The translations under genes were made by a program, and so were the position numbers. Below the pieces are notes generated by a model. That model had not been told where the DNA came from. It ran no database searches and saw nothing but the letters and a program-made list of their open reading frames with translations. Positions 1 through 64,000 of a stretch of 64,000 nucleotides of DNA are shown piece by piece. The DNA lies in assembly GCF_055900595.2 (NCBI RefSeq), contig NZ_CM148325.1. One strand, given 5' to 3'. Within the stretch, counting starts at the first letter, position 1. Each line of letters opens with the position of its first letter.

Positions 1-2
1 TG

Positions 3-302
3 GCGCAATATATGGCACAAGGTGCCTGTATGGCGCTGGAAGATGCAGTAACGCTGGGTAAGGCGCTGGCGCAGTGTGAGGGTGATGCGGCGCAAGCTTT
101 TGCGCTGTATGAGTCGGTACGTATTCCGCGTACCGCGCGCATCGTCTGGTCGACCCGTGAAATGGGGCGGGTTTATCACGCCGCAGGGGTAGAACGTCAG
201 GTACGTAATCTGCTGTGGAAAGGGAAATCGCAGGCAGAGTTTTATCGCGGCATGGAGTGGCTGTACGGCTGGAAAGAAGATAACTGTCTGCAACCACGCT
301 GA
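3..302 (+). CDS. FAD-dependent aromatic-ring monooxygenase (salicylate/3-hydroxybenzoate hydroxylase-like), C-terminal part; 5-prime end outside window
   Basis: Open frame runs from the window edge to TGA at 300-302; the GxGxxxALEDA-type motif near the C-terminus is typical of flavoprotein hydroxylases. Not the gene expected next to dusC from K-12 synteny. Confidence 0.55.
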   Translation, partial: AQYMAQGACMALEDAVTLGKALAQCEGDAAQAFALYESVRIPRTARIVWSTREMGRVYHAAGVERQVRNLLWKGKSQAEFYRGMEWLYGWKEDNCLQPR

Positions 303-420
303 GTACTTCTTACCCAATCAGGTGCACGGACGGTCCCCTCGCCCCTTTGGGGAGAGGGTTAGGGTGAGGGGAAAAATCTTGCCCGAATTAATCAGTAAGT
401 CAGTTTGTCTGCAAACACCA

Positions 421-447
421 GAGGCGCTAACATAGCGCCTCATTTTT
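421..447 (+). terminator. Rho-independent terminator downstream of the monooxygenase gene
   Basis: Perfect 9-bp stem gaggcgcta/tagcgcctc with 3-nt loop, followed by ATTTTT. Confidence 0.6.
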
Positions 448-1160
448 GTGCACAGAAAACCCCCAGCTAGGCTGGGGGTTCCGGAAAGCTTTCAGCTTTG
501 AGCCAGTTATTAAAACCCCTTTTGATTTGTTAAAACACCTTGCGGTCTGGCAACTGCAAGTGTCAAACAAGAAATCAAAAGGGGGTCCCAATGGGGGACG
601 AAAAGAGCTTAGCGCACACCCGCTGGAACTGTAAATATCACATAGTTTTTGCGCCGAAATACCGAAGACTGGCGTTTTACGGAGAGAAGCGTAGGGCGAT
701 AGGCAGTATTTTGAGAAAGCTGTGTGAGTGGAAAAGCGTACGGATTCTGGAAGCAGAGTGCTGCGCAGATCATATCCATATGCTTGTGGAAATCCCACCC
801 AAAATGAGCGTATCCGGCTTTATGGGATATCTGAAAGGGAAAAGCAGTCTGATGCTTTACGAGCAGTTTGGGGATTTGAAATTCAAATACAGAAACAGGG
901 AGTTCTGGTGCCGAGGGTACTATGTCGATACGGTGGGTAAGAACACGGCGAAGATACAGGACTACATAAAGCACCAGCTTGAAGAGGATAAAATGGGGGA
1001 GCAGTTATCGATTCCATATCCGGGCAGCCCGTTTACGGGCCGTAAGTAACGAAGTTGAATGCAAATGTCAGATCGTATGCGCCTGTTAGGGCACGGCTGG
1101 TAACAGAGCCTTACAGGCGCATTTGAAAAACCTCCGGCTATGCCGGAGGATATTTATTTT
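445..1160 (+). mobile_element. IS200 insertion sequence (IS200/IS605 family), ends approximate
   Basis: 152-aa TnpA ORF; perfect left-end hairpin cccccagc-tag-gctggggg at about 460-478; stem-loop around the start codon (RBS sequestration); right-end hairpins at about 1088-1149. Length about 710 bp matches IS200. Exact ends not determinable by eye. Confidence 0.65.
591..1049 (+). CDS. tnpA: IS200 transposase TnpA (Y1 HUH transposase)
   Basis: 152 aa, MGDEKSLAHTRWNCKYHIVF... with the HxH motif (HIHMLVEIPP) and catalytic Tyr region; matches the IS200 TnpA I remember. ORF-track 540..1049 trimmed to the ATG at 591. Confidence 0.9.
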   Translation: MGDEKSLAHTRWNCKYHIVFAPKYRRLAFYGEKRRAIGSILRKLCEWKSVRILEAECCADHIHMLVEIPPKMSVSGFMGYLKGKSSLMLYEQFGDLKFKYRNREFWCRGYYVDTVGKNTAKIQDYIKHQLEEDKMGEQLSIPYPGSPFTGRK

Positions 1161-1173
1161 TGCGGGTGATGAT

Positions 1174-2121
1174 ATGCGTGTGTTACTGGCACCGATGGAG
1201 GGTGTACTCGACTCTCTGGTGCGTGAATTGCTGACCGAAGTTAACGACTACGATCTGTGCATCACCGAGTTTGTCCGCGTGGTGGATCAACTGCTGCCGG
1301 TAAAAGTTTTTCATCGCATTTGCCCGGAGCTACAAAACGCCAGCCGAACGCCATCCGGTACGCTGGTGCGCGTGCAATTGCTGGGGCAGTTCCCACAATG
1401 GCTGGCAGAGAACGCCGCCCGTGCGGTGGAGTTAGGTTCCTGGGGTGTGGATCTTAATTGCGGCTGTCCGTCGAAAACGGTTAACGGTAGCGGCGGCGGG
1501 GCGACACTACTCAAAGATCCTGAACTCATCTACCAGGGTGCAAAAGCGATGCGTGAAGTTGTACCGGCGCATTTGCCCGTCAGTGTGAAAGTGCGTCTGG
1601 GCTGGGACAGCGGTGAGAAGAAATTTGAAATCGCCGATGCGGTTCAACAGGCTGGCGCTACGGAGTTGGTGGTGCATGGGCGGACAAAAGAGCAGGGGTA
1701 CCGCGCGGAGCATATTGACTGGCAGGCGATTGGCGAGATTCGCCAACGGCTGAATATTCCGGTGATTGCCAACGGTGAAATCTGGGACTGGCAGAGCGCG
1801 CAACAGTGTATGGCGATCAGCGGCTGTGACGCGGTGATGATTGGTCGCGGAGCGCTCAATATTCCCAATCTGAGCCGAGTGGTAAAATATAACGAACCGC
1901 GAATGCCGTGGCCGGAGGTGGTTGCTTTGCTACAAAAATATACCCGTCTGGAAAAGCAGGGCGATACTGGGTTATATCACGTTGCGCGGATTAAACAGTG
2001 GTTGAGTTATTTGCGTAAAGAATACGATGAAGCAACGGAATTATTTCAGCATGTTCGGGTGTTGAATAATTCCCTTGATATTGCAAGGGCTATTCAGACC
2101 ATTGATATCGAGAAACTCTAA
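1174..2121 (+). CDS. dusC: tRNA-dihydrouridine(16) synthase DusC
   Basis: 315 aa from [13 protein letters not shown]..., TIM-barrel Dus family; ORF-track start trimmed from 1123 to the conserved N-terminus. Confidence 0.9.
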
Positions 2122-2185
2122 GAAACCATAGTGATGTTTTTTGACAATGTGTTAGCTCTTTATCAATAGGCCGCACGGTTGTTTG

Positions 2186-2374
2186 GTGGCGTCAAAATCG
2201 CCGAGGCGTTCCCTGAAGGCCGGGGCAGCCCATATGGATGTGGGCTGAGGGCGCGTTTTACAGGGATGTTACCTCGCGCCCGACCCGGTAGCCGTAAGGG
2301 ATAAGCCGAGGGCACCGCGCAGCGGCGATTTTGTTCGCCAGAGCCCGGGGGTGCAGGGGGCGGCGGCGACTGGT
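2186..2374. repeat. GC-rich multi-hairpin intergenic element with terminal inverted repeats (unclassified)
   Basis: Ends ggcgtcaaaatcgccg (about 2187) and cggcgattttgttcgcc (about 2324) are near-perfect inverted repeats; internal perfect hairpins cagccca/tgggctg and gggcgcg/cgcgccc; additional hairpin gggggcg...cgccccc at about 2356-2384. No ORF. Confidence 0.3.
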
Positions 2375-2493
2375 CGCCCCCTGCGCGCTCCTTGCGCTAG
2401 TGATTATATGAAGCAATGCACATGACAGGAGCGCAACAGGATGAGAGACTGAAATATTCTCGTTATTTTCGGATCTGATGACGTTAATTAATT

Positions 2494-2577
2494 TTAAAAT
2501 ATCATCTTAAATACGCCAGTCACCACCAGTAGTCCAATCAGGAAAATAATCAATACAGCCCAGAGTATAATTTTCAT
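2494..2577 (-). CDS. yohP: Small membrane protein YohP (27 aa)
   Basis: Minus-strand ORF MKIILWAVLIIFLIGLLVVTGVFKMIF with an AAGGA RBS about 8 nt upstream; matches the K-12 small protein as I remember it. Below the ORF-track size cutoff. Confidence 0.6.
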   Translation of the reverse strand: MKIILWAVLIIFLIGLLVVTGVFKMIF

Positions 2578-2800
2578 TGGCGTTCCTTTATTTGTGAGTG
2601 TCGAATAAGTATAGGAAAAAACGAAGCCCTTTGCCGTTACTCATAAGTGATTAAGATAAATCGGAGAATATCATTCACTTACTGTATATTTTTCTGAATA
2701 TGTCGTTTTATTGCCACTGATGTATTGCCACGCGAAACTAAAAAATATATTGCATCACACGGTAATCTCCGCGCACCTTTTCTTACCTGACTATTCCTCC

Positions 2801-4237
2801 ATGAATCGTGATTCCTTTTACCCAGCCATCGCCTGTTTTCCTCTGTTACTGATGCTGGCCGGGTGTGCGCCTATGCATGAAACCCGCCAGGCGTTAAGCC
2901 AGCAAACACCCGCTGCGCAAGTTGACACCGCATTACCTACGGCGCTGAAAAATGGTTGGCCAGACAGCCAATGGTGGCTGGAGTATCACGATAATCAACT
3001 CACTTCATTAATTAACTATGCACTGCAGAACGCACCGGATATGCAGGTGGCTGAACAGCGCATTCAGCTGGCTGAAGCCCAGGCGAAGGCAGTTGCCACT
3101 CAGGATGGCCCTCAGATCGATTTTTCTGCGGATATGGAGCGGCAAAAAATGTCGGCAGAAGGGCTAATGGGGCCGTTTGCTCTGAACGATCCTGCCGCAG
3201 GTACGACCGGTCCGTGGTACACCAACGGTACTTTTGGCTTAACGGCGGGCTGGCATCTCGATATCTGGGGAAAGAATCGGGCGGAGGTAACTGCTCGCCT
3301 GGGTACGGTTAAAGCACGAGCGGCGGAACGCGAGCAAACCCGCCAATTGCTGGCTGGCAGCGTTGCCCGCCTTTACTGGGAGTGGCAAACCCAGGCAGCG
3401 TTAAACACTGTTTTGCAGCAAATCGAAAAAGAGCAGAACACCATTATCGCGACCGATCGCCAGCTATATCAGAACGGGATTACTTCTTCAGTTGAAGGTG
3501 TGGAAACCGATATTAATGCCAGCAAGACCCGGCAGCAGCTCAACGATGTCGTGGGAAAAATGAAAATTATTGAGGCACGGTTAAGCGCACTTACAAATCA
3601 CCAGATAAAGTCATTGAAGCTTAAACCGGTTGAGTTGCCGAAAGTGGCAAGTCAGCTTCCTGATGAACTGGGGTATTCATTGCTGGCACGGCGGGCAGAT
3701 TTGCAGGCAGCGCATTGGTACGTTGAGTCATCGTTAAGCACCATTGATGCGGCAAAAGCGGCATTTTACCCTGACATCAACCTGATGGCCTTCCTGCAAC
3801 AGGATGCGTTGCACTTAAGCGATTTGTTCCGTCATTCCGCGCAGCAAATGGGCGTTACGGCAGGCCTGACGCTACCCATTTTCGATAGTGGTCGTCTTAA
3901 CGCCAACCTCGATATTGCAAAAGCCGAAAGCAACTTGTCTATCGCCAGCTACAACAAAGCGGTGGTTGAAGCGGTGAATGACGTGGCGCGGGCAGCCAGT
4001 CAGGTTCAGACGCTGGTGGAGAAAAACCAGCATCAGGCGCAAATTGAGCGCGATGCCTTGCGTGTGGTAGGTCTTGCGCAGGCCCGCTTTAACGCGGGTA
4101 TCATTGCTGGTTCCCGCGTCAGCGAAGCCAGGATCCCGGCGCTGCGTGAGCGGGCCAATGGCCTGTTATTGCAAGGGCAGTGGCTGGATGCCTCCATTCA
4201 ACTCACTGGTGCGTTGGGCGGGGGGTACAAACGCTGA
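2801..4237 (+). CDS. mdtQ: Outer-membrane efflux lipoprotein (NodT/OMF family), intact
   Basis: 478 aa from MNRDSFYPAIACFPLLLMLAGCAP (lipobox LAGC); ORF-track start 2711 is an upstream TTG extension. K-12 mdtQ (yohG) is a pseudogene by my recollection; here the frame is open. Confidence 0.8.
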   Translation: MNRDSFYPAIACFPLLLMLAGCAPMHETRQALSQQTPAAQVDTALPTALKNGWPDSQWWLEYHDNQLTSLINYALQNAPDMQVAEQRIQLAEAQAKAVATQDGPQIDFSADMERQKMSAEGLMGPFALNDPAAGTTGPWYTNGTFGLTAGWHLDIWGKNRAEVTARLGTVKARAAEREQTRQLLAGSVARLYWEWQTQAALNTVLQQIEKEQNTIIATDRQLYQNGITSSVEGVETDINASKTRQQLNDVVGKMKIIEARLSALTNHQIKSLKLKPVELPKVASQLPDELGYSLLARRADLQAAHWYVESSLSTIDAAKAAFYPDINLMAFLQQDALHLSDLFRHSAQQMGVTAGLTLPIFDSGRLNANLDIAKAESNLSIASYNKAVVEAVNDVARAASQVQTLVEKNQHQAQIERDALRVVGLAQARFNAGIIAGSRVSEARIPALRERANGLLLQGQWLDASIQLTGALGGGYKR

Positions 4238-4289
4238 TGATATACGCCTTCTATACTTAACGTTTATTCAGCGTTAAGTGGAGAACTCG

Positions 4290-5051
4290 ATGGTACAGGT
4301 CGCGATTATTACCGCTTCCGATTCGGGGATCGGCAAAGAGTGCGCGTTATTACTGGCGCAGCAGGGTTTTGATATTGGTATTACCTGGCACTCAGATGAA
4401 GAAGGGGCAAAAGATACCGCGCGTGAGGTGGTTAGCCACGGCGTACGTGCGGAGATGGTGCAGCTCGATCTCGGTAAACTGCCAGAGGGGGCACTGGCGC
4501 TGGAGAAACTTATTCAACGGCTGGGGCGCATCGATGTACTCGTGAATAATGCGGGCACAATGACCAAAGCGCCGTTTCTTGATATGGCTTTCGATGAGTG
4601 GCGCAAGATTTTTACCGTTGATGTTGATGGTGCATTTTTATGCTCGCAAATTGCGGCCCGCCAGATGGTGAAACAAGGGCAGGGCGGTCGCATCATCAAC
4701 ATTACGTCGGTACATGAGCATACGCCGCTGCCGGATGCCAGCGCCTATACAGCTGCTAAACATGCACTCGGTGGGCTAACCAAAGCGATGGCGCTTGAGC
4801 TGGTCAGGTATAAGATTTTGGTGAATGCAGTCGCGCCTGGGGCTATCGCCACACCAATGAATGGCATGGATGACGGCGACGTGAAGCCCGACGCGGAGCC
4901 TTCGATTCCCCTGCGGCGTTTCGGCGCAACGCATGAGATTGCCAGCCTGGTGGCGTGGTTATGCTCTGAAGGCGCAAATTACACCACCGGGCAGTCGTTA
5001 ATTGTCGATGGTGGCTTTATGCTGGCGAATCCGCAGTTCAACCCAGAATAG
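4290..5051 (+). CDS. yohF: Short-chain dehydrogenase/reductase YohF
   Basis: 253 aa; TASDSGIGKE cofactor-binding motif and YxxxK active-site motif (YTAAKHAL). Confidence 0.85.
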   Translation: MVQVAIITASDSGIGKECALLLAQQGFDIGITWHSDEEGAKDTAREVVSHGVRAEMVQLDLGKLPEGALALEKLIQRLGRIDVLVNNAGTMTKAPFLDMAFDEWRKIFTVDVDGAFLCSQIAARQMVKQGQGGRIINITSVHEHTPLPDASAYTAAKHALGGLTKAMALELVRYKILVNAVAPGAIATPMNGMDDGDVKPDAEPSIPLRRFGATHEIASLVAWLCSEGANYTTGQSLIVDGGFMLANPQFNPE

Positions 5052-5094
5052 CACAGTGAGGTGCGTGGTTATTTCAATGGGTAATATTTGGTAG

Positions 5095-5180
5095 GCATGA
5101 TAAGACGTGCAAGCGTCGCATCAGGCATGGTGCGACGGATGTCGGATGCGGCGCAAACCGCCTTATCCGAGGCAATGGTT
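5095..5180. repeat. REP (palindromic unit) sequences between convergent yohF and yohD
   Basis: GCGTCGCATCAGGC / GCCTTATCCG-type REP motifs. Confidence 0.5.
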
Positions 5181-5759
5181 TTACGCCTGATCATCCGGCT
5201 TTTTCTTCCCGCGCCGTTTCAGCCACCAGCGCACGCCAACCACCAGAACCACGACCAGAATCAACCAGACCCAGTGCTTCAAATGCTGGTCGAGATTGTG
5301 CAACCACGGCGCAATCACCTGACCACCAGCATAACCGATAGTGGTAAAAATCAACGCCCAGGCAAATGCGCCGAGAATATTCAGCGGCAGAAAGATTTTC
5401 GGCGGCAGCTGGCTGGCACCAATCAGCGTCGGGCCAATGACCCGAAAGCCATACATAAAACGCGTACCAATGACAAACAGATACGGATGGCGCTGGATAA
5501 GTTTCTGCGCCCGCTCAATTTTATCCTGATGTTTCGAGAAACGGCGTAATAGCTTGCCGCCAAAGCGCCGCCCGCACAGATAAAGCACCTGGTCGCCAAT
5601 CATGCCGCCAAGCGCCACAGAAAGTACCACCAGCGGGAACTTTAATAACCCCTGATGTGCCGCAACGCCTCCCAGCAACGTCACGGTTTCACCTTCCGCC
5701 AGACTTCCGAGCACCAGCGCAGCATAACCATATTGTGAGATGAGTGTATTGAGATCCAT
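5181..5759 (-). CDS. yohD: DedA-family inner membrane protein YohD
   Basis: 192 aa from MDLNTLISQYGYAALVLG...; ORF-track start trimmed. Confidence 0.85.
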   Translation of the reverse strand: MDLNTLISQYGYAALVLGSLAEGETVTLLGGVAAHQGLLKFPLVVLSVALGGMIGDQVLYLCGRRFGGKLLRRFSKHQDKIERAQKLIQRHPYLFVIGTRFMYGFRVIGPTLIGASQLPPKIFLPLNILGAFAWALIFTTIGYAGGQVIAPWLHNLDQHLKHWVWLILVVVLVVGVRWWLKRRGKKKPDDQA

Positions 5760-5928
5760 AGGCCCGTCTGTCTCCCTTTGGTTGCTTGTAAGCATACACC
5801 CTGTGAATCATTCACGCTGAAAAAGGACGCTCATCAGACGGTGCAAATTCTATGAATGCACAAAAAATAATCACAAGCTGACTTATACTTGAACTGTCAG
5901 GTTCATGAACTCACAACAAGGGGGCGGT

Positions 5929-6516
5929 ATGAGCCATGTCTGGGGACTGTTTTCCCATCCCGATCGTGAAATGCAGGTGATTAATCGCGAAAACGAAACG
6001 ATTTCTCACCATTACACCCACCACGTTTTGCTGATGGCGGCGATTCCGGTGATTTGCGCCTTCATTGGCACCACACAAATTGGCTGGAATTTTGGCGATG
6101 GCACCATCCTGAAGTTATCCTGGTTTACCGGACTGGCGCTGGCCGTCTTGTTTTATGGCGTTATGCTGGCTGGGGTCGCGGTGATGGGGCGGGTCATCTG
6201 GTGGATGGCGCGCAATTATCCGCAGCGTCCGTCACTTGCGCACTGCATGGTCTTTGCGGGCTACGTTGCAACTCCGCTGTTTTTAAGCGGTCTGGTGGCG
6301 CTTTATCCGCTGGTCTGGTTGTGTGCGCTGGTCGGCACGGTGGCGCTGTTTTACACCGGCTACCTGCTTTATCTCGGTATTCCGAGCTTCCTGAATATCA
6401 ACAAAGAGGAAGGCCTTAGCTTCTCCAGTTCGACGCTGGCGATTGGCGTGCTGGTACTGGAAGTGCTGCTCGCCCTTACCGTTATACTATGGGGCTACGG
6501 TTATCGTTTGTTCTAG
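5929..6516 (+). CDS. yohC: Yip1-family inner membrane protein YohC
   Basis: 195 aa from MSHVWGLFSHP..., multi-pass hydrophobic; GGGG RBS upstream. Confidence 0.85.
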   Translation: MSHVWGLFSHPDREMQVINRENETISHHYTHHVLLMAAIPVICAFIGTTQIGWNFGDGTILKLSWFTGLALAVLFYGVMLAGVAVMGRVIWWMARNYPQRPSLAHCMVFAGYVATPLFLSGLVALYPLVWLCALVGTVALFYTGYLLYLGIPSFLNINKEEGLSFSSSTLAIGVLVLEVLLALTVILWGYGYRLF

Positions 6517-6689
6517 CAAGTTCTTTTGCGTTGCATTGCTGGCGTAAATGTCAGCAATGCAGCATTTCCTCACGATTCTCCTTTGACGATCGCACTTTTT
6601 GCTCGTTATGATGGCGTTGCTAGCCTCAGTAAATCCTTACTCCGGCGGTGCGCAACCTGTGCGCGTGAACCACTATCTGAATGCTCATC

Positions 6690-7622
6690 ATGCCGAAATT
6701 TCGAGTTTCTTTATTTAGCCTGGCCCTGATGCTGGCTGTGCCTTTTGCACCGCAGGCCGTTGCGAAAACGGCAGCCGCTACCACCGCTTCACAGCCGGAA
6801 ATTGCCTCCGGTAGCGCGATGATTGTTGATCTGAATACCAACAAAGTGATCTATTCGAACCACCCGGATTTGGTGCGTCCGATTGCGTCTATCAGTAAAT
6901 TAATGACCGCGATGGTTGTGCTGGATGCACGATTGCCGCTGGATGAAAAACTGAAAGTGGATATCAGCCAGACGCCGGAGATGAAAGGGGTCTATTCGCG
7001 CGTACGACTGAACAGCGAAATCAGCCGTAAAGATATGCTGTTGCTGGCGCTGATGTCTTCAGAAAACCGCGCGGCGGCAAGCCTTGCGCACCATTATCCC
7101 GGTGGTTACAAAGCCTTTATTAAGGCGATGAATGCGAAAGCGAAATCGCTCGGAATGAACAACACGCGCTTTGTTGAACCGACCGGATTGTCGGTGCATA
7201 ACGTTTCAACTGCCCGTGACTTAACCAAACTGCTCATTGCCAGCAAACAATATCCGTTGATTGGTCAGTTAAGTACTACCAGGGAAGATATGGCAACCTT
7301 CTCTAACCCGACGTATACGCTGCCGTTCCGCAATACTAACCATCTGGTGTATCGCGATAACTGGAATATTCAGTTAACCAAAACGGGCTTTACCAATGCG
7401 GCGGGCCATTGTCTGGTGATGCGTACGGTTATCAATAATAAACCGGTAGCGTTGGTGGTGATGGACGCGTTTGGCAAATATACCCATTTTGCCGATGCCA
7501 GCCGCCTGCGTACCTGGATTGAAACCGGTAAAGTGATGCCTGTTCCGGCAGCAGCGTTGAGCTATAAAAAACAAAAAGCCGCCCAGATGGCGGCGGCGGG
7601 GCAGACGGCACAGAACGATTAA
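6690..7622 (+). CDS. pbpG: D-alanyl-D-alanine endopeptidase PBP7
   Basis: 310 aa; signal peptide; SxxK motif (SISKLMT) of class A/C serine peptidases. Confidence 0.9.
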
Positions 7623-7624
7623 GG

Positions 7625-7810
7625 GTAGGCAGGATAAGGCGTTTACGCCGCATCAGGCATTCGGAGCACAATGCCTGATGCGATGCTTGCGCATCTTATC
7701 AGGCCTACAAACGTGACGCGTCCGTAGGCAGGATAAGGCGTTCACGCCGCATCCGGCATTCGGTGCACGATGCCTGATGCGATGCTTCTATTTGCATCAG
7801 GCATCCAGCC
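7625..7810. repeat. BIME/REP cluster between pbpG and dld
   Basis: Several REP units (GCCGCATCAGGC, GCCTGATGCGATGC, TAGGCAGGATAAGGCGTT) in alternating orientation. Confidence 0.75.
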
Positions 7811-7814
7811 GTAT

Positions 7815-9530
7815 TTACTCCACTTCCTGCCAGTTTTTCCGCTTACTGGTTTTACCGATCCCCGGATTCATGCTGTTGGTCGGATCGTTCTCGCGATAGA
7901 ACTTCTGCAACGTCTCCGGTGCTTTATACAAATGACCGACGTTATGCTCGGCAGGGTATTGCGCGCCGCGCTGCTGTAGCAGTTCCAGCATCTGTTCTTT
8001 CAACGCATGCACATCCACGCCTTTTTTAACGATGTAATCCTGATGGAAGACATAGCACATAAAATGGCCGTAATAGAGCTTGTGCACCAACTGACTGTCG
8101 ATCTCCGGCGGTAAATGCTCATACCACTCGGTGTCGTTACGCCGCAGAGCGATATCCAGCGCCAGAATGTCTTCGACTTCATCGGAATGCACCGCCTGAT
8201 AACGAATTGCTGCGCCCGCAGCGGCGAAACGGTGTAAAAACGCTTTGCTGCCTTCCTCCGGCGTACAGACAAAGAAATCGCCCTCGGCCTGTTTGAAATA
8301 ATCCACCAGCCACGATTTTGCTTCACCGACGCCATCGCCCGCCATTTTTAACAGCAGATGATGTTCATATTTATCGCGCCAGTTTTTCATGCGCGGCGGT
8401 AAATGGCTGGGGAACAGGTGACCGAATTTTTGCATCGCACGGTCGGTAAAATGCGGACGGAAGAATTTCACTTTCTCCAGCATCGCATCGGTGCGTCCCT
8501 TGAGATTAAAGAAGAACGGCATCTTGTCGGTGCCTAACTTATCAATCATCAGGAAGGTGTCTTTGCCGTATTTTTCCGCAATATCGTAGATATCCCGGTG
8601 CATATATTCCCCGGCAACCGGCAGATTTTCGAAATTAGCCAGAATATGACGGCGGATTTCGGTCAGTACTTCCGGCTGGTTGGTGCCGATATAAAACACC
8701 TGCTGATTTTTTTCTGCTTCGAAGGTATCAAGACGTACCGCAAAGACGGCCAGTTTACCGGCGCAACCGGAGGATTCAAACAGGCGATCCGGGTCGGCGT
8801 TATAACGTGCTGGTGTGTCGGCTTCAATATCACGAACGCGGTGGACATAGTCATAATCGTGGGCGTGACGACCATCGTGGCGCACATCGTCATCTTTGAT
8901 GCGATCGTCATCCAGCTTGCTAAGGATCTGCTCCGGCGTTTCGCCGAGATCAATCCCCAGATGGTTCACCAGCGTCAGTTTGCCGTCTTCATTTATACGC
9001 GCGAATAACGACATTTCGGTATACGCCGGGCCACGCTGTACCAGCGAGCCGCCGGAGTTGTTACAAATACCGCCGATGACTGATGCGCCTATACACGATG
9101 ATCCAATCACTGAGTGCGGTTCGCGTCCCAGCGGTTTGAGAGCTTTTTCCAGCGAATAGAGTGTGGTGCCAGGATATGCCAGCACCTGTTCGCCCTTGCC
9201 GAGAACATGTAGTTTGTCGAGACGCAGGGTGCTGATGATCACGATATCGCGATCATAGTCGTTACCGTTTGGCGTCGAGCCTTCGGTCAGGCCGGTATTA
9301 GCGGCTTGCATCAGAATAATTTTGTCGGCGGTGACGCAGGCTTTCAGCACCCGCCACAATTCCAGTAGTGAGCCAGGGAAAACGACAGCCAGCGCGTCGC
9401 CCTGACCAGAACGGAAGCCCTTGCGATAGCGGGCCGTTTTTGCGGGATCGGTGAGCAGGTGTGAATGACCGACCAGACGGGCAAGTTCATTCAAAAAGGC
9501 TTTATTATCAGTTGTTGTCATGGAAGACAT
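7815..9530 (-). CDS. dld: FAD-dependent D-lactate dehydrogenase
   Basis: 571 aa from MSSMTTTDNKAFLNELARLVG...; length matches K-12 Dld; ORF-track start trimmed from 9563. Confidence 0.92.
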   Translation of the reverse strand: MSSMTTTDNKAFLNELARLVGHSHLLTDPAKTARYRKGFRSGQGDALAVVFPGSLLELWRVLKACVTADKIILMQAANTGLTEGSTPNGNDYDRDIVIISTLRLDKLHVLGKGEQVLAYPGTTLYSLEKALKPLGREPHSVIGSSCIGASVIGGICNNSGGSLVQRGPAYTEMSLFARINEDGKLTLVNHLGIDLGETPEQILSKLDDDRIKDDDVRHDGRHAHDYDYVHRVRDIEADTPARYNADPDRLFESSGCAGKLAVFAVRLDTFEAEKNQQVFYIGTNQPEVLTEIRRHILANFENLPVAGEYMHRDIYDIAEKYGKDTFLMIDKLGTDKMPFFFNLKGRTDAMLEKVKFFRPHFTDRAMQKFGHLFPSHLPPRMKNWRDKYEHHLLLKMAGDGVGEAKSWLVDYFKQAEGDFFVCTPEEGSKAFLHRFAAAGAAIRYQAVHSDEVEDILALDIALRRNDTEWYEHLPPEIDSQLVHKLYYGHFMCYVFHQDYIVKKGVDVHALKEQMLELLQQRGAQYPAEHNVGHLYKAPETLQKFYRENDPTNSMNPGIGKTSKRKNWQEVE

Positions 9531-9725
9531 TTTCCACTCCTTGTGGTGGCGAAAAAATATCACAAACTAGCATAGCGCCTTGTATGACAATTCAGCGAGT
9601 GAATATTTTGAAAATTCAGACAATAAACTGAGCATTCTTTTTCTCTCTCCATCATGCTTATGGCAAACTACGGTTTTTGCACCATTTTCGCTGCCTCGTC
9701 GGGCAACAGAGGAAGAATAATCCAT

Positions 9726-12023
9726 ATGAAATGGCTATGTTCAGTAGGTATCGCGGTGAGTCTGGCCCTGCAACCAGCACTGGCGGATGATTTATTCGGT
9801 AACCATCCATTAACGCCTGAAGCGCGTGATGCGTTCGTCACCGAACTGCTCAAGAAAATGACAGTTGATGAGAAAATTGGTCAGCTGCGCTTAATCAGCG
9901 TCGGCCCGGATAACCCGAAAGAGGCGATCCGCGAGATGATCAAAGACGGGCAGGTTGGAGCGATTTTCAACACCGTAACCCGTCAGGATATCCGCGCCAT
10001 GCAGGATCAGGTGATGGAACTGAGCCGCCTGAAAATTCCTCTTTTCTTTGCTTACGACGTGCTGCACGGTCAGCGCACGGTGTTCCCGATTAGCCTCGGT
10101 CTGGCCTCGTCTTTTAACCTCGATGCGGTGAAAACGGTCGGGCGTGTCTCTGCTTATGAAGCCGCAGATGATGGCCTGAACATGACCTGGGCACCGATGG
10201 TCGATGTCTCGCGCGATCCGCGCTGGGGACGTGCTTCCGAAGGTTTTGGGGAAGATACGTATCTCACTTCGATTATGGGTAAGACTATGGTGGAAGCGAT
10301 GCAGGGTAAAAGCCCGGCAGATCGCTACTCGGTGATGACCAGCGTCAAACACTTTGCCGCTTACGGCGCGGTAGAAGGTGGTAAAGAGTACAACACCGTC
10401 GATATGAGTCCGCAGCGCCTGTTTAACGACTATATGCCGCCGTACAAAGCGGGGCTGGATGCAGGCAGCGGCGCGGTGATGGTGGCGCTGAACTCGCTGA
10501 ACGGCACGCCAGCCACCTCCGACTCTTGGCTGCTGAAAGATGTTCTGCGCGACCAGTGGGGCTTTAAAGGCATCACCGTTTCCGATCACGGCGCAATCAA
10601 AGAGCTGATTAAACATGGCACGGCGGCAGACCCGGAAGATGCGGTGCGCGTGGCACTGAAATCCGGCATCAACATGAGTATGAGCGACGAGTATTACTCG
10701 AAGTATCTGCCTGGGTTGATCAAATCCGGCAAAGTGACGATGGAAGAGCTGGATGACGCTGCCCGTCATGTACTGAACGTGAAATATGATATGGGGTTGT
10801 TTAACGACCCGTACAGCCATCTCGGTCCGAAAGAGTCTGACCCGGTGGATACCAATGCCGAAAGCCGCCTGCACCGCAAAGAAGCGCGTGAAGTGGCACG
10901 CGAAAGCCTGGTGTTGCTGAAAAACCGTCTCGAAACGTTACCGCTGAAAAAATCAGCCACCATTGCGGTGGTTGGGCCACTGGCGGACAGCAAACGTGAC
11001 GTGATGGGCAGCTGGTCCGCAGCCGGTGTTGCCGATCAATCCGTGACCGTACTGACCGGGATTAAAAATGCCGTCGGTGAAAACGGTAAAGTGCTGTACG
11101 CCAAAGGGGCGAACGTTACCAGTGACAAAGGCATTATCGATTTCCTGAATCAGTATGAAGAGGCGGTCAAAGTCGATCCGCGTTCGCCCCAAGAGATGAT
11201 TGATGAAGCGGTGCAAACCGCAAAACAATCTGATGTGGTGGTGGCTGTGGTCGGTGAAGCTCAGGGGATGGCGCACGAGGCTTCCAGCCGTACCGATATT
11301 ACTATTCCACAAAGCCAACGTGACTTGATTGCGGCGCTGAAAGCCACCGGTAAACCGCTGGTGCTGGTGCTGATGAACGGACGTCCACTGGCGCTGGTGA
11401 AAGAAGATCAGCAGGCTGATGCGATTCTGGAAACCTGGTTTGCGGGGACTGAAGGCGGTAATGCGATTGCCGATGTGTTGTTTGGCGATTACAACCCGTC
11501 GGGCAAGCTGCCGATGTCCTTCCCGCGTTCTGTCGGGCAGATCCCGGTGTACTACAGCCATCTGAATACCGGTCGGCCGTATAATGCCGACAAGCCGAAC
11601 AAATACACTTCGCGTTATTTTGATGAAGCTAACGGGGCGCTGTATCCGTTCGGCTATGGTCTGAGCTATACCACCTTCACCGTCTCTGATGTGAAACTTT
11701 CTGCGCCGACCATGAAGCGTGACGGCAAAGTGACCGCCAGTGTGCAGGTGACGAACACCGGTAAGCGCGAAGGGGCGACGGTAGTGCAGATGTACTTGCA
11801 GGATGTGACCGCTTCCATGAGTCGTCCGGTGAAGCAACTGAAAGGCTTTGAGAAAATCACCCTGAAACCGGGCGAAACTCAGACCGTCAGCTTCCCGATC
11901 GATATTGAGGCGCTGAAGTTCTGGAATCAACAGATGAAATATGACGCCGAGCCTGGCAAGTTCAATGTCTTCATCGGCACCGATTCCGCGCGCGTTAAGA
12001 AAGGCGAGTTTGAATTGCTGTAA
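9726..12023 (+). CDS. bglX: Periplasmic beta-glucosidase (GH3)
   Basis: 765 aa from MKWLCSVGIAVSLALQPALA (signal peptide); glycoside hydrolase family 3. Confidence 0.92.
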   Translation: MKWLCSVGIAVSLALQPALADDLFGNHPLTPEARDAFVTELLKKMTVDEKIGQLRLISVGPDNPKEAIREMIKDGQVGAIFNTVTRQDIRAMQDQVMELSRLKIPLFFAYDVLHGQRTVFPISLGLASSFNLDAVKTVGRVSAYEAADDGLNMTWAPMVDVSRDPRWGRASEGFGEDTYLTSIMGKTMVEAMQGKSPADRYSVMTSVKHFAAYGAVEGGKEYNTVDMSPQRLFNDYMPPYKAGLDAGSGAVMVALNSLNGTPATSDSWLLKDVLRDQWGFKGITVSDHGAIKELIKHGTAADPEDAVRVALKSGINMSMSDEYYSKYLPGLIKSGKVTMEELDDAARHVLNVKYDMGLFNDPYSHLGPKESDPVDTNAESRLHRKEAREVARESLVLLKNRLETLPLKKSATIAVVGPLADSKRDVMGSWSAAGVADQSVTVLTGIKNAVGENGKVLYAKGANVTSDKGIIDFLNQYEEAVKVDPRSPQEMIDEAVQTAKQSDVVVAVVGEAQGMAHEASSRTDITIPQSQRDLIAALKATGKPLVLVLMNGRPLALVKEDQQADAILETWFAGTEGGNAIADVLFGDYNPSGKLPMSFPRSVGQIPVYYSHLNTGRPYNADKPNKYTSRYFDEANGALYPFGYGLSYTTFTVSDVKLSAPTMKRDGKVTASVQVTNTGKREGATVVQMYLQDVTASMSRPVKQLKGFEKITLKPGETQTVSFPIDIEALKFWNQQMKYDAEPGKFNVFIGTDSARVKKGEFELL

Positions 12024-12033
12024 TGCTTTAGTC

Positions 12034-12056
12034 AGGGCGCGACGTCTGCGCCCTTT
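12034..12056 (+). terminator. Putative terminator hairpin after bglX
   Basis: agggcgc-gacgtct-gcgccct stem-loop followed by TTT; weak T-run. Confidence 0.4.
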
Positions 12057-12160
12057 GCCTGATGCGTTGCGCTTATCAGGCCTTCAGGGGTTTTTAACCT
12101 CTTGAATTTTCGCTGTTTGTAGGCTGGATAAGGCGTTTACGCCGCATCCGGCAAGAAACG
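12057..12160. repeat. REP elements between bglX and osmF
   Basis: GCCTGATGCGTTGCGCTTATCAGGCC and TAGGCTGGATAAGGCGTTTACGCCGCATCCGGCA motifs. Confidence 0.6.
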
Positions 12161-12295
12161 ACGGGCAAAATATGCCCTTTAAGTATTTATCTGATTCTGC
12201 AACTGAATCCTTCCGCTCAGGCTAACCCCGCCATTATCAACTATGCTTTTCTCTTAATTCGCTGAAAACAACAGTAAAAGAATGAGGAAAGCATC

Positions 12296-13213
12296 ATGCC
12301 ACTCTCAAAGCTCTGGGCAGGTTCACTGGTTTTGTTGGCAGCCGTGAGCCTGCCGCTACAGGCGGCTTCCCCCGTTAAAGTCGGTTCGAAAATCGATACC
12401 GAAGGCGCGCTACTCGGCAACATTATTTTGCAAGTGCTGGAAAGCCACGGCGTACCGACGGTGAATAAAGTCCAGTTGGGAACCACGCCGGTGGTGCGCG
12501 GGGCGATTACTTCCGGTGAACTGGATATCTATCCGGAATATACCGGCAATGGCGCGTTTTTCTTTAAAGATGAAAACGATGCGGCGTGGAAAAATGCCGG
12601 GCAAGGCTACGAGAAAGTCAAAAAGCTCGATGCAGAACAAAACAAGTTAATCTGGCTGACGCCTGCGCCTGCAAATAACACCTGGACCATCGCCGTGCGT
12701 CAGGATGTTGCAGAGAAAAACAAACTCACTTCGCTTGCCGACCTGAGTCGTTATCTGAAAGACGGTGGCACCTTCAAACTGGCGGCCTCAGCAGAGTTTA
12801 TCGAACGCGCCGATGCCTTACCCGCTTTTGAAAAAGCCTATGGCTTTAAGCTCAGTCAGGATCAGTTGCTGTCACTGGCCGGTGGCGACACTGCGGTGAC
12901 AATCAAAGCTGCTGCCCAGCAAACATCCGGCGTTAATGCGGCGATGGCTTACGGCACTGACGGCCCGGTCGCGGCGCTGGGGCTGCAAACCTTAAGCGAT
13001 CCGCAAGGCGTGCAACCTATCTACGCGCCTGCACCAGTGGTGCGTGAATCGGTGTTGAAGGAGTATCCGCAAATGGCACAGTGGCTACAGCCAGTCTTCG
13101 CCAGCCTCGATGCAAAAACATTGCAGCAACTGAATGCCAGCATTGCTGTGGAAGGTCTGGATGCCAAAAAAGTGGCTGCCGACTACCTGAAACAAAAAGG
13201 GTGGACGAAGTAA
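12296..13213 (+). CDS. osmF: Glycine betaine-binding periplasmic protein OsmF
   Basis: 305 aa, signal peptide, substrate-binding fold; first gene of the osmF-yehYXW ABC operon. Confidence 0.9.
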   Translation: MPLSKLWAGSLVLLAAVSLPLQAASPVKVGSKIDTEGALLGNIILQVLESHGVPTVNKVQLGTTPVVRGAITSGELDIYPEYTGNGAFFFKDENDAAWKNAGQGYEKVKKLDAEQNKLIWLTPAPANNTWTIAVRQDVAEKNKLTSLADLSRYLKDGGTFKLAASAEFIERADALPAFEKAYGFKLSQDQLLSLAGGDTAVTIKAAAQQTSGVNAAMAYGTDGPVAALGLQTLSDPQGVQPIYAPAPVVRESVLKEYPQMAQWLQPVFASLDAKTLQQLNASIAVEGLDAKKVAADYLKQKGWTK

Positions 13214-13219
13214 TTTCCC

Positions 13220-14377
13220 GTGACTTATTTCCGTATTAATCCTGTTCTGGCGCTGCTGCTGTTGCTGACGGCAATCGCAGCGGCGCTGCCGTTTATCAGT
13301 TACGCGCCTAATCGTTTAGTCTCTGGTGAGGGGCGTCATCTCTGGCAGTTGTGGCCGCAAACGATCTGGATGCTGGTGGGCGTATGTTGCGCCTGGCTGA
13401 CAGCCTGTTTTATTCCCGGTAGAAAAGGCAGCATTTTTGCACTCATCCTGGCGCAACTCGTCTTCGTGTTGCTGGTATGGGGGGCAGGAAAGGCGGCGAC
13501 ACAACTGGCGCAAAATGGCAGTGCGCTGGCGCGTACCAGCCTCGGCAGTGGTTTCTGGCTGGCTGCGGCGCTGGCACTGCTGGCCTGTAGCGATGCCATC
13601 CGCCGAATTTCCACGCATCCGCTGTGGCGCTGGTTGTTGCATATGCAGATTACCATCATTCCGCTGTGGTTGCTGTACTCCGGCACGCTTAACGATCTTT
13701 CGCTAATGAAAGAATACGCCAACCGTCAGGATGTGTTTAATGACGCGCTGGCGCAACATCTGACGTTGCTGTTTGGTGCGGTGCTGCCTGCGTTAGTGAT
13801 TGGTGTGCCGCTGGGCGTCTGGTGCTACTTTTCCACTGCGCGGCAGGGGGCGATTTTTTCTCTGCTGAATGTCATTCAGACCGTGCCTTCGGTGGCGCTC
13901 TTTGGCCTGTTGATTGCGCCGCTTGCCGCGCTGGTTACGGCCTTTCCGTGGCTGGGTAAGCTCGGCATAGCAGGAACCGGAATGACACCCGCACTGATTG
14001 CGCTGGTGCTCTATGCCTTGCTGCCGCTGGTGCGCGGTGTGGTAGTCGGCTTGAACCAGATCCCGCGCGATGTGCTGGAGAGCGCCAGAGCGATGGGCAT
14101 GAGCGGGGCGCAGCGATTCCTGCATGTTCAGTTACCGCTGGCGTTACCGGTATTTCTGCGCAGCCTGCGGGTGGTGATGGTGCAAACCGTCGGCATGGCG
14201 GTGATTGCGGCGTTAATCGGCGCAGGCGGTTTTGGTGCGCTGGTTTTCCAGGGGCTGCTAAGCAGTGCCATTGATTTAGTGTTGCTGGGGGTGATCCCGG
14301 TAATTGTTCTGGCGGTGCTGATCGACGCGCTGTTCGATTTGCTTATCGCACTGCTGAAGGTGAAACGTAATGATTGA
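13220..14377 (+). CDS. yehY: ABC transporter permease YehY
   Basis: 385 aa polytopic membrane protein; GTG start; 8-bp overlap with yehX. Confidence 0.88.
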
Positions 14378-15296
14378 ATTTAGCCATGTCAGCAAACTGT
14401 TCGGCACACAAAAAGCCGTTAACGATCTCAATCTCAATTTTCAGGAGGGGAGTTTTTCGGTGCTGATTGGTACATCAGGCTCCGGTAAATCCACCACTCT
14501 GAAAATGATTAACCGCCTGGTGGAGCATGACAGTGGCGTGATCCGCTTTGCCGGAGAAGAAATTCGCTCGCTGCCAGTGCTGGAGTTACGCCGCCGGATG
14601 GGCTATGCCATTCAATCTATTGGCCTGTTTCCCCACTGGAGCGTGGCGCAAAACATTGCTACTGTGCCGCAATTACAAAAATGGCCTCGGGCGCGGATCG
14701 ACGACCGTATTGACGAATTAATGGCGCTACTGGGGCTGGAGCCAAATTTGCGTGAGCGTTATCCGCATCAGCTTTCCGGCGGTCAGCAGCAACGTGTGGG
14801 AGTGGCGCGCGCACTGGCTGCCGATCCGCAAGTCTTATTGATGGATGAACCCTTTGGCGCACTGGACCCGGTAACGCGCGGCGCGTTGCAACAAGAGATG
14901 ACGCGTATTCACCGTTTGTTGGGGCGTACCATTGTGCTGGTCACTCATGATATTGATGAGGCGCTACGGCTGGCAGAACATCTGGTATTGATGGATCACG
15001 GTGAAGTGGTGCAGCAGGGCAATCCGCTGACGATGCTGACTCGTCCGGCGAATGATTTCGTCCGCCAGTTTTTTGGGCATAGTGAACTGGGGGTCCGCCT
15101 GCTTTCGTTACGTAGCGTGGCGGATTACGTGCGTCGCGAAGAACGGGCAGAAGGTGAGGCACTGGCAGAAGAGATGACGCTACGCGATGCGCTCTCCCTG
15201 TTTGTCGCGCGGGGTTGTGAAGTGCTGCCGGTGGTGAACACGCAGGGCGAGCCTTGCGGCACGCTGCATTTTCAGGATCTGCTGGTGGAGGCGTAA
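14370..15296 (+). CDS. yehX: ABC transporter ATP-binding protein YehX
   Basis: 308 aa; Walker [13 protein letters not shown] signature LSGGQQQR, C-terminal CBS-like region. Confidence 0.9.
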
Positions 15297-15300
15297 GCGT

Positions 15301-16032
15301 ATGAAGATGTTGCGCGATCCGCTGTTCTGGCTCATTGCTTTGTTTGTGGCACTGATTTTCTGGCTGCCTTACAGCCAGCCGCTGTTTTCTGCCTTGTTCC
15401 CACAACTGCCACGCCCCGTTTATCAGCAAGAAAGTTTTGCTGCTCTGGCACTGGCTCATTTCTGGCTGGTGGGAATTTCGAGTTTGTTTGCGGTGATCAT
15501 TGGCACAGGTGCCGGAATTATTGTTACTCGCCCGTGGGGCGCGGAATTTCGCCCACTGGTGGAAACTATTGCCGCCGTTGGGCAGACTTTTCCGCCCGTT
15601 GCGGTGCTGGCGATTGCCGTTCCGGTGATTGGGTTTGGTCTGCAACCCGCGATTATCGCCTTGATCCTGTACGGTGTGCTGCCCGTCCTGCAGGCGACAC
15701 TTGCCGGGCTGGGAGCGATTGATGCCAGCGTGACAGAAGTTGCTAAGGGTATGGGAATGAGCCGTGGACAGCAACTGCGTAAGGTCGAGCTACCGCTGGC
15801 GGCTCCGGTGATTCTGGCGGGTGTGCGAACTTCGGTGATTATCAACATTGGTACGGCGACGATCGCCTCAACGGTAGGGGCCAGCACGCTGGGTACGCCC
15901 ATCATCATCGGGCTTAGCGGATTTAATACCGCGTATGTGATCCAGGGGGCGTTACTGGTGGCACTGGCGGCGATCATCGCAGACCGCCTGTTTGAAAGGC
16001 TGGTGCAGGCGCTTAGCCAGCACGCAAAATAA
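15301..16032 (+). CDS. yehW: ABC transporter permease YehW
   Basis: 243 aa polytopic membrane protein. Confidence 0.88.
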
Positions 16033-16120
16033 AGGTATAACCTGCGAGCATGACGCCACCAATTCCGCCTAACGCCATAAAAAGGAACAGGGCGATGACC
16101 CCAATTTTAGCTATGCGCAT
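16013..16120 (-). CDS. yohO: Small membrane protein YohO (35 aa)
   Basis: Minus-strand [38 protein letters not shown] with a strong AAGGAG RBS; its 3-prime end overlaps the yehW stop region by about 20 bp (convergent). Confidence 0.6.
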
Positions 16121-16179
16121 AATGCACTCCTTATGTTAACGAAAGGATTGTACAGTAAAGCGCATTTGTTAACGAATCA

Positions 16180-16911
16180 TTAAATGCCGAGTGGGAAAAT
16201 ATCATGGCCTTGTTCCTGCCAACTGGTAAGTTGCTGCTGTTGGGCAGAGGTTCGATTTTCACCGCACCACACCAGCAATGTACGGCCTTCGAACAGTTCA
16301 GGGCGTAGTTGATTGAGCGAGTGGGCGAGGACATCAATGCGCCATCCTTGTTGACTGGCAATCCAGCCCTCTAGCCACAGACGGGTGGTATCCTGAATAT
16401 TCCAGCCAACCACCAGCGCATCTTTACCTTGTTTTTTACGTGCCGAAGCCAGACAAATGGCGATGTAGTTGATCAGTACGCCGTCGAGGATCGCCAGCAG
16501 CGCCTGGAGAGTCGGTTGTTGGCACTGAAGTCGTCGGCGCAGAGGAATAAACAGGTGCGTGGTGAGTGTCTGGGCGGGGTAATCCTGACCGCGCTCTTTG
16601 ATCCACGTTCGCAGGCTATGCAGATTGCCGCTTTGCAGGTAAGTCAGTAATGTTTCTTGCTGATCGCGCCAGCCGTTCTGCACATCAACATTTTCATTAC
16701 TGAGCAGCATTTTAACTTTGCTGACCTGCACGCCGTTGTCGATCCAGCGTTTGATCTCGCGGATCCGGTCAATATCGGCATCATTGAACAGCCGATGACC
16801 GCCGTCTGTCCGTTGCGGTTTCAGCAATCCGTAACGCCTCTGCCACGCGCGTAACGTGACAGGGTTAATATCACAAAGCAACGCCACTTCACCAATTGTG
16901 TAAAGCGCCAT
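16180..16911 (-). CDS. mlrA: MerR-family transcriptional regulator MlrA (csgD activator)
   Basis: 243 aa; N-terminal MerR HTH (MALYTIGEVALLCDINPVTLRAWQRRYGL). Confidence 0.9.
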   Translation of the reverse strand: MALYTIGEVALLCDINPVTLRAWQRRYGLLKPQRTDGGHRLFNDADIDRIREIKRWIDNGVQVSKVKMLLSNENVDVQNGWRDQQETLLTYLQSGNLHSLRTWIKERGQDYPAQTLTTHLFIPLRRRLQCQQPTLQALLAILDGVLINYIAICLASARKKQGKDALVVGWNIQDTTRLWLEGWIASQQGWRIDVLAHSLNQLRPELFEGRTLLVWCGENRTSAQQQQLTSWQEQGHDIFPLGI

Positions 16912-17132
16912 CGTCTCACCCTTGCTCGCGAGGTCCCAGTTTAACTTTAGACGCAGTTTTGCGAACCAGGTAGTTTTGCCCGTTTTTTGTTCATCTATAG
17001 GGTGATTTTATTTTTGCCAGGCGATTTTGAGTGATCGTACTCACGAATTCTCATTTTTCTGCAAGAGTTCAAAGAAAGTTAAACGCAGGCAATGTATGTT
17101 ACGCGTTTTAAAGGGAAGTGTGGTTTGCGGGT

Positions 17133-18818
17133 ATGTACGATTTTAATCTGGTGTTGCTGCTGCTTCAGCAGATGTGCGTTTTTTTAGTCATTGCGTGGTT
17201 AATGAGTAAAACGCCATTATTCATACCGTTAATGCAGGTCACGGTTCGTCTGCCGCATAAATTTCTCTGCTACATCGTCTTTTCCATCTTCTGCATCATG
17301 GGCACCTGGTTTGGGCTGCATATTGACGATTCTATTGCCAATACCCGTGCGATAGGCGCGGTAATGGGCGGCTTACTCGGCGGTCCGGTCGTCGGTGGGC
17401 TGGTTGGTCTGACCGGCGGGTTACATCGATATTCGATGGGGGGCATGACCGCGCTAAGTTGCATGATCTCGACCATCGTTGAAGGATTGCTCGGCGGCCT
17501 GGTACACAGCATCCTGATCCGTCGCGGGCGCACTGATAAAGTCTTTAACCCCATTACCGCCGGTGCCGTCACGTTCGTCGCTGAAATGGTGCAAATGTTG
17601 ATCATCCTGGCGATCGCCCGACCTTATGAAGATGCGGTGCGTCTGGTGAGTAATATTGCTGCGCCAATGATGGTCACCAATACCGTCGGCGCGGCGCTGT
17701 TTATGCGTATATTGCTCGATAAACGCGCGATGTTTGAAAAATACACTTCGGCTTTTTCTGCTACTGCGCTGAAAGTGGCTGCCTCGACGGAAGGCATTTT
17801 GCGCCAGGGGTTTAACGAAGTGAACAGCATGAAAGTGGCACAGGTGCTGTATCAGGAGCTGGATATTGGTGCAGTCGCGATTACCGATCGAGAGAAATTG
17901 CTGGCCTTTACCGGAATTGGTGACGACCACCATTTACCCGGCAAACCGATTTCTTCGACTTATACCTTAAAAGCGATTGAAACCGGTGAAGTGGTCTACG
18001 CCGATGGCAACGAAGTGCCTTACCGTTGCTCGTTGCATCCGCAATGCAAACTGGGTTCGACGCTGGTAATTCCGTTGCGTGGTGAAAATCAGCGGGTGAT
18101 GGGTACCATCAAATTGTATGAAGCCAAAAACCGTTTATTCAGTTCAATCAACCGCACGCTGGGCGAGGGGATTGCGCAACTGCTTTCGGCGCAGATCCTC
18201 GCCGGGCAATATGAGCGGCAAAAAGCGATGCTCACCCAGTCAGAGATCAAACTGCTTCACGCCCAGGTGAACCCCCATTTTCTGTTCAATGCGCTTAACA
18301 CCATTAAAGCGGTGATCCGACGCGACAGCGAACAGGCCAGTCAGCTGGTGCAGTATCTTTCCACTTTTTTCCGTAAAAACTTAAAGCGGCCTTCGGAGTT
18401 TGTTACTCTCGCCGACGAAATTGAACATGTGAACGCTTATCTGCAAATTGAAAAGGAGCGCTTCCAGTCGCGGTTGCAGGTCAGCATTGCTATTCCGCAA
18501 GAATTATCCCAGCAGCAATTGCCCGCGTTTACCCTGCAACCGATTGTGGAAAACGCCATTAAACATGGGACATCACAACTGCTGGATACAGGGCGAGTAG
18601 CAATCAGCGCCCGACGTGAGGGGCAACATTTGATGCTGGAGATCGAAGACAATGCTGGCTTGTATCAACCGGTAACCAATGCCAGCGGGCTGGGGATGAA
18701 TCTGGTGGATAAGCGTTTACGTGAACGGTTTGGCGATGACTATGGGATAAGCGTCGCCTGTGAACCTGATAATTACACCCGAATAACGTTACGACTGCCA
18801 TGGAGGGACGAGGCATGA
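17133..18818 (+). CDS. btsS: LytS-type sensor histidine kinase BtsS (YehU)
   Basis: 561 aa from [15 protein letters not shown]...; 5TM-Lyt membrane domain, GAF-like region, histidine-kinase C-terminus. Confidence 0.9.
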
Positions 18819-19534
18819 TTAAAGTCTTAATTGTCGATGACGAACCGTTAGCACGGGAGAACCTGCGCGTATTTTTGCAGGAGCAGAGTGATATTGAAAT
18901 TGTCGGCGAGTGTTCAAACGCTGTAGAAGGGATCGGCGCGGTGCATAAACTGCGCCCGGACGTGCTGTTCCTCGATATCCAGATGCCGCGCATCAGTGGT
19001 CTGGAAATGGTGGGAATGCTCGACCCGGAACATCGTCCGTATATCGTTTTTCTCACCGCGTTTGACGAATACGCCATTAAAGCCTTTGAAGAACATGCAT
19101 TTGATTATCTCCTGAAGCCAATTGATGAAGCGCGGCTGGAGAAAACGCTGGCGCGTTTGCGTCAGGAGCGCAGCAAGCAGGATGTTTCGCTGTTACCGGA
19201 AAATCAACAGGCGCTGAAATTTATCCCTTGTACGGGGCATAGTCGGATTTATTTGCTGCAAATGAGAGATGTAGCATTTGTCAGCAGTCGGATGAGCGGT
19301 GTCTACGTTACCAGCCACGAAGGGAAAGAAGGTTTTACCGAACTGACTTTGCGCACCCTGGAGAGCCGTACACCACTACTGCGCTGCCATCGTCAGTATC
19401 TGGTTAACCTCGCGCATTTACAGGAGATTCGCCTGGAAGATAACGGTCAGGCTGAGTTGATTTTGCGTAATGGTTTAACCGTCCCTGTCAGCCGCCGCTA
19501 TCTGAAAAGTTTAAAAGAGGCGATTGGCCTGTAA
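18815..19534 (+). CDS. btsR: LytTR-family response regulator BtsR (YehT)
   Basis: 239 aa from [11 protein letters not shown]...; receiver domain plus LytTR DNA-binding domain; ATGA overlap with btsS. Confidence 0.9.
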
Positions 19535-19580
19535 AAGACTGCTAAAATGGCTTTTTGCCTCATCAACACCTGAAGGCCTC

Positions 19581-20051
19581 ATGCTTAGTAATGATATTCT
19601 GCGCAGCGTGCGCTACATTTTGAAAGCCAATAATAACGACCTGGTGCGCATTCTGGCGCTGGGTAATGTCGAAGCCACTGCGGAACAGATCGCCGTCTGG
19701 CTACGCAAAGAAGACGAAGAAGGGTTTCAGCGTTGTCCGGACATTGTTCTGTCTTCATTCCTGAATGGCCTGATTTATGAAAAACGTGGCAAGGATGAGT
19801 CAGCGCCGGCACTGGAGCCGGAACGTCGCATTAATAACAACATCGTGCTGAAAAAATTACGTATCGCGTTTTCGCTGAAAACTGATGATATTCTGGCGAT
19901 CCTTACCGAACAGCAGTTCCGCGTTTCGATGCCGGAAATTACGGCGATGATGCGTGCACCGGATCATAAAAACTTCCGCGAATGCGGCGATCAATTTTTA
20001 CGTTATTTTTTGCGTGGACTGGCAGCGCGCCAGCATGTGAAGAAAAGCTAA
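19581..20051 (+). CDS. yehS: DUF1456-family protein YehS
   Basis: 156 aa from MLSNDILRSVRYILKANNNDLVRIL. Confidence 0.85.
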   Translation: MLSNDILRSVRYILKANNNDLVRILALGNVEATAEQIAVWLRKEDEEGFQRCPDIVLSSFLNGLIYEKRGKDESAPALEPERRINNNIVLKKLRIAFSLKTDDILAILTEQQFRVSMPEITAMMRAPDHKNFRECGDQFLRYFLRGLAARQHVKKS

Positions 20052-20060
20052 GACGGGCAT

Positions 20061-20087
20061 GGCGGCCATGCGAAAAACATGGCCGCC
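20061..20087. terminator. GC-rich inverted repeat between convergent yehS and yehR (putative bidirectional terminator)
   Basis: Perfect 10-bp stem ggcggccatg/catggccgcc with 7-nt loop; no clean T-run, so terminator function is tentative. Confidence 0.4.
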
Positions 20088-20093
20088 GACAGA

Positions 20094-20555
20094 TTATTTC
20101 ACTTCTTTAAAACCAGCGGCTTTCATCACCAGTTCCATTTGCGCCATAGTGATACCTTTTTTGGCATCTTCAGCAGAAACGTTGATACCTGAAATACCCT
20201 GCAGGGCTTTAAAATCAACTTTTTCCATATCGATAGTCACGTTTTCCTGAGCATAAGTATCGGTAAAGGTTAATTTTTCTTCAACGCCAGGGATATTTTT
20301 ATATTTGGCACTTAACGGCTCAAGTGTCTTGGCAGCATCTTCTTTGGTGGTTGCACCAATGGAGGCAAATTGAATTTTGGTTTCAGAAGATTGCTTAAGA
20401 ACCTTGTCACCTTTGTAGACATAGGTAATAGCAATTTCAGTACCGTTCAGATTAGCGCTAAATTTCTTCGATTCTTCTTTGTCACCGCAGCCAGCAAGAG
20501 AGAAAACCAGAACAGATGCAACAACAAGGGAAAACAGCTTATTGAAAGCCTTCAT
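20094..20555 (-). CDS. yehR: Lipoprotein YehR (DUF1307)
   Basis: 153 aa from MKAFNKLFSLVVASVLVFSLAGCGD (lipobox). Confidence 0.85.
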   Translation of the reverse strand: MKAFNKLFSLVVASVLVFSLAGCGDKEESKKFSANLNGTEIAITYVYKGDKVLKQSSETKIQFASIGATTKEDAAKTLEPLSAKYKNIPGVEEKLTFTDTYAQENVTIDMEKVDFKALQGISGINVSAEDAKKGITMAQMELVMKAAGFKEVK

Positions 20556-20686
20556 GTAAAACTCCATTTTATTTAATCAAGGAACTGGTGACCACACCAG
20601 GGGCCATATAGGATATGCCTAATACCTTGGCGTGAGCAGTCCGGAACTGGAGTAGAACTCTTTGTAAAAAGCACTATTTGTCCTTG

Positions 20687-21172
20687 TTACTCAAGCAAGG
20701 TTAATAATTGTTCGCAAAGCAAAACGCAGTTATTCATTGCATCTCCCCGTGCCTCGCCTTCTGTATTACGAAATTGTCCCAACACATGTGCCAGCCGATA
20801 AAAACCCACCGCAGTGAGGTCATTCGCCAGCAACTCTGCCTGACCAATAGCACTCTGTTCCTGATAGCGCCAGCCGTTATGGAGCAGTTGAATAAGTAAC
20901 GCCTGGCAGCGCATCAGCAACTGATGAGCGGTAGACGGCACAGGCAAAACGCTGGCAGAAGGTAGCGGTGCCACAGGCGCAGTTTCTGCGTCCAGCGCCC
21001 AGGCGAGGGTTTGCGTCATCATTACTCGTGGTTCCAGTGTCAATTGCCCCTCAGCAAAATTGATAAACCCAGAAACCAGACTAACGGGATCTTCTGTTTG
21101 TTGTAACAGAGCTGCCATGCGTTCAACAGCAAAGGGCGCACTGGCTGAAGCTGGCAGTGATAACGTCAGCAC
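20687..21172 (-). pseudogene. C-terminal fragment ORF downstream of the WGR-domain gene (different frame, no credible start/RBS)
   Basis: 161-codon frame opens 7 bp after the upstream ORF stop; the only start is a tool-assigned GTG; this frame is open back to about 21215, overlapping the end of the upstream ORF. Confidence 0.45.
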
Positions 21173-21179
21173 ATTATCT

Positions 21180-23051
21180 TCACCTTCGCCACTGATTACC
21201 TGCGCATTCTGCTTTCAGCGCGGGGAAATCGAAACGTAACAGGGCCTCAACTGCGCTTTGTGGCATTATTTTTTTTTCGTATTGTTCTTCTCCGGTTCTG
21301 CTCCATTCCTTAAACCCCAGTAGCCAAAGGATTTGCTGTTCTGGCGTTAAAGGGATGAAAGACGTTTCCCAGCTTTCCTTTTCAATTAGTGGCAGATCGG
21401 TAAATAAGGTTTGCTGTGATGCCTGATATTTCGCGATTTCACTGAATCTGGATATGTCAGTGTGACTGATTAACTCTGTAATTCCAGGTGTGATGTCAGT
21501 GACGGAAGGGATGGGAAGTACCGGTAAATCAAATACGGGTATTACATTCTTTTTCTTATTTATTGCCCACGGTGGAGCGACAAGCAGCTCTGGCAACATA
21601 TCCGCAGTGGCATACTCACATTCTTCAGCGACTGACTGAGGACGACATTCAGATAATATGCCTGCCGCCTTAGCATTAACCCAGGGAATGACGTCGCATA
21701 CTAACTCTGGCGTGACGGTAACCAGTTTGACAAGCGCGTTGCGCCACTGTGCGTCTTCATGTATTGCCAGCAAAGTTGCATAAGCGGCAATAGCCGCAGC
21801 GGGATGTTTTTGGCAGGCTTTGCTTAAGTATTCCAGGTGCTTTTTCTTGCTATTTACACCGAGGATCAGAATTTGAATCGCATCCGGGTGATTCGTTTTC
21901 CATAGCCATTTGACAAGATCTTCAGTCTCGCTGATGCGCTCGAAGAGATAAGTGGGATTGTCAGAATGCTCTTCCACAAACTCAGTAAGTATCCGGCTTA
22001 CACCGCGCACGCCATTATTCGCCAGCAACATTGCCAGATAAGCGCGAAAATCACGATGCAATGGTGGGAAGTCGTATTTTTCGGTTGTAGTGGGAGCAGC
22101 GTCATTGGTTACCACCAGTCTTAACCAGGTCATCGCAGGGACGTTTTGATCTGCATAATGTAGCGCCATAGCATTGGCAATATCCGGGCGTTCAGGGATC
22201 AGTAATGCAGCAAAAGGTTGCCGTGCGGGGGATAGCGTCGGAATAGCAGTAAGCACTTTATCCACACAGCGTTGCCACTCATCTTCTGAAGCGAGTGAAA
22301 GATGATGACATAGACGTTGATGCCAACTCGGTAGCGATTCTGCTTCGTGATTAGGTGGAATGATGGTGGTTACTGCGCCTTTTACTGGTTTATATTTGAG
22401 TTGAAGAGCGAGAAGGGCGATTTCAACGGCACTTTCCAGACCACAGCGAATGACTAAGTCATCGACCAGTTCATCTTGAGAGTAAGAGTTCCAAAAGCCC
22501 CAGAGCAATGCTGCATCAGATTGCGCACTCCCTGTCGGTTGATTACCCTGAACTCGCATTTGTAACTCAGCAAAAGCCTGCTGCCAGTTTTCTGGATAAG
22601 AGCGGTAATTATTGTCGGGGTCATATGCCCTCGTGTTATTCGCGATGCGCTTCCATATTTGGCCATCTTTGTGCAGATAATTGATATCTCTGGGGCGAGA
22701 GCGATGTGGAAAAGCAAATCGGTTAATATCGTCGGTTAGCGGAATGGCTGCATCATCAGCCAGCCATGGGCGTTTGTTTTTACTCTCAGGTGAAGTTTCA
22801 ACTTCAGGAGTGACTTTGGTGACGGGGGGGATATGTACGTTTGCCGAAGCGTCTTCCACATAGCCTTTTTTCGTTTTCTCAGCGATAAGCTTCAGTTCCG
22901 CTTTTTCCGCCGCCGCAGCATCCGCAAAGCTTTTTATCTGGCTTTGCCCTTGGGTGCCAACTTTTCCCCAACTGATATGCAACTCGTTACCTTGCTGCCC
23001 CACCGCCCAGAATTTATGCGATTTTTCGTCCTGATAGATATAACTCTTCAT
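21180..23051 (-). CDS. WGR-domain protein (MolR/YehI-like), probably truncated
   Basis: 623 aa; N-terminal WGR domain (YQDEKSHKFWAVGQQGNELHISWGKVGTQGQSQIKSF); directly downstream of metG, where K-12 carries molR. Confidence 0.7.
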   Translation of the reverse strand: MKSYIYQDEKSHKFWAVGQQGNELHISWGKVGTQGQSQIKSFADAAAAEKAELKLIAEKTKKGYVEDASANVHIPPVTKVTPEVETSPESKNKRPWLADDAAIPLTDDINRFAFPHRSRPRDINYLHKDGQIWKRIANNTRAYDPDNNYRSYPENWQQAFAELQMRVQGNQPTGSAQSDAALLWGFWNSYSQDELVDDLVIRCGLESAVEIALLALQLKYKPVKGAVTTIIPPNHEAESLPSWHQRLCHHLSLASEDEWQRCVDKVLTAIPTLSPARQPFAALLIPERPDIANAMALHYADQNVPAMTWLRLVVTNDAAPTTTEKYDFPPLHRDFRAYLAMLLANNGVRGVSRILTEFVEEHSDNPTYLFERISETEDLVKWLWKTNHPDAIQILILGVNSKKKHLEYLSKACQKHPAAAIAAYATLLAIHEDAQWRNALVKLVTVTPELVCDVIPWVNAKAAGILSECRPQSVAEECEYATADMLPELLVAPPWAINKKKNVIPVFDLPVLPIPSVTDITPGITELISHTDISRFSEIAKYQASQQTLFTDLPLIEKESWETSFIPLTPEQQILWLLGFKEWSRTGEEQYEKKIMPQSAVEALLRFDFPALKAECAGNQWRR

Positions 23052-23150
23052 CCGCGTTCCCTGTATTTATATCCAGTTATAAGCGGATGCTAGCAGTTAA
23101 TGAAAAAAATTAAGAGCGTTGAACAAACAAGAAAACAACTTTAGGAATTC

Positions 23151-23182
23151 ATAAAGAAAAGGCGCTGTCGATGCAGCGCCTT
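23151..23182 (-). terminator. Rho-independent terminator of metG
   Basis: Stem aaggcgctg/cagcgcctt with 6-nt loop, followed on the minus strand by a T-rich run, just after the metG stop. Confidence 0.65.
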
Positions 23183-23191
23183 GAAGGGGGA

Positions 23192-25225
23192 TTATTTCAC
23201 CTGATGGCCCGGTTTAGCACCGGCATCCGGGCTTAGCAGGAAGATATCTTTCCCGCCAGGACCGGCAGCCATCACCATGCCTTCGGAGATACCGAAGCGC
23301 ATTTTACGTGGTGCCAGGTTAGCCACCATAATGGTGTGACGACCAATCAGTGCCTGCGGATCCGGGTAAGCAGAACGAATGCCGGAGAAGACATTGCGTT
23401 TTTCACCGCCGAGATCCAGCGTCAGGCGCAGCAGTTTGTCAGAACCTTCAACAAACTCTGCGTTTTCGATCAACGCCACGCGCAGGTCAACTTTGGCGAA
23501 GTCGTCAAAGGTGATGGTTTCCTGAATCGGATCATCTGCCAGCGGGCCAGTAACTGGTGCGGCAGTGGCTTTCACTTCTTCTTTAGATGCTTCCACCAGT
23601 GCTTCAACCTGCTTCATGTCAATACGGTTATACAGCGCCTTGAACGGATTCACTTTGTGGCCCAGCAGCGGTTGCTGGATACCATGCCAGGTCAGTTCCG
23701 TATTGAGGAATGCTTCTGCACGCTCGGTCAGTTTCGGCAGTACCGGCTTCAGGTAAGTCATCAGCACGCGGAACAGGTTTATGCCCATCGAGCAAATTGC
23801 CTGCAGGTCGGCATCGCGGCCTTCCTGTTTCGCCACCACCCACGGAGCCTGTTCATCGACATAGCGGTTAGCCAGATCAGCCAGCGCCATAATTTCGCGC
23901 ACTGCTTTACCAAATTCGCGGCTTTCCCATGCTTCACCAATCACTTCAGCGGCATCCGTGAAGGTTTTGTACAACTGCGGGTCAGCCAGTTCGCTTGCCA
24001 ACACGCCGTCAAAACGCTTGTTGATAAAGCCCGCGTTACGGGATGCCAGGTTTACAACCTTATTAACGATATCGGCATTCACGCGCTGGACGAAATCCTC
24101 GAGGTTGAGATCGATATCATCAATGCGCGAAGAGAGTTTCGCAGTGTAGTAGTAACGCAGGCTGTCAGCGTCAAAATGATTCAGCCAGGTGCTGGCTTTA
24201 ATAAAGGTGCCGCGAGACTTGGACATCTTCGCGCCGTTCACCGTTACATAGCCGTGAACAAACAGGTTGGTCGGCTTGCGGAAGTTGCTACCTTCCAACA
24301 TGGCAGGCCAGAACAGGCTGTGGAAGTAAACAATATCTTTACCGATGAAGTGGTACAGCTCGGCGGTGGAGTCTTTCTTCCAGTATTCATCGAAGCTTAC
24401 GCTGTCGCCGCGCTTGTCACACAGATTCTTGAAAGAACCCATGTAGCCAATCGGTGCGTCCAGCCAGACGTAGAAATATTTGCCCGGCGCGTTCGGAATT
24501 TCAAAACCGAAGTAAGGGGCGTCGCGGGAGATATCCCATTGTTGCAGGCCAGATTCAAACCACTCCTGCATTTTGTTTGCCACCTGCTCCTGCAACGCAC
24601 CGCTGCGGGTCCATGCCTGCAGCATTTCGCTGAAAGAGGGCAGATCAAAGAAGAAGTGTTCAGAATCACGCATTACCGGGGTAGCGCCAGAAACCACCGA
24701 TTTCGGCTCGATCAGTTCAGTCGGGCTGTAGGTCGCGCCGCAGACTTCGCAGTTATCGCCGTATTGATCCGGGGATTTACATTTCGGGCAGGTGCCTTTT
24801 ACAAAACGGTCCGGCAGGAACATGCCTTTTTCCGGATCGTACAGCTGAGAGATGGTGCGGTTTTTAATAAAACCGTTTTCTTTCAGGCGAGAGTAGATAA
24901 GTTCTGACAACTGGCGGTTCTCTTCGCTGTGCGTCGAGTGATAGTTGTCATAGCTGATGTTAAAGCCTGCGAAATCAGTCTGATGCTCCTGACTCATTTC
25001 GCCAATCATCTGCTCCGGAGTGATACCAAGCTGCTGAGCTTTCAACATGATTGGTGTACCGTGGGCATCGTCGGCGCAGATGAAGTTGACCTCGTGGCCG
25101 CGCATTCGCTGGTAACGGACCCAGACATCAGCCTGGATGTGCTCCAGCATATGGCCGAGGTGGATTGAGCCGTTAGCGTACGGCAGTGCGCACGTCACCA
25201 GAATTTTCTTCGCGACTTGAGTCAT
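23192..25225 (-). CDS. metG: Methionine--tRNA ligase
   Basis: 677 aa from [29 protein letters not shown] (HIGH motif), KMSKS motif present; ORF-track start trimmed. Confidence 0.95.
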
Positions 25226-25356
25226 AGTAGGCATTACTTCTTAATAGTGAAAAGGGGTTAGATAGTACCAAATGGGAAAATGTTAAGTAAGTACTTCTCT
25301 ATATTCTTCAGGTAAACTATCAGCTGATGGTTTATCTATACAAAAAAGGAGTCGGG

Positions 25357-26466
25357 ATGAACGAACAATCCCAGGCCAAATCACCAGAAGCCTTGCGCGC
25401 AATGGTCGCCGGGACACTGGCCAATTTTCAGCACCCAACCCTGAAGCATAACCTCACCACGCTGAAAGCGTTGCACCATGTCGCCTGGATGGACGACACG
25501 TTGCATGTGGAACTGGTTATGCCATTCGTCTGGCATAGCGCGTTCGAAGAGTTAAAAGAGCAATGTAGCGCTGAACTGCTGCGCATCACCGGGGCGAAAG
25601 CTATCGACTGGAAACTGTCGCACAATATCGCCACCTTAAAACGCGTGAAGAATCAGCCGGGAATTAACGGCGTGAAGAACATCATTGCGGTCAGCTCCGG
25701 TAAAGGCGGCGTGGGTAAATCCTCCACGGCGGTAAATCTGGCGCTGGCACTGGCGGCGGAAGGGGCGAAAGTCGGCATTCTGGACGCCGATATCTACGGC
25801 CCATCAATACCCACCATGCTGGGCGCAGAAAATCAGCGTCCAACTTCGCCGGACGGTACCCATATGGCACCGATTATGTCTCATGGACTGGCAACCAATT
25901 CAATTGGTTATCTGGTCACTGACGACAATGCGATGGTGTGGCGTGGTCCGATGGCGAGCAAGGCGTTAATGCAGATGTTGCAGGAAACCTTGTGGCCGGA
26001 TCTCGACTATCTGGTGCTTGATATGCCGCCAGGCACCGGTGACATTCAATTGACACTGGCACAAAACATTCCAGTAACTGGCGCGGTAGTGGTCACCACC
26101 CCGCAGGACATTGCGTTGATCGATGCGAAAAAAGGCATTGTGATGTTCGAGAAAGTCGAGGTTCCGGTGCTCGGTATTGTCGAGAACATGAGTGTGCATA
26201 TTTGCAGTAACTGTGGTCACCATGAACCGATTTTCGGTACCGGTGGTGCAGAGAAACTGGCCGAGAAATACCACACGCAGTTGCTGGGGCAGATGCCGTT
26301 ACACATCTCCTTACGTGAAGATCTCGATAAAGGCACGCCAACGGTTATCAGCCGTCCGGAGAGCGAATTTACTGCTATCTACCGCCAGCTGGCTGACCGC
26401 GTTGCAGCCCAGCTTTATTGGCAGGGAGAAGTCATTCCTGGCGAGATTTCCTTCCGCGCGGTCTGA
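25357..26466 (+). CDS. mrp: Fe-S cluster carrier ATPase Mrp/ApbC
   Basis: 369 aa from MNEQSQAKSPEALRAMVAG...; deviant Walker A GKGGVGKS; CxxC motif. Confidence 0.9.
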   Translation: MNEQSQAKSPEALRAMVAGTLANFQHPTLKHNLTTLKALHHVAWMDDTLHVELVMPFVWHSAFEELKEQCSAELLRITGAKAIDWKLSHNIATLKRVKNQPGINGVKNIIAVSSGKGGVGKSSTAVNLALALAAEGAKVGILDADIYGPSIPTMLGAENQRPTSPDGTHMAPIMSHGLATNSIGYLVTDDNAMVWRGPMASKALMQMLQETLWPDLDYLVLDMPPGTGDIQLTLAQNIPVTGAVVVTTPQDIALIDAKKGIVMFEKVEVPVLGIVENMSVHICSNCGHHEPIFGTGGAEKLAEKYHTQLLGQMPLHISLREDLDKGTPTVISRPESEFTAIYRQLADRVAAQLYWQGEVIPGEISFRAV

Positions 26467-26495
26467 CGCGTATTAACCTTTTTGGTTGTTTTTCG

Positions 26496-26537
26496 TACAC
26501 CGCAGAGATGTTACATTGATGCGGTGTATTTGTTTTT
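26496..26537 (+). terminator. Rho-independent terminator after mrp
   Basis: 9-bp stem tacaccgca/tgcggtgta with long loop, followed by TTTGTTTTT. Confidence 0.5.
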
Positions 26538-26728
26538 GCCGCATTAATGAACACTTATTTAATGCTGCGAATATTCTGCGGACCTTCGTCCGAAACTCTA
26601 TAAAGTCGATTGATTGTACAGGCAATGCTTCATTATCATCCTTCGTGGCTGTGTAGTGGATGTACAGCTATAGTTTGTTATGCACTCATTCTATCCAGGC
26701 ATAACCTTTACTACAGGGATAACGTTCA

Positions 26729-27010
26729 ATGAATAAGTACTGGCTGTCAGGAATTATTTTTCTTGCCTATGGAATGGCTTCTCCCGCGTTCTCTTTACAG
26801 ACTGCCACATTAACGATTAATGGCAGGATCAGTCCCCCAACATGCAGTATGGCAATGGTTAATGGTCAACCTCAACAGCATTGTGGTCAGTTAACGTATA
26901 ATGTTGATACTCGTCATCAGGTTTCTTCGCCAGTTAAAGGTGTGACGACAGAAGTGGTTGTTGCAGGTAGTGATAGCAAACGTCGAATCGTGTTAAATCG
27001 CTACGATTAA
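26729..27010 (+). CDS. yehE: Secreted DUF2574 protein YehE
   Basis: 93 aa with signal peptide; immediately upstream of the yeh fimbrial genes. Confidence 0.8.
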   Translation: MNKYWLSGIIFLAYGMASPAFSLQTATLTINGRISPPTCSMAMVNGQPQQHCGQLTYNVDTRHQVSSPVKGVTTEVVVAGSDSKRRIVLNRYD

Positions 27011-27305
27011 TTTGCCACCCTGGTTTTTTAAGCGGATTTAGAAAGCTGAAATCATTCGTGTGAATGATTTAAGCTTTTTTATTGATATTAATAATACCAT
27101 TTAAAAAAATCTGCATTAATTAATAGATGTGATAAATATTTAATATGCTTAAGTATTTGTTGTATTTATATTGCAATAGTTAATTTGTTTTAAATCAATA
27201 AAACAATATGTTTACATTGCGGCAACTTTTTTGATGTGAGAAATTTGTTTCCAAGAGATACAGACTCTTAACAACCAAAAAATAAATTTTATTAAGGAAC
27301 ATATT
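27011..27305 (+). promoter_or_regulatory. Highly AT-rich promoter/regulatory region of the yehDCBA fimbrial operon
   Basis: About 300 bp at roughly 20-25% GC with phased A/T tracts, as in H-NS-silenced fimbrial promoters. Confidence 0.5.
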
Positions 27306-27848
27306 ATGAAACGTTCAATTATTGCTGCCGCTGTCTTTTCTTCTTTTTTTATGAGCGCTGGGGTATTTGCCGCAGACGTTGATACCGGAACATTAACCAT
27401 TAAAGGGAATATTGCAGAATCTCCGTGTAAATTCGAAGCGGGTGGTGATTCAGTAAGTATTAATATGCCAACTGTACCAACCACTGTCTTTGAAGGTAAA
27501 GCTAAATACTCGACCTATGATGATGCAGTCGGTGTAACCAGCAGCATGTTAAAAATTAGCTGTCCGAAAGAAGTTGCTGGTGTAAAACTCTCGTTGATTA
27601 CCAACGATAAAATAACCGGAAACGATAAGGCGATAGCCAGTAGCAACGATACCGTGGGGTACTATCTCTATTTAGGTGATAACAGCGATGTCCTGGATGT
27701 TTCTGCACCTTTTAACATTGAGAGTTATAAAACAGCGGAAGGTCAATATGCTATTCCGTTTAAAGCAAAATACCTGAAGCTGACAGATAATTCAGTGCAA
27801 TCAGGTGATGTGTTATCTTCTCTGGTTATGCGTGTGGCGCAGGATTAA
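27306..27848 (+). CDS. yehD: Fimbrial major subunit YehD
   Basis: 180 aa, signal peptide, Cys pair, fimbrial-subunit C-terminal beta-strand pattern. Confidence 0.88.
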   Translation: MKRSIIAAAVFSSFFMSAGVFAADVDTGTLTIKGNIAESPCKFEAGGDSVSINMPTVPTTVFEGKAKYSTYDDAVGVTSSMLKISCPKEVAGVKLSLITNDKITGNDKAIASSNDTVGYYLYLGDNSDVLDVSAPFNIESYKTAEGQYAIPFKAKYLKLTDNSVQSGDVLSSLVMRVAQD

Positions 27849-27884
27849 TAAATAAAATTTCAAATTTCTCCAGGTAATAAACAT

Positions 27885-27911
27885 GGCCGCTATCCCCATG
27901 GCGGCCTTTTA
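27885..27911 (+). terminator. Intra-operon attenuator/terminator after the major subunit gene yehD
   Basis: Stem ggccgctat/atggcggcc with CCCC loop followed by TTTT; usual position for a chaperone-usher operon attenuator. Confidence 0.6.
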
Positions 27912-27928
27912 ATTTAAGAGGCATTAAG

Positions 27929-28603
27929 ATGAAAGGATTATTAGCTTTACTCATTTCTTCTATGGTCCTTCCTGCGCATGCCGGAATTGTTATCTACGGG
28001 ACGCGCATTATTTACCCGGCAGAAAATAAAGAAGTGATGGTGCAGTTGATGAACCAGGGAAACCGTTCTTCGCTGCTGCAGGCGTGGATTGATGATGGCG
28101 ATACGTCGTTACCACCAGAAAAAATTCAGGTTCCTTTCATGTTAACGCCACCAGTGGCCAAAATAGGGGCAAATTCCGGGCAGCAAGTAAAAATCAAAAT
28201 TATGTCGAATAAACTGCCCACTAATAAAGAGAGCATTTTTTATCTGAATGTTCTGGATATTCCACCAAATAGTCCAGAGCAAGAGGGCAAGAATGCACTG
28301 AAATTTGCAATGCAAAACAGAATCAAATTGTTTTACCGGCCTGCGGGTATTGCACCGGTAAATAAAGCGACATTTAAAAAGTTACTGGTAAATCGCAGTG
28401 GCAATGGATTGGTGATAAAAAATGACTCAGCAAATTGGGTAACGATTTCGGATGTCAAAGCTAATAATGTCAAAGTCAATTATGAAACTATTATGATTGC
28501 CCCCTTAGAAAGTCAGAGTATTAATGTCAAAAGTAATAATGCGAATAACTGGTATCTGACCATTATCGATGACCATGGCAACTATATTAGTGACAAAATT
28601 TAA
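27929..28603 (+). CDS. yehC: Periplasmic fimbrial chaperone YehC
   Basis: 224 aa, signal peptide, PapD-like chaperone. Confidence 0.88.
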   Translation: MKGLLALLISSMVLPAHAGIVIYGTRIIYPAENKEVMVQLMNQGNRSSLLQAWIDDGDTSLPPEKIQVPFMLTPPVAKIGANSGQQVKIKIMSNKLPTNKESIFYLNVLDIPPNSPEQEGKNALKFAMQNRIKLFYRPAGIAPVNKATFKKLLVNRSGNGLVIKNDSANWVTISDVKANNVKVNYETIMIAPLESQSINVKSNNANNWYLTIIDDHGNYISDKI

Positions 28604-28618
28604 TTGCAGGAGCTGCCT

Positions 28619-31099
28619 ATGTTGAGAATGACCCCACTTGCATCAGCAATCGTAGCGTTATTGCTCGGCATTGAAGCTTATGCAGCTGAAGAAACCTTTG
28701 ATACCCATTTTATGATAGGTGGAATGAAAGACCAGCAGGTTGCAAATATTCGTCTTGATGATAATCAACCCTTGCCGGGGCAGTATGACATCGATATTTA
28801 TGTCAATAAGCAATGGCGCGGGAAATATGAGATTATTGTTAAAGACAACCCGCAAGAAACATGTTTATCAAGGGAAATTATCAAGCGGTTAGGCATTAAT
28901 ACCGATAACTTTGCCAGCGGTAAGCAATGTTTAACATTTGAGCAACTTGTTCACGGTGGGAGCTATACCTGGGATATCGGAGTTTTTCGTCTCGATTTCA
29001 GTGTACCGCAGGCGTGGGTGGAAGAACTGGAAAGTGGCTATGTTCCACCGGAAAACTGGGAGCGGGGTATTAATGCGTTTTATACCTCTTATTATGTGAG
29101 TCAGTATTACAGCGACTATAAAGCGTCGGGTAATAGCAAGAGTACATATGTACGTTTTAACAGCGGGTTAAACTTACTGGGGTGGCAACTGCATTCTGAT
29201 GCCAGTTTAAGTAAAACAAATAGCAATCCAGGGGTGTGGAAAAGCAATACCCTGTATCTGGAACGTGGATTTGCCCAACTTCTCGGCACGCTTCGCGTGG
29301 GTGATATGTACACATCAAGCGATATTTTTGATTCTGTTCGCTTCAGCGGTGTGCGGTTGTTTCGTGATATGCAGATGTTGCCTAACTCGAAACAAAATTT
29401 TACTCCACGGGTGCAGGGGATTGCTCAGAGTAACGCGCTGGTAACTATTGAACAGAACGGTTTTGTGGTTTATCAGAAAGAGGTTCCTCCTGGCCCGTTT
29501 GCGATTACAGATTTGCAGTTGGCCGGTGGTGGAGCAGATCTTGATGTCAGCGTGAAAGAGGCGGACGGTTCGGTAACCACCTATCTGGTGCCTTATGCAG
29601 CAGTGCCGAATATGCTGCAACCCGGCGTGTCGAAATATGATTTTGCGGCAGGTCGTAGCCATATTGAAGGGGCGAGCAAACAAAGTGATTTTGTTCAGGC
29701 GGGTTATCAGTATGGTTTTAATAACTTATTGACGCTGTATGGCGGATCGATGGTCGCGAATAATTATTACGCGTTCACTTTGGGGACTGGCTGGAATACA
29801 CGCATTGGTGCCATTTCCGTCGATGCCACGAAGTCGCATAGTAAACAAGACAACGGCGATGTGTTTGACGGGCAAAGTTATCAAATTGCCTACAACAAAT
29901 TTGTGAGCCAAACGTCGACGCGTTTTGGTCTGGCGGCCTGGCGTTATTCGTCGCGTGATTACCGGACATTTAACGATCACGTTTGGGCAAACAATAAAGA
30001 TAATTATCGCCGTGATGAAAACGATATCTATGACATTGCCGATTATTACCAGAACGATTTTGGCCGTAAAAATAGCTTTTCTGCCAATATGAGCCAGTCA
30101 TTGCCAGAAGGCTGGGGTTCTGTGTCCTTAAGTACGTTATGGCGAGATTACTGGGGGCGTAGCGGCAGCAGTAAGGATTATCAGTTGAGTTATTCCAACA
30201 ACCTGCGACGGATAAGCTATACCCTCGCGGCAAGCCAGGCTTATGACGAGAATCATCATGAAGAGAAACGTTTTAATATTTTTATAGCGATTCCCTTTGA
30301 TTGGGGTGATGACGTTACGACGCCTCGTCGGCAAATATATATATCTAACTCAACGACGTTTGATGATCAGGGGTTTGCCTCAAATAATACGGGATTATCG
30401 GGAACCGTTGGAAGCCGGGATCAATTTAACTATGGGGTCAACTTAAGTCATCAGCATCAGGGAAATGAAACGACAGCTGGCGCGAATTTGACCTGGAACG
30501 CGCCGGTTGCGACAGTGAATGGCAGTTATAGTCAGTCGAGTGCTTATCGACAAGCTGGAGCCAGTATTTCAGGGGGCATTGTCGCCTGGTCGGGTGGCGT
30601 TAATCTGGCGAACCGTCTTTCCGAAACGTTTGCTGTGATGAATGCGCCAGGAATTAAAGATGCTTATGTCAATGGGCAAAAATATCGCACAACAAACCGT
30701 AATGGAGTGGTGGTATACGACGGAATGACACCTTATCGGGAAAATCACCTGATGCTGGATGTGTCGCAAAGCGATAGCGAAGCAGAATTACGTGGCAACC
30801 GGAACATTGCCGCCCCTTTTCGCGGCGCGGTTGTACTGGTTAATTTTGATACCGATCAGCGCAAGCCCTGGTTTATAAAAGCGTTAAGAACGGATGGGCA
30901 ACCATTAACGTTTGGTTATGAAGTCAATGATATCCATGGTCATAATATTGGCGTTGTCGGCCAGGGAAGCCAGTTATTTATTCGCACCAATGAAGTACCG
31001 CCATCGGTTAATGTAGCAATTGATAAGCAACAAGGGCTTTCATGCACAATCACCTTCGGTAAAGAGATTGATGAAAGTAGAAATTATATTTGCCAGTAA
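28619..31099 (+). CDS. yehB: Outer-membrane fimbrial usher YehB
   Basis: 826 aa from MLRMTPLASAIVALLLG...; usher family; start trimmed from 28604. Confidence 0.88.
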   Translation: MLRMTPLASAIVALLLGIEAYAAEETFDTHFMIGGMKDQQVANIRLDDNQPLPGQYDIDIYVNKQWRGKYEIIVKDNPQETCLSREIIKRLGINTDNFASGKQCLTFEQLVHGGSYTWDIGVFRLDFSVPQAWVEELESGYVPPENWERGINAFYTSYYVSQYYSDYKASGNSKSTYVRFNSGLNLLGWQLHSDASLSKTNSNPGVWKSNTLYLERGFAQLLGTLRVGDMYTSSDIFDSVRFSGVRLFRDMQMLPNSKQNFTPRVQGIAQSNALVTIEQNGFVVYQKEVPPGPFAITDLQLAGGGADLDVSVKEADGSVTTYLVPYAAVPNMLQPGVSKYDFAAGRSHIEGASKQSDFVQAGYQYGFNNLLTLYGGSMVANNYYAFTLGTGWNTRIGAISVDATKSHSKQDNGDVFDGQSYQIAYNKFVSQTSTRFGLAAWRYSSRDYRTFNDHVWANNKDNYRRDENDIYDIADYYQNDFGRKNSFSANMSQSLPEGWGSVSLSTLWRDYWGRSGSSKDYQLSYSNNLRRISYTLAASQAYDENHHEEKRFNIFIAIPFDWGDDVTTPRRQIYISNSTTFDDQGFASNNTGLSGTVGSRDQFNYGVNLSHQHQGNETTAGANLTWNAPVATVNGSYSQSSAYRQAGASISGGIVAWSGGVNLANRLSETFAVMNAPGIKDAYVNGQKYRTTNRNGVVVYDGMTPYRENHLMLDVSQSDSEAELRGNRNIAAPFRGAVVLVNFDTDQRKPWFIKALRTDGQPLTFGYEVNDIHGHNIGVVGQGSQLFIRTNEVPPSVNVAIDKQQGLSCTITFGKEIDESRNYICQ

Positions 31100-31114
31100 T
31101 AGTCAGGTGGTTCT

Positions 31115-32149
31115 ATGAAAATTCGCATAATGCTATTTATATTAACGATGATGGTTATGCCTGTGAGCTATGCAGCATGTTATAGTGAGTTATCTGTTCA
31201 GCACAATTTGATTGTTCAGGGGGATTTTGCACTTACTCAAACACAAATGGCAACATATGAGCATAATTTTAATGATTCGTCATGCGTGAGTACAAATACT
31301 ATCACCCCTATGAGCCCGTCGGATGTTATTGTTGGACTTTATAACGATACCATTAAATTAAATTTACATTTTGAATGGACCAATAAAAACAACATCACGT
31401 TGTCAAATAATCAGACCAGTTTCACCAATGGTTATTCGGTAACGGTGACACCTGCGGCCAGTAATGCAAAAGTGAATGTTTCTGCGGGGGGCGGCGGTTC
31501 AGTGATGATTAATGGTGTTGCGACATTATCCAGTGCTTCATCATCGACACGCGGGAGTGCTGCAGTACAATTTTTACTGTGTTTATTCGGTGGCAAGTCA
31601 TGGGATGCATGTGTAAATAGCTACAGAAATGCATTGGCACAAAATGCAGGTGTCTATTCCTTTAATCTGACATTGTCATACAACCCGATAACCACAACCT
31701 GCAAACCGGACGATTTATTAATTACTTTAGAGAGTATTCCCGTTTCACAATTACCTGCTACAGGTAACAAAGCAACAATAAATAGTAACAAAGGGGATAT
31801 TGTTCTGCGTTGTAAAAACTTATTAGGTCAACAAAATCAAACATCACGGAAAATGCAGGTGTATTTATCAAGTTCTGACTTGTTAACCAACAGCAACACA
31901 ATACTGAAAGGTGCGGAAGATAATGGTGTAGGATTTATTCTTGAAAGTAATGGTTCTCCAGTCACACTTTTAAATATCACTAACAGCAGTAAAGAATACA
32001 CAAATTTAAAAGAAATTGCGGCAAAGTCAATACTTACAGATACAACGGTTTCAATTCCGATAACTGCCAGTTACTACGTCTACGATACAAATAAAATTAA
32101 ATCTGGCGCACTGGAGGCAACCGCATTAATCAACGTGAAATACGACTAA
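31115..32149 (+). CDS. yehA: Fimbrial tip adhesin-like protein YehA
   Basis: 344 aa, signal peptide, two-domain adhesin-like fimbrial protein. Confidence 0.85.
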   Translation: MKIRIMLFILTMMVMPVSYAACYSELSVQHNLIVQGDFALTQTQMATYEHNFNDSSCVSTNTITPMSPSDVIVGLYNDTIKLNLHFEWTNKNNITLSNNQTSFTNGYSVTVTPAASNAKVNVSAGGGGSVMINGVATLSSASSSTRGSAAVQFLLCLFGGKSWDACVNSYRNALAQNAGVYSFNLTLSYNPITTTCKPDDLLITLESIPVSQLPATGNKATINSNKGDIVLRCKNLLGQQNQTSRKMQVYLSSSDLLTNSNTILKGAEDNGVGFILESNGSPVTLLNITNSSKEYTNLKEIAAKSILTDTTVSIPITASYYVYDTNKIKSGALEATALINVKYD

Positions 32150-32205
32150 TAACAAGCAAGACGAGCAAGTGGCTAATAATAAAAAATAACAAGGTGTCTG
32201 CATTT

Positions 32206-32232
32206 CCCCCTCATGATGAGGGGGCTTTTTTT
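32206..32232 (+). terminator. Rho-independent terminator of the yeh fimbrial operon
   Basis: Perfect stem ccccctca/tgaggggg with 3-nt loop followed by a run of 7 T; the T-run overlaps the rcnB stop codon on the other strand. Confidence 0.75.
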
Positions 32233-32569
32233 AGCGATGATAAAAAATCTCACCATCGTAGGCTTTAATGATTTTACCGTCGGTGTCGCTGATCAACACA
32301 TACGCGCCACCCATATAGGTCCAGTGCGTCCCGGCATCAGGCGCGGGCAGGTTACGTAACTGCCACTGCTTAATGTTGTACTCATCGGTGCGGTACATCT
32401 CTGGGACGGTATCGCCTGGTTTGAAATGCTTAAAGTCAGCAATGAAACTGCTTAACTCATACTTAGAAATTCCCGAGGTATTGGTCGAACCCGCGGTGGC
32501 TGGTGCGGCCCAGGCGGCACTGGTAACCAGCAAAAGCGCACCCAGCAACATCTTATTTTTAATGGTCAT
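32231..32569 (-). CDS. rcnB: Periplasmic nickel/cobalt homeostasis protein RcnB
   Basis: 112 aa from MTIKNKMLLGALLLVTSAAWA (signal peptide); ORF-track start 32749 is an N-terminal extension. Confidence 0.85.
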   Translation of the reverse strand: MTIKNKMLLGALLLVTSAAWAAPATAGSTNTSGISKYELSSFIADFKHFKPGDTVPEMYRTDEYNIKQWQLRNLPAPDAGTHWTYMGGAYVLISDTDGKIIKAYDGEIFYHR

Positions 32570-32773
32570 ATACTCTCCACTTTGGGGATCTGTAATATCA
32601 GTCGCATATCTTTCCTGCCATACAATATAACTGACAAGCGATATTTTGTTAGTGATCCCATGATTTCGTAAAAAGTGTAAATGAAAGGATGCCCTAAAAG
32701 CATCCTTAGCGAGCAGAGAGCCAGCGGAAATAGCTGATTTAAGAATCATCCTGGGCTGAAGATAACATGCAGC

Positions 32774-33595
32774 CTATCGCATAATGCCCATAAAGCCATG
32801 CACGCCCATATACACCCCAACTAAGCCAATCAACAGACTGGAAAAATAGGGGGCACGTTTAGCGAGAGTGTTAAATCCGCTCCAGCGTTTTGCGACCTGC
32901 TGAACGCTGATTGCTGCGCCAACGCCTACGGTGACTAGCGTTAACGCCAGGCCAATGCTGAAACTGACGACCAGTGTTGCGCCTAGTGTCAGGGCTTTCA
33001 ACTGAATACAAATCAACAGCACGGTAATTGCTGCCGGGCAGGGGATCAGTCCACCTGTTAACCCAAACAATAAAATTTGCCAGTTGGTCACTTCTCTGCC
33101 ATTGAAGCGTCGTTTGATGTCATTGGCATGGGCTCGTGCATGAGCATCCTGATACTCCCCATGTTCGTGATGGTGATGATGTCCATGGTCGTGGTGATCT
33201 TCGTGATCGTGATGATACTCATGATCATGCCCGTGCATATTCTCCAGCCAGTTACGTTCGCCGCGCCAGGTACGCCAGAACATCCAGAACGCGGTGCCAA
33301 TAATGATCACCGCGGAAATCAACTGGAGCCACGGTTCTGCAGATTGAGCAGTAAAACGTTTGCTGATCACCATCCCGCCAAAGGCAATCAACCAGACCAC
33401 CGCGGTATGCGAAATGGTTGCTGCCAGTCCGAGCATCACCGCCTGTTTAATGGTGCCTTTGATGGCGATGATAAACGCCGCCATCATCGTTTTTGAGTGC
33501 CCTGGTTCCAGGCCATGAAGCGCACCAAGTAAGATGGCGCTGGGAATGAAGAACCAGGCGTTTCCTTGCTGAAGAAGAGTGGTAAATTCAGTCAT
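32774..33595 (-). CDS. rcnA: Nickel/cobalt efflux protein RcnA
   Basis: 273 aa membrane protein with a long His-rich loop (HGHDHEYHHDHEDHHDHGHHHHHEHGEY). Confidence 0.92.
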   Translation of the reverse strand: MTEFTTLLQQGNAWFFIPSAILLGALHGLEPGHSKTMMAAFIIAIKGTIKQAVMLGLAATISHTAVVWLIAFGGMVISKRFTAQSAEPWLQLISAVIIIGTAFWMFWRTWRGERNWLENMHGHDHEYHHDHEDHHDHGHHHHHEHGEYQDAHARAHANDIKRRFNGREVTNWQILLFGLTGGLIPCPAAITVLLICIQLKALTLGATLVVSFSIGLALTLVTVGVGAAISVQQVAKRWSGFNTLAKRAPYFSSLLIGLVGVYMGVHGFMGIMR

Positions 33596-33632
33596 GATAA
33601 TAATTCTTAGTATTAATTCGACAATCTGATTC

Positions 33633-33667
33633 TACTCCCCCCCAGTACATGATACTACCCCCCAGTA
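33633..33667. promoter_or_regulatory. Two RcnR operator sites (TACT-G6-N-AGTA type) in the rcnR-rcnA divergent intergenic region
   Basis: tactcccccccagta and tactaccccccagta, 20 bp apart; matches the established RcnR recognition motif. Confidence 0.8.
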
Positions 33668-33715
33668 GATTAATAGTGCTATGATTTTTCATGTTCTTGT
33701 TAACCAGGTGTTGCC

Positions 33716-33988
33716 ATGTCTCATACAATCCGTGATAAACAGAAACTGAAAGCGCGTGCCAGTAAGATTCAGGGCCAGGTCGTGGCGCTCAAGAAAATGC
33801 TCGACGAGCCGCACGAATGCGCAGCTGTTCTACAACAGATTGCTGCTATCCGTGGCGCGGTAAACGGCCTGATGCGCGAAGTGATTAAGGGGCATCTGAC
33901 GGAACACATCGTTCACCAGGGGGATGAGCTAAAACGTGAAGAAGATCTGGATGTCGTTCTGAAGGTGCTGGATTCTTATATCAAATGA
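33716..33988 (+). CDS. rcnR: Ni/Co-responsive repressor RcnR (CsoR/RcnR family)
   Basis: 90 aa; conserved H-C-H-H metal-ligand pattern of the family. Confidence 0.92.
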
Positions 33989-34097
33989 AAGTGCCTAATA
34001 TGGCCGTAGTTGAGGCAATAAATAGAGGGACAAGTGACGTTAAGCTGAATTAGAGTAAATGGCGTGAGGACACACGCCATTCGAGGATATAGTTTGA

Positions 34098-34412
34098 TTA
34101 ATTTTCGAAAAATTGCTTCACAGCCCAGCCACCATGACCACCTGGAGTTATGAATGAAACAAAACCTTTGTCATCGACGCTCTGGATTTCTACTGTCATT
34201 GATTCATCTAACACGCGACATTTATTGGATGTAATGAGACTCAGCATAGCCTGTTGGTCATTGTCCTGAATGTAACTGATCATCTCGTAAAAGTCAGTTA
34301 ACTTTTTACAGTTAAATGTACCTTCTTTAAGTGTTGCGCTGTCTCCGTGACTTAGTGCGAATGCATTTGGCATCATTGCCACAAAGATGACGGTAACGAG
34401 TAGTTTTTTCAT
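34098..34412 (-). CDS. Small secreted protein, unknown function (signal peptide, 2 Cys)
   Basis: 104 aa, MKKLLVTVIFVAMMPNAFA signal peptide; low-GC context; function not recognisable by eye. Confidence 0.6.
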   Translation of the reverse strand: MKKLLVTVIFVAMMPNAFALSHGDSATLKEGTFNCKKLTDFYEMISYIQDNDQQAMLSLITSNKCRVLDESMTVEIQSVDDKGFVSFITPGGHGGWAVKQFFEN

Positions 34413-34421
34413 TGTAGCCTC

Positions 34422-34769
34422 TTATAATTCAGAACATTCACTGATGTTGTAAGTGCCTTTTCTACCATCATCGTTTACGAGATGTAGCACGAAGATGATG
34501 GGATTGGCATCAATGAAAGATACAGAGACGTTCCCGCTTTCGGTGCTATACATCTTTGCAATCTGTTTTTCACCAATATATGAAAGATCCCAACTCACTC
34601 CGTTCAAGCTAAAATGCATCTGTTTGCCGTCAATATCGATGGAGGATTGTGCCGTAACGGTTTTCCCATTGCTGCCAATTTGACCCTGCTGAAGAGCATC
34701 ACATTTATAGGAGCTTGCATAAGTAAATAGAGGTAGTAGCAGAAGTGCAGCAAAAATTTTACTCTTCAT
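34422..34769 (-). CDS. Small secreted protein, unknown function (signal peptide, 2 Cys)
   Basis: 115 aa, MKSKIFAALLLLPLFTYASS signal peptide; tandem with the 104-aa ORF 9 bp downstream. Confidence 0.6.
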   Translation of the reverse strand: MKSKIFAALLLLPLFTYASSYKCDALQQGQIGSNGKTVTAQSSIDIDGKQMHFSLNGVSWDLSYIGEKQIAKMYSTESGNVSVSFIDANPIIFVLHLVNDDGRKGTYNISECSEL

Positions 34770-35137
34770 ATTTTCCCTTTGCTTGGATTTGAGTTACCTA
34801 TTTTGGGGTAGTCATTATAAAACTATTAATTAGTAAAATGAACAAGTTTTCATTTGTTTAGTAATGGTATTGTTTAGGTTTGAAATTATTACGTACTTTC
34901 ATAGCAATAGGTTGGATAAACAGCAGTTCAGGGAACAAGTTGCACTATCTACATACTTTCCCGCTTTCCATTGTATGTTAGGTAATAGATAGCCTTTGCC
35001 CGTAAGACTAAAAATATTAGAAATGACTCATTCGAATACCTTCTATTCACCTTAATATAGGTTTGATTATTGTAATCGTTTAATGTGTCTTATGGATTTT
35101 TTCCTACTTTTCATTTGCATAATATAGGGGGCACAGC

Positions 35138-35257
35138 ATGCTCTTGAAATTAATTATTAAGATATTTAAATTTTACAGCACACAACTACTTTTCGTTGTC
35201 TTATGTGTTGAACGTACTTCGAGTATAGGTAGGGTTGTATATATATTGCGTGGGTAG
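35138..35257 (+). CDS. Candidate small hydrophobic peptide (39 aa)
   Basis: ORF MLLKLIIKIFKFYSTQLLFVVLCVERTSSIGRVVYILRG preceded by TAGGGGG about 7 nt upstream; lies in the AT-rich islet; below the ORF-track cutoff; could be spurious. Confidence 0.25.
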   Translation: MLLKLIIKIFKFYSTQLLFVVLCVERTSSIGRVVYILRG

Positions 35258-35822
35258 AGTTAGAATAGAGGAGGCATCATTTATAGAATATTCAAGAACG
35301 TTAACCTGTGATCAATAAATAAAAATATCAAATGGTGTTCAAACATATTTTTCTATGAAAAATCCAGCCATCTATGATGAATTTTTAGATCCATTTTAAT
35401 TAAAGTATGATTATGAACCAATATTTAGCCAAGAATGGTGGTATAGCGCGTATCCAATGACACCGGAAAACGCATCTATGAAGTCCTTGTTTATCTCTAT
35501 AAGAGGAAATCAACACTAATAAAATATAGTGATGTAACACATCGAGCAGGTTGCTCTGATGCTGGTCTTCAACTGTGGCTTAAACAGCTATCAAACTTCG
35601 GTGTTATTGAGATGAAAGAATTATCTTTCTCAACTTTCAATCTCAAAAAGCTAGAGGAAATAGACCTTAATTATTCCACTCTCTAAACTTATCTCTTTAT
35701 TTAAAGTAAAAATGAAAATATTATGGTATCAGCTACGTGGTGGTAACTGGTGTTTATGATCATAGGTACACATATACAGGGAACCCTGGAAAACAAAAGT
35801 AATATATTGATGATTTCGTTTG

Positions 35823-36062
35823 TTATAACTTCGTGGTATCAAGTCCGGCGGCTTTGAGTCGCTCGGTAAGATTTCTCATTTTGCTGAACTCTGTACCAAA
35901 GCTGGCTTTAAGTCCTACACCTTCGCAAAACTCTTTTGCCGTGACGTTTTTAAGATGGTCAGCGTATTTGATCATCTGGAGGTGCATTTCCATCGTTTGG
36001 CTATTTCGTGGTGCGCTGCTAATGGCTTGCTTAATGTTCTCGTAGATCTGGGTTTCTGTCAT
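35823..36062 (-). CDS. Small putative DNA-binding protein (79 aa), unknown family
   Basis: ORF with a GGTGAGA RBS; central helix-turn-helix-like segment (VTAKEFCEGVGLKASFGTEFSKMRNL); AT-rich upstream region with 12-bp direct repeats. Confidence 0.55.
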   Translation of the reverse strand: MTETQIYENIKQAISSAPRNSQTMEMHLQMIKYADHLKNVTAKEFCEGVGLKASFGTEFSKMRNLTERLKAAGLDTTKL

Positions 36063-36269
36063 TTTTTATCTCACCTATCAAATTTAGATAAATAATATAA
36101 ATTAGATAAATAAGATAATCAATAGTTTTTACCATATGAATAATGGATGTGGATTGTTTCTTTTTCATTTCTGATATGGAGTACAAAATGGGGTCACAAT
36201 GAAGAAGCGATGAATGGAGGCGAGCTTGCATCTGCAAGCCTCTTCCCCTAATCTGGCACAAAATATAGA

Positions 36270-36407
36270 GATTCAACCAAACGACTCGGGGTGCCCTTCT
36301 GCGTGAAGGCTGAGAAATACCCGTATCACCTGATCTGGATAATGCCAGCGTAGGGAAGTCACGGACCACCAGGTCATTGCTTCTTCACGTTATGGCAGGA
36401 GCAAACT
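36270..36407 (+). promoter_or_regulatory. TPP (thi-box) riboswitch in the thiM leader
   Basis: Sequence AACCAAACGACTCGGGGTGCCCTTCTGCGTGAAGGCTGAGAAATACCCGTATCACCTGATCTGGATAATGCCAGCGTAGGGAAGTC... matches the E. coli thiM aptamer and expression platform; the anti-SD region overlaps the thiM RBS. Confidence 0.9.
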
Positions 36408-37196
36408 ATGCAAGTCGACCTGCTGAGTTCCGCGCAATCTGCGCACGCGTTACACCTTTTTCACCAACATTCCCCTCTTGTGCATTGCATGACCAATGAT
36501 GTGGTGCAAACCTTTACTGCCAATACCTTGCTGGCGCTCGGTGCATCGCCAGCGATGGTTATCGAAACCGAAGAAGCCAGTCAGTTTGCGGCTATCGCCA
36601 GTGCCTTGCTAATTAACGTCGGCACGCTGACGCAGCCACGCGCACAGGCGATGCGTGCTGCCGTTGAACAGGCAACACACTCTCAAACCCCCTGGACGCT
36701 TGATCCGGTCGCGGTTGGCGCACTCGATTATCGTCGCCGTTTTTGTCATGAACTTTTATCTTTTAAACCGGCAGCGATACGTGGTAATGCTTCGGAAATC
36801 ATGGCATTAGCTGGCGTTGCTAATGGTGGACGGGGAGTGGACACCACTGACGCCGCAGCTAATGCGATACCCGCTGCACAAACACTGGCACGGGAAACTG
36901 GCGCAATCGTCGTGGTCACAGGCGAGGTGGATTATGTTACCGATGGTCGTCGCACCGTTGGCATTCACGGCGGCAATCCGTTAATGACCAAAGTGGTAGG
37001 AACTGGCTGTGCATTATCGGCAGTTGTCGCTGCCTGTTGTGCATTACCTGGCGATATGCTGGAAAATATCGCATCTGCCTGTCACTGGATGAAACAAGCC
37101 GGAGAACGCGCCGTCGCCAGAAGTGAAGGGCCTGGCAGTTTTGTTCCCCATTTTCTTGATGCGCTCTGGCAATTGACGCAGGAGGTGCAGGCGTGA
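36408..37196 (+). CDS. thiM: Hydroxyethylthiazole kinase
   Basis: 262 aa; 4-bp overlap with thiD. Confidence 0.92.
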
Positions 37197-37993
37197 AACG
37201 AATTAACGCTCTGACAATTGCAGGCACTGATCCCAGTGGTGGCGCAGGAATTCAGGCAGATCTCAAAACGTTCTCGGCACTTGGCGCTTATGGTTGCTCA
37301 GTGATTACTGCACTGGTGGCGCAAAATACCCGTGGCGTACAGTCGGTGTATCGCATTGAGCCTGATTTTGTCGCCGCCCAGCTCGATTCGGTGTTCAGCG
37401 ATGTGCGAATCGATACCACTAAAATCGGTATGTTGGCGGAAACTGATATTGTTGAAGCGGTGGCAGAACGGTTGCAACGTTATCAGATCCAAAACGTGGT
37501 GCTCGACACCGTTATGCTGGCAAAAAGCGGCGACCCGCTGCTTTCACCTTCGGCGGTTGCTACGCTGCGCAGTCGATTATTGCCACAGGTTTCATTAATA
37601 ACGCCAAACTTGCCCGAAGCAGCCGCCTTGCTCGACGCGCCACACGCGCGCAACGAACAGGAAATGCTGGAACAAGGGCGATCGCTGTTGGCGATGGGCT
37701 GTGGCGCAGTGCTAATGAAAGGTGGTCATCTGGATGATGAGCAAAGCCCGGACTGGCTGTTTACCCGCGAGGGTGAACAACGGTTTACCGCACCGCGCAT
37801 TATGACCCAAAACACCCACGGCACTGGTTGTACGCTCTCTGCGGCGTTGGCTGCACTGCGCCCGCGCCATACAAACTGGGCTGACACCGTACAGGAGGCA
37901 AAAAGCTGGCTTTCATCGGCATTAGCCCAGGCCGACACGCTGGAAGTTGGTCACGGTATTGGTCCGGTTCACCACTTCCACGCCTGGTGGTGA
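37193..37993 (+). CDS. thiD: Hydroxymethylpyrimidine/phosphomethylpyrimidine kinase
   Basis: 266 aa; GTG start; ribokinase-like fold. Confidence 0.92.
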
Positions 37994-38057
37994 GCACCGT
38001 ACTATAGCTGCTTTGGTTATTGTCAGTCTTTGGCGCTGACATTCAGGGATGAAACCA

Positions 38058-50843: not shown

Positions 50844-51743
50844 TTAACGCAATAATGGACAATCCGGTGGTAATCGACAGCGCAACGCCGCCGGAAGTAT
50901 TTCAATATGAAAGTTTTGCCCACTCAACGGTTCGCCATCAAGATTAAAGGTAATTTCGTGTGGTGCTTGTATATCGAACCACGCCGAAGCACCTTCGATA
51001 ATATTCGGGTTATCTTCGTCAGATTTTAAGGTTGATACGAGAGCCGGAAGAATTTCATCGCCGGTGAAAATGCGCAGTTGCAGTAAGCCGTCGTTAATTA
51101 ATGCGTTCGGGCACAATTGCTGACCGCCACCTGCCTGACGGCCGTTACCAATACCAATGACTAGTGCGTCACCTTGCCAGTGAAAGTTTTCACCGCGGAT
51201 TTCACAACGGTCCGGTTGCAGTGTATCCATGCGCATTAAGCCGTGAATGATGTAAGAGACGCCACCCAGCGCGGCTTTTAATTTTTCCGGCGTTTCTGTG
51301 GTAATACGTGTCCCAAACCCACCCGTTGCCATATTAATAAAACAGGTTTGCTTGTTGACCTGCGCCATATCAATCGCAATAGCGTCACCAGCAATTGCTA
51401 GTTTCAGCGCCTTATCCAGTGCCTCAGGTATACCCACGCTGGTCGCGAAATCGTTCGCTGTACCTAGTGGCAAAATCCCCAGCGCGGGTATGTCATCGCC
51501 CTCACACTGAATCAGCGCCGAGGAAACTTCATTAATAGTGCCATCGCCACCACCGGCAATTACCGTTGCGACGCCCAGCTTCCGGGCCTCTTCTACAAAT
51601 CGGGCGGCATCGCCTTTCTCCCAGGTGACCCGCACATGGATCGTCATTCCTTCCTCGCGCAACAGCATAATTGCTTCGCGCAAGGGTTGATTGTCAGTAC
51701 TTTTGCCGTTAAGAATCAGTAAGCTGGCGGGAAATTCTGCCAT
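50844..51743 (-). CDS. yegS: Lipid kinase YegS (diacylglycerol-kinase catalytic domain)
   Basis: 299 aa; GGDGT motif ([13 protein letters not shown]). Confidence 0.9.
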
Positions 51744-52225
51744 AATCGTATGCCTTTATGATTGGTCTGTAGATAGTGTAGAGCAGAAAAGAAAAGGCGG
51801 AGTCAGAACAGGATGAAAATCGGAGGATAAAAAATCAGTTCAAGGATGGGGAATTCAGTGGTTACCAGTAAGGGGGGCAACGGTACACTCGGTTTTTATC
51901 GGCATAAATGATCACTGAAAGCACTTAAGCATTATTTTACTGTGGATTCAGCGTGGCAGCGAACATTAACGGTAGTCAGGGACAAACTTCAAAAGAGCAT
52001 ATGCATCATATTCAACAAAGCAATGGCATCCTCAATGTACGATTCCAATTATATTAAATAATTCCTATGAGGTTATCTGTGATAGGCCTCCATGTCTGTA
52101 TTTCCTACTTATGTAGGAAATTCTGCACAAAACATTTATTATAATCCTATTCAATAATGACAATGATGTCATTATTATATTTCAACACTAGAGAGTGTCG
52201 TTGGTGTTTAATGGGGGAAGGTGAG

Positions 52226-52543
52226 ATGAAAAAGACAGCTGCTATATCATTAATTAGTGTTTTTCTTATGTCTGGTTGTGCTGTGCATAATGATGAGACA
52301 AGTATCGGTAAATTCGGTCTTGCCTATAAAAGTAATATCCAGCGTAAACTCGATAACCAATACTACACTGAAGCCGAAGCATCTTTAGCCAGGGGCAGAA
52401 TATCTGGTGCGGAAAATATAGTGAAAAATGATGCAGCTAATTTCTGTGTTACTCAGGGCAAAAAAATGCAGATAGTTAACCTGAAGACTGAAGGGGCAGG
52501 ATTACATGGCGTCGCGCGTCTGACATTCAAATGTGGAGAGTGA
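52226..52543 (+). CDS. yegR: Lipoprotein YegR
   Basis: 105 aa from MKKTAAISLISVFLMSGCAV (lipobox); GGAAGGTGAG RBS; ORF-track start 52157 is an extension. Confidence 0.8.
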   Translation: MKKTAAISLISVFLMSGCAVHNDETSIGKFGLAYKSNIQRKLDNQYYTEAEASLARGRISGAENIVKNDAANFCVTQGKKMQIVNLKTEGAGLHGVARLTFKCGE

Positions 52544-52891
52544 GAATAGATTCAAGACTACCATGGACACATCCATTTTTATCTCTGATAAGGTATTCTT
52601 CAACACCATTATTGAATGTGAGTAATAATGACAAGCAGATAGATGAAACTACAGCAGAATTTTTATTTTATGCGGCTATCAGAAAATGATGGCATAAATA
52701 TTCCTATGCTTTAGCTTCATTTTTTGTAAGCGTCAAACATGCGCGTTCTGGCTGTGCGTAGCCGGACCCTGTGCGAGCACGATGCCGTTAAGTGAAAGGC
52801 ATCGTGCTATGAAGGGGAATTCTATCGATATGGTCAATGGAAGGAGGTAACCAGGTATGAATCCTTCCTTCTGTTTCATTGAATTACGCAT

Positions 52892-52978
52892 AAAAAATAA
52901 GCCCGTGTAAGGGAGATTACACAGGCTAAGGAGGTGGTTCCTGGTACAGCTAGCATTTTATGGGTTATGTTTTTCAGC
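52892..52978 (-). ncRNA. cyaR: CyaR (RyeE) Hfq-dependent sRNA
   Basis: Minus-strand sequence GCTGAAAAACATAACCCATAAAATGCTAGCTGTACCAGGAACCACCTCCTTAGCCTGTGTAATCTCCCTTACACGGGCTTATTTTTT matches CyaR as I remember it, including the terminator hairpin and U-tail; located just downstream of yegQ as in K-12. Confidence 0.85.
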
Positions 52979-53062
52979 GGAACGGATGATAACCTTAATA
53001 ACTGCAGCTGTATGTGATCGGTTTCTAAGAATTTTCCATCCGGGAAAAATAATCGAAATTAA

Positions 53063-54424
53063 TCACTTACCGTGGGGGTTACGCGTGGTTTCCCCGGAGA
53101 AATTACGCATCAGCAGCGCGTAATTTAGCTCAAGATCCTGCGGGACCGGGATCCACACAGTATAACCATCGCCCGGTGCGACCGGCATTGCTTCGCCTTT
53201 GGCGTTTTCCATATGCTCAAGGGTAAAGTTAATGTTCCCTTGCGGCGTCATCAGCTCAAGGCTGTCGCCAACGGAGAATTTATTTTTCACCGCTACCGCC
53301 GCGAGGTCGCCCTTGCGCTCACCGGTAAACTCACCAACAAACTGCTGGCGGTCAGAAACTGAATAACCGTATTCGTAGTTCTGATAATCGTCGTGAGTAT
53401 GACGACGCAGGAAACCTTCGGTATAGCCACGATGCGCCAGACCTTCCAGAGTTTCCAGCAGGCTGGTATCGAATGGTTTTCCCGCAGCTGCGTCATCGAT
53501 AGCTTTACGGTAAACCTGCGCGGTGCGTGCGCAATAGTAGAAAGATTTTGTACGACCTTCGATTTTCAGCGAATGCACGCCCATTTTGGTCAGGCGTTCA
53601 ACGTGGGCAATGGCGCGCAAATCTTTTGAGTTCATGATGTAAGTGCCGTGCTCATCTTCAAACGCGGTCATATACTCGCCCGGACGCTGGGCTTCTTCGA
53701 TCATAAACACTTTGTCGGTTGGCGCGCCGATACCCAGCGTCGGCTCAACGTTTTGCACCGGAATTGGTTCGTACTTGTGAACGATGTTGCCAACGTCATC
53801 TTCTTTACCTTCCTGGACGTTGTACTCCCAGCGGCAGGCGTTGGTGCAGGTGCCCTGGTTCGGGTCGCGCTTGTTGATATAGCCAGAGAGCAGGCAGCGA
53901 CCGGAGTAGGCCATGCACAGCGCGCCGTGAACGAAGATCTCTACCTCCATATCCGGCACCTGATTGCGGATCTCTTCAATCTCTTCCAGCGACAGCTCGC
54001 GAGAGAGGATCACACGGGTCAGGCCCATTTGCTGCCAGAATTTCACCGTCGCCCAGTTCACGGCGTTAGCCTGTACCGAGAGATGGATCGGCATTTCAGG
54101 GAAGTGCTCACGCACCAGCATAATCAGCCCTGGATCGGACATAATCAGCGCATCCGGCCCCATTTCCACCACCGGTTTCAGGTCACGGATAAAGGTTTTC
54201 AACTTAGCGTTGTGCGGTGCAATGTTGACCACAACATAAAACTTTTTCCCCAGCGCGTGGGCTTCATTAATGCCGAGCTGGAGATTTTCGTGGTTGAATT
54301 CGTTGTTGCGCACACGCAGGGAGTAACGCGGCTGGCCCGCATAAACAGCATCTGCGCCATAAGCGAAAGCGTAACGCATATTTTTCAGCGTTCCCGCCGG
54401 GGAAAGGAGTTCCGGTTTAAACAT
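53063..54424 (-). CDS. yegQ: Peptidase U32-family protein YegQ (TrhP, tRNA ho5U34 hydroxylation)
   Basis: 453 aa, same length as K-12 YegQ; U32 family. Confidence 0.9.
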   Translation of the reverse strand: MFKPELLSPAGTLKNMRYAFAYGADAVYAGQPRYSLRVRNNEFNHENLQLGINEAHALGKKFYVVVNIAPHNAKLKTFIRDLKPVVEMGPDALIMSDPGLIMLVREHFPEMPIHLSVQANAVNWATVKFWQQMGLTRVILSRELSLEEIEEIRNQVPDMEVEIFVHGALCMAYSGRCLLSGYINKRDPNQGTCTNACRWEYNVQEGKEDDVGNIVHKYEPIPVQNVEPTLGIGAPTDKVFMIEEAQRPGEYMTAFEDEHGTYIMNSKDLRAIAHVERLTKMGVHSLKIEGRTKSFYYCARTAQVYRKAIDDAAAGKPFDTSLLETLEGLAHRGYTEGFLRRHTHDDYQNYEYGYSVSDRQQFVGEFTGERKGDLAAVAVKNKFSVGDSLELMTPQGNINFTLEHMENAKGEAMPVAPGDGYTVWIPVPQDLELNYALLMRNFSGETTRNPHGK

Positions 54425-54629
54425 AATTCTCTCGTTCTGATGACAGGTCAGATCCGCTTCACCTGATGAAGCGGTTAGGGGAGTGCCCCCACTTTAAGGG
54501 CGGGCATTGTAGCGCAATCGGTGGGGTTGACTCCAGTGACAATGTTAAGGGAAAGACTGAGCGCATTTATTTCGTTTTGATTCCGATAGTCGTCAGGTTC
54601 AATTGTTATCAGTTGACCTTAATTTGGTG

Positions 54630-56030
54630 TTAAAGAAAGGGAATATAACCCCATAACTTGTTGTGAAGTTCCGGATTGCAGGTAAAAAGCGCCTGAAGTT
54701 GCTGACGCTGAGGAGCATTTGGTTGAATGTCCGAAAGATTGAAATTGCGTTGCCATATCGCGAGCTGTTTACCTGCAAATTCTTCAGTTAGCTTGTGTTG
54801 CGATTGCAGAAGAAGAATTAAACAGGCCCATTTGTTCAAGTTATGATACAGCCGACAATATGCGCAAGCATGTTTAACTGATGGTGCGTTTTCCAGCAAC
54901 TGACGTATTTCCTCGAACGTGAGCGGAACTCGACACCATACACAGATGTTAACCATAAATCGAAGCCCGGAGGCGTCCGGGTTAGCCAGTGTGGTCAGAA
55001 TAATCCCTTTGACACCACCATCAGGATTGGCTTTCGCAAGAATATACATAGCGGCTAATCGCAGTGGGAATACATCCTGTGATAATCCCCATTCTGCCAG
55101 TTTTAAAATATTGGCATCATGAATGGAGTCCAGCCCGTATAAAGCTGCCCGGCGCTGTGAGGGAGTATATTCAGTCGAGGTGACAACATGACGCCAGAAT
55201 TGCACAACATCCATGACGTCATTAAGCATGTTTTTAGCGCGTAGACGGATCAACATATTGTTATCCAGCAGTAATGCGCTGTACAACGCCGGAGGAATTT
55301 CTATAGCTCGGTCAGTAAGGCTAAACAACGTTGCTTGTCGAATACGCGGCCAGCGGTCTTTTAACAGACGAGTTAATACCGCTTCGCTTAACGGTAATTG
55401 TTGACGCAGCCAGTGGGTGACCGCCAGCATTCGTAAACCTTCGTCGGGCTGCTTGAGTATTAAAAGCAGCGAAGATTCATCATTAAAGTAGCCATATTCA
55501 ATCAGCGTTTGTAATACTGCGCGGGAGAGTTTTTTATCAGGGCAAGTAAGCCAACACGTTAATTGTGGACGGCTATTTTCTGTCAATAAAAATCTAAGTA
55601 TCTCGTCTACAAATGCACGGTGATCGTAACGCTGGCATTGGAGAAGGTTACGTATCAAGGGAAGATTAACGGCAAATGCCGCTGCATTCTTATCCTTCTT
55701 TAAATGACGTAACGCTATGGTTGCAGCAAGGCGAACCTCTTTTACCCAGTCATTAGCTGCAAGTAATAATTCTTCTATAGCTGCAACATCCTCTTTTTGT
55801 CCCAGACATTGCACGGCCTTTTCTCGTATATATCCATTGTGGTGATGGGTAAGCTGGCAAAGAACCAGAGTATCGTTGAGATCACAATCATGCGCTATAT
55901 AATTGCCTGGATCGGCTATCATCGACTGGAGTTGTTGCTGGATAAGAAATAATTCACAGTCAACAGAATTATTCATTTCGACGTTAAACAAAACCCTGCG
56001 TGTAAATAATGTACGCAATCCTTTGAGCAT
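54630..56030 (-). CDS. HEAT-repeat protein of unknown function (466 aa), likely accessory
   Basis: Uninterrupted 1401-nt ORF with an AAGGA RBS; at least three PBS-lyase/HEAT-like repeat pairs; Cys-rich segment CVWCRVPLTFEEIRQLLENAPSVKHACAYCRLY; by-eye GC content below the flanking genes. Confidence 0.75.
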   Translation of the reverse strand: MLKGLRTLFTRRVLFNVEMNNSVDCELFLIQQQLQSMIADPGNYIAHDCDLNDTLVLCQLTHHHNGYIREKAVQCLGQKEDVAAIEELLLAANDWVKEVRLAATIALRHLKKDKNAAAFAVNLPLIRNLLQCQRYDHRAFVDEILRFLLTENSRPQLTCWLTCPDKKLSRAVLQTLIEYGYFNDESSLLLILKQPDEGLRMLAVTHWLRQQLPLSEAVLTRLLKDRWPRIRQATLFSLTDRAIEIPPALYSALLLDNNMLIRLRAKNMLNDVMDVVQFWRHVVTSTEYTPSQRRAALYGLDSIHDANILKLAEWGLSQDVFPLRLAAMYILAKANPDGGVKGIILTTLANPDASGLRFMVNICVWCRVPLTFEEIRQLLENAPSVKHACAYCRLYHNLNKWACLILLLQSQHKLTEEFAGKQLAIWQRNFNLSDIQPNAPQRQQLQALFTCNPELHNKLWGYIPFL

Positions 56031-56110
56031 AATTTTCCTTATCAGTTATGAGGAGAAAACTCATTTCATGATTAATAATTTCCTGAGGGATAGTAACTCT
56101 GTGATGAGAG

Positions 56111-56145
56111 AAAATAAAGCCGGACGCCAACAACCTACGCCCGGC
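56111..56145 (-). terminator. Rho-independent terminator of yegP
   Basis: Minus-strand hairpin gccgggcg...gcgtccggc followed by TTTATTTT, immediately after the yegP stop. Confidence 0.55.
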
Positions 56146-56152
56146 ATCGTAA

Positions 56153-56485
56153 TTACGTATTGTCTTTCACCGTCTGGCTTGTGCCATTGGCTTTAACGGA
56201 GGCAATTCCGGTTTCACGAGATTGCGCGGTGGCGTACATCTGGCTGGAGCCGATAATTTGATGATTGGCGGCTTTCAGATTGAAATAGAATTTGCCGTTG
56301 CTTGCTGTTTTTTTCTCATAGCGTTCTTCTTGTGGGCTGTTGCTACGCACTGACGCGATGCCCTTTTCCGCAGAGGCTTTTGAGGTATACAGCTCGCTGG
56401 TGAGGATAGTCTCACCATTGCCCGCTTTTAGCACAAACCGGAATTGATTATCACTGCTCCTACTGAGTTCAAACCAACCAGCCAT
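56153..56485 (-). CDS. yegP: UPF0339/DUF1508 tandem-domain protein YegP
   Basis: 110 aa from MAGWFELSRSSDNQFRFVLKAGNGETILTSELY...; internal tandem repeat of the DUF1508 unit; ORF-track start trimmed. Confidence 0.88.
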   Translation of the reverse strand: MAGWFELSRSSDNQFRFVLKAGNGETILTSELYTSKASAEKGIASVRSNSPQEERYEKKTASNGKFYFNLKAANHQIIGSSQMYATAQSRETGIASVKANGTSQTVKDNT

Positions 56486-56664
56486 AATGACTCCTTGATT
56501 GAAATTGCGTATCGAAAACAGCATCTAAAAGGACTGTTTGCCGATTAAAGTATGAGCGATTTTCAGGTGCTTGCCAGGGCGGAGAGATAATGTCAGATAG
56601 CCGACAATGCGCGGGATAATGCTGCCGGATGTGGCGTGAATGCCTTCTCCGGCAGGTAAAAATG

Positions 56665-57387
56665 TTAAACGATGCGGCAGGCGTCGGCTTCCCAGCGATA
56701 ACCGACACCGTAGACGGCGCGGATAAAAGACTGCTCTTCGTCCAGAGCTTCCAGCTTGCGACGCAGGTTTTTAATGTGGCTGTCGATGGTGCGGTCAGTT
56801 ACTACGCGGTAGTCGTCATAAAGGTGGTTCAACAACTGCTCACGGGAGAATACTTTTCCCGGTTCATGAGAGAGCGTTTTCAGCAGACGAAATTCCGCAG
56901 GCGTCAGGTCAAGCATTTTACCGCGCCATGAAGCCTGAAAACGACCTTCGTCGATAATCAACGGGCTTTCGGCATCCTGTTGCTGCAACTCGCGCTGCGG
57001 TTTGCAACGGCGCAAAATGGTTTTGACGCGCGCTACCACTTCCCGTGGACTGTACGGCTTACAGATATAATCATCTGCGCCAATCTCCAGCCCGAGCAGG
57101 CGGTCGATCTCTTCGATTTTTGCTGTCACCATCACGATCGGAATGTCAGAAAAACGACGAATTTCCCGACACAACGTCAGGCCATCGGTGCCAGGGAGCA
57201 TCAGATCCAACAGGATCAGATCCGGTGGTGTCTGGCGCACATATGGCAGTACCTGATCGCCGTGGCTGATAAGCGTCGGCGCATAGCTCGCAGCACGCAG
57301 ATAATCAATAAGCAACTGCCCCAGCTTCGGTTCATCTTCCACGATCAAAATACGTGGCGTGTTTTCGTCGATTGGTAACTCGGTCAT
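56665..57387 (-). CDS. baeR: OmpR-family response regulator BaeR
   Basis: 240 aa; receiver domain ([14 protein letters not shown]) plus winged-helix output domain. Confidence 0.92.
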
Positions 57388-58787
57388 ACTTCTCTCTGTA
57401 AATCCCGTTCCAGCGGTAACTCTACTGTAATGCTTACCCCGCCAAAAGGCGAATGAGCGGCAACAATGCGACCATTATGTGCTTCAACAATGTTAAGACA
57501 AATCGCCAGCCCCAGGCCGGAACCGCTGCTGGCACGGTTGCGGGAACCTTCAGTGCGATAAAAACGCTCAAACAATTTTTGCAGTTGATCGTCACTAACG
57601 CCCGGTGCACTGTCGGCAAAGGTCAGGCGCACCGTTTTGTCATGTTGCTCGGCAGAGATATGCAGGCTGCCGCCGCTGTCGGTATAGCGCAGGCTGTTTT
57701 CCAGTAAGTTATTGAACAACTGCATTAAACGATCGCGATCGCCAAATACGGTAATGCTGTCTGGCAGGGAAAATTGCAGTTTCAGCCCGCGGCTGGCGAA
57801 ACGCTCACGAAATGCGCCACCCGCGACTTCCAGTAGCGGGATCAGATCCACCGACGATTTCTGGTAGGCGAGAGCGCCTTCATCAGACATCGACAATTGA
57901 TGAAGATCATCCACCAGTTTGGTCAGTGTACCGACCTCTGCCTGTAAAGAAGCCACCGTCTCCGGCGTGAATTTACGCACGCCATCCTGAATAGCTTCCA
58001 GTTCGCCGCGCAGTACCGCTAAAGGCGTGCGCAGCTCGTGGGAGATATCGGCCATAAAATCGCGGCGCATCTGTTGGTTTTTCTCCAGCGTGCTGGCGAG
58101 CTGGTTGAAGTCTTGCGCCAGTTTGCCCAATTCATCTTCACTGGTGGGCGTCACGCGAGTAGTGAAATCGCCCGCTGCCAGTTTGTGTGTACCGTCCACC
58201 AGTCGTTTGACCGGAGCCAGCAAACCGCGCGCCAGTGGGAATGTCGCCAGCGCCGCTAACAAGGTAGATAAAGCGACAATCAGCCAACTGGTTTGCCTCT
58301 GTTGTCTGTCAAAATTGATATCGGTATTGCGGGTCAGTCGTTCAACAGGGGAGGCGATCACCGCACCCACTTCCGCCCCATTGACCATAATGGGCCGCCG
58401 TGTGCCGTCTGGTGGAATCGGTGCTCGCGGGCCAACCAGCACTTTGTTGTTTTGATCAACCACCCAGAATTGCGTGCGCCAACCGTGTGGCGGCATACCG
58501 GGGCCGGGCTTATCTTCGTTGTTATCATGCTCCAGCGAACGTAGGATCTGAAATACAAAGCGATCGTTATTACGCAGGAAGCGCCAGTTCCCGTGCTGGG
58601 CGTACTGCTCACCAAGCGCATCGCCGAGCATTTGCAGCCGTTGTTCATTACCATGCTTGATGTAATCGATAAAGCCGCGCTCAAAACTGATACGTACCGC
58701 CCAGTGCATCGTGATCAATAAGACAATGCAGGTGGCGAAAATCGCCAGAAACAGTTTGCCGGTAATACCGGGTCGCCAGAACTTCAT
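57384..58787 (-). CDS. baeS: Envelope-stress sensor histidine kinase BaeS
   Basis: 467 aa; two TM segments, HAMP, H-box ([11 protein letters not shown]), ATPase domain; 4-bp overlap with baeR. Confidence 0.92.
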
Positions 58788-60199
58788 TGCGCGCTCCTTT
58801 TTCGCCGCGAAATAGCGACATTTTGATGCGTATCGTTTGGCACTCTGGCAAAGATAAACGCCGGAAGGGCGATGATAAACGCCATGCTAAGCCAGGTGTA
58901 CATAAAGACGGTTTGTGTGGTGCCGCTGTCGACGCTGACATGCTGTGAACCAAAAAGTCCCAGCAACAGCCCGGCGATAGTGACGCCGATACTCATCGAC
59001 AATTGCATAATCATCGACAGCAGGCTGTTTCCGCTGCTCGCCAGATTGTCCGGGAGATCTTTCAGCGTCAGGGTGTTCATGGAGGAGAAACGCGTCGAGT
59101 TGACCATCCCTTGTAAAAACAGGACGAACGGCAAAACATAGTACCAGCCCAGCAGAGCAGTGGTCATAAATAGCAGGGTGACCAGCGACAGACCCAGCGT
59201 GGTCGCCACCAGTACCCGACGATAACCAAAGCTATTCACTACCTGTACCACAATTCGCTTCATCCCCATGCTGCCGAGCACCATCGGGATCATCATCAGT
59301 CCGGCATGAAACGGTGAGAAGCCAAGGCCAATTTGCAGGAAAACCGGCGTCATAAAGGGCAACATGCCGCTACCGATACGTCCGGCAAAACTCCCCGCCA
59401 GACCCAGCGAAAAAGTACGAGTACGGAACAGTTTCAGACTGAAAAGAGCGCGGTTGTTATTTCTGGCGTGCAGCAGATAAAGCACCAGTGCTACCACGCC
59501 AATCGCTGCCAGTCCGGCAATCGCCAGCGGTGAAAGTCCCGTGCCTTTACTGCCATCCAGCGCCAGCGTTAATACCGCCATGCCGACCGCCAGCAATAAA
59601 AAACCGGAGAGATCGAAACGCCGCGTCTGCATGGTGTAGTTTGGCATTAACATCAGCGTGGCGATCGCACCGATAATCCCTACCGGTATGTTGATCAAAA
59701 AGATCCAATGCCAGGACGCGTATTCCACCAGCAGGCCGCCGAGCGCCGGACCCAATAGTGGGCCGACCTGACCGGGCAGCGTAACAAAGGTCATCGCCGC
59801 CATATATTGCTCGCGCGGTACAATTTTCATCACCGTAAGCCTGCCGACCGGCACCATCATCGCGCCGCCAACGCCCTGTAACGCGCGTGCCAGCAACAGT
59901 TCGTTTAGCGTGGCAGAAAGCGCGCAAAACAGCGAACCGAGGGTAAACAGCACGATGGCGGTAAAGAAGATATTGCGTACGCCGACTTTGTCCGCCAGCC
60001 AGCCGCTGGCGGGCAGCATCACCGCCACGGTCAGTACATAAGATACGATGACCATGTGCATATGCAGCGGGCTTTCCCCGAGGCTTTGCGCCATTGAGGG
60101 AAGCGCGGTGTTAACGATGGTGGTGTCCAGCGACTGCATAAAGAAGCCGAAAGCCACAATCCACAATTGCCAGCGGGTGCTGTCGGGAAGATCTGTCAT
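58784..60199 (-). CDS. mdtD: MFS transporter MdtD
   Basis: 471 aa, 14-TM MFS pattern; 4-bp overlap with baeS. Confidence 0.9.
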
Positions 60200-63100
60200 T
60201 TACTCGGTTACCGTTTGTTTAGGTTTACGCGAAAAACGCAGCCGCAGACGGTCAAAAAAGAGATACACCACTGGCGTGGTATACAGCGTCAGGAGCTGGC
60301 TCATTACCAGACCGCCGACAATGGTGATCCCCAGGGGTTGGCGCAGCTCCGAGCCGTCACCGCCCGACAATACCAACGGCAGCGCACCAAACAGCGCCGC
60401 CAGGGTAGTCATCATAATCGGGCGAAAACGCAGCAGACAGGCCTGGAAAATAGCTTCCTGCGGCGTCAGGTTACCGTGCCGTTGGGCTTCGAGCGCAAAA
60501 TCGACCATCATAATGGCGTTTTTCTTCACGATGCCGATTAATAGCATGATCCCTATCAGGGCGATTAGGCTGAACGGGGCATTGAATAGCTCCAGCGCCA
60601 GCAGCGCCCCAACGCCCGCCGAGGGCAGGGTGGAGAGAATCGTCAGTGGATGCACGTAACTCTCGTAAAGGATACCCAGCACGATATACACCGTGGCGAT
60701 GGCTGCGATAATCAGGATTACCTGCGAGTTCATCGTCTCCTGGAATACCTGCGCTGTTCCGGCAAAACTGCCACGCACCGTCGAAGGCACACCAAGCTGG
60801 GTCATTGCGCGGTCGATCGCCGCACTGGCGTCCGAGAGCGATTTCCCGGTCGGCAGGTTAAACGAGATGGTCGAGGCCGCCGATAATCCCTGATGATTCA
60901 CCGACAGCGGGGCATTCGCCGGTTGCCATTTAGCGAAATATGACAGAGGGATCGCTTTTCCTTCGTTATTAATGACGAACATTTTTTCCAGTGCACTAAT
61001 GTCCTGGGTATAGCGTGGATCCACTTCCATCACCACTTTATACTGGTTCATGGGCTGGTAAATGGTCGAGATTTGCCGCTGACCGAAGGCGTTATTCAAC
61101 AGGCTGTTGGCGGCCTGCACGTCGATTCCCAGCCGTGCCATAGTGTCGCGGTCGTAAACCAGATTCATCTCCGCGCCGTTATCTTGCTGGTCGGAATTCA
61201 CGTCCGCCAGTTCCGGCAATGTCGCCAGTTTTTTGCGGATTTTCGGCTCCCATTCGCGCAGCGCCGCCAGGTCGTCGGAGAGCAACGTATACTGGTAACT
61301 GGCGTTCGACTGACGTCCGCCAACGCGAATATCCTGCACCGCCATCAGGAACAGATTCGCTCCCGGTTCTTTCGCCAGCTTCACCCGTAGACGGTCGATA
61401 ATTTGCTGCGCCGTTTCGCTGCGTTCGTCGCGTGGTTTGAGAGTGATAAACATCATCCCGCTGTTCACCCGCGAGCCACCGGTAAAGCCGGTGACATTAT
61501 CCACTGCCGGATCGTCACGGATAATTTTCATGAAATCCTGCAATTTGCCGCGCATCGCCTGAAACGAAATACTCTGATCCGCCTGTATCCCGCCCATCAG
61601 TACACCAGTGTCCTGCTCCGGGAAGAAGGTTTTCGGGATCGAGATATACAGCCAGATATTCAGCGCAATGGTGCCAAGCAGCACCACGCCCACCAGACGG
61701 GTATGATTGAGCACCCATTTCAGCGACTTGCCGTAGCCTTGTTGCAGAGCAACCAACATGCGACCAAAACCACGCAGACGCTTTTGCTCGCGCGGCTTGC
61801 TGGCTTTTAGCATCCAGCCGCACATCATCGGCGTTAACGTCAGGGAAACCAGCAACGAAATACCAATGGCGACAGAAAGCGTCACGGCAAATTCGCGTAA
61901 CAGTCGGCCCGGCAATCCGCCCATCAACAGCAGCGGCAGGAACACCGCCACCAGTGACAGACTCATCGACAGTACCGTAAAGCCGACTTCGCGAGTACCT
62001 TGCAGCGCGGCCTGTAGCGGTTTCATCCCCGCTTCCAGATGACGGGCAATGTTTTCCAGCACTACGATGGCGTCATCCACCACGAAACCAGTAGCGATGG
62101 TGAGCGCCATTAACGAAAGATTATTGAGACTGAAACCGCACAGGTACATCGCCGCAAACGTACCAATCAGCGAAACCGGCACCGCAACGGCGGGAATAAT
62201 AGTGGCGCGACCCGAGCGCAGGAATAAAAAGACCACCAGAATCACCAGCGCCACCGAGATAATCAGCGTTTGCTCGACTTCCTCCAGCGAGGCGCGAATG
62301 GTGGGGGAGCGATCCTGGGCAATTTGCAGATCAATCGCCGCCGGAATGGTCTCCTGCAACTCCGGTAATTTTGCCCGGATGCTGTCAACCGTCTGGATAA
62401 TATTGGCTTCCGGCAGCTTGCGGATCATCAGCAAAATAGCCGGTTTGGCGTTGGTCATCCCGGCGTTGCGCACATCCTGCACTGAGTCGGTCACCGTCGC
62501 TACATCGCCCAGACGAACCGCGCCGCCGTTGTTGTAATGAATAATCAGCGGTTGGTATTCGGTAGCGGTTTTTAGCTCATCATTGGTCTGTATCTGCCAG
62601 CGGTGAGTGCCATCTTCCAGCGCGCCCTGCGGTTTACGCACGTTGGCATTGCTGATGGCAGTGCGTACGTCGTCCAGCGACACGCCCTGATTAAACAGCG
62701 CCTGCGGGTTCAGCCCAACGCGCACGGCGGGCAACGAGCTGCCGCCGACATCGACATCACCGACACCGTCGATTTGCGAAATTGTCGGAGCCAGTTGCGT
62801 CGAGGCGAAATCGTACAGTTCACCCTGCGAATAAGTATCGGATGTCAGCGTGAGGATCATAATTGGCGCATCCGACGGGTTCGCTTTGCGATAGGTCGGA
62901 CGGCTGGGCATCCCACTGGGCAGCAAACTTTGTGCAGCGTTGATCGCCGCCTGCACATCGCGCGCTGCGCCGTTGATATCCCGATCAAAATCAAACTGCA
63001 AAATAATGCGCGTGCTGCCGAGCGAACTGCTGGAGGTCATTTCACTGACCCCGGCAATGCGCCCAAGTGAGCGCTCCAACGGAGTGGCAACGGAAGACGC

Positions 63101-63277
63101 CATTGTCTCCGGCGACGCACCGGGCAGCGAGGCGCTGACCATAATCACCGGAAAATCGACCTGTGGCAGCGGGGCGACCGGCAGCATACGGAAGCCCAGT
63201 ATGCCGCACAGGGTAATGGCGACCGACAGTAAAATCGTCGCCACCGGGCGGTAAATGAAGAGGGCAAAAAACTTCAC
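60200..63277 (-). CDS. mdtC: RND multidrug efflux permease MdtC
   Basis: 1025 aa; AcrB-like RND transporter. Confidence 0.92.
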
Positions 63278-64000
63278 TTACGCCTCCTCTTCATGACGAG
63301 CAAAGCGGCTTTTGGTCCACAATGCCAGGCGGTCGAATAGCAGATAAATCACCGGCGTGGTAAACAGCGTCAGCACCTGGCTAACAATCAGACCGCCGAC
63401 CATGCCGATACCTAACGGACGACGCAGTTCCGCGCCGACCCCGGTACTTAACATCAGCGGCAACGCGCCAAGCAGAGCCGCCAGAGTGGTCATCAGGATC
63501 GGGCGAAAACGCAGCAAACAGGCCTGGTAAATAGCATCGCGCGGCGACATGCCTTGCTCGCGCTCGGCAGCCAGCGCGAAGTCGATCATCATGATGGCGT
63601 TTTTCTTCACAATACCGATCAGCAAAATAATGCCGATGATGGCGATCACATCCAGCTCACTTCCGGCAATCATTAGCGCCAGCAGTGCGCCAACACCTGC
63701 CGTTGGCAACGTCGAGAGAATGGTGATCGGGTGAATAAAACTTTCATACAGAATGCCGAGCACGATATACATCGCCACCACCGCCGCGACAATCAGCCAG
63801 ACAGTGCTGCCCAATGCCGACTGGAAGGCGAGGGTGCTACCCTGGAACTGCGTGGTGATATCCACCGGCAGATTCAGCGTCTTTTCGGTGTCCATAATCG
63901 CCTGCACCGCATCGCCCAGCGAATAGTTATCCGGCACGTTAAAGGAGATGGTCGTTACCGGGAACTGATCCAGATGGTTGATGGAGAGCGGCGCAAAACG
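63278..64000 (-). CDS. mdtB: RND multidrug efflux permease MdtB, C-terminal part (5-prime end outside window)
   Basis: Frame open from the window edge to the stop at 63278; C-terminal RND TM bundle, paralogous to the adjacent mdtC C-terminus. Confidence 0.88.

Follow-up and report, generated by a model that had tools for sequence, protein, structure and literature searches.

How might a fimbrial operon that is kept silent also be arranged to yield more message for its major subunit than for its assembly machinery? An excess of pilin over the assembly genes is ordinary for such operons, and the front end of the yeh locus carries two elements that bear on the question, an extremely AT-rich region upstream of yehD and a hairpin directly downstream of it. 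The window analysed here is a 64,000-nucleotide stretch of contig NZ_CM148325.1 (RefSeq assembly GCF_055900595.2), and the locus within it is the apbC / yehE / yehDCBA / rcnB locus of E. coli. The segment under study, 27011-27911, forms the regulatory part at the head of yehDCBA, a chromosomal fimbrial operon of the chaperone-usher (gamma-4) type: RefSeq names the genes yehE, yehD (fimbrial protein), yehC (chaperone), yehB (usher) and yehA (adhesin-like), and Pfam concurs, so that the preliminary description, made from the DNA letters, had identified the yeh fimbrial operon correctly. Under UTI89/Hultgren naming yehD is called 'yehA', a conflict that has been documented (PMC12778044). The operon itself, its silencing by H-NS and de-repression by SlyA in K-12, and its control by CsrA in EHEC are already published; new here, as judged by comparing sequences, are the apparent division of the yehE-yehD intergenic region into three parts, a stem that appears to covary across Escherichia, and the limitation of its T-run to the common allele. 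The features are collected in Table 1.

Table 1. Features of the yeh locus, with positions counted from the first nucleotide of the window.
Feature	Position	Strand	Description and basis
yehE	26729..27010	+	93-aa DUF2574 protein; ORF, RefSeq 'YehE family protein', Pfam DUF2574 E 7e-51
yehE intrinsic terminator	27045..27083	+	13-bp stem, 27045-27057 with 27062-27074, loop GTGT, then TTTTTTATT
AT-rich spacer	27091..27164	.	fast-evolving; includes window GC minimum (15% at 27115-27214)
Conserved non-coding block	27165..27305	+	presumed yehD promoter and 5'UTR; AAGGA (Shine-Dalgarno/CsrA-type) 27294-27298
yehD	27306..27848	+	180-aa major fimbrial subunit, stop codon 27846-27848; ORF, RefSeq 'fimbrial protein', Pfam Fimbrial
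Sense-strand RNA stem-loop, pilin/chaperone junction	27885..27906	+	5' arm GGCCGCTAT (27885-27893), loop CCCC (27894-27897), 3' arm ATGGCGGCC (27898-27906); fold, shuffles, covariation
U-rich tail TTTTAATTT	27907..27915	+	directly 3' of stem; common (K-12-type) E. coli allele
yehC RBS and start codon	27916..27931	+	Shine-Dalgarno AAGAGG 27916-27921, ATG at 27929; outside yehD-yehC hairpin; 100% identical in all Escherichia compared
yehC	27929..28603	+	chaperone, intact; ORF, RefSeq, Pfam PapD_N/PapD_C
yehB	28619..31099	+	usher, intact; ORF, RefSeq, Pfam Usher/PapC_N/PapC_C
yehA	31115..32149	+	adhesin-like, intact; ORF, RefSeq, Pfam Fimbrial
Operon-end terminator	32206..32232	+	CCCCCTCATGATGAGGGGG then CTTTTTTT; adjoins convergent rcnB

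The region upstream of yehD had been ranked among the most AT-rich of the window, which understates the case, as it is the most AT-rich of all when measured over 100, 200 or 300 bp. The 300-bp bin 27001-27300 has the lowest GC content of all bins (0.247), and the sliding minima of the whole 64 kb fall on the same place, at 15% over 100 bp, 20.5% over 200 bp (27036-27235) and 22.3% over 300 bp (27024-27323), the last of these lying about 4.4 standard deviations under the window mean (49.8%, s.d. 6.2%). Across the yehE-yehD intergenic region as a whole (27011-27305; 24.1% GC), A/T tracts of at least 4 nt and TpA steps are both more than twofold enriched, at 27 versus 11.5 per kb and 11.2 versus 4.9 per 100 bases window-wide, respectively.

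These 300 bp had been taken together as a promoter. Sequence comparison indicates that they are a composite, described here for the first time, of the yehE terminator, a fast-evolving AT-rich spacer and a conserved block of 140 bp; the first ~80 bp are taken up by the terminator, and conservation is confined to the last ~140 bp. The terminator, whose stem was found in an inverted-repeat scan, folds less stably in the window allele, with its single G.A mismatch (dG -11.3 kcal/mol), than in K-12 (-16.5); 300 shuffles of the sequence around it yielded no fold as stable. Among 13 Escherichia sequences 97% of its cells are paired and four pairs show compensatory changes (14 cells), a level of covariation that none of 500 shuffles matched. 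Lying just 3' of yehE, a gene that precedes yehD in Escherichia, Citrobacter and related loci, this Rho-independent terminator would part yehE from the fimbrial genes. Identity of the spacer to the window falls to 63.5% in O157, 58% in E. albertii and 55% in E. whittamii, below that of the flanking genes. The block that follows reaches 90% in O157, 88% in E. albertii and 74.5% in Citrobacter, above the yehD coding sequence (80%, 80% and 67%, respectively), and may represent a strongly conserved promoter and 5'UTR at which CsrA acts. Within the block, TTTAAA (27189-27194) and TACATT (27213-27218), 18 nt apart, are candidate -35 and -10 elements picked out by eye. The sole plus-strand match of a consensus promoter scan in the region (27082-27110) was set aside, as it falls in the non-conserved spacer.

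The proposal that so AT-rich a region fits H-NS silencing was right, and H-NS binding and repression have already been published for K-12 (PMC5797941, PMC3661553). The yehDCBA operon is listed as cryptic and as a member of the H-NS regulon on the basis of two ChIP studies (sets K and O) (PMC5797941), and the same paper credits Korea et al. with the repression of yeh by H-NS in K-12. Among the 78 'promoter islands' bound by H-NS in K-12 is the yehD/yehE intergenic region (Table 1 of PMC3661553), which also falls within an extended protein occupancy domain (bioRxiv 10.1101/2024.06.20.599902). These H-NS data come from K-12, not from this strain, and the K-12 counterpart of 27011-27305 is ~85-98% identical to the sequence studied here, depending on the segment. 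The region contains one match only, at up to two mismatches, to the H-NS high-affinity motif TCGATAAATT; the case for H-NS therefore rests on composition and published ChIP rather than on the motif. In having an extreme AT-rich region upstream of a fimbrial operon that looks horizontally acquired, yeh resembles the silenced cryptic fimbrial promoters of K-12 (sfm, yad, elf). What differs from the genome-wide H-NS studies is the resolution of the tract into terminator, variable spacer and conserved block, which those studies did not make.

Taken together with the published binding, this suggests that the yehE-yehD region would act as an H-NS platform, keeping the yehD promoter silent in laboratory conditions, and that SlyA may be able to counter this silencing, overproduction of SlyA having raised yeh expression 3.6-fold in K-12 (PMC5797941). 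The label 'cryptic' holds for K-12 under laboratory conditions and fails for EHEC, in which the native yeh promoter drives expression of the operon and the yehD 5'UTR is bound by CsrA (PMC11287998). Phase variation of the promoter, whether by a fim-type invertible element or by pap-type Dam/Lrp control, was considered and rejected: the inverted repeats by the promoter are low-complexity AT ones with at most 87% match over 15 nt, there is no GATC between 26831 and 29536, and RefSeq annotates no recombinase gene adjoining the locus.

At the other end of yehD, the strong hairpin and T-run that had been reported between the subunit and chaperone genes are present in the window allele. The hairpin begins 37 nt past the yehD stop codon and has nine pairs, six of them G-C and one U.G (T27891/G27900), with a dG of -14.5 kcal/mol; its tail, UUUUAAUUU, has U at 6 of its first 8 positions and a tail score of 4.55. 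When the 80-nt gap was dinucleotide-shuffled 300 times, no 30-nt hairpin of equal stability arose, and the hairpin lies in the top 0.6% of 34-nt windows on the plus strand, with one other such site in the yeh operon. The z-score of a 96-nt fold around it is only -1.1, and a consensus terminator scan, which found 3 sites in 6 kb against 5.2 expected, is by itself no better than chance. The stem has the form expected of an intrinsic terminator (5-14 bp, GC-rich, with a short loop), and in the window and other K-12-type alleles it is followed by the expected U-tract, which is missing from the O157-type allele and four other Escherichia lineages. The term 'attenuator' had also been used. In its strict sense it does not apply, as the fold contains no competing structure and the MFE and centroid of 27840-27935 both keep the hairpin. 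Sequestration of the yehC Shine-Dalgarno sequence was likewise rejected: AAGAGG lies 9-10 nt past the stem, and a weak AU helix seen in the MFE is absent from the centroid. An Rfam search of 26400-28700 at a permissive threshold gave only a chance match to a eukaryotic scaRNA (E 0.67) and no cis-regulatory match.

We then compared the junction across Escherichia, Citrobacter and Superficieibacter. A genome scan with YehD gave matches in Escherichia and one MAG only; Citrobacter-type loci were drawn from a protein search, and no Salmonella stc locus turned up. Of 5426 complete E. coli genomes, 4751 have the junction with the T-run and 368 the O157-type junction without it. The T-run is also absent from E. 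albertii, E. whittamii, Escherichia sp. EC7003 and E1V33, all of which, like the O157-type allele, keep the stem. These lineages have AGCATAAATAT or similar after the stem, giving tails such as AGCAUAAAUAU or AAUAUGAAUAC with 2-3 U in 8 and scores of 1.7-2.2 (1.71 in O157-type alleles); the O157-type stem is itself a perfect 10-bp palindrome, TGGCCGCCAT-ATTC-ATGGCGGCCA. Reading hairpin and T-run together as a terminator thus stands for the window allele and does not extend to the genus, as the T-run is lineage-specific and the stem-loop alone is conserved. Termination cannot be the conserved function, because the T-run is missing in the O157-type and four other Escherichia lineages. A 60-nt query around the hairpin matched a median of one place per genome (4751 genomes), always at the yehC junction, and a REP/BIME-type repeat was ruled out by this single-copy occurrence.

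Selection on the stem was assessed from 11 distinct sequences, in which pairing is kept in 98% of cells and compensatory changes from G-C to A-U occur at two pairs, with none in slid controls. The double changes are independent, one occurring in EC7003 and the other in E. whittamii and E. albertii; the sample is small, with 3 compensatory cells, and the observed values were also reached in 14 and in 2 of 500 shuffles. At two variable positions of the Escherichia stem the sense strand carries G.U or U.G, namely T27891.G27900 and a 3'-arm C-to-T change in strain 2013C-3513 (columns 24/45: GC in ten sequences, GU in one), and the Citrobacter-type stem has G.U or U.G at two further positions (L017, L019). 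The same pairs on the antisense strand would be A.C mismatches, and we therefore read the element as sense-strand RNA. A symmetric DNA-binding site would show like compensatory changes, and it is the G.U pairs alone that appear to argue for RNA. Conservation at the locus is lowest in the ~35 nt that precede the hairpin (46-57% identity).

Hairpins of unrelated sequence occupy the same junction in more distant loci. These are GTCGGCGGC-ATT-GCCGCCGAC followed by ATTTTTATC in Citrobacter, ATCGGCGGC-ATT-GCCGCCGAT in Superficieibacter and CCGGTAGC-TCT-GCTACCGG followed by TATTATTT in the yhl paralog of Sakai, each with 0 of 300 shuffles as stable. The post-pilin gaps of other K-12 fimbrial operons behave similarly: shuffles as stable numbered 0 of 200 for elfA-elfD, 0 of 200 for yraH-yraI and 2 of 200 for yadN-yadV; for the fimA-fimI and sfmA-sfmC gaps the same test gave no significant hairpin. 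The elf, yra, yad and O157 yhl elements share with yeh an 8-15 bp GC-rich stem in a short gap with a more or less U-rich tail; they differ from it in sequence, and in tail quality, which varies (yraH, UUUUCCUU; elfA, AUAUUCAUAUUUUUU). Strong hairpins therefore also follow the first pilin gene in elfA-elfD, yraH-yraI, yadN-yadV and yhl, and the earlier phrase 'classic architecture' was apt.

With a probability of about 0.7, in our estimate, the yeh operon combines an H-NS-silenced front end with a GC-rich stem-loop in the sense transcript of the yehD-yehC gap that would raise yehD message over that of yehCBA. The hairpin probably sets subunit stoichiometry, by terminating or by stabilising. It is stable, lies at a cistron boundary and is conserved among relatives, with or without the U-tract, as expected of a protective 3' stem-loop, and we consider protection of the yehD mRNA 3' end to be its more likely conserved function, with partial termination more likely an added feature of the T-run allele. 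In all lineages the stem-loop would block 3'-to-5' exonucleases, such that the yehD segment outlives the distal transcript by selective mRNA stabilisation; in the common E. coli allele the UUUUAAUUU tail would convert it into a partial intrinsic terminator, beyond which only some polymerases would reach yehC. Some read-through must occur in the K-12-type allele, since driving the operon in K-12 from a constitutive promoter inserted ahead of it gave functional Yeh phenotypes (Korea et al. 2010, as summarised in PMC5797941). Published per-gene expression ratios of yehD to yehC were not found in the literature searched, and neither yehD, yehC nor yehE appears in the supplementary Term-seq and decay data of PMC7815308 and PMC5927463, as expected for a silent operon.

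Both proposed mechanisms have models in published work (PMC5927463, PMC4423207), selective mRNA stabilisation being known from malE and from the papA 3' end. The papA 3' terminator/stabiliser and the malE-malF hairpin resemble the yeh element in being stable stem-loops directly 3' of the first or major, most-needed cistron of a multi-subunit surface structure, and the expected outcome, subunit message in excess of the downstream genes, is common to all three (PMC5927463, PMC4423207). They differ in that cleavage sites, half-lives and nucleases have been measured for pap and mal, the yeh element being known here from its sequence; in addition, pap has an extra upstream RNase E site between papB and papA, and the malE-malF element is a REP repeat where the yeh hairpin is single-copy. 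The gain for yeh is mainly one of annotation, an element map for a widely distributed and poorly understood adhesin system recently tied both to the binding of pectin and to the expression of virulence genes in EHEC. The two allele types, with the stem in common and the U-tract differing, also constitute a natural experiment, comparison of which could separate the shares of termination and of mRNA stabilisation in the pilin excess of a chaperone-usher operon.

A purely terminating role, in which the hairpin would be a canonical Rho-independent terminator (a leaky 'attenuator') and would do no more than stop a fixed fraction of polymerases after yehD, seems to us unlikely. Stem and tail in the window allele match or exceed those of the operon-end terminator (-14.5 / 4.55 versus -13.9 / 3.84), the Citrobacter junction has the textbook form of a 9-bp GC stem followed by ATTTTTATC, and the version with the T-run is the one carried by most of the E. 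coli genomes counted above. Against this, compensatory changes preserve the stem in lineages with tails that should terminate poorly, so that termination alone cannot explain selection on the stem, and in EHEC, whose allele has no T-run, RT-PCR with junction-spanning products gave one transcript across the locus (PMC11287998).

A more speculative reading, to which we give little credence, starts from the retention of the stem-loop where it is unable to terminate: the stem-loop would mark a stable processed RNA end or, on the pattern of FimR2 in the fim operon, a small regulatory RNA from the 3'UTR or intergenic region, and the U-tract, gained recently in the main E. coli lineage, would have turned a stabiliser into a terminator and shifted the pilin-to-machinery ratio between alleles.

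It is very improbable that the hairpin marks a small stable RNA of the FimR2 kind, derived from the yehD 3'UTR or intergenic region and with targets of its own. The K-12 fimA-fimI gap contains the annotated 35-nt sRNA FimR2, which RNase E cuts from the fim transcript and whose loop GGA binds CsrA (PMC9723502). Like it, the yeh element is a stem-loop between a major subunit gene and the next gene in a CsrA-linked operon (for yeh, PMC11287998), and its stem is better conserved than termination would require. Of the two GGA motifs in FimR2, the one in the loop is needed for CsrA binding, whereas the yeh gap has none in either allele type; moreover, the poor conservation of the sequence before the hairpin argues against a conserved seed region, and Rfam gave nothing beyond the chance scaRNA match.

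Finally, the idea that the palindrome acts as DNA, as the site of a dimeric protein or a member of a REP-like family, can draw on the perfect O157-type palindrome and on the resemblance of symmetric operator substitutions to compensatory changes, and is scarcely credible given that the element is single-copy and has no Rfam counterpart, that the sense-strand G.U pairs of four independent variants would be A.C mismatches or asymmetric half-sites in DNA, and that the unrelated hairpins of Citrobacter, Superficieibacter and yhl at the same junction fit a structural rather than a sequence-specific requirement.

Almost every complete E. coli genome (5,423 of 5,426) matches the window across 26.4-32.3 kb, and all four fimbrial genes of the yeh operon, yehD, yehC, yehB and yehA, are intact within it. 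Gene names here follow K-12/RefSeq usage, in which yehD is the major subunit and yehA the adhesin; in the Hultgren laboratory's scheme (UTI89) the letters follow the order of transcription, so that yehA denotes the major subunit and yehD the adhesin (PMC12778044), and literature claims on 'YehD' need to be checked against both schemes.

Features of the yeh locus (window coordinates; gene annotation from RefSeq for the matching region)
Feature	Position	Strand	Description
apbC			Gene preceding yehE
yehE	26729-27010	+	Pfam DUF2574
yehE intrinsic terminator (well supported)	27045-27083	+	13-bp AT-rich stem, 27045-27057 with 27062-27074, then TTTTTTATT; directly 3' of yehE stop
yehD	27306-27848	+	Fimbrial protein; Pfam Fimbrial
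Post-yehD hairpin	27885-27906	+	GGCCGCTAT-CCCC-ATGGCGGCC; 9 pairs including one U.G; dG -14.5 kcal/mol
yehC	27929-28603	+	Chaperone; Pfam PapD_N/PapD_C
yehB	28619-31099	+	Usher; Pfam Usher with PapC_N and PapC_C
yehA	31115-32149	+	Adhesin-like; Pfam Fimbrial
rcnB			Convergent gene at operon end

The hairpin and T-run that the preliminary description had placed between yehD and the chaperone gene are present in the window, where the stem-loop is followed, in order, by TTTTAATTT, the Shine-Dalgarno sequence AAGAGG and the yehC ATG. By a terminator consensus scan alone the hairpin is unremarkable (3 sites versus 5.2 expected). None of 300 shuffles of the 80-nt yehD-yehC gap folds as well, and the hairpin lies in the top 0.6% of all 34-nt windows.

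Across Escherichia, 98% of the cells in the stem alignment (sequence by base pair) are paired, and a double substitution from G-C to A-U has arisen twice independently in the stem, once in Escherichia sp. EC7003 and once jointly in E. whittamii and E. albertii; in a control in which partners were slid by 1-3 columns, zero compensatory changes were found. One-sided differences convert G-C/C-G pairs to G.U or U.G on the sense strand, as seen for T27891.G27900 in the K-12-type allele (the common E. coli allele, found in the window), a 3'-arm C-to-T change in strain 2013C-3513 and two Citrobacter-type variants, and the same changes read on the other strand as A.C mismatches. Furthermore, hairpins with no sequence resemblance to this one sit at the corresponding junction in Citrobacter (GTCGGCGGC-ATT-GCCGCCGAC, then ATTTTTATC), in Superficieibacter (ATCGGCGGC-ATT-GCCGCCGAT) and in the paralogous yhl operon of O157 Sakai (CCGGTAGC-TCT-GCTACCGG, then TATTATTT), each beating 300 of 300 shuffles. 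Thus, the double substitutions, the sense-strand G.U pairs and the unrelated hairpins at one junction show, at the level of sequence comparison, a stem under selection as a sense-strand RNA structure.

The view that such a hairpin represents a classic fimbrial architecture was borne out in part when the shuffle test was applied to the post-pilin gaps of five other K-12 chaperone-usher operons. Very strong hairpins follow the first pilin gene in elfA-elfD and yraH-yraI (0 of 200 shuffles as good), and another does so in yadN-yadV (2 of 200), whereas those of fimA-fimI and sfmA-sfmC were not outstanding. The post-yehD hairpin is an undescribed yet unsurprising member of a familiar class, and the earlier observation is right in its essentials and describes something ordinary. 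In the K-12 fimA-fimI locus, the gap instead holds the 35-nt sRNA FimR2 (L021 1175-1209, current MG1655 annotation), which is cut by RNase E from the fim transcript and bound by CsrA via a loop GGA (PMC9723502), so post-pilin gaps can encode regulators as well as terminators. A FimR2-like role is conceivable for the yeh hairpin too, but GGA is absent from the yeh gap in either allele, and the gap has no conserved single-stranded region.

The K-12-type junction, UUUUAAUUU, has 6 U in 8 and a tail score of 4.55, and by simple measures its hairpin and tail equal the terminator that closes the yeh operon. Of 5,426 complete genomes of E. coli, 4,751 carry this junction and 368 that of the diverged O157-type allele. 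The O157-type allele and four of four non-coli Escherichia lineages carry AGCAUAAAUAU or AAUAUGAAUAC after an equal or better stem (2-3 U in 8, score 1.7-2.2). Since the U-tract is restricted to it, terminator character appears confined to the common E. coli allele among those compared, a modest point that is new here. In EHEC, which has the O157-type allele, RT-PCR gives a single transcript across the locus (PMC11287998). Because of this single transcript, and because the T-run is absent from the O157-type allele and the non-coli lineages, termination is unlikely to be the conserved function of the hairpin. Nothing points to attenuation in the strict sense: the fold shows no structure that competes with the hairpin, and conservation across the yeh locus is lowest in the sequence preceding it. 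A REP-type repeat is ruled out, as the element is single-copy per genome.

The best fit would be a barrier against 3' exonucleases that stabilises the pilin cistron, to which the common E. coli allele may add partial intrinsic termination. Documented cases of this mechanism, in which a stem-loop blocks 3' exonucleases, are malE-malF and the papA 3' end, which resists RNase (PMC5927463; PMC4423207). A good deal of read-through must take place in the K-12-type allele, since a constitutive promoter placed before the yeh operon in K-12 yields functional fimbrial phenotypes (Korea et al. 2010, as summarised in PMC5797941).

Over yehE-yehD-yehC, the two deeply diverged E. coli allele types (L003/L004, the yeh alleles set against the window) share ~80% nucleotide identity, and the O157-type junction sequence is nearer to those of E. 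albertii, E. whittamii and E1V33. This pattern points to an old split between the alleles or to recombination from other Escherichia.

Upstream of yehD, the claim of extreme AT-richness was confirmed. The yehE-yehD intergenic region (27011-27305; G+C 24.1%) contains the 64-kb GC minimum at 100 bp (15%, 27115-27214), 200 bp (20.5%) and 300 bp (22.3%, ~4.4 sd under the window mean), with A/T tracts and TpA steps each at >2x their window-wide frequency. A second large AT-rich tract, probably a further H-NS-type island of horizontal origin, lies beyond rcnR at 34700-36250 (GC 0.19-0.30 in 100-300-bp windows); in its counterpart in the closest genome, the TPP riboswitch is preceded by a small 'outer membrane protein', a hypothetical protein and an HTH-like fragment.

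When seven E. coli alleles are aligned with four further Escherichia lineages, Citrobacter-type loci and one Superficieibacter MAG, the intergenic region falls into three segments: the yehE terminator, a fast-evolving spacer (27091-27164; 55-64% identity to divergent alleles) that includes the GC minimum, and a conserved block (27165-27305). In 13 Escherichia sequences, 97% of terminator stem cells pair, with compensatory changes at four pairs (14 cells), a level of covariation matched by 0 of 500 shuffles. Because this covarying terminator follows yehE, the latter is probably a transcription unit apart from yehDCBA; 'yehEDCBA' is written in some papers despite it. Its presence within the supposed promoter is a modest new addition. 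Just 3' of the apbC stop, a hairpin at 26484-26535 (ACACCGCAGAGATGTTACATTGATGCGGTGT, then ATTTGTTTTTG), which ranks in the 60 most stable + strand windows of 34 nt, is likely the apbC terminator.

The non-coding 140-bp block is better conserved than both flanking coding sequences: its identity is 88-90% to the O157-type allele and E. albertii and 74.5% to Citrobacter, compared with 80% and 67% for yehD and 75-78% and 50% for yehE (90%, 80% and 75%, respectively, versus the O157-type allele). The yehD promoter and 5'UTR must, to judge from the alignment, lie inside it. A CsrA site in the yehD 5'UTR of EHEC was demonstrated by EMSA (PMC11287998), to which AAGGA at 27294-27298 corresponds, and the conservation suggests dense regulatory information besides this known site. 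This unusually conserved block is likewise new here, and modest.

The yeh operon and its silencing by H-NS are already known from K-12, a strain other than that of the window. There, yehDCBA is listed as cryptic, two ChIP data sets place it in the H-NS regulon, and SlyA overproduction raises it 3.6-fold (PMC5797941); the stretch between yehE and yehD counts among 78 'promoter islands', to which RNA polymerase and H-NS bind but which give little transcript (PMC3661553), and the locus lies within an extended protein occupancy domain (bioRxiv 10.1101/2024.06.20.599902). The label 'cryptic' holds for this K-12 listing but not for EHEC, where the native promoter drives expression of the operon (PMC11287998); yeh lacZ fusions were active, with higher activity at 28 C (Low et al. 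2006, cited in PMC7098969). Cryptic status is thus dependent on condition and strain.

Neither a fim-like invertible element nor a pap-like GATC pair was found at the yehE-yehD regulatory region. GATC is absent from 26831-29536, a 2.7-kb gap spanning the yehE end, the regulatory region, yehD, yehC and the yehB start, which is few-fold above the mean spacing of ~550 bp in the window (232 matches over both strands, or ~116 self-complementary sites). Finally, the DUF2574 profile of YehE is weakly matched by YehD residues 1-~44 (27306-27440; E 8e-4), and YehE itself carries 'TLTINGRISPPTC', a motif that resembles pilins; it may derive from a pilin by truncation.

Follow-up and report, generated by a model that had tools for sequence, protein, structure and literature searches.

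The 35 bp at positions 33633-33667 of the window, by which we mean the whole 64-kb stretch of DNA that was analysed, very probably (about 0.95) are the two RcnR operator sites in the control region shared by the divergent E. coli genes rcnR and rcnA. This operator pair is a known and well-characterised element, already described, which appears here in its canonical form; the one addition that we make to it is a predicted placement of the two divergent promoters. Site 1, proximal to rcnA, occupies 33633..33647 and reads TACTGGGGGGGAGTA on the minus strand, and site 2, proximal to rcnR, occupies 33653..33667 and reads TACTGGGGGGTAGTA on the same strand. Both are exact matches to the pattern TACT-G6-N-AGTA, with N = G in site 1 and N = T in site 2. 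The plus strand reads TACTCCCCCCCAGTA and TACTACCCCCCAGTA at these positions, and the G tracts of both sites lie on the minus strand, the coding strand of rcnA. The sites are separated by a 5-bp spacer (33648..33652, minus strand), which is TCATG on the G strand, CATGA on the plus strand and TCAGG in K-12, giving a span of 15 + 5 + 15 bp. A repeat finder grouped the two sites into an 18-nt direct repeat whose copies start 20 bp apart. The sequence-only reading had placed two sites of this type "20 bp apart" in the divergent promoter region; both proved to be exact and on the minus strand, they do sit between rcnA and rcnR, and the 20 bp is right as a start-to-start distance, the gap itself being 5 bp.

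The pair lies inside a 120-bp gap between the divergent genes rcnA (minus strand) and rcnR (plus strand), 37 nt from the start codon of rcnA and 48 nt from that of rcnR, the same distances as in K-12. rcnR (33716..33988, plus strand) encodes a 90-aa Ni(II)/Co(II)-sensing repressor of the CsoR/RcnR family, which scored 197 bits against the NCBIfam equivalog NF011613 (cut-off 138) and matched Pfam PF02583. rcnA (32774..33595, minus strand) encodes a Ni/Co efflux permease of 273 aa (NCBIfam NF007454, 555 bits), and downstream of it rcnB (32231..32569, minus strand) encodes a periplasmic accessory protein of 112 aa (Pfam PF11776), the start codon of which is internal to a longer mechanical ORF at 32231-32749. 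The same gene names are used in the RefSeq annotation of matching E. coli genomes. Compared to K-12, RcnR and RcnB are each 100% identical; RcnA is full length at 98% identity, its His-rich loop being one residue shorter. The length of RcnA varies among strains, through this loop (window 33130-33240) and other changes: rcnA has 273 codons in the window, 274 in K-12 and 283 (852 bp) in O157:H7 Z1767, and yet another length in WW2, judged by record coordinates.

In K-12 and Salmonella, metal-free RcnR tetramers, one per TACT-G6-N-AGTA site, repress rcnA(B) and rcnR. As Ni(II) or Co(II) builds up in the cytoplasm, the metal is bound by His3, Cys35, His60 and His64 of RcnR together with its N-terminus, and the DNA affinity of metal-bound RcnR falls roughly 40- to 100-fold, leading to expression of the efflux pump. 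The RcnR of the window carries His3, Cys35, His60 and His64, the H-C-H-H ligand set that defines Ni/Co-sensing RcnRs (PMC11672702). The start-to-start distance of 20 bp (21 bp in other species) corresponds to about two helical turns, and both tetramers would share one face of the DNA. Since the sites, RcnR and RcnB are identical to those of K-12, and the full-length RcnA matches at 98%, the circuit appears intact by sequence, and the E. coli lineage of the window would thus retain the textbook Ni/Co efflux switch unbroken. RcnR operators under Ni/Co-dependent derepression had been proposed from the sequence alone, and the consensus, the identity of the K-12 sites and the identical RcnR all agree with that proposal; the accompanying claim that the regulatory logic is intact stands to the extent just given and no further.

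The tandem RcnR operator of E. coli K-12 was reported by Iwig & Chivers (2009), and its consensus and number of sites, as quoted in later papers (PMC7055735, PMC3902906, PMC7105576), equal those of the window. In the K-12 MG1655 genome both 15-bp sites are base-for-base identical to those of the window, with the same order, orientation and 20-bp spacing. They are located at 2185845-2185859 and 2185865-2185879, within the rcnR/rcnA intergenic region, and no other match was present in the 12 kb around rcnR/rcnA, even allowing one mismatch. The secondary quotations together with this sequence identity suggest that 2185845-2185879 corresponds to the footprinted sites. For Salmonella enterica RcnR, a 35-bp probe with two putative sites, the same length as the span in the window, took up two tetramers, one at each site (Osman et al., PMC5016687, PMC5709419). 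The K(DNA) of the apo protein was 1.5e-7 M, compared to at least 5.9e-6 M with Ni and at least 1.5e-5 M with Co, so that Ni(II) or Co(II) weakened binding by a factor of at least 40 to 100 (PMC5016687). S. enterica subsp. diarizonae (L066) has both sites as well, also 5 bp apart; its spacer is TTACA instead of TCATG, and its RcnR is about 94% identical. In the classification of CsoR/RcnR operators, type 1 sites consist of one G/C tract between AT-rich inverted repeats. The sites of the window resemble this type, with an unbroken G tract between TACT/AGTA inverted ends and a tandem arrangement, and differ from the CsoR-type (type 2) sites, which have interrupted G/C tracts and longer spacing (PMC3902906).

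Scanning one genome per species for two exact TACT-G6-N-AGTA sites 1-30 bp apart yielded 78 loci, in Enterobacterales, Vibrio, Shewanella and Chromobacterium, the lowest RcnR identity among them being 58%. As the scan demanded exact sites, it shows their distribution and arrangement, and not how well each site keeps its 14 specified bases. Read along the G strand, the order was divergent rcnR, the N = T site, spacer, the N = G site and rcnA in every locus with long enough flanks. N was T in all 78 rcnR-proximal sites and G in 77 of 78 rcnA-proximal sites. With the window and K-12 added to the 78 loci, 63 of the 80 sequences had a spacer of 5 bp, 16 had one of 6 bp and one had a spacer of 24 bp; the first T of the spacer was kept in 79 of 80, while the remainder varied, as did most flanking positions. 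For a check free of the bias towards exact sites, we searched plasmids with the RcnR protein instead of the sites. An rcnR gene on an IncHI2 plasmid (92% identical), found by the protein search alone, carried this tandem too, its spacer being 5 bp. In Ralstonia, an rcnR-rcnA pair (62% identical) had a single site, TACTCCCCCCTAGTA, compared to two in the window.

Some loci depart from the arrangement of the window. In Enterobacter/Klebsiella rcnR loci (RcnR about 62% identical, 6-bp spacer) an extra inverted degenerate site, TACTCCCCC(T/G)GAGTA, lies 7 nt outward of the rcnR-proximal site (L015, L017, L043, L048, L049, L051-L053, L055, L062, L075, L081 and L085, in the left flank of site 2), and Kosakonia and related loci (L040, L046, L058, L063, L065) have AACTGGGGGGGAGTT at the corresponding position. 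In Vibrio diabolicus (L057:4404-4457) three sites follow one another in direct orientation, and the middle site has a G5 tract. In Shewanella (L008:631-1137; L030, L031) the tandem operator and rcnR are present with no RcnA homologue next to them, and the gene after the rcnR operator in L008 encodes a 116-aa membrane protein whose family is unassigned.

Conserved positions outside the sites were then used for placing the promoters. On the rcnA side, the candidate -10 hexamer is TAGAAT (33629..33634, minus strand), the first two bases of which are the last two of site 1. In this TAnnnT hexamer, position 6 was T in 79 of 79 loci and position 5 was A in 67 of 79, and just past it the information content drops to about 0.1-0.4 bit. 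On the rcnR side, conservation points to an extended -10 element, TGcTATGAT (33677..33685, plus strand; TG at 33677-33678, hexamer at 33680-33685). In 44 of 80 loci a TGnTAnnnT motif has its start exactly 10 nt outward of site 2; in 21 more, including those with an inserted third site, the distance is 27-28 nt, and on the rcnA side the motif was absent in all 80. Because the two sides are asymmetric, we interpret these flanking signals as promoter elements, not as symmetric contacts of the repressor. On balance, TAGAAT (33634-33629) is probably the -10 element of rcnA and TGcTATGAT the extended -10 element of rcnR. The cross-species comparison would in this way provide testable positions for both divergent promoters relative to the operators, and a literature search for mapped transcription starts of rcnA and rcnR found none giving positions. 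If rcnA starts near 33622, both sites together would extend from about -45 to about -11, and RcnR would directly exclude RNA polymerase. With an rcnR start near 33692, site 2 would fill the -35 region, at about -39 to -25, and this looser overlap would fit a weaker autoregulation.

Other placements have to be considered. The predicted -35 element of rcnA, TAGTAT, fits the consensus poorly, and RcnR might instead contact the T that is invariant four bases outside site 1. As a -10 element of rcnR, the outward hexamer TAGATT overlapping site 2 is less likely, its position 6 being T in only 39 of 80 loci, as against the fixed distance of TGnTAnnnT. A simple sigma-70 scan favoured other hexamers and missed TGcTATGAT. 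Its rcnA promoter, TTGTCG-16-TATTAT, ends 1 nt before the ATG, and its rcnR promoter, TTAACC-18-TACAAT, runs into the rcnR coding region; both were rejected because they leave no room for a leader or a ribosome-binding site and because their elements are not conserved across species.

Between the window and K-12, the 120-bp intergenic region has three single-base differences, at 33621 in the predicted rcnA leader, at 33649 in the spacer (plus strand A in the window, C in K-12) and at 33693 near the predicted rcnR start. The exact intergenic allele of the window was present at 99% identity or more in 12 of 5,426 complete E. coli genomes. The A at 33649 is the fourth spacer position, which varies freely among species; it is rare in E. 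coli, and the TCATG spacer is shared with E. albertii and E. coli E69 (L011, L034). In the promoter geometry proposed above, this base would lie between the -35 and -10 elements of rcnA, and the allele is most likely neutral. The operator itself differs in other E. coli genomes. About 9 complete genomes (e.g. 97-3250, 90-3040, YPE10) have lost 20 bp by deletion and retain a single TACT-C7-AGTA site. Three sites, the result of 20- or 23-bp duplications, are present in EC26, O157:H7 NE 1092-2 and WW2, with three more such genomes suggested by match spans. APEC37 has a C10 tract at the operator, and in two genomes a tract has lost one C (C6, site 1) or gained one (C7, site 2); some of these variants may reflect sequencing errors. 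The variant loci are L007:2964-3063, L086:221-360, L087:221-360, L088:221-363 and L089:221-343, homologous to window 33596-33715. These copy-number variants, although found in few natural isolates, could be used to study repression strength at one, two and three RcnR sites. It is unlikely, in our view, that the operator is a naturally tunable element in which copy number (1-3 units), G-tract length and the A at 33649 shift the Ni/Co set-point of rcnA. If it were, the variants would be natural alleles of the metal-efflux threshold, and the question for the window would be the effect of the single spacer change.

The same alleles bear on whether the G tracts and the 20-bp unit also form a slippage-prone contingency element that retunes or switches rcnA between lineages. 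One-site, three-site and C6/C8/C10-tract alleles do occur in other complete E. coli genomes, as such an element would have it, but they are rare (about 20 of roughly 5,360 genomes carrying the region) and have no known phenotype, some of the single-base tract changes may be sequencing errors, with rcnA marked as frameshifted in one such assembly, and the window has the canonical two sites; we regard this reading as very unlikely. That the formaldehyde sensor FrmR, a second E. coli member of the CsoR family, is the main or a joint user of the sites, integrating a signal other than Ni/Co, seems to us extremely improbable. Of its paralogues RcnR is closest to FrmR, on whose model it scores 76 bits, and FrmR operators are likewise C/G tracts with flanking T/A-rich inverted repeats (PMC5016687). 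However, the FrmR-like gene on an Acinetobacter plasmid (44% identical) has a different operator, TATACTATGGGGTACTATAGTAT, while the tandem sites accompany rcnR wherever the flanks were long enough to tell.

A chance or purely structural origin of the G-tract palindromes, as an intergenic feature with no regulatory role, found no specific support and is effectively refuted. The two sites are the only exact TACT-G6-N-AGTA matches in the 64-kb window, and 100 dinucleotide-preserving shuffles of the window gave 0 exact matches, a chance expectation of 0. Two further matches in the window appeared at 3 mismatches, a frequency equal to the chance rate, and no other RcnR-type site with fewer than 3 mismatches was found there. 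A hairpin or cruciform was considered as a role for the pair and is unsupported: each site has self-complementary ends of 4 bp only, the G tracts, both being on one strand, are unable to base-pair with one another, and a longer inverted repeat enclosing both sites reaches 73% complementarity. An Rfam search of the rcnA-rcnR intergenic region found no RNA family. Also against chance or structure, the sites are identical to those of K-12, whose binding is published, and their arrangement is kept beside rcnR in 78 species though the spacer varies. The reading as RcnR operators of the Ni/Co efflux switch is the one that we retain.

Beyond the operator, only 8 of the 5,426 complete E. coli genomes matched the surrounding 20 kb (24000-44000) at 99% identity or more, and the next genome reached 98.2%; O55:H7 strains were at about 96.3% and most genomes at 95-99%. 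The window may thus represent an uncommon, rarely sequenced E. coli lineage, or a region with a divergent history. In Z0117EC0005, which is otherwise 99.9% identical to the window over the surrounding 20 kb, yehA is annotated as frameshifted, whereas in the window this gene (31115-32149), encoding a fimbrial adhesin of 344 aa, is intact. Between rcnR and the thiM TPP riboswitch lie three small minus-strand genes (34098-34412, 34422-34769 and 35823-36062), which are missing from K-12 and present in O157:H7. The product of the last is a Pfam HTH_73 protein, and those of the other two had no Pfam match. GF3-3 has genes with RelA/SpoT and NACHT domains downstream of rcnR in place of the three small genes, and 34098-36062 looks like a variable insertion hotspot. 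Rfam matches above the gathering score elsewhere in the window were STnc490 sRNA (458-581), Peptidase-S11 RNA (6605-6685), two naRNA4 (7628-7705 and 44228-44298), the thiM TPP riboswitch (36277-36373) and CyaR (52895-52980, minus strand).

What the first reader, a model, noticed from the sequence alone, without database searches (positions are those of the whole stretch)
33989..36407. AT-rich islet between rcnR and the thiM riboswitch
About 2.4 kb that is much more AT-rich than the flanking core genes holds three minus-strand genes (104-aa and 115-aa secreted proteins, a 79-aa HTH-like protein) separated by about 1 kb of gene-free, decayed-looking DNA with only short broken reading frames. This composition and organisation suggest a horizontally acquired and partly eroded islet. 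I am not certain how much of it exists in K-12.
Basis: partly seen in the sequence, partly recalled or inferred. Interest (0 to 1): 0.6.

Follow-up and report, generated by a model that had tools for sequence, protein, structure and literature searches.

The report
Decayed island at thiM riboswitch
The AT-rich stretch is real foreign DNA: the worn-down, immobile remains of mobile phage-defence islands that insert into the thiamine (TPP) riboswitch in front of thiM, a kind of insertion target I could not find described.

Summary

- **Composition and spread.** Bases 33989-36273 are 36.2% GC against 49.9% for the window. K-12 and about 90% of E. coli have only 91 bp here. The islet is in 339 of 5,426 complete genomes, including O157:H7.
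- **Origin.** Other strains carry 7.7-12.9 kb islands at this spot. Each has a tyrosine integrase next to rcnR and two copies of the thiM TPP aptamer, an exact 82-bp repeat in strain E67. The window keeps the thiM-side junction but has no rcnR-side junction and no integrase.
- **The 1-kb gap.** It holds fragments of an integrase gene, a replication-like gene and an 81-codon gene.
- **Intact genes.** The 79-aa protein is a homologue of RptR, a characterised defence-island repressor, with two operator sites but no cargo gene. The 115-aa protein has a predicted PliC/MliC-like beta-barrel. The 104-aa protein is SH3-like.
- **Consequences.** The native thiM promoter is gone, so thiMD must rely on island DNA (inferred). 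Strain XJ34 has a second element inserted into this islet's riboswitch copy.
- **Wider family.** Relatives of the integrase sit 84-98 bp downstream of a truncated thiM aptamer in 19 of 22 loci from other Enterobacterales.

The parts
33989..34051 (.). Left junction segment of 63 bp with no identified relative. Homology to the empty site stops at the rcnR stop codon (TAA in the empty site, TGA here).
   Evidence: No rcnR-side junction (attL), no native intergenic sequence, no second riboswitch copy.
34062..34075 (-). Terminator-like hairpin downstream of the 104-aa gene.
   Evidence: It lies within the block that matches the PEC389 island.
34098..34412 (-). Gene for a 104-aa Sec-exported protein. 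The predicted fold is a small SH3/Tudor-like barrel plus two helices. Function unknown.
   Evidence: (pLDDT 86). It is 81% identical in protein to its homologue inside the PEC389 island and 77% to the one in a Citrobacter island; dN/dS 0.05-0.07. No Pfam, NCBIfam or PADLOC family.
34422..34769 (-). Gene for a 115-aa Sec-exported protein with two conserved cysteines. The predicted fold is an eight-stranded beta-barrel of the PliC/MliC/PhiA type.
34770..34855 (.). Upstream region of the 115-aa gene. It is the last stretch that is collinear with the PEC389 and Citrobacter islands.
   Evidence: 34052-34855 is about 76% identical to L007 9001-9803 and L027 16309-17088.
34907..34999 (+). Pseudogene: the last 31 codons of a tyrosine integrase gene, with an internal stop.
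   Evidence: 58% identical to residues 402-432 of the E67 and VN2017 integrases, E 1.6e-6. One search reads HYLHTFPLSIVC*VIDSLCP* against the family consensus RYLHTFPLSTVCYVIDGLCWES.
35000..35261 (.). Orphan AT-rich DNA with no relative found.
   Evidence: blastn and tblastx against all fetched islands gave nothing.
35262..35400 (+). Remnant of the 3' end of the island's replication-initiator-like gene.
   Evidence: 72-74% nucleotide identity to the 3' ends of L010 6476-7138 and L011 6447-7139. The E67 homologue matches phage replication-initiator families.
35456..35653 (+). Pseudogene of the island's 81-codon gene. The N-terminal part is broken by stop codons and no usable start remains.
   Evidence: 82% identity over residues 16-81; frame translation; no ORF listed.
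35823..36062 (-). rptR homologue: a 79-aa HTH_73 repressor. It is intact but has no downstream gene to control.
   Evidence: PF24718, E 7e-31. (PDB 9R2Z, E 2e-32). PMC12255303. Residues E25, E58, S60, K61, L69, A72 and L74 are all present (read from the sequence). dN/dS 0.03-0.04.
36085..36122 (-). rptR promoter and operator. Promoter-like TTGATT-17-TATATT at 36122-36094, and two RptR-type hexamers (TAGATA) at 36085-36090 and 36103-36108, i.e. at -28 and -46 from the start codon.
   Evidence: 18-bp direct repeat D3. Site definition and the rule of at least two sites come from PMC12255303.
36178..36198 (+). Two degenerate copies, 12 bp apart, of the arm-type integrase-site motif G[GA]GGTACA (here GGAGTACA and GGGGTcACA).
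   Evidence: In intact type-A islands nearly every occurrence of the exact motif lies in the two arms next to the attachment site.
36200..36258 (+). Inverted, diverged copy of the native thiM leader, conserved at island right ends. 36200-36213 is the reverse complement of the expression platform, 36224-36239 is a palindrome, and 36242-36258 is the reverse complement of the aptamer 3' end. It overlaps the only, weak, promoter-like hexamers upstream of thiM (TTGCAT 36226-36231, TAATCT 36249-36254). Role unexplained.
   Evidence: (inverted pair I3).
36274..36355 (+). The 82-bp block shared by the island's and the chromosome's attachment sites. It is the 5' 82 nt of the thiM aptamer region. This is the thiM-side copy (attR); it is the only copy in the window.
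   Evidence: (exact 82-bp direct repeat flanking the E67 island).
36277..36373 (+). TPP riboswitch aptamer of thiM, intact.
   Evidence: RF00059, 71.2 bits, gathering score 54.3. Identical in sequence to the empty-site strain.

Best explanation
The islet is the immobilised, internally deleted remains of site-specific integrative islands that use the thiM TPP riboswitch aptamer as their chromosomal attachment site.

How intact members work. An intact island has a tyrosine integrase at its rcnR-proximal end. Its other end carries a copy of the first 73-82 nt of the aptamer. Recombination near the 3' end of the aptamer (...GCCAGCGTAG) inserts the island. The native thiM promoter plus a truncated aptamer are left in front of the integrase gene (attL). 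The island's own upstream DNA plus a rebuilt, complete riboswitch end up in front of thiM (attR).

What happened here. At least two such islands most likely accumulated in tandem. Deletions then removed attL, the native intergenic region and promoter, nearly all of the integrase gene and the defence cargo.

What remains:
(i) an intact riboswitch whose 5' flank is island DNA, so thiMD transcription must start in island sequence;
(ii) an orphan, apparently self-repressed RptR repressor;
(iii) two exported small proteins of the island backbone, one with a lysozyme-inhibitor-like fold;
(iv) a riboswitch copy that still works as a landing site for new elements.

Shown by sequence comparison: the attachment-site geometry, the remnants, the family-wide target specificity and the later integration in XJ34. 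Inferred: the order of events, the source of thiMD transcription and the functions of the two exported proteins.
For: Empty site versus window. There are 91 bp between rcnR and the riboswitch in strain 1190 and in K-12. Homology to the window breaks at the rcnR stop codon on one side and at the aptamer 5' end on the other.

Intact islands at the same place. E67 is 7,732 bp with an exact 82-bp direct repeat. PEC389 is 10,889 bp. 2017.17.03CC is 12,858 bp. O139 P15-25 has another. In E67, PEC389 and 2017.17.03CC the two junction sequences were read. AttL is the native promoter, the aptamer block and then the integrase gene. AttR is the island end, the aptamer block, the native expression platform and thiM. 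The window has exactly this attR.

Window content maps onto island backbones. The 104/115-aa gene pair matches PEC389 and a Citrobacter island. Bases 35381-36273 match the E67 right end. Fragments of the integrase, replication-like and 81-codon genes lie in the gap.

Tandem arrays are real. XJ34 has this same islet (97.2% identical) followed by a second integrase element inserted in the islet's riboswitch copy. In six loci from other genera, attL is preceded by another island's right end.

Family-level specificity. The integrase family was found in 22 loci from a dozen other genera of Enterobacterales. In 19 of them a thiM-type aptamer copy, cut at position 77-82, ends 84-98 bp upstream of the integrase start. 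Complete copies lie downstream and are confirmed as TPP riboswitches.

Position of the crossover. AttL and attR copies differ almost only in the 5' leader and the P3 hairpin, so the crossover lies in the 3' part of the block.

Arm-type repeats. They occur almost only in the two arms next to the attachment site, and their sequence changes with the integrase subtype.

Frequency. 339 of 5,426 genomes carry the islet. 550 carry rptR plus this type of right end. 167-222 carry an integrase of the family.
Against: No excision or integration has been observed; everything rests on comparative sequence.

The window has no attL, and its left junction is unexplained. It falls exactly at the rcnR stop codon, and 63 bp there have no relative.

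The tandem-plus-deletion history is only the most parsimonious reading of the gene order, in which the integrase remnant lies to the right of the 104/115 pair. No intermediate form was found among 5,426 genomes.

The integrase remnant is only 31 codons long.

No promoter of consensus quality for thiM is detectable in the island end. The candidate TTGCAT-17-TAATCT matches only 6 of 12 positions (my count from the sequence), so the promoter replacement is inferred from necessity, not shown.

262 bp (35000-35261) remain unassigned.
Confidence: 0.8

Rival explanations
1. One island, not two. The islet descends from a single island whose internal order was rearranged, for example by the island's own serine invertase or by illegitimate recombination, before or during the deletions.
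For: The islands encode a Hin-like invertase. No tandem intermediate containing this exact left half was found.
Against: Both the integrase remnant (+) and the 104/115 pair (-) keep the orientations they have in intact islands, but their order is swapped. A single inversion or deletion cannot give this. Tandem arrays at this site are directly observed. The left half resembles PEC389-type islands and the right half E67-type islands.
Confidence: 0.12
2. A selected mini-module rather than passive debris. The three intact genes are kept because they benefit the host: a periplasmic inhibitor-like pair and a repressor that cross-regulates other RptR-controlled defence loci. The islet persists for that reason. 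This is compatible with the origin given above.
For: All three ORFs are intact in both O157:H7 records and in XJ34, the three other carriers examined, and the 104- and 115-aa genes are 99% identical between the window and O157:H7 while neighbouring genes decayed. dN/dS is 0.03-0.07 against island homologues. The rptR promoter keeps two operator sites. Many E. coli carry further rptR paralogues elsewhere (PMC12255303).
Against: The low dN/dS was measured against homologues in intact islands, not within the islet lineage, where too few substitutions exist to test. RptR has lost the gene it would control. No function is demonstrated for either exported protein.
Confidence: 0.35
3. Ancestral DNA lost elsewhere. 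The islet is old E. coli sequence that K-12 and most strains deleted.
For: It is fixed in a large lineage (O157:H7) and has no integrase or flanking repeats of its own.
Against: The empty site is not a deletion product. It holds a different 91 bp with a promoter-like site (TTTACA-17-TACCAT) that the window lacks. That same 91 bp lies next to attL of intact islands. The islet is 13.7 GC points below the window average. It contains integrase and replication-gene debris.
Confidence: 0.02
4. Insertion by a transposon or insertion sequence.
For: Insertion sequences do sit in related islands (IS1 in PEC389 and E. coli B, IS2 and IS3 in others).
Against: The islet has no transposase, no terminal inverted repeats and no target-site duplication.
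Confidence: 0.02

Closest known systems
Genomic islands integrated in tRNA and tmRNA genes (Islander/TIGER paradigm; PMC4383910, PMC7192596)
   Same: A tyrosine integrase sits at one end. The target is a short, highly conserved stretch of DNA that encodes a structured RNA. The island carries a copy of the displaced part, so the target is regenerated and a fragment marks the other end. Arm-type repeats are present. Tandem arrays and decayed, integrase-less remnants are common.
   Different: The target here is not an RNA gene but the ligand-binding aptamer of an mRNA leader. The island restores the 5' part, not the 3' part, so it also has to replace everything upstream, including the promoter. 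The integrase gene becomes fused to the host promoter and a truncated aptamer.
Islands that insert into the 5' end of dusA (DusA-associated integrases; recalled from memory, not checked here)
   Same: Integration is at the 5' end of the target, and the island supplies a new 5' end and upstream region for the host gene.
   Different: That target is protein-coding sequence. Here the target is a riboswitch aptamer, and RNA structure is maintained in the island-borne part (alternative P3 stems TTC...GAA and CATC...GATG).
Phage phiEf11 attachment site in ffs, the 4.5S RNA gene (PMC12540744)
   Same: It is a recently reported example of a non-tRNA structured-RNA locus used as an attachment site.
   Different: That is a stand-alone RNA gene in Enterococcus targeted by a complete prophage. 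Here a cis-regulatory leader in Enterobacterales is targeted by small defence islands.
RptR and the RRDM defence island of enteropathogenic E. coli (PMC12255303; PDB 9R2Z)
   Same: The 79-aa protein is a clear homologue with the same length, all named key residues and at least two operator hexamers around its promoter.
   Different: In RRDM, RptR controls a Type I restriction system with DarTG2. In relatives at the thiM site it precedes the Type IV enzyme EcoBLMcrX. In the window nothing follows it.
The E. coli B genome island next to thiM that carries EcoBLMcrX (PMC5487053)
   Same: It is at the same chromosomal site and has the same right end: ECD_02033 is an rptR homologue, and BL21 and B match 35829-36273 at 79%. 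It also lacks any integrase described in the paper.
   Different: The B version keeps the restriction gene, holds an IS1 and replaces the K-12 segment between thiM and mrp. The window version keeps the rcn genes and yehA, and has lost the restriction gene. The paper does not mention a riboswitch or an integrase.
MliC/PliC/PhiA periplasmic inhibitors of lysozymes and peptidoglycan hydrolases
   Different: It has 5-10% sequence identity to them, no Pfam MliC match and no recognisable inhibitory-loop motifs. This is a resemblance of fold only.

Membership tests
Functional site-specific integrative island (tyrosine-integrase type) | Intact integrase gene | tested here: not met
   Only the last 31 codons survive, with an internal stop (34907-34999). 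Intact relatives have a 434-451 aa integrase with a Pfam Phage_integrase domain and a PHROG integrase match at E 1e-26.
Functional site-specific integrative island (tyrosine-integrase type) | Direct repeats of the attachment site at both ends | tested here: not met
   There is one copy only (36274-36355). No second aptamer copy or other flanking repeat exists in the window region. E67 has an exact 82-bp pair.
Functional site-specific integrative island (tyrosine-integrase type) | Junction with the target identical to that of intact members, and a precise empty site in other genomes | tested here: inconclusive
   The right junction has the same architecture as attR of E67, PEC389 and 2017.17.03CC. 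The left junction is a deletion scar at the rcnR stop codon, not an attL.
RptR (HTH_73) repressors | Sequence homology to the crystallised RptR, and the same length | tested here: met
   PDB 9R2Z chain A, E 2.1e-32 over residues 1-77, both 79 aa. Pfam PF24718, E 7e-31.
RptR (HTH_73) repressors | Conserved DNA-contact residues (E58, K61, S60) and dimer residues (E25, L69, A72, L74) named in PMC12255303 | tested here: met
   All seven are present, read directly from the translated sequence against the paper's list.
RptR (HTH_73) repressors | At least two binding hexamers (TAGCTA, TAGATA, TATCTA or TATATA) within 100 bp upstream of the start codon | tested here: met
   Two sites, at -28 and -46 (36085-36090 and 36103-36108), flank the -10 element of the predicted promoter. 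These hexamers occur at 0.047 per 100 bp in the whole window.
RptR (HTH_73) repressors | A defence operon downstream, under its control | tested here: not met
   The next 1 kb holds only pseudogene debris. Relatives have EcoBLMcrX (annotated DUF6998) directly downstream.
RptR (HTH_73) repressors | DNA binding and repression | not testable with these tools
   Needs a gel-shift or reporter assay.
TPP riboswitch (Rfam RF00059) | Covariance-model score above the gathering threshold, with the full model matched | tested here: met
   36277-36373, 71.2 bits against 54.3, model positions 1-105. The aptamer and expression platform were read base by base as identical to the empty-site strain 1190.
MliC/PliC lysozyme inhibitors | Sequence-family membership (Pfam MliC) | tested here: not met
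   No Pfam match, even at E <= 10.
MliC/PliC lysozyme inhibitors | Exported eight-stranded beta-barrel | tested here: met
MliC/PliC lysozyme inhibitors | Inhibition of a muramidase | not testable with these tools
   Needs biochemistry.
Phage satellites (PICI-like) | Integrase, replication module, and packaging or capsid-redirecting genes | tested here: not met
   The window has only debris of an integrase and a replication-like gene. Intact E. coli islands have an integrase and a replication-like gene, but no packaging genes are annotated. Only the second element in XJ34 has capsid and tape-measure genes. The integrase has no match in 50,697 phage records.

The most novel reading that the evidence does not exclude
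The riboswitch is more than a convenient conserved target. Integration swaps regulatory parts on purpose. The host's thiM promoter and an aptamer lacking helix P1 become the leader of the integrase gene. The island end also carries a conserved inverted copy of the native thiM leader (the crossover region plus the anti-Shine-Dalgarno platform), which could pair with the rebuilt riboswitch. On this reading, island excision and/or thiMD expression would be coupled to thiamine status, or the inverted copy would be a second integrase site that allows a local DNA switch.
Probability: 0.12. Interest if true: 0.8.

Novelty: new variant of a known kind. Interest (0 to 1): 0.55.

Why it matters
**Explains a recurrent islet.** It accounts for an uncharacterised islet in E. 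coli O157:H7 and other lineages. It also links two separately published observations, the EcoBLMcrX island of E. coli B and the RptR repressor, to one mobile-element family.

**Extends a known rule.** Integrative islands are known to home to tRNA and tmRNA genes. Here the same logic applies to a riboswitch aptamer. The element has to carry a working 5' half of the riboswitch and everything upstream of it.

**Changes a textbook locus.** In about one in ten complete E. coli genomes the thiMD operon sits behind island DNA instead of its native promoter. This matters for work on thiamine regulation and on TPP-riboswitch-directed antibacterials.

**Possible tool.** The integrases could serve for insertion at a site present in all but two of the 5,426 complete E. 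coli genomes searched and in the other Enterobacterales genera sampled.

**Limits.** The window's own copy is a dead remnant, and there is no experimental evidence of recombination. The interest lies mainly in the family the remnant reveals.

Tried and rejected
- **Small RNA or other RNA family in the gap.** The Rfam scan at E <= 1 over 31000-39000 found only the TPP riboswitch and one chance-level hit.
- **Defence-system or curated-family assignment of the three proteins.** NCBIfam and PADLOC gave nothing. PHROGs gave only same-length families of unknown function. Pfam gave nothing for the 104-aa and 115-aa proteins.
- **Transposon or insertion-sequence origin.** No terminal inverted repeats or target duplication.
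- **Consensus promoter for thiM in the island end.** None by the scan's criteria, although the same scan finds the native K-12 promoter.
- **Origin of 33989-34051 and 35000-35261.** No match by blastn or tblastx to any fetched island, nor in E. coli genomes beyond the islet carriers.
- **Integrase as a known phage integrase.** No match in the phage collection.
- **Intermediate forms of the islet.** All 339 genomes with the left half have the same deleted structure. XJ34 adds a later element to it rather than an earlier stage.
- **Regulatory hairpin in the integrase leader.** A hairpin that would hide the ribosome-binding site (CUCUUUUUGU pairing with ACAAAAAGGG) is conserved. It overlaps an arm-type integrase site, so conservation cannot be attributed to RNA. 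I did not pursue it.
- **Prior description of a riboswitch as an attachment site.** Nine full-text searches and five papers read turned up none. The library lacks most subscription journals, so absence is not proof.
Full report
**1. The observation**

The window is E. coli. The order is rcnB(-), rcnA(-), rcnR(+, 33716-33988), the islet, the TPP riboswitch (36277-36373, Rfam 71.2 bits), then thiM (+, from 36408) and thiD.

The stretch 33989-36273 is 36.2% GC. The window as a whole is 49.9%, rcnB-rcnR is 48.7% and thiM-thiD is 55.0%. No other 2,285-bp window in the 64 kb is as low.

They are annotated in a genome that is 100% identical over 33700-36700. Between the 115-aa and 79-aa genes lie 1,053 bp at 32% GC with no ORF of 50 aa or more. 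The only correction is that the foreign DNA ends at 36273, because the riboswitch and thiM leader are core sequence.

**2. Presence and absence**

A search of 5,426 complete E. coli genomes found the flanks in 5,424 of them. The islet is in only 339 (6%), including O157:H7 at 97.1% identity.

K-12 MG1655 and strain 1190 have just 91 bp between the rcnR stop codon and the riboswitch. This is not a simple insertion. Similarity to the empty site stops at the rcnR stop codon (TAA there, TGA here) and resumes exactly at the 5' end of the aptamer region, CAACCAAACGACTCGGGG. The whole native intergenic region is missing from the window. That includes a promoter-like TTTACA-17-TACCAT, which the scan finds in K-12.

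**3. What the islet derives from**

Other strains carry larger islands at the same place.

- **E67.** The order is rcnR, the native 91 bp, a TPP aptamer copy, a tyrosine integrase, an HNH Type IV restriction-like gene, a 115-aa gene, an HTH gene, a serine invertase, a replication-initiator-like gene, an 81-codon gene and the 79-aa HTH_73 gene. A second aptamer copy follows, continuous with the native expression platform and thiM. The two copies are an exact 82-bp direct repeat equal to window 36274-36355, and the unit is 7,732 bp.
- **PEC389 (10,889 bp).** It has the same ends. It carries a TIR-domain protein, the invertase, homologues of both the 104-aa and 115-aa genes in the same order and orientation as in the window, an IS1, a DUF6998 gene and the HTH_73 gene.
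- **2017.17.03CC (12,858 bp).** It carries HNH and AIPR genes, the invertase, a 116-aa homologue, DUF6998 and HTH_73.
- **O139 P15-25.** It carries a GmrSD gene.

The rcnR-side junction (attL) reads native promoter, aptamer block, integrase gene. The thiM-side junction (attR) reads island end, aptamer block, native platform, thiM. The window's right junction is this attR.

**4. The attachment site and the integrase family**

The integrases contain a Phage_integrase domain and match the PHROG integrase family.

A scan of one genome per species with an alignment of four of them returned 22 loci. They come from Lelliottia, Enterobacter, Erwinia, Citrobacter, Silvania, Cedecea, Pluralibacter, Pantoea, Mangrovibacter, Pseudenterobacter, Franconibacter and Kosakonia.

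- In 19 of the 22, a thiM-type aptamer copy on the same strand ends 84-98 bp upstream of the integrase start. It is always cut at position 77-82 of the block.
- Where the island is short enough, a complete copy lies downstream. In nearly all of these loci a thiM-like start (MQ.DLL) follows it.
- Rfam scores the thiM-proximal copies at 72-78 bits. The integrase-proximal copies of the main subtype score 60-63 bits, still above threshold although helix P1 is lost.
- Paired copies differ almost only in the 5' leader and the P3 hairpin. The P3 variants are two alternative, self-consistent stems (TTC...GAA and CATC...GATG). This places the crossover in the last 10-45 nt...GCCAGCGTAG.
- The motif G[GA]GGTACA occurs almost only in the two arms. 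There are three copies 12 bp apart near the island's right end and two copies at -22 and +2 of the integrase start. A second integrase subtype (about 71% identical) has GGGACACA in the same places.

This is the classical layout of a lambda-type attachment site. I conclude that the thiM TPP aptamer is the chromosomal attachment site of this family. The island carries the 5' part of the aptamer and must supply what lies upstream of it.

**5. Anatomy of the window's islet**

- **34052-34855** (the 104/115-aa genes and their flanks) is 76% identical in nucleotides to the PEC389 island and to a Citrobacter island.
- **34907-34999 (+)** encodes the last 31 residues of an integrase. It reads HYLHTFPLSIVC*VIDSLCP against the consensus RYLHTFPLSTVCYVIDGLCWES.
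- **35262-35400** is the 3' end of the replication-like gene.
- **35456-35653** is the 81-codon gene, with stops in its N-terminal part.
- **35381-36273** is about 85% identical to the E67 right end.
- **33989-34051 and 35000-35261** have no identified relative.
- The arm-type repeats survive only as degenerate copies at 36178-36198.

The integrase remnant lies to the right of the 104/115 pair. In intact islands the integrase is to their left, and all orientations are unchanged here. The simplest history is therefore two islands in tandem followed by deletions.

Tandem occupancy is directly seen. Strain XJ34 has this same islet (97.2% identical over 33601-36353). It is followed by a second integrase element with capsid and tape-measure genes, inserted in the islet's riboswitch copy, with a new aptamer copy next to thiM. 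In six loci from other genera, attL is preceded by another island's right end. XJ34 also shows that the islet's riboswitch still works as a landing site.

**6. The three intact genes**

*The 79-aa protein.* It matches Pfam HTH_73 and PDB 9R2Z at E 2e-32. 9R2Z is RptR, a repressor of a defence-island promoter in enteropathogenic E. coli. RptR binds TAGCTA-type hexamers and needs at least two sites for full repression (PMC12255303). The window protein has all the residues that paper names (E25, E58, S60, K61, L69, A72, L74).

In PEC389, 2017.17.03CC and E. coli B the gene downstream of rptR is EcoBLMcrX. The 2017.17.03CC protein begins MSAREAY and ends VTEEFQSV, exactly as the primers of PMC5487053 encode. 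In the window that gene is gone, so RptR is an orphan.

*The 104-aa protein.* It is modelled as an SH3-like barrel with two helices, with no informative match. The annotation "outer membrane protein" has no support.

Both families are confined to Enterobacteriaceae and are unnamed. All three genes show dN/dS of 0.03-0.07 against island homologues.

**7. Consequences for thiMD**

The aptamer and expression platform are identical to the native ones, so TPP control of translation should be unchanged. This is inferred. Everything upstream is island DNA.

ThiD is needed for thiamine synthesis (established knowledge). Transcription must therefore start in the island end or further upstream. No consensus-quality promoter is found there. 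The best candidate, TTGCAT-17-TAATCT at 36226-36254, matches 6 of 12 positions by my count, but it lies in a block conserved across genera.

About 10% of complete E. coli genomes (550 of 5,426) have rptR plus this type of right end. In every such locus examined it abuts thiM. BL21, B and ATCC 8739 are among the 550.

**8. An unexplained feature**

The island right end carries an inverted, diverged copy of the native thiM leader spanning the crossover.

- In the main subtype it is the reverse complement of the anti-Shine-Dalgarno platform (GCGTGAAGAAGCGATAACCGG, an exact match to the Lelliottia platform), then a palindrome, then the reverse complement of aptamer positions 70-86.
- In the second subtype it covers aptamer positions 47-88.
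- Alignment scores are 4.5 to 12 standard deviations above shuffles, and 0 of 300 shuffles reach them in intact islands.
- The window's copy (36200-36258) is partly degraded (z 1.5-3.2).

It could be an extra integrase site, an RNA partner of the riboswitch, or a relic. I could not decide.

**9. Comparison and novelty**

The logic is that of tRNA- and tmRNA-targeting islands, but the target is a riboswitch aptamer and the restored part is the 5' side together with the promoter.

Nine full-text searches found no description of a riboswitch used as an attachment site. The E. coli B paper describes an island next to thiM without noting an integrase or a riboswitch. The RptR paper does not mention integrases or thiM. 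The library is incomplete, so this is not proof of novelty.

The window's own copy is a dead remnant. Its interest is that it points to the family.

**10. Verdict**

- Confidence that the islet is a remnant of riboswitch-targeting integrase islands: about 0.8.
- Confidence in the tandem history specifically: about 0.6.
- Interest: 0.55.
- Novelty: new variant of a known kind.

Noticed in passing
window 38448-38450 (within yegX, 38058-38876): yegX (glycoside hydrolase family 25) has an in-frame stop after codon 130 in the window (...LLRGAYH*FSPS...). The reading frame is split into ORFs of 133 and 124 aa. In the genome identical over 33700-36700, yegX is annotated as full length; I did not compare the two beyond 36700.
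   Followed up: partly
L009 (NZ_CP027550.1, strain 2015C-4136CT1), locus 6001-6043: Only 43 bp of the aptamer block remain upstream of thiM and no riboswitch is annotated. A different island (a PerC-family regulator, fragments of Ant and BRO genes) abuts thiM. This strain may have lost TPP control of thiMD.
   Followed up: no
window 36200-36258; island right ends in L005, L007, L008, L013, L014, L020, L021, L027, L028, L031-L034: A conserved inverted copy of the native thiM leader (crossover region, plus the platform or the aptamer 3' half) sits just upstream of the island-borne aptamer copy. Scores are 4.5-12 standard deviations above shuffles in intact islands. The platform part matches the Lelliottia/Enterobacter leader exactly in PEC389-type ends, and matches the E. 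coli leader better in E67-type ends.
   Followed up: partly
window 36063-36273 compared with L002 (O157:H7) and L005 (E67): The spacer between rptR and the aptamer is only 86-87% identical between the window and O157:H7, while the rest of the islet is 97-99% identical. The window's spacer is closer to E67 (91.5%). O157:H7 lacks one 12-bp arm repeat. This suggests later exchange at the thiM-side end.
   Followed up: partly
window 32774-33595 (rcnA), compared with L002, L004, L005, L013: The annotated length of rcnA varies among strains (810, 822, 825, 840 and 852 bp). I presume the variation lies in the histidine-rich loop (HDHEYHHDHEDHHDHGHHHHHEHGE in the window), but I did not align the genes.
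   Followed up: no
L006 (plasmid pX14-3-NDM), 6006-7551 and 9770 onward: An rptR homologue (91% protein identity) lies directly downstream of a tyrosine integrase gene, next to a second integrase and a BREX system (annotated DUF1819, DUF1788 and BrxC). This is a plasmid-borne link between RptR, an integrase and a defence system.
   Followed up: no
L011 (O26 strain RM8426), 6015-7429, next to tRNA-Thr: An element at a tRNA-Thr gene shares the small-ORF, replication-like and 92-aa module with the thiM islands (74% nucleotide identity to window 35261-35755). It continues into capsid and baseplate genes, so the replication module is shared with a phage-like element.
   Followed up: no
L021 and L028 (Enterobacter cloacae, Mangrovibacter): Some family members are tiny: about 3.4-3.7 kb between the two aptamer copies, i.e. 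the integrase plus about 2 kb.
   Followed up: no
window 31000-32200 and 28200-28600: Two further low-GC stretches (0.35-0.36). The first covers the yehA fimbrial adhesin gene. Neither was examined.
   Followed up: no
window 32187-32232 (-): A weak Rfam hit to Hrs1 (23.6 bits against a gathering score of 56.4; E 0.39). Most likely chance.
   Followed up: no

What the first reader, a model, noticed from the sequence alone, without database searches (positions are those of the whole stretch)
34098..34769. Tandem pair of small secreted two-cysteine proteins
Two adjacent co-oriented ORFs (104 and 115 aa) each have a classical signal peptide and two cysteines in the mature part, 9 bp apart. This arrangement is typical of periplasmic immunity or inhibitor proteins (lysozyme-inhibitor-like or effector-immunity-like), possibly orphaned from a lost toxin gene. 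No family assignment is possible by eye.
Basis: inference. Interest (0 to 1): 0.55.

Follow-up and report, generated by a model that had tools for sequence, protein, structure and literature searches.

The report
Two-gene periplasmic cassette, decayed island
Two real, conserved genes for small exported disulfide proteins form a self-contained accessory cassette, the surviving piece of a decayed mobile island next to thiM in some E. coli (including O157:H7); what they do is unknown, and a protective role in the cell envelope is my best guess.

Summary
Two minus-strand ORFs, A (34098-34412, 104 aa) and B (34422-34769, 115 aa), lie 9 nt apart. Each has a Sec-type signal peptide and exactly two conserved cysteines in the mature part. 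Both are under strong purifying selection (dN/dS 0.04-0.16).

The pair sits in a 2.3 kb AT-rich insert between rcnR and the thiM TPP riboswitch, present in 339 of 5426 complete E. coli genomes. In Klebsiella, Citrobacter and other E. coli, homologues lie in intact integrase-bearing islands that duplicate this riboswitch. There they occupy a slot with a conserved promoter region and terminator, beside a serine recombinase and variable anti-phage cargo. A, B and B-paralogues swap within that slot. A-like genes also occur in phage and phage-plasmid contigs.

No secreted toxin gene is adjacent in any context examined. The "inhibitor/immunity-like" reading stays plausible but unproven. "Orphaned from a lost toxin" is not supported. 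Moderate interest.

The parts
34422..34769 (-). Gene B: 115-aa precursor with an 18-aa Sec signal peptide; 97-aa mature all-beta protein. Its two Cys lie in the first and last strands of the model.
34098..34412 (-). Gene A: 104-aa precursor with a 19-aa Sec signal peptide; 85-aa mature SH3/Tudor-like barrel with an inserted helical hairpin lying between the two Cys.
34413..34421 (-). 9-nt B-A spacer carrying a GAGG ribosome-binding site. The 9-nt spacing is kept in Klebsiella and Citrobacter, and also where a B-paralogue replaces A.
   Evidence: Sequence; gene coordinates.
34058..34081 (-). Hairpin AATGGCGTG-N6-CACGCCATT followed by a T-rich tail: probable intrinsic terminator of the B-A unit and the 3' edge of the conserved cassette.
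   Evidence: Terminator scan hit. The GGCGTG..CACGCC stem is conserved after A in all genera with variable loops, and also after B' (L011) and B'' (L025). Homology to other genera ends at 34054-34059.
34770..34838 (-). Conserved 5' region of the cassette: AAGGGA ribosome-binding site and a -10 hexamer TATAAT (34814-34819, minus strand).
   Evidence: Alignment of upstream regions from four genera shows conserved TTTTATA(A/C)TGA and AAAGG. blastn homology ends at 34838. There is no good -35, so the consensus scan did not call it. Inference only.
33989..36276 (.). The whole insert, about 2.29 kb at 30-41% GC, between the rcnR stop codon and the thiM TPP riboswitch. It is a decayed remnant of integrative island(s).
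   Evidence: K-12 has about 110 bp here instead. GC profile. Full insert in 339 of 5426 complete E. coli genomes. Intact islands at the same site in E. coli SCU-102 and Klebsiella.
34919..34996 (+). Possible fossil of the C-terminal end of the island tyrosine integrase.
   Evidence: tblastn of the Klebsiella island integrase, residues 405-430 of 434: 54% identity over 26 aa, E = 0.011 in the 64 kb window. Weak.
35823..36062 (-). 79-aa HTH-like protein, the other intact gene of the island remnant.
   Evidence: Pfam PF24718 HTH_73, E 7e-31. It lies at the thiM-proximal end of the intact island in E. coli SCU-102. One database protein (P0042) is a fusion of its N-terminus with the C-terminus of a B-paralogue.
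36277..36373 (+). thiM TPP riboswitch, the attachment site of the island family.
   Evidence: Rfam RF00059, 71 bits. Two annotated riboswitch copies flank the intact island in L025. A 74-bp piece at 96% identity is duplicated at both ends of the Klebsiella island.

Best explanation
**What it is (well supported).** B-A is a compact, self-contained accessory transcription unit (own -10 element and ribosome-binding sites, two ORFs, a terminator hairpin; about 34054-34838).
- It belongs to a family of integrase-bearing islands that insert into, and duplicate, the TPP riboswitch in front of thiM.
- In this E. coli the island has decayed. The integrase, the serine recombinase and the anti-phage cargo are gone, and only B-A and a small HTH_73 gene remain intact.
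- The two products are unrelated. After Sec export and signal-peptide cleavage each should fold in the periplasm into a single small domain, probably braced by one disulfide.
  - A is an SH3-like barrel whose helical hairpin would be pinned at its base.
  - B is an 8-9-stranded barrel that would be closed by a first-to-last-strand disulfide.

**How it most likely works (inferred).** Each protein acts on its own as a stoichiometric periplasmic binder or inhibitor. It would protect the carrier cell's envelope from something arriving from outside: the peptidoglycan hydrolase or injection machinery of a superinfecting phage, or a muramidase from a competitor or host. That would make them envelope-level counterparts of the cytoplasmic defence cargo carried beside them. 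T4 Spackle and MliC/PliC work this way.

**My own probabilities.** Cassette or island remnant encoding real periplasmic proteins: about 0.85. Protective binder or inhibitor role of any kind: about 0.4. B being specifically a muramidase inhibitor: about 0.15.
For: **Real exported proteins.**

**Acquired DNA.** The insert is absent from K-12 and AT-rich.

**Island context.**
- Klebsiella L002-L004: B-A, resolvase, TIR-STAND NTPase, integrase, with the riboswitch piece duplicated at both ends.
- Citrobacter L005-L007: helicase ... B-A ... resolvase, HigB/M78/Beta_protein, SIR2, integrase.
- L011/L012: B-B', resolvase, FRG, Abi_alpha.
- L008-L010 and L016: XRE regulator divergent from A, then resolvase and an Eco29kI restriction-modification pair.
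- E. coli SCU-102 L025: integrase, HNH, B'' divergent from XRE, recombinase ... HTH_73, between two TPP riboswitch copies.

**Slot behaviour.**
- The XRE-to-A and XRE-to-B'' intergenic regions are homologous up to the ATGAAAAA start, then diverge.
- B' replaces A with the same 9-nt spacing.
- The same GGCGTG..CACGCC terminator stem follows A, B' and B''.
- The adjacent serine recombinases are only 30-45% identical, while A stays about 80% identical.

**Mobile-element spread.** A-like genes lie in accessory regions of phage contigs next to terminase genes, and in Cronobacter phage-plasmid-like replicons, beside other small exported or membrane proteins.

**Retention after decay.** The cassette is intact in the E. 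coli lineages inspected (window strain, EDL933, MLI023K1) and is covered at 80% or more in all 339 carrier genomes. A is identical at protein level across those three lineages. B-A differ by 0.6-1.0% against 2.0-2.3% for the flanking non-coding DNA.

**Fold.** B's structural neighbours include five small periplasmic lysozyme or peptidoglycan-hydrolase inhibitors and a T6SS immunity protein.
Against: - No experiment or expression data were available, so the function is inferred from context and a generic fold.
- The B model is uncertain: only one of five AF2 models is confident (84 against 50-62) and the alignment is shallow.
- There is no sequence relation to MliC and no PADLOC family (only a marginal HEC-01B hit, E 0.019).
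- dN/dS is low, with no sign of the diversifying selection often seen in exclusion or immunity proteins.
- B was not found in any phage collection.
- The promoter has only a -10 match, and the regulator genes found next to the slot elsewhere are missing here, so expression in this strain is unknown.
Confidence: 0.4

Rival explanations
1. Orphan immunity proteins. A and B would neutralise periplasm-acting interbacterial toxins such as T6SS amidases or muramidases, or colicin M/pesticin-like bacteriocins. They would be kept on a mobile island as acquired interbacterial defence without the cognate toxin.
For: - Periplasmic location and disulfides.
- Clusters of unrelated small exported proteins in the islands. 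A third secreted two-Cys protein (68-74 aa) is divergently transcribed from B in Citrobacter and L011. A 97-aa membrane-anchored two-Cys protein follows A-like genes in phages.
- The variants are interchangeable in one slot.
- Association with recombinases and defence cargo.
Against: - No homologue was found next to any toxin, Rhs, VgrG, CDI or bacteriocin gene in any context examined.
- No match to any known immunity family in Pfam.
- The family is very narrow: A is in 2 of 100,044 species-representative genomes.
- A-like genes sit in phage genomes, which suits phage-phage exclusion better.
Confidence: 0.15
2. Host-fitness or virulence-type morons that are not inhibitors. B would be a lipocalin-like carrier of a small hydrophobic ligand. 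A would be an SH3b-like module that binds peptidoglycan or a protein. Together they would modify envelope physiology, stress tolerance or host interaction, in the way Bor or SodC do on prophages.
For: - Lipocalin-like, avidin, YceI and NlpE-like proteins are as close to B as the lysozyme inhibitors are.
- Strong purifying selection.
- Retention in the O157:H7/O55:H7 lineage after the island decayed.
Against: - No specific family match.
- Consistent placement beside anti-phage cargo and recombinases rather than virulence genes.
- A and B-type genes are interchangeable in one regulated slot, which is hard to reconcile with two different physiological roles.
Confidence: 0.2
3. Island-specific function. 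The exported proteins would serve the mobile element itself, for example entry exclusion against related elements or control of its induction or transfer, and would be functionless relics in E. coli.
For: - Almost every island variant carries at least one A- or B-type gene at the same place, next to its regulator (XRE) and serine recombinase. They behave as near-core genes rather than random cargo.
Against: - In the three E. coli lineages inspected the cassette is intact, with promoter-like element and terminator, although every mobility gene is gone.
- It evolves more slowly than the surrounding remnant DNA.
- A-like genes occur in unrelated element types (phage-plasmids, lambda-like terminase-bearing contigs).
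Confidence: 0.15
4. Chance ORFs or decaying pseudogenes in junk island DNA.
For: They lie in an AT-rich, largely non-coding remnant.
Against: - dN/dS is 0.04-0.16 over saturated synonymous divergence.
- Signal peptides and cysteines are conserved down to 33-40% identity.
- Both give confident fold predictions.
Confidence: 0.02

Closest known systems
MliC/PliC periplasmic inhibitors of c-type lysozyme (Pfam PF09864), with the structurally similar Brucella PhiA and Neisseria ACP
   Different: - No Pfam match even at E <= 10, and hhalign against E. coli MliC gives 0.45% probability.
- 5-11% identity in the structural alignments.
- The MliC loop motifs as I recall them (SxSGAxY, YxxxTKG; own knowledge) are absent. 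B's own conserved motifs are C-x-A-[LI]-Q-x-G-[QH] and [IV]-G-[EQ]-K-x-I-A-K-M-Y.
- B is not a lipoprotein.
- It is encoded on a mobile island rather than as a core gene.
Phage morons and superinfection-exclusion proteins that act in the envelope (lambda bor, T5 llp, phi80 cor, T4 sp/Spackle)
   Same: - A small autonomous transcription unit with its own promoter-like element and terminator, inside the accessory region of a temperate mobile element.
- Base composition differs from the host's.
- The product is exported.
- It is placed next to the element's repressor-type regulator and to defence cargo.
- A-like genes occur in phage genomes.
   Different: - No sequence similarity to any of these proteins; the PHROG families hit are all of unknown function.
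- Spackle is helical and Bor, Llp and Cor are lipoproteins (own knowledge), whereas A and B are soluble beta-rich domains.
- No exclusion phenotype has been tested.
Periplasmic T6SS or bacteriocin immunity proteins, including orphan immunity genes on mobile elements
   Different: No cognate effector is adjacent in any genome examined, and there is no membership of a known immunity family.
Bacterial SH3 (SH3b) and Tudor-like small beta-barrels
   Different: No Pfam SH3 family match. A carries a 30-residue helical hairpin between its two cysteines. This combination matched no annotated family.

Membership tests
MliC/PliC lysozyme inhibitors (PF09864), for B | Match to the Pfam PF09864 profile | tested here: not met
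   hmmscan of B against Pfam-A gives no family even at E <= 10.
MliC/PliC lysozyme inhibitors (PF09864), for B | Profile-level similarity to a bona fide member (E. coli MliC) | tested here: not met
   hhalign of the B-family profile (A5) against K-12 MliC gives probability 0.45%. A PDB sequence search with the profile found no inhibitor.
MliC/PliC lysozyme inhibitors (PF09864), for B | Small 8-stranded antiparallel beta-barrel exported to the periplasm | tested here: met
   [not shown]
MliC/PliC lysozyme inhibitors (PF09864), for B | Conserved inhibitory loop motifs (SxSGAxY and YxxxTKG; recalled from the literature, not checked here) | tested here: not met
   Reading the B alignment shows no such motifs. 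The conserved blocks are CxA[LI]QxG[QH] and [IV]G[EQ]KxIAKMY.
MliC/PliC lysozyme inhibitors (PF09864), for B | Inhibition of c-type lysozyme | not testable with these tools
   Needs an enzyme assay with purified mature B.
Toxin-linked periplasmic immunity proteins | The gene, or a homologue, lies adjacent to a cognate secreted toxin or effector gene in at least some genomes | tested here: not met
   Neighbour lists for about 15 loci show recombinases, regulators, helicase and cytoplasmic defence systems, but no Rhs, VgrG, CDI or bacteriocin genes. The sampling is limited because the family is rare.
Toxin-linked periplasmic immunity proteins | Located in the compartment where the toxin acts (periplasm) | tested here: met
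   Sec-type signal peptides are conserved in nearly all homologues examined, and there is no lipobox. Rule-based, not a trained predictor.
Mobile-element moron or accessory cassette | Autonomous unit with its own promoter and terminator | tested here: met
   Conserved -10 TATAAT/TATACT and ribosome-binding site upstream of B. Conserved GC hairpin with T-rich tail after A, B' and B''. In silico only; transcription was not shown.
Mobile-element moron or accessory cassette | Sits in a mobile element, is variably present, and has atypical composition | tested here: met
   Integrase-bounded islands with a duplicated att site. Present in 339 of 5426 E. coli genomes and 2 of 100,044 species representatives. 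GC 30-41% against 50-55% in the flanks.
Mobile-element moron or accessory cassette | Expressed from the resident element and confers a host phenotype | not testable with these tools
   Needs RNA-seq, proteomics and phenotype assays.
SH3b domains, for A | Match to a Pfam SH3 family profile | tested here: not met
   The only Pfam hit is DUF4369 at i-Evalue 0.041, which is not significant.
SH3b domains, for A | SH3-like five-strand barrel topology | tested here: met
   [not shown]

The most novel reading that the evidence does not exclude
A and B (with the B-paralogues, and possibly the 68-74-aa secreted protein next to them in intact islands) are new, interchangeable periplasmic defence proteins. 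They would be superinfection-exclusion factors or inhibitors of incoming peptidoglycan hydrolases. They sit in a dedicated, regulator-controlled swap slot of a previously undescribed family of integrative defence islands that target the thiM TPP riboswitch. B would then be a sequence-unrelated new family of MliC-like hydrolase inhibitors present in E. coli O157:H7.
Probability: 0.2. Interest if true: 0.55.

Novelty: new member of a known kind. Interest (0 to 1): 0.33.

Why it matters
- Both proteins are uncharacterised orphan families: no Pfam or NCBIfam match, and PHROG families of unknown function. They are present in the whole O157:H7/O55:H7 lineage and in some other E. coli.
- If they are envelope-level protective factors, they would extend the content of defence islands from cytoplasmic systems to the periplasm. 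B would add a new family of hydrolase inhibitors or exclusion proteins.
- The context has some interest of its own. It is an island family that uses a riboswitch as its attachment site and regenerates it. It has a small cassette slot with conserved promoter and terminator boundaries in which unrelated exported proteins are exchanged.
- Otherwise this is an ordinary leftover of horizontal transfer.

Tried and rejected
- **Paralogy of A and B.** hhalign aligns only the signal peptides, at 2.9% probability. Rejected.
- **Family searches that found nothing.** NCBIfam (only a spurious FimI hit far below cutoff), Pfam, PADLOC (marginal HEC-01B hit for A, E 0.019, treated as noise), and PDB sequence searches with profiles.
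- **The RefSeq name "outer membrane protein" for A.** It has no support in any search, and the protein is a small soluble domain.
- **Deeper homologue searches.**
  - The word-indexed profile search for A added no distant relatives.
  - The full HMMER search for B found only a handful of paralogues at about 40% identity and one spurious repeat protein.
  - B was not found in GenBank phages, IMG/VR or plasmids, apart from one E. coli replicon labelled as a plasmid.
- **A link to the neighbouring rcnR/rcnA/rcnB nickel-cobalt genes or to the yeh fimbrial operon.** Rejected: K-12 has those genes without the pair, and in other genera the pair is not next to them.
- **Mobile-cassette repeats flanking the pair.** Only short, chance-level repeats were found.
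- **Literature.** Guessed O157 locus tags and thiM/rcnR/integrase terms gave nothing relevant. No expression data were found.

Full report

Yes. The window carries two co-oriented minus-strand ORFs. B lies at 34422-34769 (115 aa) and is followed by A at 34098-34412 (104 aa).
- The spacer is nine nucleotides (GAGGCTACA) and holds a GAGG ribosome-binding site.
- Both N-termini have the layout of Sec signal peptides: Lys-rich start, hydrophobic core, and AFA|L (A) or TYA|S (B) at the cleavage site. Neither has a lipobox.
- These features persist in nearly all of the 29 full-length homologues checked, even though the signal region is less conserved than the mature part (57% vs 83% and 69% vs 83% identity). 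One B homologue lacks the N-terminal Lys/Arg.
- Every homologue has exactly two cysteines in the mature part.
- A's two cysteines are invariant even in homologues 33-37% identical. B's C-terminal cysteine is invariant across paralogues about 40% identical, and its N-terminal cysteine is conserved wherever that region is present.
- The genes are not chance ORFs. Between genera dN/dS is 0.04-0.16 while synonymous sites are close to saturation.

**2. What the proteins are**

A and B are not paralogues. Neither matches Pfam, NCBIfam or PADLOC, nor any PDB sequence. Each matches only a small PHROG family of unknown function.

*Protein B.*
- The model of mature B has pLDDT 84.3, but the other four models score 50-62. 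It is an all-beta protein of 8-9 strands with the cysteines in the first and last strands.
- Foldseek against AFDB50 gives no hit at E <= 0.001. The weak hits are a mix of "lipocalin-like" and "C-type lysozyme inhibitor domain" proteins.
- At sequence level B is not an MliC.

**3. Where the pair sits**

The window is an E. coli chromosome segment running yehB-yehA-rcnB-rcnA-rcnR, then the insert, then the TPP riboswitch, thiM and thiD.
- K-12 has about 110 bp between rcnR and the riboswitch.
- Here that stretch is replaced by about 2.29 kb (33989-36276) of 30-41% GC DNA, against 50-55% in the flanks.
- The insert holds only three intact genes: A, B and a 79-aa HTH_73 protein (PF24718).
- The same insert is in 339 of 5426 complete E. 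coli genomes, including the O157:H7 and O55:H7 strains listed.

**4. What it comes from**

Homologues elsewhere lie in intact islands.
- **Klebsiella.** The order is thiM, riboswitch, about 3.4 kb, B-A, serine recombinase, TIR-STAND NTPase, tyrosine integrase, then a second 74-bp copy of the riboswitch segment (96% identical). The island is therefore bounded by a duplicated att site inside the TPP riboswitch.
- **E. coli SCU-102.** An intact island of about 7.9 kb lies between two annotated TPP riboswitch copies. It carries an integrase (78% identical to the Klebsiella one), an HNH protein, a 115-aa B-paralogue (B'', about 40% identical to B), a divergent XRE regulator, a serine recombinase, four hypothetical genes and the HTH_73 gene.
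- **Citrobacter.** B-A lie between a helicase-containing block and a recombinase with HigB/M78/Beta_protein/SIR2 cargo.
- **L011/L012.** A B-paralogue (B', P0038) replaces A with the same 9-nt spacing, and is followed by a recombinase, FRG and Abi_alpha.
- **L008-L010 and L016.** A occurs alone, divergent from an XRE regulator 70% identical to that of SCU-102, and is followed by a recombinase and an Eco29kI restriction-modification pair.

The window copy is what is left after these mobility and cargo genes were deleted. A weak trace of the integrase C-terminus may survive at 34919-34996 (E 0.011).

**5. A swap slot with conserved edges**

- Homology between E. coli and the other genera is limited to 34054-34838. 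That is about 70 bp upstream of B, both genes, and about 45 bp downstream.
- The upstream piece has a conserved -10 hexamer (TATAAT here, TATACT elsewhere) and a ribosome-binding site.
- The downstream edge is a GC hairpin (GGCGTG-loop-CACGCC) with a T-rich tail. Its stem is conserved after A in all genera and also after B' and B'', while the loops vary.
- The XRE-to-A region (L008) and the XRE-to-B'' region (L025) are homologous up to the ATGAAAAA start codon region and then diverge.
- The recombinases downstream belong to three lineages only 30-45% identical, whereas A stays about 80% identical.

So unrelated exported proteins are exchanged within one regulated slot. This suggests they are functional alternatives. 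It also shows they are not an obligate pair.

**6. Wider distribution**

- A-like genes (33-37% identical, with the same signal peptide and cysteines) occur on Cronobacter sakazakii replicons. I read these as phage-plasmids because they carry PhoH, Gp49, primase, integrase and a "porphyrin biosynthesis protein".
- A-like genes also occur on IMG/VR contigs a few kb from small and large terminase and portal genes.
- In each case they sit beside other small membrane or exported two-cysteine proteins.
- In Citrobacter and L011 the gene divergent from B is itself a 68-74-aa secreted two-cysteine protein.
- B-type genes were not found in phage collections.
- The family is rare: A is in only 2 of 100,044 species-representative genomes.

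**7. Retention in E. coli**

Between the window strain, EDL933 and a Malian isolate:
- The A protein is identical (2-3 synonymous changes).
- B differs in 2 of 348 nt.
- The adjoining non-coding remnant differs by 2.0-2.3%.
- The flanking core genes differ more: rcnR by 3.3-3.7% and thiM by 4.6-7.2%.

The cassette is thus the best-conserved part of the remnant. Selection appears to act on the host-borne genes after the island itself died.

**8. Mechanism**

*Shown (in silico):* real genes, Sec-type signal peptides that predict export, two conserved cysteines per mature protein, single-domain fold models, an autonomous cassette, mobile-island origin, interchangeability, and purifying selection.

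*Inferred:* each protein works alone in the periplasm as a binder or inhibitor. It would protect the envelope from an incoming hydrolase or injection machinery, that is, superinfection exclusion or hydrolase inhibition. The reasons are:
- the consistent placement beside anti-phage cargo and next to the element's repressor-type regulator, which is a typical place for lysogen-expressed protective genes (own knowledge);
- the presence of A-like genes in temperate phages;
- B's resemblance to small periplasmic hydrolase inhibitors.

I put about 0.4 on this class of function and about 0.15 on B being a muramidase inhibitor.

*Rivals:* orphan immunity to interbacterial toxins (0.15), a non-inhibitor host-fitness role (0.2), and an element-specific role (0.15). 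Non-functional ORFs are essentially excluded.

**9. Comparison with known systems, and novelty**

- The cassette behaves like a phage moron.
- B has the fold and size of MliC/PliC/PhiA/ACP but fails every sequence-level membership test.
- A is an SH3-like barrel with an unusual helical insertion between its cysteines.
- No toxin partner exists in any context examined, so the "orphaned immunity gene" reading lacks its key support.

I file this as a new member of a known kind: an accessory cassette of a mobile island that encodes exported proteins of unknown function. Interest is moderate. The island family's use of the thiM TPP riboswitch as att site, and the swap slot, are the more unusual aspects. 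I found no description of them in the searchable literature, but that library is incomplete.

Noticed in passing
window 36277-36373; L025 2059-2154 and 9949-10045; L002 4159-4256 and 14529-14602: The thiM TPP riboswitch is the attachment site of an integrative island family. Intact islands in E. coli SCU-102 and Klebsiella are flanked by two copies of the riboswitch, or of a 74-bp piece of it, so integration regenerates a riboswitch in front of thiM.
   Followed up: partly
L005 7248-7472 (-), L011 7252-7458 (-): The gene divergently transcribed from B in intact islands is a third small secreted two-cysteine protein (68-74 aa; MRKVMLMMSVFLFSQLATA|GQITM...C...C...). The intergenic region holds palindromes (TTGATCAA, ATCGATCGAT) that look like operator sites. 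This gene is absent from the window.
   Followed up: partly
window 35823-36062 (-): A 79-aa HTH_73 (PF24718) protein is the only other intact gene of the remnant. It lies at the thiM-proximal end of intact islands and of other decayed variants such as BL21(DE3). One database protein (P0042) fuses its N-terminus to the C-terminus of a B-paralogue, the footprint of a deletion in some genome.
   Followed up: partly
window 34919-34996 (+): A short stretch translates to something resembling the last 26 residues of the island tyrosine integrase (54% identity, E 0.011). If real, the E. coli remnant derives from two tandem islands joined by deletion.
   Followed up: partly
window 33716-33988 and 36408-36907, compared with 33989-36276: Between E. 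coli lineages the flanking core genes are more divergent (rcnR 3.3-3.7%, thiM 4.6-7.2%) than the insert (at most 2.3% over most of it, although 36063-36276 is about 13% divergent). This suggests the insert spread between lineages by recombination, or that the locus is a recombination hotspot.
   Followed up: no
window 34770-35822: About 1 kb of 30-34% GC DNA has no ORF over 46 aa and no Rfam match. It is presumably decayed island sequence and a likely H-NS target, and it lies directly upstream of the B promoter region.
   Followed up: partly
[not shown]
   Followed up: no
L026 (E. coli BL21(DE3)) 2994-7522: BL21(DE3) carries another decayed variant at the same thiM site (HTH_73-like gene, DUF6998, HTH proteins). 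An IS1 lies next to it, and the rcnR-rcnA-rcnB-yehA-C genes are absent from the stretch shown, with only a truncated DUF2574 pseudogene between apbC and the IS1.
   Followed up: no
L014 4098-4391 and L021 723-1016: In phage and phage-plasmid contexts the A-like gene is followed by a 97-aa protein with an N-terminal membrane anchor and two cysteines. In L014 and L015 a polytopic membrane protein of about 146 aa follows that; in L020 a 153-aa one follows the A-like gene directly. None has a PHROG match.
   Followed up: partly

What the first reader, a model, noticed from the sequence alone, without database searches (positions are those of the whole stretch)
35823..36120. 79-aa putative DNA-binding protein with direct repeats in its promoter
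The 79-aa ORF has a good RBS and an HTH-like core. Immediately upstream, at roughly 36084-36113, the 12-bp unit TTAGATAAATAA occurs twice with an 18-bp period in very AT-rich DNA, which looks like paired operator or iteron sites, possibly for autoregulation. A small regulator in an eroded islet could be a remnant of a mobile-element regulatory module.
Basis: seen in the sequence. Interest (0 to 1): 0.45.

Follow-up and report, generated by a model that had tools for sequence, protein, structure and literature searches.

The report
Orphan RptR repressor with its operator
The 79-residue gene is an ordinary member of the recently described RptR family of tiny repressors that normally switch off phage-defence genes. 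The repeats in front of it are the family's known binding sites, but here the defence genes it once controlled have been lost.

Summary
The ORF at 35823-36062 (- strand) encodes 79 aa with a good ribosome-binding site. TTAGATAAATAA occurs at 36084-36095 and 36102-36113, and it is the only such close repeat in the 64 kb window.

The protein is an RptR-family repressor:
- Pfam HTH_73, E 6.5e-31.
- 70% identical to the EPEC RptR whose crystal structure is PDB 9R2Z.
- The predicted fold superposes on 9R2Z at TM 0.93.
- All recognition-helix and dimer residues are conserved.

The 18-bp period is two units of RptR's 9-bp operator repeat. On the - strand the array reads TTTATCTAA | TTTATATTA | TTTATCTAA. 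The two outer units carry TATCTA, an accepted variant of the TAGCTA core, and the middle unit holds the -10 box. The array is collinear with the tested EPEC operator and is conserved in E. coli, Buttiauxella, Pantoea, Salmonella and Vibrio loci.

The gene sits at the edge of a decayed, low-GC integrative island (33987-36273) that inserted into the thiM TPP riboswitch. In E. coli B the ortholog heads the ecoBLmcrX restriction gene. Here that cargo is absent and a convergent pseudogene follows.

The finding is already known in kind, so interest is low.

The parts
35823..36062 (-). rptR homolog CDS (79 aa, stop codon included): an RptR / Pfam HTH_73 family repressor
   Evidence: ORF. PF24718, E 6.5e-31. 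PDB 9R2Z, E 2e-32. 55/79 identical to the RRDM-type RptR. AF2 pLDDT 94.6 with four helices. TM 0.93 and rmsd 1.1 A to 9r2z_B. Residues G56-T66, E25, R68, L69 and L74 are invariant in 27 homologs; A72 is conserved in at least 90%.
36070..36076 (-). Shine-Dalgarno AGGTGAG, 7 nt before the ATG
   Evidence: Read directly from the sequence.
36084..36092 (-). Operator repeat DR-d, TTTATCTAA (core TATCTA). It overlaps the expected transcription start.
   Evidence: Exact match. Conserved in 9 of 11 aligned promoters. TATCTA is one of four cores the RptR paper predicts to bind.
36093..36101 (-). Central 9-bp unit, TTTATATTA. It is a non-canonical core (TATATT) and contains the -10 hexamer TATATT at 36099-36094.
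   Evidence: Promoter scan. TATATT is kept at this position in 8 of the 10 non-RRDM promoters (AATATT in H5 and EC581).
36102..36110 (-). Operator repeat DR-b, TTTATCTAA (core TATCTA), in the spacer between -35 and -10. Most relatives have ATTAGCTAA here.
36111..36119 (-). Degenerate outer repeat DR-a, ATTATCTTA (core TATCTT, one mismatch). It is TATCTA in Buttiauxella, Pantoea, REL606, EC20-72C-1 and plasmid S30-C.
   Evidence: Alignment A4.
36075..36083 (-). Degenerate outer repeat DR-e, ATTTGATAG (core TTGATA). It is TAGATA in Buttiauxella and Pantoea.
   Evidence: Alignments A1 and A4.
36117..36122 (-). -35 hexamer TTGATT, 17 nt upstream of the -10 box
   Evidence: TTGAT or TTGAC is found here in 8 of the 10 non-RRDM alleles (TAGAC in O157, TTGTT in Pantoea).
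33987..36273 (.). Low-GC islet that replaces the 90 bp found between rcnR and the thiM riboswitch in K-12. It is the decayed remainder of an integrative defence-type island.
   Evidence: Breakpoints against K-12. GC 30-41% against about 50-55% in the flanks. Fuller versions carry an integrase, GmrSD or HNH endonuclease genes, and AIPR.
36274..36355 (+). 82-bp core shared by both ends of intact islands (the att core). It covers roughly the first 80 nt of the thiM TPP riboswitch (36277-36373).
   Evidence: Duplicate copy next to the integrase in strain H5 (alignment A3). Rfam TPP hit at 36277-36373, 71 bits.
35262..35676 (+). Frameshifted remnant of a gene convergent with rptR, with an HTH-like C-terminus. 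It shows that no cargo gene follows rptR.
   Evidence: tblastn to the partial regulator in H5 (E 1e-11) and to a Buttiauxella element ORF (E 5e-17). Six-frame translation.

Best explanation
The ORF encodes an RptR-family repressor, and the repeats are its operator.

Proposed mechanism:
- RptR forms a four-helix homodimer. Its two alpha-4 helices (T57-K61) read a 6-bp palindrome, TA[G/T][C/A]TA, embedded in 9-bp direct repeats.
- Dimers bind cooperatively to the two canonical repeats, 36102-36110 and 36084-36092.
- As in the published DR1/x/DR3 arrangement, a third dimer probably bridges over the central unit that contains the -10 box (36099-36094).
- This occludes the -10 box and the transcription start, so the gene represses its own promoter.

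Context: the gene is the leader module at the thiM-proximal edge of an integrative island that inserted into the thiM TPP riboswitch. In E. coli B the ortholog heads the type IV restriction gene ecoBLmcrX. In EPEC, Salmonella and Vibrio, relatives head type I restriction-modification operons. In this window the cargo and the integrase end have been lost, leaving an orphan regulator that is probably still autoregulated and controls nothing else nearby.

Shown here: family membership, fold, conserved contact residues, operator sequence, phasing and position, conservation of the array in related loci, and loss of cargo.

Inferred: that this allele is expressed, that it binds these sites, and that it represses.
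For: Family membership and fold:
- Pfam HTH_73, E 6.5e-31, 106.5 bits against a cut-off of 27.
- phmmer to PDB 9R2Z, E 2e-32; 9R2Z is RptR.
- 70% identity over all 79 residues to the RRDM-type RptR.
- AF2 pLDDT 94.6; Foldseek TM 0.93 and rmsd 1.1 A to 9r2z, with the next PDB hit at E of about 1.
- T57, E58, F59, S60, K61, E25, L65, R68, L69, A72 and L74 are all present, and G56-T66 is invariant in 27 homologs.

Operator:
- The paper shows by EMSA and GFP reporters that RptR binds 9-bp repeats TTTAGCTAA overlapping the -10 box.
- Two sites suffice for binding and repression, including two sites separated by a non-binding unit.
- The paper's EMSA shows A is tolerated at core position 6 (C6A), and on that basis it predicts that TAGATA, TATCTA and TATATA also bind.
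- The window has exactly that layout.
- The array aligns column for column with the RRDM operator and with arrays in 10 other loci, and sits at the same position in Salmonella and V. cholerae.
- In about 280 kb of surveyed loci, phased motif pairs occur at 12 of 15 rptR promoters and only once elsewhere.

Cargo and selection:
- The E. coli B ortholog ECD_02033 (WP_001318412.1, 94% aa identity) lies upstream of ecoBLmcrX, and Tn10 insertions in it are polar on restriction.
- Homology to E. coli B stops 14 nt after the stop codon.
- dN/dS between the window and REL606 alleles is 0.03.
- The O157 allele WP_000141034.1, 78/79 identical, is listed as an RptR homolog in the paper's supplement.
Against: - No experiment exists on this allele.
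- Binding of TATCTA cores is predicted in the paper from the C6A tolerance seen in EMSA, AlphaFold 3 modelling and palindromy. It was not tested with this exact site.
- Only 2 of the 4 canonical sites seen in the closest relatives survive here.
- Sister alleles at the same locus (strain 20, H5, EC581) are down to one site, so the operator may be eroding.
- With no cargo, there is no obvious selective reason to keep the repressor.
- The only close comparison within the orphan lineage (window against O157) has 1 synonymous and 1 non-synonymous change, too few to show constraint.
- The low dN/dS against REL606 may reflect selection that acted while cargo was still present.
Confidence: 0.8

Rival explanations
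1. Dead relic. The gene and its operator are leftovers of a lost defence operon, no longer under selection, and intact only because the cargo was lost recently. Any residual autorepression has no consequence for the cell.
For: - Cargo and integrase are absent, and a convergent pseudogene plus about 1 kb of debris lie downstream.
- Canonical sites fall in a series: 4 in Buttiauxella and Pantoea, 3 in EC20-72C-1 and S30, 2 in the window, O157 and REL606, and 1 in strain 20, H5 and EC581.
- The H5 allele shows dN/dS of 0.4-0.6 against the window and O157 alleles.
- The O157 allele carries G56A next to the recognition helix.
Against: - The ORF is intact and near full length in about 548 of 5426 complete E. 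coli genomes, including the O157:H7 lineage.
- The -35, -10 and SD elements and two canonical sites are all preserved.
- The recognition helix is unchanged.
- This rival concerns present usefulness, not identity, and is compatible with the molecular mechanism given above.
Confidence: 0.3
2. Co-opted trans-acting repressor. The orphan is kept because it acts on other promoters that carry TAGCTA-type arrays. One candidate target would be incoming RptR-controlled restriction or defence islands. Another would be the island-derived thiMD promoter that lies divergently about 125-150 bp away.
For: - The recognition helix is invariant across the family, and operator cores are shared between distant islands, so cross-recognition is plausible.
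- Overexpressed RptR in trans silences RRDM defence.
- In this window the K-12-type thiM promoter stretch is deleted, so thiMD depends on island DNA next to the rptR promoter.
Against: - No second phased array exists anywhere in the 64 kb window or within the flanks of 14 related loci, apart from one probable chance pair inside hsdM.
- The genome identical to the window over the islet has a single rptR-like place.
- The operator array lies more than 100 bp from any plausible thiM -35 element.
Confidence: 0.12
3. Leader of a long operon. Transcription from the rptR promoter reads through the 1-kb gap into the two same-strand signal-peptide ORFs (115 aa at 34422-34769 and 104 aa at 34098-34412), so RptR regulates them.
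For: - The ORFs are on the same strand.
- No intrinsic terminator is predicted between 35822 and 34770.
- A paralogue of the 115-aa ORF lies inside the H5 island.
Against: - The 1,050-bp gap contains a convergent pseudogene remnant.
- Conservation with other alleles breaks immediately after the rptR stop codon.
- In the fuller island of strain 20, rptR is directly followed by convergent genes.
- No RptR array lies near those ORFs.
Confidence: 0.05

Closest known systems
RptR of EPEC E2348/69 (WP_000343040.1; PDB 9R2Z; Zhang et al., Nucleic Acids Res 2025, PMC12255303)
   Same: - 79 aa, 70% identical, with the same four-helix fold (TM 0.93).
- Identical recognition-helix residues T57-K61, and the dimer residues E25, L65, R68, L69, A72 and L74 are all kept.
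- Own promoter carries 9-bp direct repeats with TA[G/T][C/A]TA cores overlapping the -10 box, about 20-50 bp upstream of the start codon.
- Located on horizontally acquired DNA.
   Different: - No type I restriction-modification system, DarTG2 or M48 gene downstream; nothing is co-transcribed.
- The cores are TATCTA rather than TAGCTA.
- Two canonical sites are separated by a -10-containing unit, instead of three adjacent sites.
- It sits at the edge of an island integrated in the thiM riboswitch rather than between IS elements.
ECD_02033 / WP_001318412.1 of E. coli B (BL21, REL606), upstream of ecoBLmcrX (Fomenkov et al., PLoS One 2017, PMC5487053)
   Same: A positional ortholog: the same chromosomal site next to the thiM riboswitch, 94% aa identity, the same promoter and operator architecture, and the same island-derived DNA up to the riboswitch.
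   Different: In E. coli B the gene is followed 47 bp later by the BisI-family modification-dependent endonuclease gene ecoBLmcrX, and insertions in the small ORF are polar on restriction. In the window that gene is absent and homology ends 14 nt after the stop codon. The E. coli B allele keeps sites a and b (adjacent), whereas the window keeps sites b and d (18 bp apart).
C (controller) proteins of type II restriction-modification systems
   Same: Small dimeric autoregulators encoded at the head of restriction genes, binding repeated operator sites in their own promoter.
   Different: C proteins are classical Xre/cI-type HTH proteins that bind sites of about 15-20 bp across two major grooves, and they can activate as well as repress. 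This protein has no sequence or fold match to them.

Membership tests
RptR / Pfam PF24718 (HTH_73) | Significant sequence homology to RptR over the full length of about 79 aa | tested here: met
   PF24718 E 6.5e-31, profile positions 1-70 of 71. 9R2Z E 2e-32. 55/79 identical with no gaps.
RptR / Pfam PF24718 (HTH_73) | Single-domain four-helix fold with a long C-terminal alpha-4 helix | tested here: met
   AF2 model has helices 3-16, 19-32, 42-49 and 53-71, pLDDT 94.6. TM 0.93 and rmsd 1.1 A to 9r2z_B.
RptR / Pfam PF24718 (HTH_73) | DNA-contact residues T57-K61, with E58 and K61 invariant and S60 functionally tested | tested here: met
   TEFSK is present at positions 57-61, and G56-T66 is invariant in 27 homologs.
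RptR / Pfam PF24718 (HTH_73) | Dimer-interface residues E25, L65, R68, L69, A72 and L74; homodimer in solution | tested here: inconclusive
   All six residues are present. V24 is M24 here. Dimer formation itself cannot be tested with these tools.
RptR / Pfam PF24718 (HTH_73) | At least two TA[G/T][C/A]TA cores in 9-bp phase in its own promoter, overlapping the -10 box | tested here: met
   TATCTA cores at 36090-36085 and 36108-36103 (- strand), 18 bp apart, flank the -10 box at 36099-36094. The array is collinear with the RRDM operator.
RptR / Pfam PF24718 (HTH_73) | Binds those repeats and represses its own promoter | not testable with these tools
   This needs EMSA or reporter assays. It has been shown only for the EPEC protein.
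RptR-led defence operon (RptR followed by type I restriction-modification or other defence cargo) | Defence gene(s) immediately downstream on the same strand | tested here: not met
   A 1,050-bp gap with a convergent pseudogene lies downstream, and PADLOC finds nothing significant. Cargo is present in relatives: ecoBLmcrX in E. coli B; hsdMS(R) in RRDM-type E. coli, Salmonella and Vibrio.
   No Pfam hit other than HTH_73 at E<=1. No PDB fold match with E<1 other than RptR.

The most novel reading that the evidence does not exclude
The rptR-plus-operator module may be a conserved 'leader cassette' at island edges, behind which defence cargo is exchanged: type I restriction-modification with DarTG, EcoBLMcrX, or nothing. 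On this reading the orphan copy, retained in roughly 470 E. coli genomes including O157:H7, is kept because it acts in trans. It would pre-repress any incoming island that carries the same operator. That could ease the establishment of new restriction systems, or alternatively blunt them.
Probability: 0.12. Interest if true: 0.55.

Novelty: already known. Interest (0 to 1): 0.2.

Why it matters
It matters little in itself. The family, its structure, its binding motif and its autoregulation were published in 2025. A 78/79-identical O157:H7 protein is in that paper's homolog list, and the E. coli B ortholog was noted in 2017.

The useful residue is contextual:
- This allele is a natural 'cargo-less' RptR with a two-site, DR1/x/DR3-type operator, and could serve as a minimal test case for the published binding model.
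- The series of alleles at one chromosomal site, with 4, 3, 2 or 1 canonical sites, shows how a repressor-operator pair decays after its cargo is lost.

Tried and rejected
- NCBIfam gave no hit for the 79-aa protein.
- PADLOC gave no defence-system hit for it. The neighbouring 104-aa ORF has only a weak HEC-01B match, E 0.019.
- PHROGs matches phrog_30666, of unknown function. However, tblastn against 50,697 phage genomes found nothing, and a scan of IMG/VR viral contigs found no relative. A phage origin is therefore not supported.
- The iteron or replication-origin reading is rejected, because there are no replication genes and the repeats match a known operator.
- PapI, Ner and Cro families are rejected.
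- I looked for remnants of ecoBLmcrX or hsd genes downstream of the ORF by tblastn with all ORFs of five related loci. None was found. The only matches were a convergent regulator remnant, a paralogue of the 115-aa ORF, and a weak integrase C-terminal trace at E 3e-4.
- I looked for a second TPP riboswitch copy in the window. None is present.
- I looked for other RptR-type arrays in the window and in related loci. None turned up apart from one probable chance pair inside hsdM in a Vibrio locus.
- The promoter table (S10) of the RptR paper's supplement could not be retrieved, because the stored file is cut.
- A literature search for a thiM-riboswitch integration hotspot found nothing relevant. 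This was not an exhaustive search.

Full report
**Where the window lies.** The window is E. coli chromosome. The gene order is rcnB-rcnA-rcnR, then an islet, then the TPP riboswitch-thiM-thiD-yegX-yegW. The finding lies inside the islet.

**Observation.** The ORF at 35823..36062 (- strand) starts with ATG and encodes 79 aa. AGGTGAG lies 7 nt upstream of the start.
- The repeat finder extends the copies to 18 nt at 89% identity.
- TRF reports the array with period 9 (3.7 copies) and with period 18.
- This is the only exact 12-mer repeated within 42 bp in the 64 kb window.
- Only 0.25-0.4% of mononucleotide shuffles of the local 24%-GC DNA give such a repeat.
- The single sigma-70-like promoter found in 35400-36500 is TTGATT-17-TATATT on the - strand (36122-36094), interleaved with the repeats.

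**What the protein is.**
- Pfam gives one hit, PF24718 (HTH_73, 'HTH-like domain'), E 6.5e-31 over the whole profile.
- A sequence search of the PDB gives 9R2Z at E 2e-32. 9R2Z is RptR, the 'RMS-proximal transcriptional regulator' of enteropathogenic E. coli (Zhang et al., NAR 2025, PMC12255303).
- Against an RRDM-type RptR taken from a genome with the same rptR-hsdM-hsdS-darT-darG-hsdR-M48 island, the window protein is 55/79 identical with no gaps.
- An AlphaFold2 model built on 27 homologs has pLDDT 94.6 and four helices. It superposes on 9r2z at TM 0.93 and rmsd 1.1 A, and the next PDB match has E of about 1.
- The residues the paper identifies as DNA contacts (T57-K61; S60G weakens binding) and as the dimer interface (E25, L65, R68, L69, A72, L74) are all present. 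G56-T66 is invariant across 27 homologs from Enterobacterales, Vibrio, Shewanella and other Gammaproteobacteria.
- The O157:H7 allele (WP_000141034.1, 78/79 identical to the window protein) and the E. coli B allele (WP_001318412.1) both appear in the paper's supplementary list of RptR homologs.

**What the repeats are.** The paper shows the following by EMSA, reporter assays and mutagenesis:
- RptR dimers bind cooperatively to 9-bp direct repeats TTTAGCTAA, core TAGCTA, that overlap the -10 box.
- Two sites suffice for binding and repression.
- Two sites separated by a non-binding 9-bp unit (DR1/s/DR3) are bound at full occupancy.
- EMSA also shows that A is tolerated at core position 6. On that basis, with AlphaFold 3 models and the palindromy of the site, the paper predicts that TAGATA, TATCTA and TATATA also bind.

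Read on the - strand, the window has ATTATCTTA | TTTATCTAA | TTTATATTA | TTTATCTAA | ATTTGATAG, spanning 36119-36075. The second and fourth units carry the accepted core TATCTA. The middle unit carries the -10 hexamer TATATT. The outer two units are one mismatch away from a core. The -35 element sits just upstream, and the expected transcription start falls inside the fourth unit.

**Conservation in homologous loci.**
- The array aligns column for column with the RRDM operator and with the promoters of nine other alleles: O157:H7, strains 20, EC581, H5, REL606 and EC20-72C-1, an E. coli plasmid, Buttiauxella and Pantoea.
- It occupies the same position upstream of homologs in Salmonella (3 sites) and V. 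cholerae (4 sites), where hsdM-hsdS-...-hsdR follow directly.
- In about 280 kb of window plus related loci, pairs of core motifs spaced by a multiple of 9 bp occur at 12 of 15 rptR promoters and only once elsewhere.
- Canonical sites number 4 in Buttiauxella and Pantoea, 3 in EC20-72C-1 and the plasmid, 2 in the window, O157 and REL606, and 1 in strain 20, H5 and EC581.

**Genomic setting.**
- Compared with K-12, window 33987-36273 replaces the 90 bp between the rcnR stop codon and the start of the thiM TPP riboswitch. Its GC content is 30-41%, against about 50-55% in the flanks.
- In strains H5 and 20 the same site holds a fuller island. It runs from the riboswitch through rptR and variable genes (GmrSD or an HNH endonuclease, a serine recombinase, HTH proteins) to a tyrosine integrase, then an 82-bp copy of the riboswitch 5' part, then rcnR. 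This is the signature of site-specific integration into the riboswitch.
- The window has lost the integrase end. About 548 of 5426 complete E. coli genomes keep the rptR end, and 167 keep the integrase end.
- In E. coli B the ortholog ECD_02033 (94% identical) is followed 47 bp later by ECD_02034, which is EcoBLMcrX, a BisI-family modification-dependent endonuclease. Mini-Tn10 insertions in ECD_02033 reduce restriction by polarity (Fomenkov et al. 2017, PMC5487053). 82 genomes have this rptR-mcrX pair.
- In the window, similarity to E. coli B ends 14 nt after the stop codon. No trace of mcrX or hsd genes is found.
- What follows is a frameshifted remnant of a convergent HTH-type gene at about 35262-35676, and then two small signal-peptide ORFs. 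The regulator is therefore an orphan.

**Mechanism and status.** The most likely reading is a monocistronic, negatively autoregulated rptR gene: dimers on the two TATCTA units, probably bridged over the -10 unit, block RNA polymerase.
- Shown here: identity, fold, contact residues, operator layout and its conservation.
- Inferred: expression, binding and repression by this allele.
- Whether the orphan still matters to the cell is open. dN/dS between the window and REL606 alleles is 0.03, but that divergence may predate cargo loss. The window and O157 alleles differ by one synonymous and one non-synonymous change, and the H5 allele looks relaxed.
- A trans-acting role, or read-through into the downstream ORFs, cannot be excluded but has no positive support.

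**Comparison and novelty.** The gene works like RptR and is a member of the RptR family. It fails only the 'leads a defence operon' feature, which is a property of the locus rather than of the protein. It is not a PapI, Ner or Cro relative, and the repeats are not iterons. Because the family, the motif and near-identical orthologs are already published and annotated, the finding is already known in kind. Interest is low (0.2).

Noticed in passing
window 36274-36355 (att core), 36123-36273 (island DNA upstream of the riboswitch); L008 13735-14005; L012 15121-16590: The island integrates into the thiM TPP riboswitch. In intact islands (strains H5 and 20) the K-12-type thiM promoter plus an 82-bp 5' copy of the aptamer ends up directly upstream of the tyrosine integrase gene, on the same strand. 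thiM itself is then preceded by island DNA plus the reconstituted riboswitch. In the window the native 90-bp promoter stretch is deleted, so thiMD transcription must start in island DNA. By eye there is only a weak candidate, TTGCAT-17-TAATCT at 36227-36255. I found no paper describing a riboswitch as an integration target at this site, though the search was limited.
   Followed up: partly
window 35262-35676 (+): A frameshifted remnant of a gene convergent with rptR. Its C-terminus reads ...VTHRAGCSDAGLQLWLKQLSNFGVIEMKELSF..., which looks like a winged-helix or HTH protein. It is related to a partial 'transcriptional regulator' in strain H5 and to an ORF in the Buttiauxella element.
   Followed up: partly
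window 34422-34769 (-) and 34098-34412 (-): Two small ORFs (115 aa and 104 aa) with signal-peptide-like N-termini, annotated 'hypothetical' and 'outer membrane protein'. There are no significant family hits. The 115-aa ORF has a 42%-identical paralogue inside the H5 island.
   Followed up: partly
window 34907-34996 (+): A weak tblastn trace (30 aa, 47% identity, E 3e-4) of the C-terminus of the island's tyrosine integrase. It may be the last remnant of the lost integrase, but it could also be chance.
   Followed up: no
L003 6695-8240; L005 5887-8240; L014 5756-7301: In the closest non-chromosomal-E. coli relatives (Buttiauxella and Pantoea at 87-89% aa identity, and E. coli S30 plasmid C) rptR is not at the head of an operon. 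In Buttiauxella and the S30 plasmid it follows a DUF6538-type tyrosine integrase by 49 bp, and the operator array overlaps the integrase 3' end. In Pantoea the integrase lies about 0.9 kb upstream, with two small opposite-strand ORFs between. In Buttiauxella and Pantoea, rptR is followed by convergent genes that include a Phage_cap_E capsid-like protein. This looks like a satellite or prophage-like element, yet no relative was found in phage or IMG/VR collections.
   Followed up: partly
L007 5072-5311 (O157:H7 allele): The O157:H7 allele differs from the window protein only by G56A, at a position invariant in 27 homologs and immediately before the DNA-contact residues T57-K61.
   Followed up: no
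L015-L020 (Salmonella, V. cholerae): The RptR-led type I restriction-modification operons carry different embedded genes downstream of hsdS: GmrSD_N plus AAA_15, SMC-like ATPases, or OLD-family nuclease plus UvrD helicase. In Salmonella these sit between hsdS and hsdR; the held Vibrio loci end before hsdR is reached. The operons lie downstream of multi-recombinase integrative modules. This agrees with the published idea of a cargo-exchange hotspot inside these operons.
   Followed up: no
window about 31116-32149 (yehA; L001 217-1250): In the genome identical to the window over the islet, PGAP marks the fimbrial adhesin gene yehA as frameshifted. I did not check this in the window sequence.
   Followed up: no

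Follow-up and report, generated by a model that had tools for sequence, protein, structure and literature searches.

The thiM TPP riboswitch beside an AT-rich islet of Escherichia coli probably doubles as the right attachment site of a decayed island

The thiM riboswitch and the edges of the islet

The DNA analysed here (hereafter the window) is a stretch of 64,000 nucleotides from contig NZ_CM148325.1 of assembly GCF_055900595.2, in which rcnR, an AT-rich islet, a TPP riboswitch and the thiM and thiD genes follow one another (Table 1). Scanning the whole window against Rfam 15 with cmscan gave a single match to the TPP family (RF00059), on the plus strand, which covers the complete model (positions 1-105) and scores 71.2 bits for a gathering score of 54.3 (E = 5.1e-12), so that the family scan proposed by the first-pass annotation returned a value above threshold. 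The cmscan alignment displays the conserved architecture of the aptamer, with P1, a CUGAGA-bearing pyrimidine-sensor arm and ACCUGAUCUGGAUAAUGCCAGCG in the pyrophosphate-sensor arm; P1 has one non-canonical pair, at its outer end, and the variable P3 stem has another. Between the end of the match and the thiM ATG lie 34 nt, with an anti-Shine-Dalgarno (anti-SD) and a Shine-Dalgarno (SD) segment placed as in the characterised K-12 platform, and the window is identical to K-12 base for base from 36274 to 36425, which includes the aptamer, the anti-SD, the SD, the ATG and the first codons. Residues G142 and U152 of the published K-12 leader (PMC5499598) thereby map to window positions 36399 and 36409. 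The cmscan match and the identity with K-12 thus bear out the earlier proposal that this is the TPP riboswitch of thiM and that its SD-sequestering platform is intact, and the range of 36270-36407 that it had been given fits the aptamer plus its expression platform. Strain Z0117EC0005, for which a complete genome is available, is 100% identical to the window over 33700-36700 and its RefSeq record already carries a "TPP riboswitch" at this place. Window 36277-36407 is therefore the canonical E. coli thiM TPP riboswitch, which ranks among the most thoroughly studied riboswitches and is annotated in RefSeq.

The K-12 thiM riboswitch acts through translational control and through Rho-dependent termination within thiM codons 20-34, and its TPP-dependent repression was experimentally shown for the K-12 sequence (PMC5499598), to which the window is identical from 36274 on. 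Since all the sequence that is required for riboswitch action is unchanged, the riboswitch of the window should act as it does in K-12, despite the different 5' end of its leader: TPP binding would stabilise the aptamer and favour anti-SD/SD pairing, thereby blocking thiM translation, while the TPP-bound state would permit Rho termination early in thiM, as in K-12.

Table 1. Features between rcnR and thiD, with window coordinates and the evidence for each
Feature	Position	Strand	Evidence
rcnR; its stop codon is the left limit of K-12 similarity	33716-33988	+	ORF list, annotation, K-12 comparison
AT-rich islet (GC 0.30-0.42), probable decayed right arm of an island	33989-36273		composition profile, K-12 comparison, PEC389 match
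104-aa ORF, signal-peptide-like N-terminus, island backbone gene	34098-34412	-	ORF list, Citrobacter and PEC389 matches
115-aa ORF, signal-peptide-like N-terminus, island backbone gene	34422-34769	-	ORF list, relatives
Decayed stretch of ~1 kb, no ORF of 50 aa or more	34770-35822		ORF lists
HTH_73 protein gene, 79 aa	35823-36062	-	Pfam PF24718, E = 6.5e-31
Promoter-like TTGATT-17-TATATT facing the HTH_73 gene	36094-36122	-	sole consensus-scan match in 35700-36450
Direct repeats TGGAGTACAAAA and TGGGGTCACAA, putative integrase arm-type sites	36177-36199	+	alignments A1-A3
Palindrome GCTTGC-ATCT-GCAAGC overlapping the -35 hexamer	36224-36239		alignment A2, register table
Candidate thiM promoter: -35 TTGCAT (36226-36231), 17-nt spacer, -10 TAATCT (36249-36254)	36226-36254	+	matrix, conservation
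Predicted transcription start, ~7 nt after the -10	36259-36263	+	promoter geometry, PMC5499598 numbering
TPP riboswitch aptamer, RF00059	36277-36373	+	cmscan
73-bp att identity block (GACTC...GTAGGG), P1 5' strand through P5	36283-36355	+	attB/attL/attR alignment A3
Minimal shared core, likely crossover region, P4/P5 stem-loop	36313-36353	+	viral contig L094, att polymorphisms
Expression platform: anti-SD CUUCUUCACG (36380-36389), SD AGGAG (36397-36401)	36374-36407	+	identical to K-12
thiM, 262 aa, intact	36408-37196	+	ORF list, annotation of identical strain
thiD, 266 aa, intact, 4-nt overlap with thiM	37193-37993	+	ORF list, annotation of identical strain

A base-by-base comparison showed that similarity to K-12 ends at the rcnR stop codon (33986-33988), which is TGA in the window and TAA in K-12, the last 15 nt of rcnR displaying two differences, and that it is not regained until 36274, with 3 nt left to the Rfam match and 9 nt to P1 (GACUC, 36283). 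The islet had been thought to end 100-200 bp upstream of the riboswitch; this does not hold, as it abuts the aptamer. In K-12, rcnR and the riboswitch are 91 nt apart, and the islet stands in place of the 88-bp rcnR-thiM intergenic region, native thiM promoter included. Because the published numbering (PMC5499598) assigns U152 to the U of the thiM start codon and G142 to the ribosome-binding site, the K-12 start site lies at ATG-150, equivalent to window 36258, and it falls 7 nt after a K-12 promoter match, TTTACA-17-TACCAT. The window lacks this -35, this -10 and this start site, as well as leader nucleotides 1-16, which include the 5' hairpin (GCGAU-UUAUC-AUCGC). Compared with the K-12 thiM riboswitch (PMC5499598), the riboswitch is thus the same from 36274 on, while the promoter, the start site and those 16 leader nucleotides appear to be replaced by island DNA. 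Local alignment of the K-12 intergenic region, promoter included, with the 2.29-kb islet revealed no remnant, its scores of 17-20 facing a mean of 20.6 after shuffling. The suggestion that islet DNA may be the source of the thiM promoter is therefore supported by sequence beyond what was originally proposed, considering that the K-12 promoter is entirely missing.

Intact relatives of the islet and their attachment sites

Six intact islands of 5-14 kb were found between two annotated copies of the TPP riboswitch, five of them in E. coli (N25, 8.5 kb; GPEC548, 12 kb; A23, 13.6 kb; MRE162, 11.2 kb; PEC389, 10.9 kb) and one in Atlantibacter hermannii (5.2 kb). Their left half consists of rcnR, the native promoter, a first aptamer copy, a tyrosine integrase gene that starts ~66 nt after this copy, and variable cargo. 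Their right half consists of a backbone (resolvase, two small ORFs, HTH_36, DUF6998 and HTH_73), a constant promoter module, a second aptamer copy and thiM. The cargo includes SIR2, TIR, AIPR, HNH, HigB, ImmA/IrrE and DEAD/DEAH helicase genes, and NACHT and RelA/SpoT genes were found in a variant that has no integrase. The N25 and GPEC548 integrases share 78% identity and both match Pfam Phage_integrase, that of N25 also matching phrog_1. In 80 species representatives, a pattern search of the 6 kb preceding thiM detected no second aptamer copy; this pattern missed the Atlantibacter attL by one base difference, and that copy was recognised by eye.

Aligning attB, attL and attR (alignment A3) delimited the 73-bp identity block, which is 9 nt longer on its 5' side (CAACCAAAC, 36274-36282) in the lineage of N25 and the window, making an att repeat of 82 bp; over 36274-36355, the window and the attL copy of PEC389 are 100% identical. 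In the same alignment, attL is composed of the native promoter and of the aptamer as far as ...GCGTAGGG, followed by island DNA, and attR is composed of the island module, the aptamer from GACTC on and, after it, native sequence for the P1 3' strand, the platform and thiM. The Rfam scores fit this arrangement: attR copies score 71.2-74.0 bits, the window riboswitch scoring the same as the thiM-proximal copy of N25 (71.2 bits), and attL copies, in which P1 is disrupted, score 61.3-63.1 bits. These comparisons support the view that the riboswitch aptamer serves as the attachment site of the island family from which the islet appears to descend, which would explain why the islet adjoins the riboswitch.

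The position of the exchange can be narrowed down further. Native and island aptamer copies differ in the P3 loop (GC versus TT or AC) and, in Atlantibacter, at the position equivalent to window 36320. As all copy differences lie to the left of the exchange, the crossover would fall within ~36321-36355, in the P4/P5 stem-loop, where an imperfect inverted repeat (CCTGATCTGG-ATAAT-GCCAGCGTAGG) may represent the core site. A viral contig (L094) displays phage packaging genes, then 41 nt of the aptamer (36313-36353, with one mismatch), then a 71%-identical integrase, and it gives no match to the TPP model; its junction could be read as an attP whose core is shorter, and it independently supports this placement of the crossover. 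A circular form or an attP of the island lineage itself was not found.

The content of the islet was compared with these islands. The 104-aa ORF is 78% identical to an ORF of a Citrobacter island, belongs to phrog_33226 (function unknown) and adjoins the resolvase gene in intact islands. The 115-aa ORF, assigned to phrog_35183 (function unknown), displays 39-42% identity to the resolvase-adjacent ORF of N25, GPEC548, A23 and MRE162, and 85% to Citrobacter MGH106. Window 34052-34855 is 75.8% identical to PEC389 7465-8267, and the backbone genes of the intact PEC389 island are those of the window, in the same order. Within the decayed stretch, blastn and the N25 annotation show 35381-35700 to be homologous to two parts of the N25 island, the HTH_36 gene at its 3' end and an 81-aa ORF. 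The HTH_73 gene is the final gene of the right arm in most island variants, and copies that are 94-95% identical adjoin the riboswitch in N25, BL21-AI, A23, MRE162 and Atlantibacter. The direct repeats are present in three copies in GPEC548 and BL21, and GGTACAAAAAGGGG is also found at attL, beside the integrase start (alignments; Atlantibacter attL and attR); they are putative arm-type sites of the integrase.

Compared to an intact island, the window is without the native intergenic region, the first riboswitch copy, the integrase, the cargo and the resolvase. In the window, rcnR and thiM have no integrase gene between them. Flanking direct repeats inside the window were limited to short ones at chance level, which would be due to the deletion of attL. 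Judging from these relatives, the element of the window would be an island remnant that retains only the right arm and attR, and not a functional member of the family. Two other leads on the element were followed and rejected: a Tn7-like end, considered on account of repeated GGTACAAA motifs, was dropped given the tyrosine integrases and the duplicated aptamers, and the HTH_73 gene turned out not to mark the same integrase on plasmids, the copy of pX14-3-NDM adjoining an unrelated tyrosine integrase, with no tblastn match to the island integrase.

The module that precedes the riboswitch

Island variants differ in their upstream parts, and yet a constant segment of 50-100 bp directly precedes the riboswitch in all of them (alignment A2), with the pattern TTGCA...GCAAGC..CTTCCCCTAA.CT.GCA.AAA.TATAGAGATTCAA. 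This module occurs sporadically in Citrobacter, Lelliottia, Pluralibacter, Enterobacter, Pseudescherichia and Atlantibacter. When E. coli GPEC548 is compared with other genera, the identity of the module amounts to 79-95%, against 68-70% for thiM and 68-78% for the expression platform in the same pairs, so that the drop in identity falls at the end of the att block. The module and the 5' part of the aptamer at attR would thus be of island origin and would replace the displaced segment of the target; since the aptamer of the window is identical to that of K-12, the island-derived bases within it cannot be singled out.

Within the module, TTGCAT-17-TAATCT is the top plus-strand candidate of the proximal 250 bp, with 7.06 bits by a crude matrix that reaches this level by chance ~2.75 times per kb and that gives 10.82 bits to the K-12 promoter. 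It keeps TTG and TA...T, matches the consensus at 6 of 12 positions and was not reported by a strict consensus scan. It is supported by comparison: TTGnnn-17-TAnnCT was found in one register in all 26 sequences compared, from at least 12 genera and with many close relatives among them, and the spacer carries little information in 12 divergent sequences (0.68 bit per column). In GF3-3, everything upstream is replaced and the shared sequence starts precisely at the TTGCAT hexamer. The palindrome that overlaps this hexamer keeps its arms among variants, its central 4 nt varying. A start near 36261, as predicted, would give a leader of ~147 nt (150 nt in K-12), predicted to adopt the fold of the K-12 leader without the 5' hairpin of the latter. 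Altogether, these observations suggest that TTGCAT-17-TAATCT is probably the thiM promoter in this strain. Three other readings of the same nucleotides were discarded: the GC hairpin of the palindrome has no T-run on either strand, and a terminator scan was negative, so it does not qualify as an intrinsic terminator; TGGCAC (36254-36259) could only be taken as a sigma-54 -24 element if a GC element stood at the right spacing, and inspection found none; and the CCCC run of a sigma-32-like CTTGCA-N14-CCCCTAAT is not conserved in divergent sequences.

If thiM were instead transcribed from an AT-rich promoter around 36070-36190, or by read-through, its long leader could alter or abolish TPP control. 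Weaker promoter-like sites do exist at 36070-36200. The segment 36200-36213 is complementary to the anti-SD region (36374-36387) at 13 of 14 positions, folding predictions for a transcript that begins at 36190 include a long-range helix with that region, and the segment keeps 12-13 of 15 complementary positions in other island variants (alignment A2). However, these upstream sites are not conserved, GF3-3 keeps the module although it has exchanged all that precedes TTGCAT, the conserved register of TTG-17-TAnnCT favours a start downstream of 36254, and the neighbouring gene is transcribed away from thiM. We therefore give such a long leader only an outside chance.

It is slightly harder still to believe that the riboswitch is intact but that thiMD is poorly expressed or silent, due to a weak promoter, to AT-rich and probably H-NS-bound DNA and to relaxed selection on thiamine salvage. 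The candidate promoter does lie ~3.8 bits below that of K-12 and the flanking DNA has a GC content of 0.30-0.42, but thiM and thiD are full-length in the window as well as in those records of O157:H7 and Z0117EC0005 that were examined, and the conservation of the module across genera suggests that it is used.

Origin of the islet and its meaning

We consider that the most probable explanation, at roughly 80%, is that a known riboswitch is adjoined by the remnant of an island docked in its aptamer and that thiM is transcribed from island DNA. A family of islands with a tyrosine integrase would integrate into the aptamer itself, with a core at ~36313-36353, and the island end that is far from the integrase would bring along a thiM-type promoter and a copy of the 5' three-quarters of the aptamer. 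Upon integration, thiM would keep a complete riboswitch behind the island promoter at attR, and the host promoter with an aptamer copy lacking the P1 3' strand would come to precede the integrase at attL. In the strain studied here, a later deletion would have taken away attL along with the native thiM promoter, the integrase, the cargo and the resolvase, leaving the two backbone ORFs, the HTH_73 gene and attR. Since the native promoter is lost, thiMD would most likely be transcribed from island DNA. In this scheme, we infer the activity of the promoter, the start site, the position of the crossover and the deletion history from sequence comparisons.

The left junction is less easily accounted for. 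It lies exactly at the rcnR stop codon both in the window type and in the unrelated GF3-3 type, and an exact junction at this place in two variant types is not predicted by simple random deletion. One conjecture is that the already-deleted arrangement was acquired by homologous recombination from a diverged donor, which would fit the two differences in the end of rcnR.

Among 5,426 complete E. coli genomes, the islet of the window type was found in 339, including O157:H7 at 97% identity, and sequence like the module (36125-36275) in 565. The module is single-copy in all carriers but one and chromosomal in every case but one; searching plasmids with the module gave just one match, a 438-kb record that holds the entire chromosomal region, and it was dismissed as a plasmid-borne module. 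The integrase is present in 222 of the same genomes, always on the chromosome, and ~90% of complete E. coli genomes, like K-12, have the uninterrupted 91-nt spacing between rcnR and the riboswitch. The K-12-type thiM promoter is found in all six Escherichia species representatives and in many other genera too.

These numbers could also be read as the signature of a hotspot without any site-specific integration, in which rcnR-thiM alleles are swapped whole by homologous recombination within the conserved sequence on either side, rcnR and the riboswitch, and the module is divergent and represents a native thiM promoter allele kept by selection. The shared left junction and the two differences in the last 15 nt of rcnR would agree with such swaps; so would the excess of module carriers over integrase carriers, and remnants like that of the window could indeed spread in this manner. 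TTGC-17-TAnnCT promoters are, moreover, native in some genera, as at the Atlantibacter attL. Nevertheless, six islands are bounded by duplicated aptamers with a tyrosine integrase directly inside attL, the module is far better conserved across genera than thiM, the viral contig displays an attP-like junction, and islands with a TPP_RNA target have been catalogued by TIGER (see below), making allele swapping by itself quite improbable. Finally, an unrelated insertion farther upstream, with a native thiM promoter surviving between islet and riboswitch in a K-12-like context, relied only on the first estimate of 100-200 bp and can be dismissed as refuted, as 33989-36273 holds no K-12 sequence and the intergenic alignment is no better than shuffles.

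Returning to integration into the aptamer, one further consequence can be envisaged: the thiM promoter and the truncated aptamer might control the integrase, making integration and excision responsive to thiamine status. The integrase of the integrated form would stand ~66 nt behind the host thiM promoter and an aptamer without its normal P1 3' strand, and that of the excised form would stand behind the thiM-type promoter of the island and the same aptamer. We regard this extension as speculative and more probably wrong than right by a wide measure.

Islands of this kind have left traces in two catalogues. The supplement of Mageeney et al. 2020 (PMC7192596) names the TIGER islands "Eco824.15.TPP_RNA" and "Kox2.11.TPP_RNA", names that denote a ~15-kb E. 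coli island and a ~11-kb Klebsiella oxytoca island with attB in a TPP riboswitch, and the main text of that paper does not mention riboswitches. Presuming from these names alone, they probably belong to the same family as the islands related to the window. In Hochhauser et al. 2023 (PMC10121019), the supplement has an entry for a 7,956-bp island of E. coli 789 named "rcnR-thiM", which carries a type IV restriction system; its mobile-element type is given as "None", it stands outside the 41 numbered hotspots, and no riboswitch attachment site is mentioned for it there. This island occupies the same chromosomal position as the islet of the window, and strain 789 carries the integrase. Apart from these supplement entries, our literature search retrieved no paper discussing a riboswitch as an attachment site (attB). 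The feature of the window can accordingly be classed as a known riboswitch that also serves as an attR, its island being a decayed member of a class that is catalogued but undescribed.

The better-known precedents are integrase islands with tRNA or tmRNA genes as their targets (Williams 2002, cited in PMC10121019; Islander/TIGER, PMC7192596). Such islands likewise have a tyrosine integrase at one end, a direct repeat that is part of a structured RNA, a replacement copy that keeps the target functional, variable and often defensive cargo, and commonly decayed remnants that lack the integrase; unlike their targets, which are stable RNA genes, that of the TPP-aptamer islands is the cis-regulatory leader of an mRNA. 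Entering from the 5' side, a TPP-aptamer island must bring a promoter as well as an RNA segment. Such promoter-supplying entry from the 5' side may resemble that of islands targeting dusA.

The riboswitch itself adds nothing new; its context is more informative. The islet of the O157:H7 type would be the stump of an integrase island with an attachment site in an aptamer, rather than a random AT-rich insertion. It would provide a worked example of a cis-regulatory RNA, and not a tRNA or tmRNA gene, as an island target, in which the island supplies both a promoter and an RNA segment; the riboswitch as a target previously existed only as the catalogue label "TPP_RNA" and as an unclassified "rcnR-thiM" defence island. 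As the cargo of intact relatives includes SIR2, TIR, AIPR, NACHT and restriction genes, the site would be a small defence-island locus whose mechanism of mobilisation is defined. About one in ten complete E. coli genomes either lacks the textbook thiM promoter or has it displaced to a position before an integrase, so that data on the K-12 promoter and leader are not transferable to these strains. The island promoter, which is most likely the source of transcription there, appears weaker than that of K-12 by consensus, is embedded in a palindrome and lies near AT-rich DNA. If this is true, thiMD in ~10% of E. coli, including O157:H7, would depend on an island promoter with its own strength and regulation.

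The candidate thiM promoter and complementarity to the anti-SD segment

When the -10 positions of the candidate thiM promoter were aligned (window 36249-36255 and the homologous positions in the compared loci L003-L080), position 5 of the hexamer was found to be a C (TAnnCT) in all 26 promoter modules, which departs from the sigma-70 consensus, and a G directly follows the hexamer on its 3' side in most of them. The spacer of the module has a C/T-rich 3' part (CTTCCCC).

Just upstream of this promoter, the island segment TGAAGAAGCGATGA (window 36200-36213) is complementary at 13 of 14 positions to the anti-SD region of the thiM expression platform (36374-36387), and the counterpart segment in other island variants keeps a complementarity to this region of 12-13/15. 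For an RNA with its 5' end at 36190, folding predicts that these two window segments would form a long-range helix enclosing the aptamer. A separate complementarity was observed at the 3' coding end of rcnR, where AACGTGAAGAAG (33931-33942) matches the anti-SD CTTCTTCACGTT (36380-36391) at 12/12 positions, and the rcnR 3' end of K-12 is likewise 12/12 complementary to the thiM anti-SD segment. This second match, which may simply reflect coincidence in the coding sequence, could be relevant only to transcripts that read through from rcnR.

Left junction with rcnR and island remnants

Two variants that are unrelated to each other, the window type (33986-33989) and the GF3-3 type (L008 2247-2250), which carries NACHT and RelA/SpoT genes, both have the left edge of their variable region precisely at the stop codon of rcnR. 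Such a coincident boundary in the window and in GF3-3 types is unexpected under random deletion. In the B lineage, represented by E. coli BL21-AI (L007 2669-7100), IS1 adjoins the island remnant; yehA-D, rcnB, rcnA and rcnR are absent, and the island module at thiM is retained together with HTH_73 and DUF6998 genes.

An enterobacterial thiM locus with the island module was also observed in a record titled Chryseobacterium sp. 18061 (L059). Its ThiM is 73% identical to that of E. coli, and mislabelling or contamination of this record is probable.

Other features of the window

Codon 132 of yegX (38058-38876) is an in-frame stop (38451-38453). Since yegX is annotated as intact in the strain that is 100% identical to the window over 33700-36700, the window may either represent another strain or carry a nonsense mutation private to it. 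Besides the TPP riboswitch, five other Rfam matches above threshold were found elsewhere in the window.

Above-threshold Rfam matches in the window other than the TPP riboswitch
Feature	Position	Strand	Rfam score (bits)
STnc490	458-581		146.4
Peptidase-S11 RNA	6605-6685		73.6
naRNA4 or REP-like element	7628-7705		76.9
naRNA4 or REP-like element	44228-44298		60.0
CyaR	52895-52980	minus	99.8

The attL junction and a phage-like contig

At attL, the native thiM promoter lies upstream of the aptamer copy and of the integrase, whose start codon is located about 66 nt 3' of that copy (L090 8667-8829, L091 12158-12321 and L095 1220-1383). These attL aptamer copies score above the Rfam threshold (61-63 bits), and a small GGCC...GGCC hairpin is found 3' of the junction in GPEC548 and Atlantibacter.

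In a phage-like contig (IMG/VR UViG_2531839180_000003; L094 5876-5918), a 41-nt stretch of the thiM aptamer is joined to packaging genes and to an integrase that is 71% identical to the island integrase. Integration of such a short-core element would split the aptamer, thereby depriving thiM of the aptamer 5' half.
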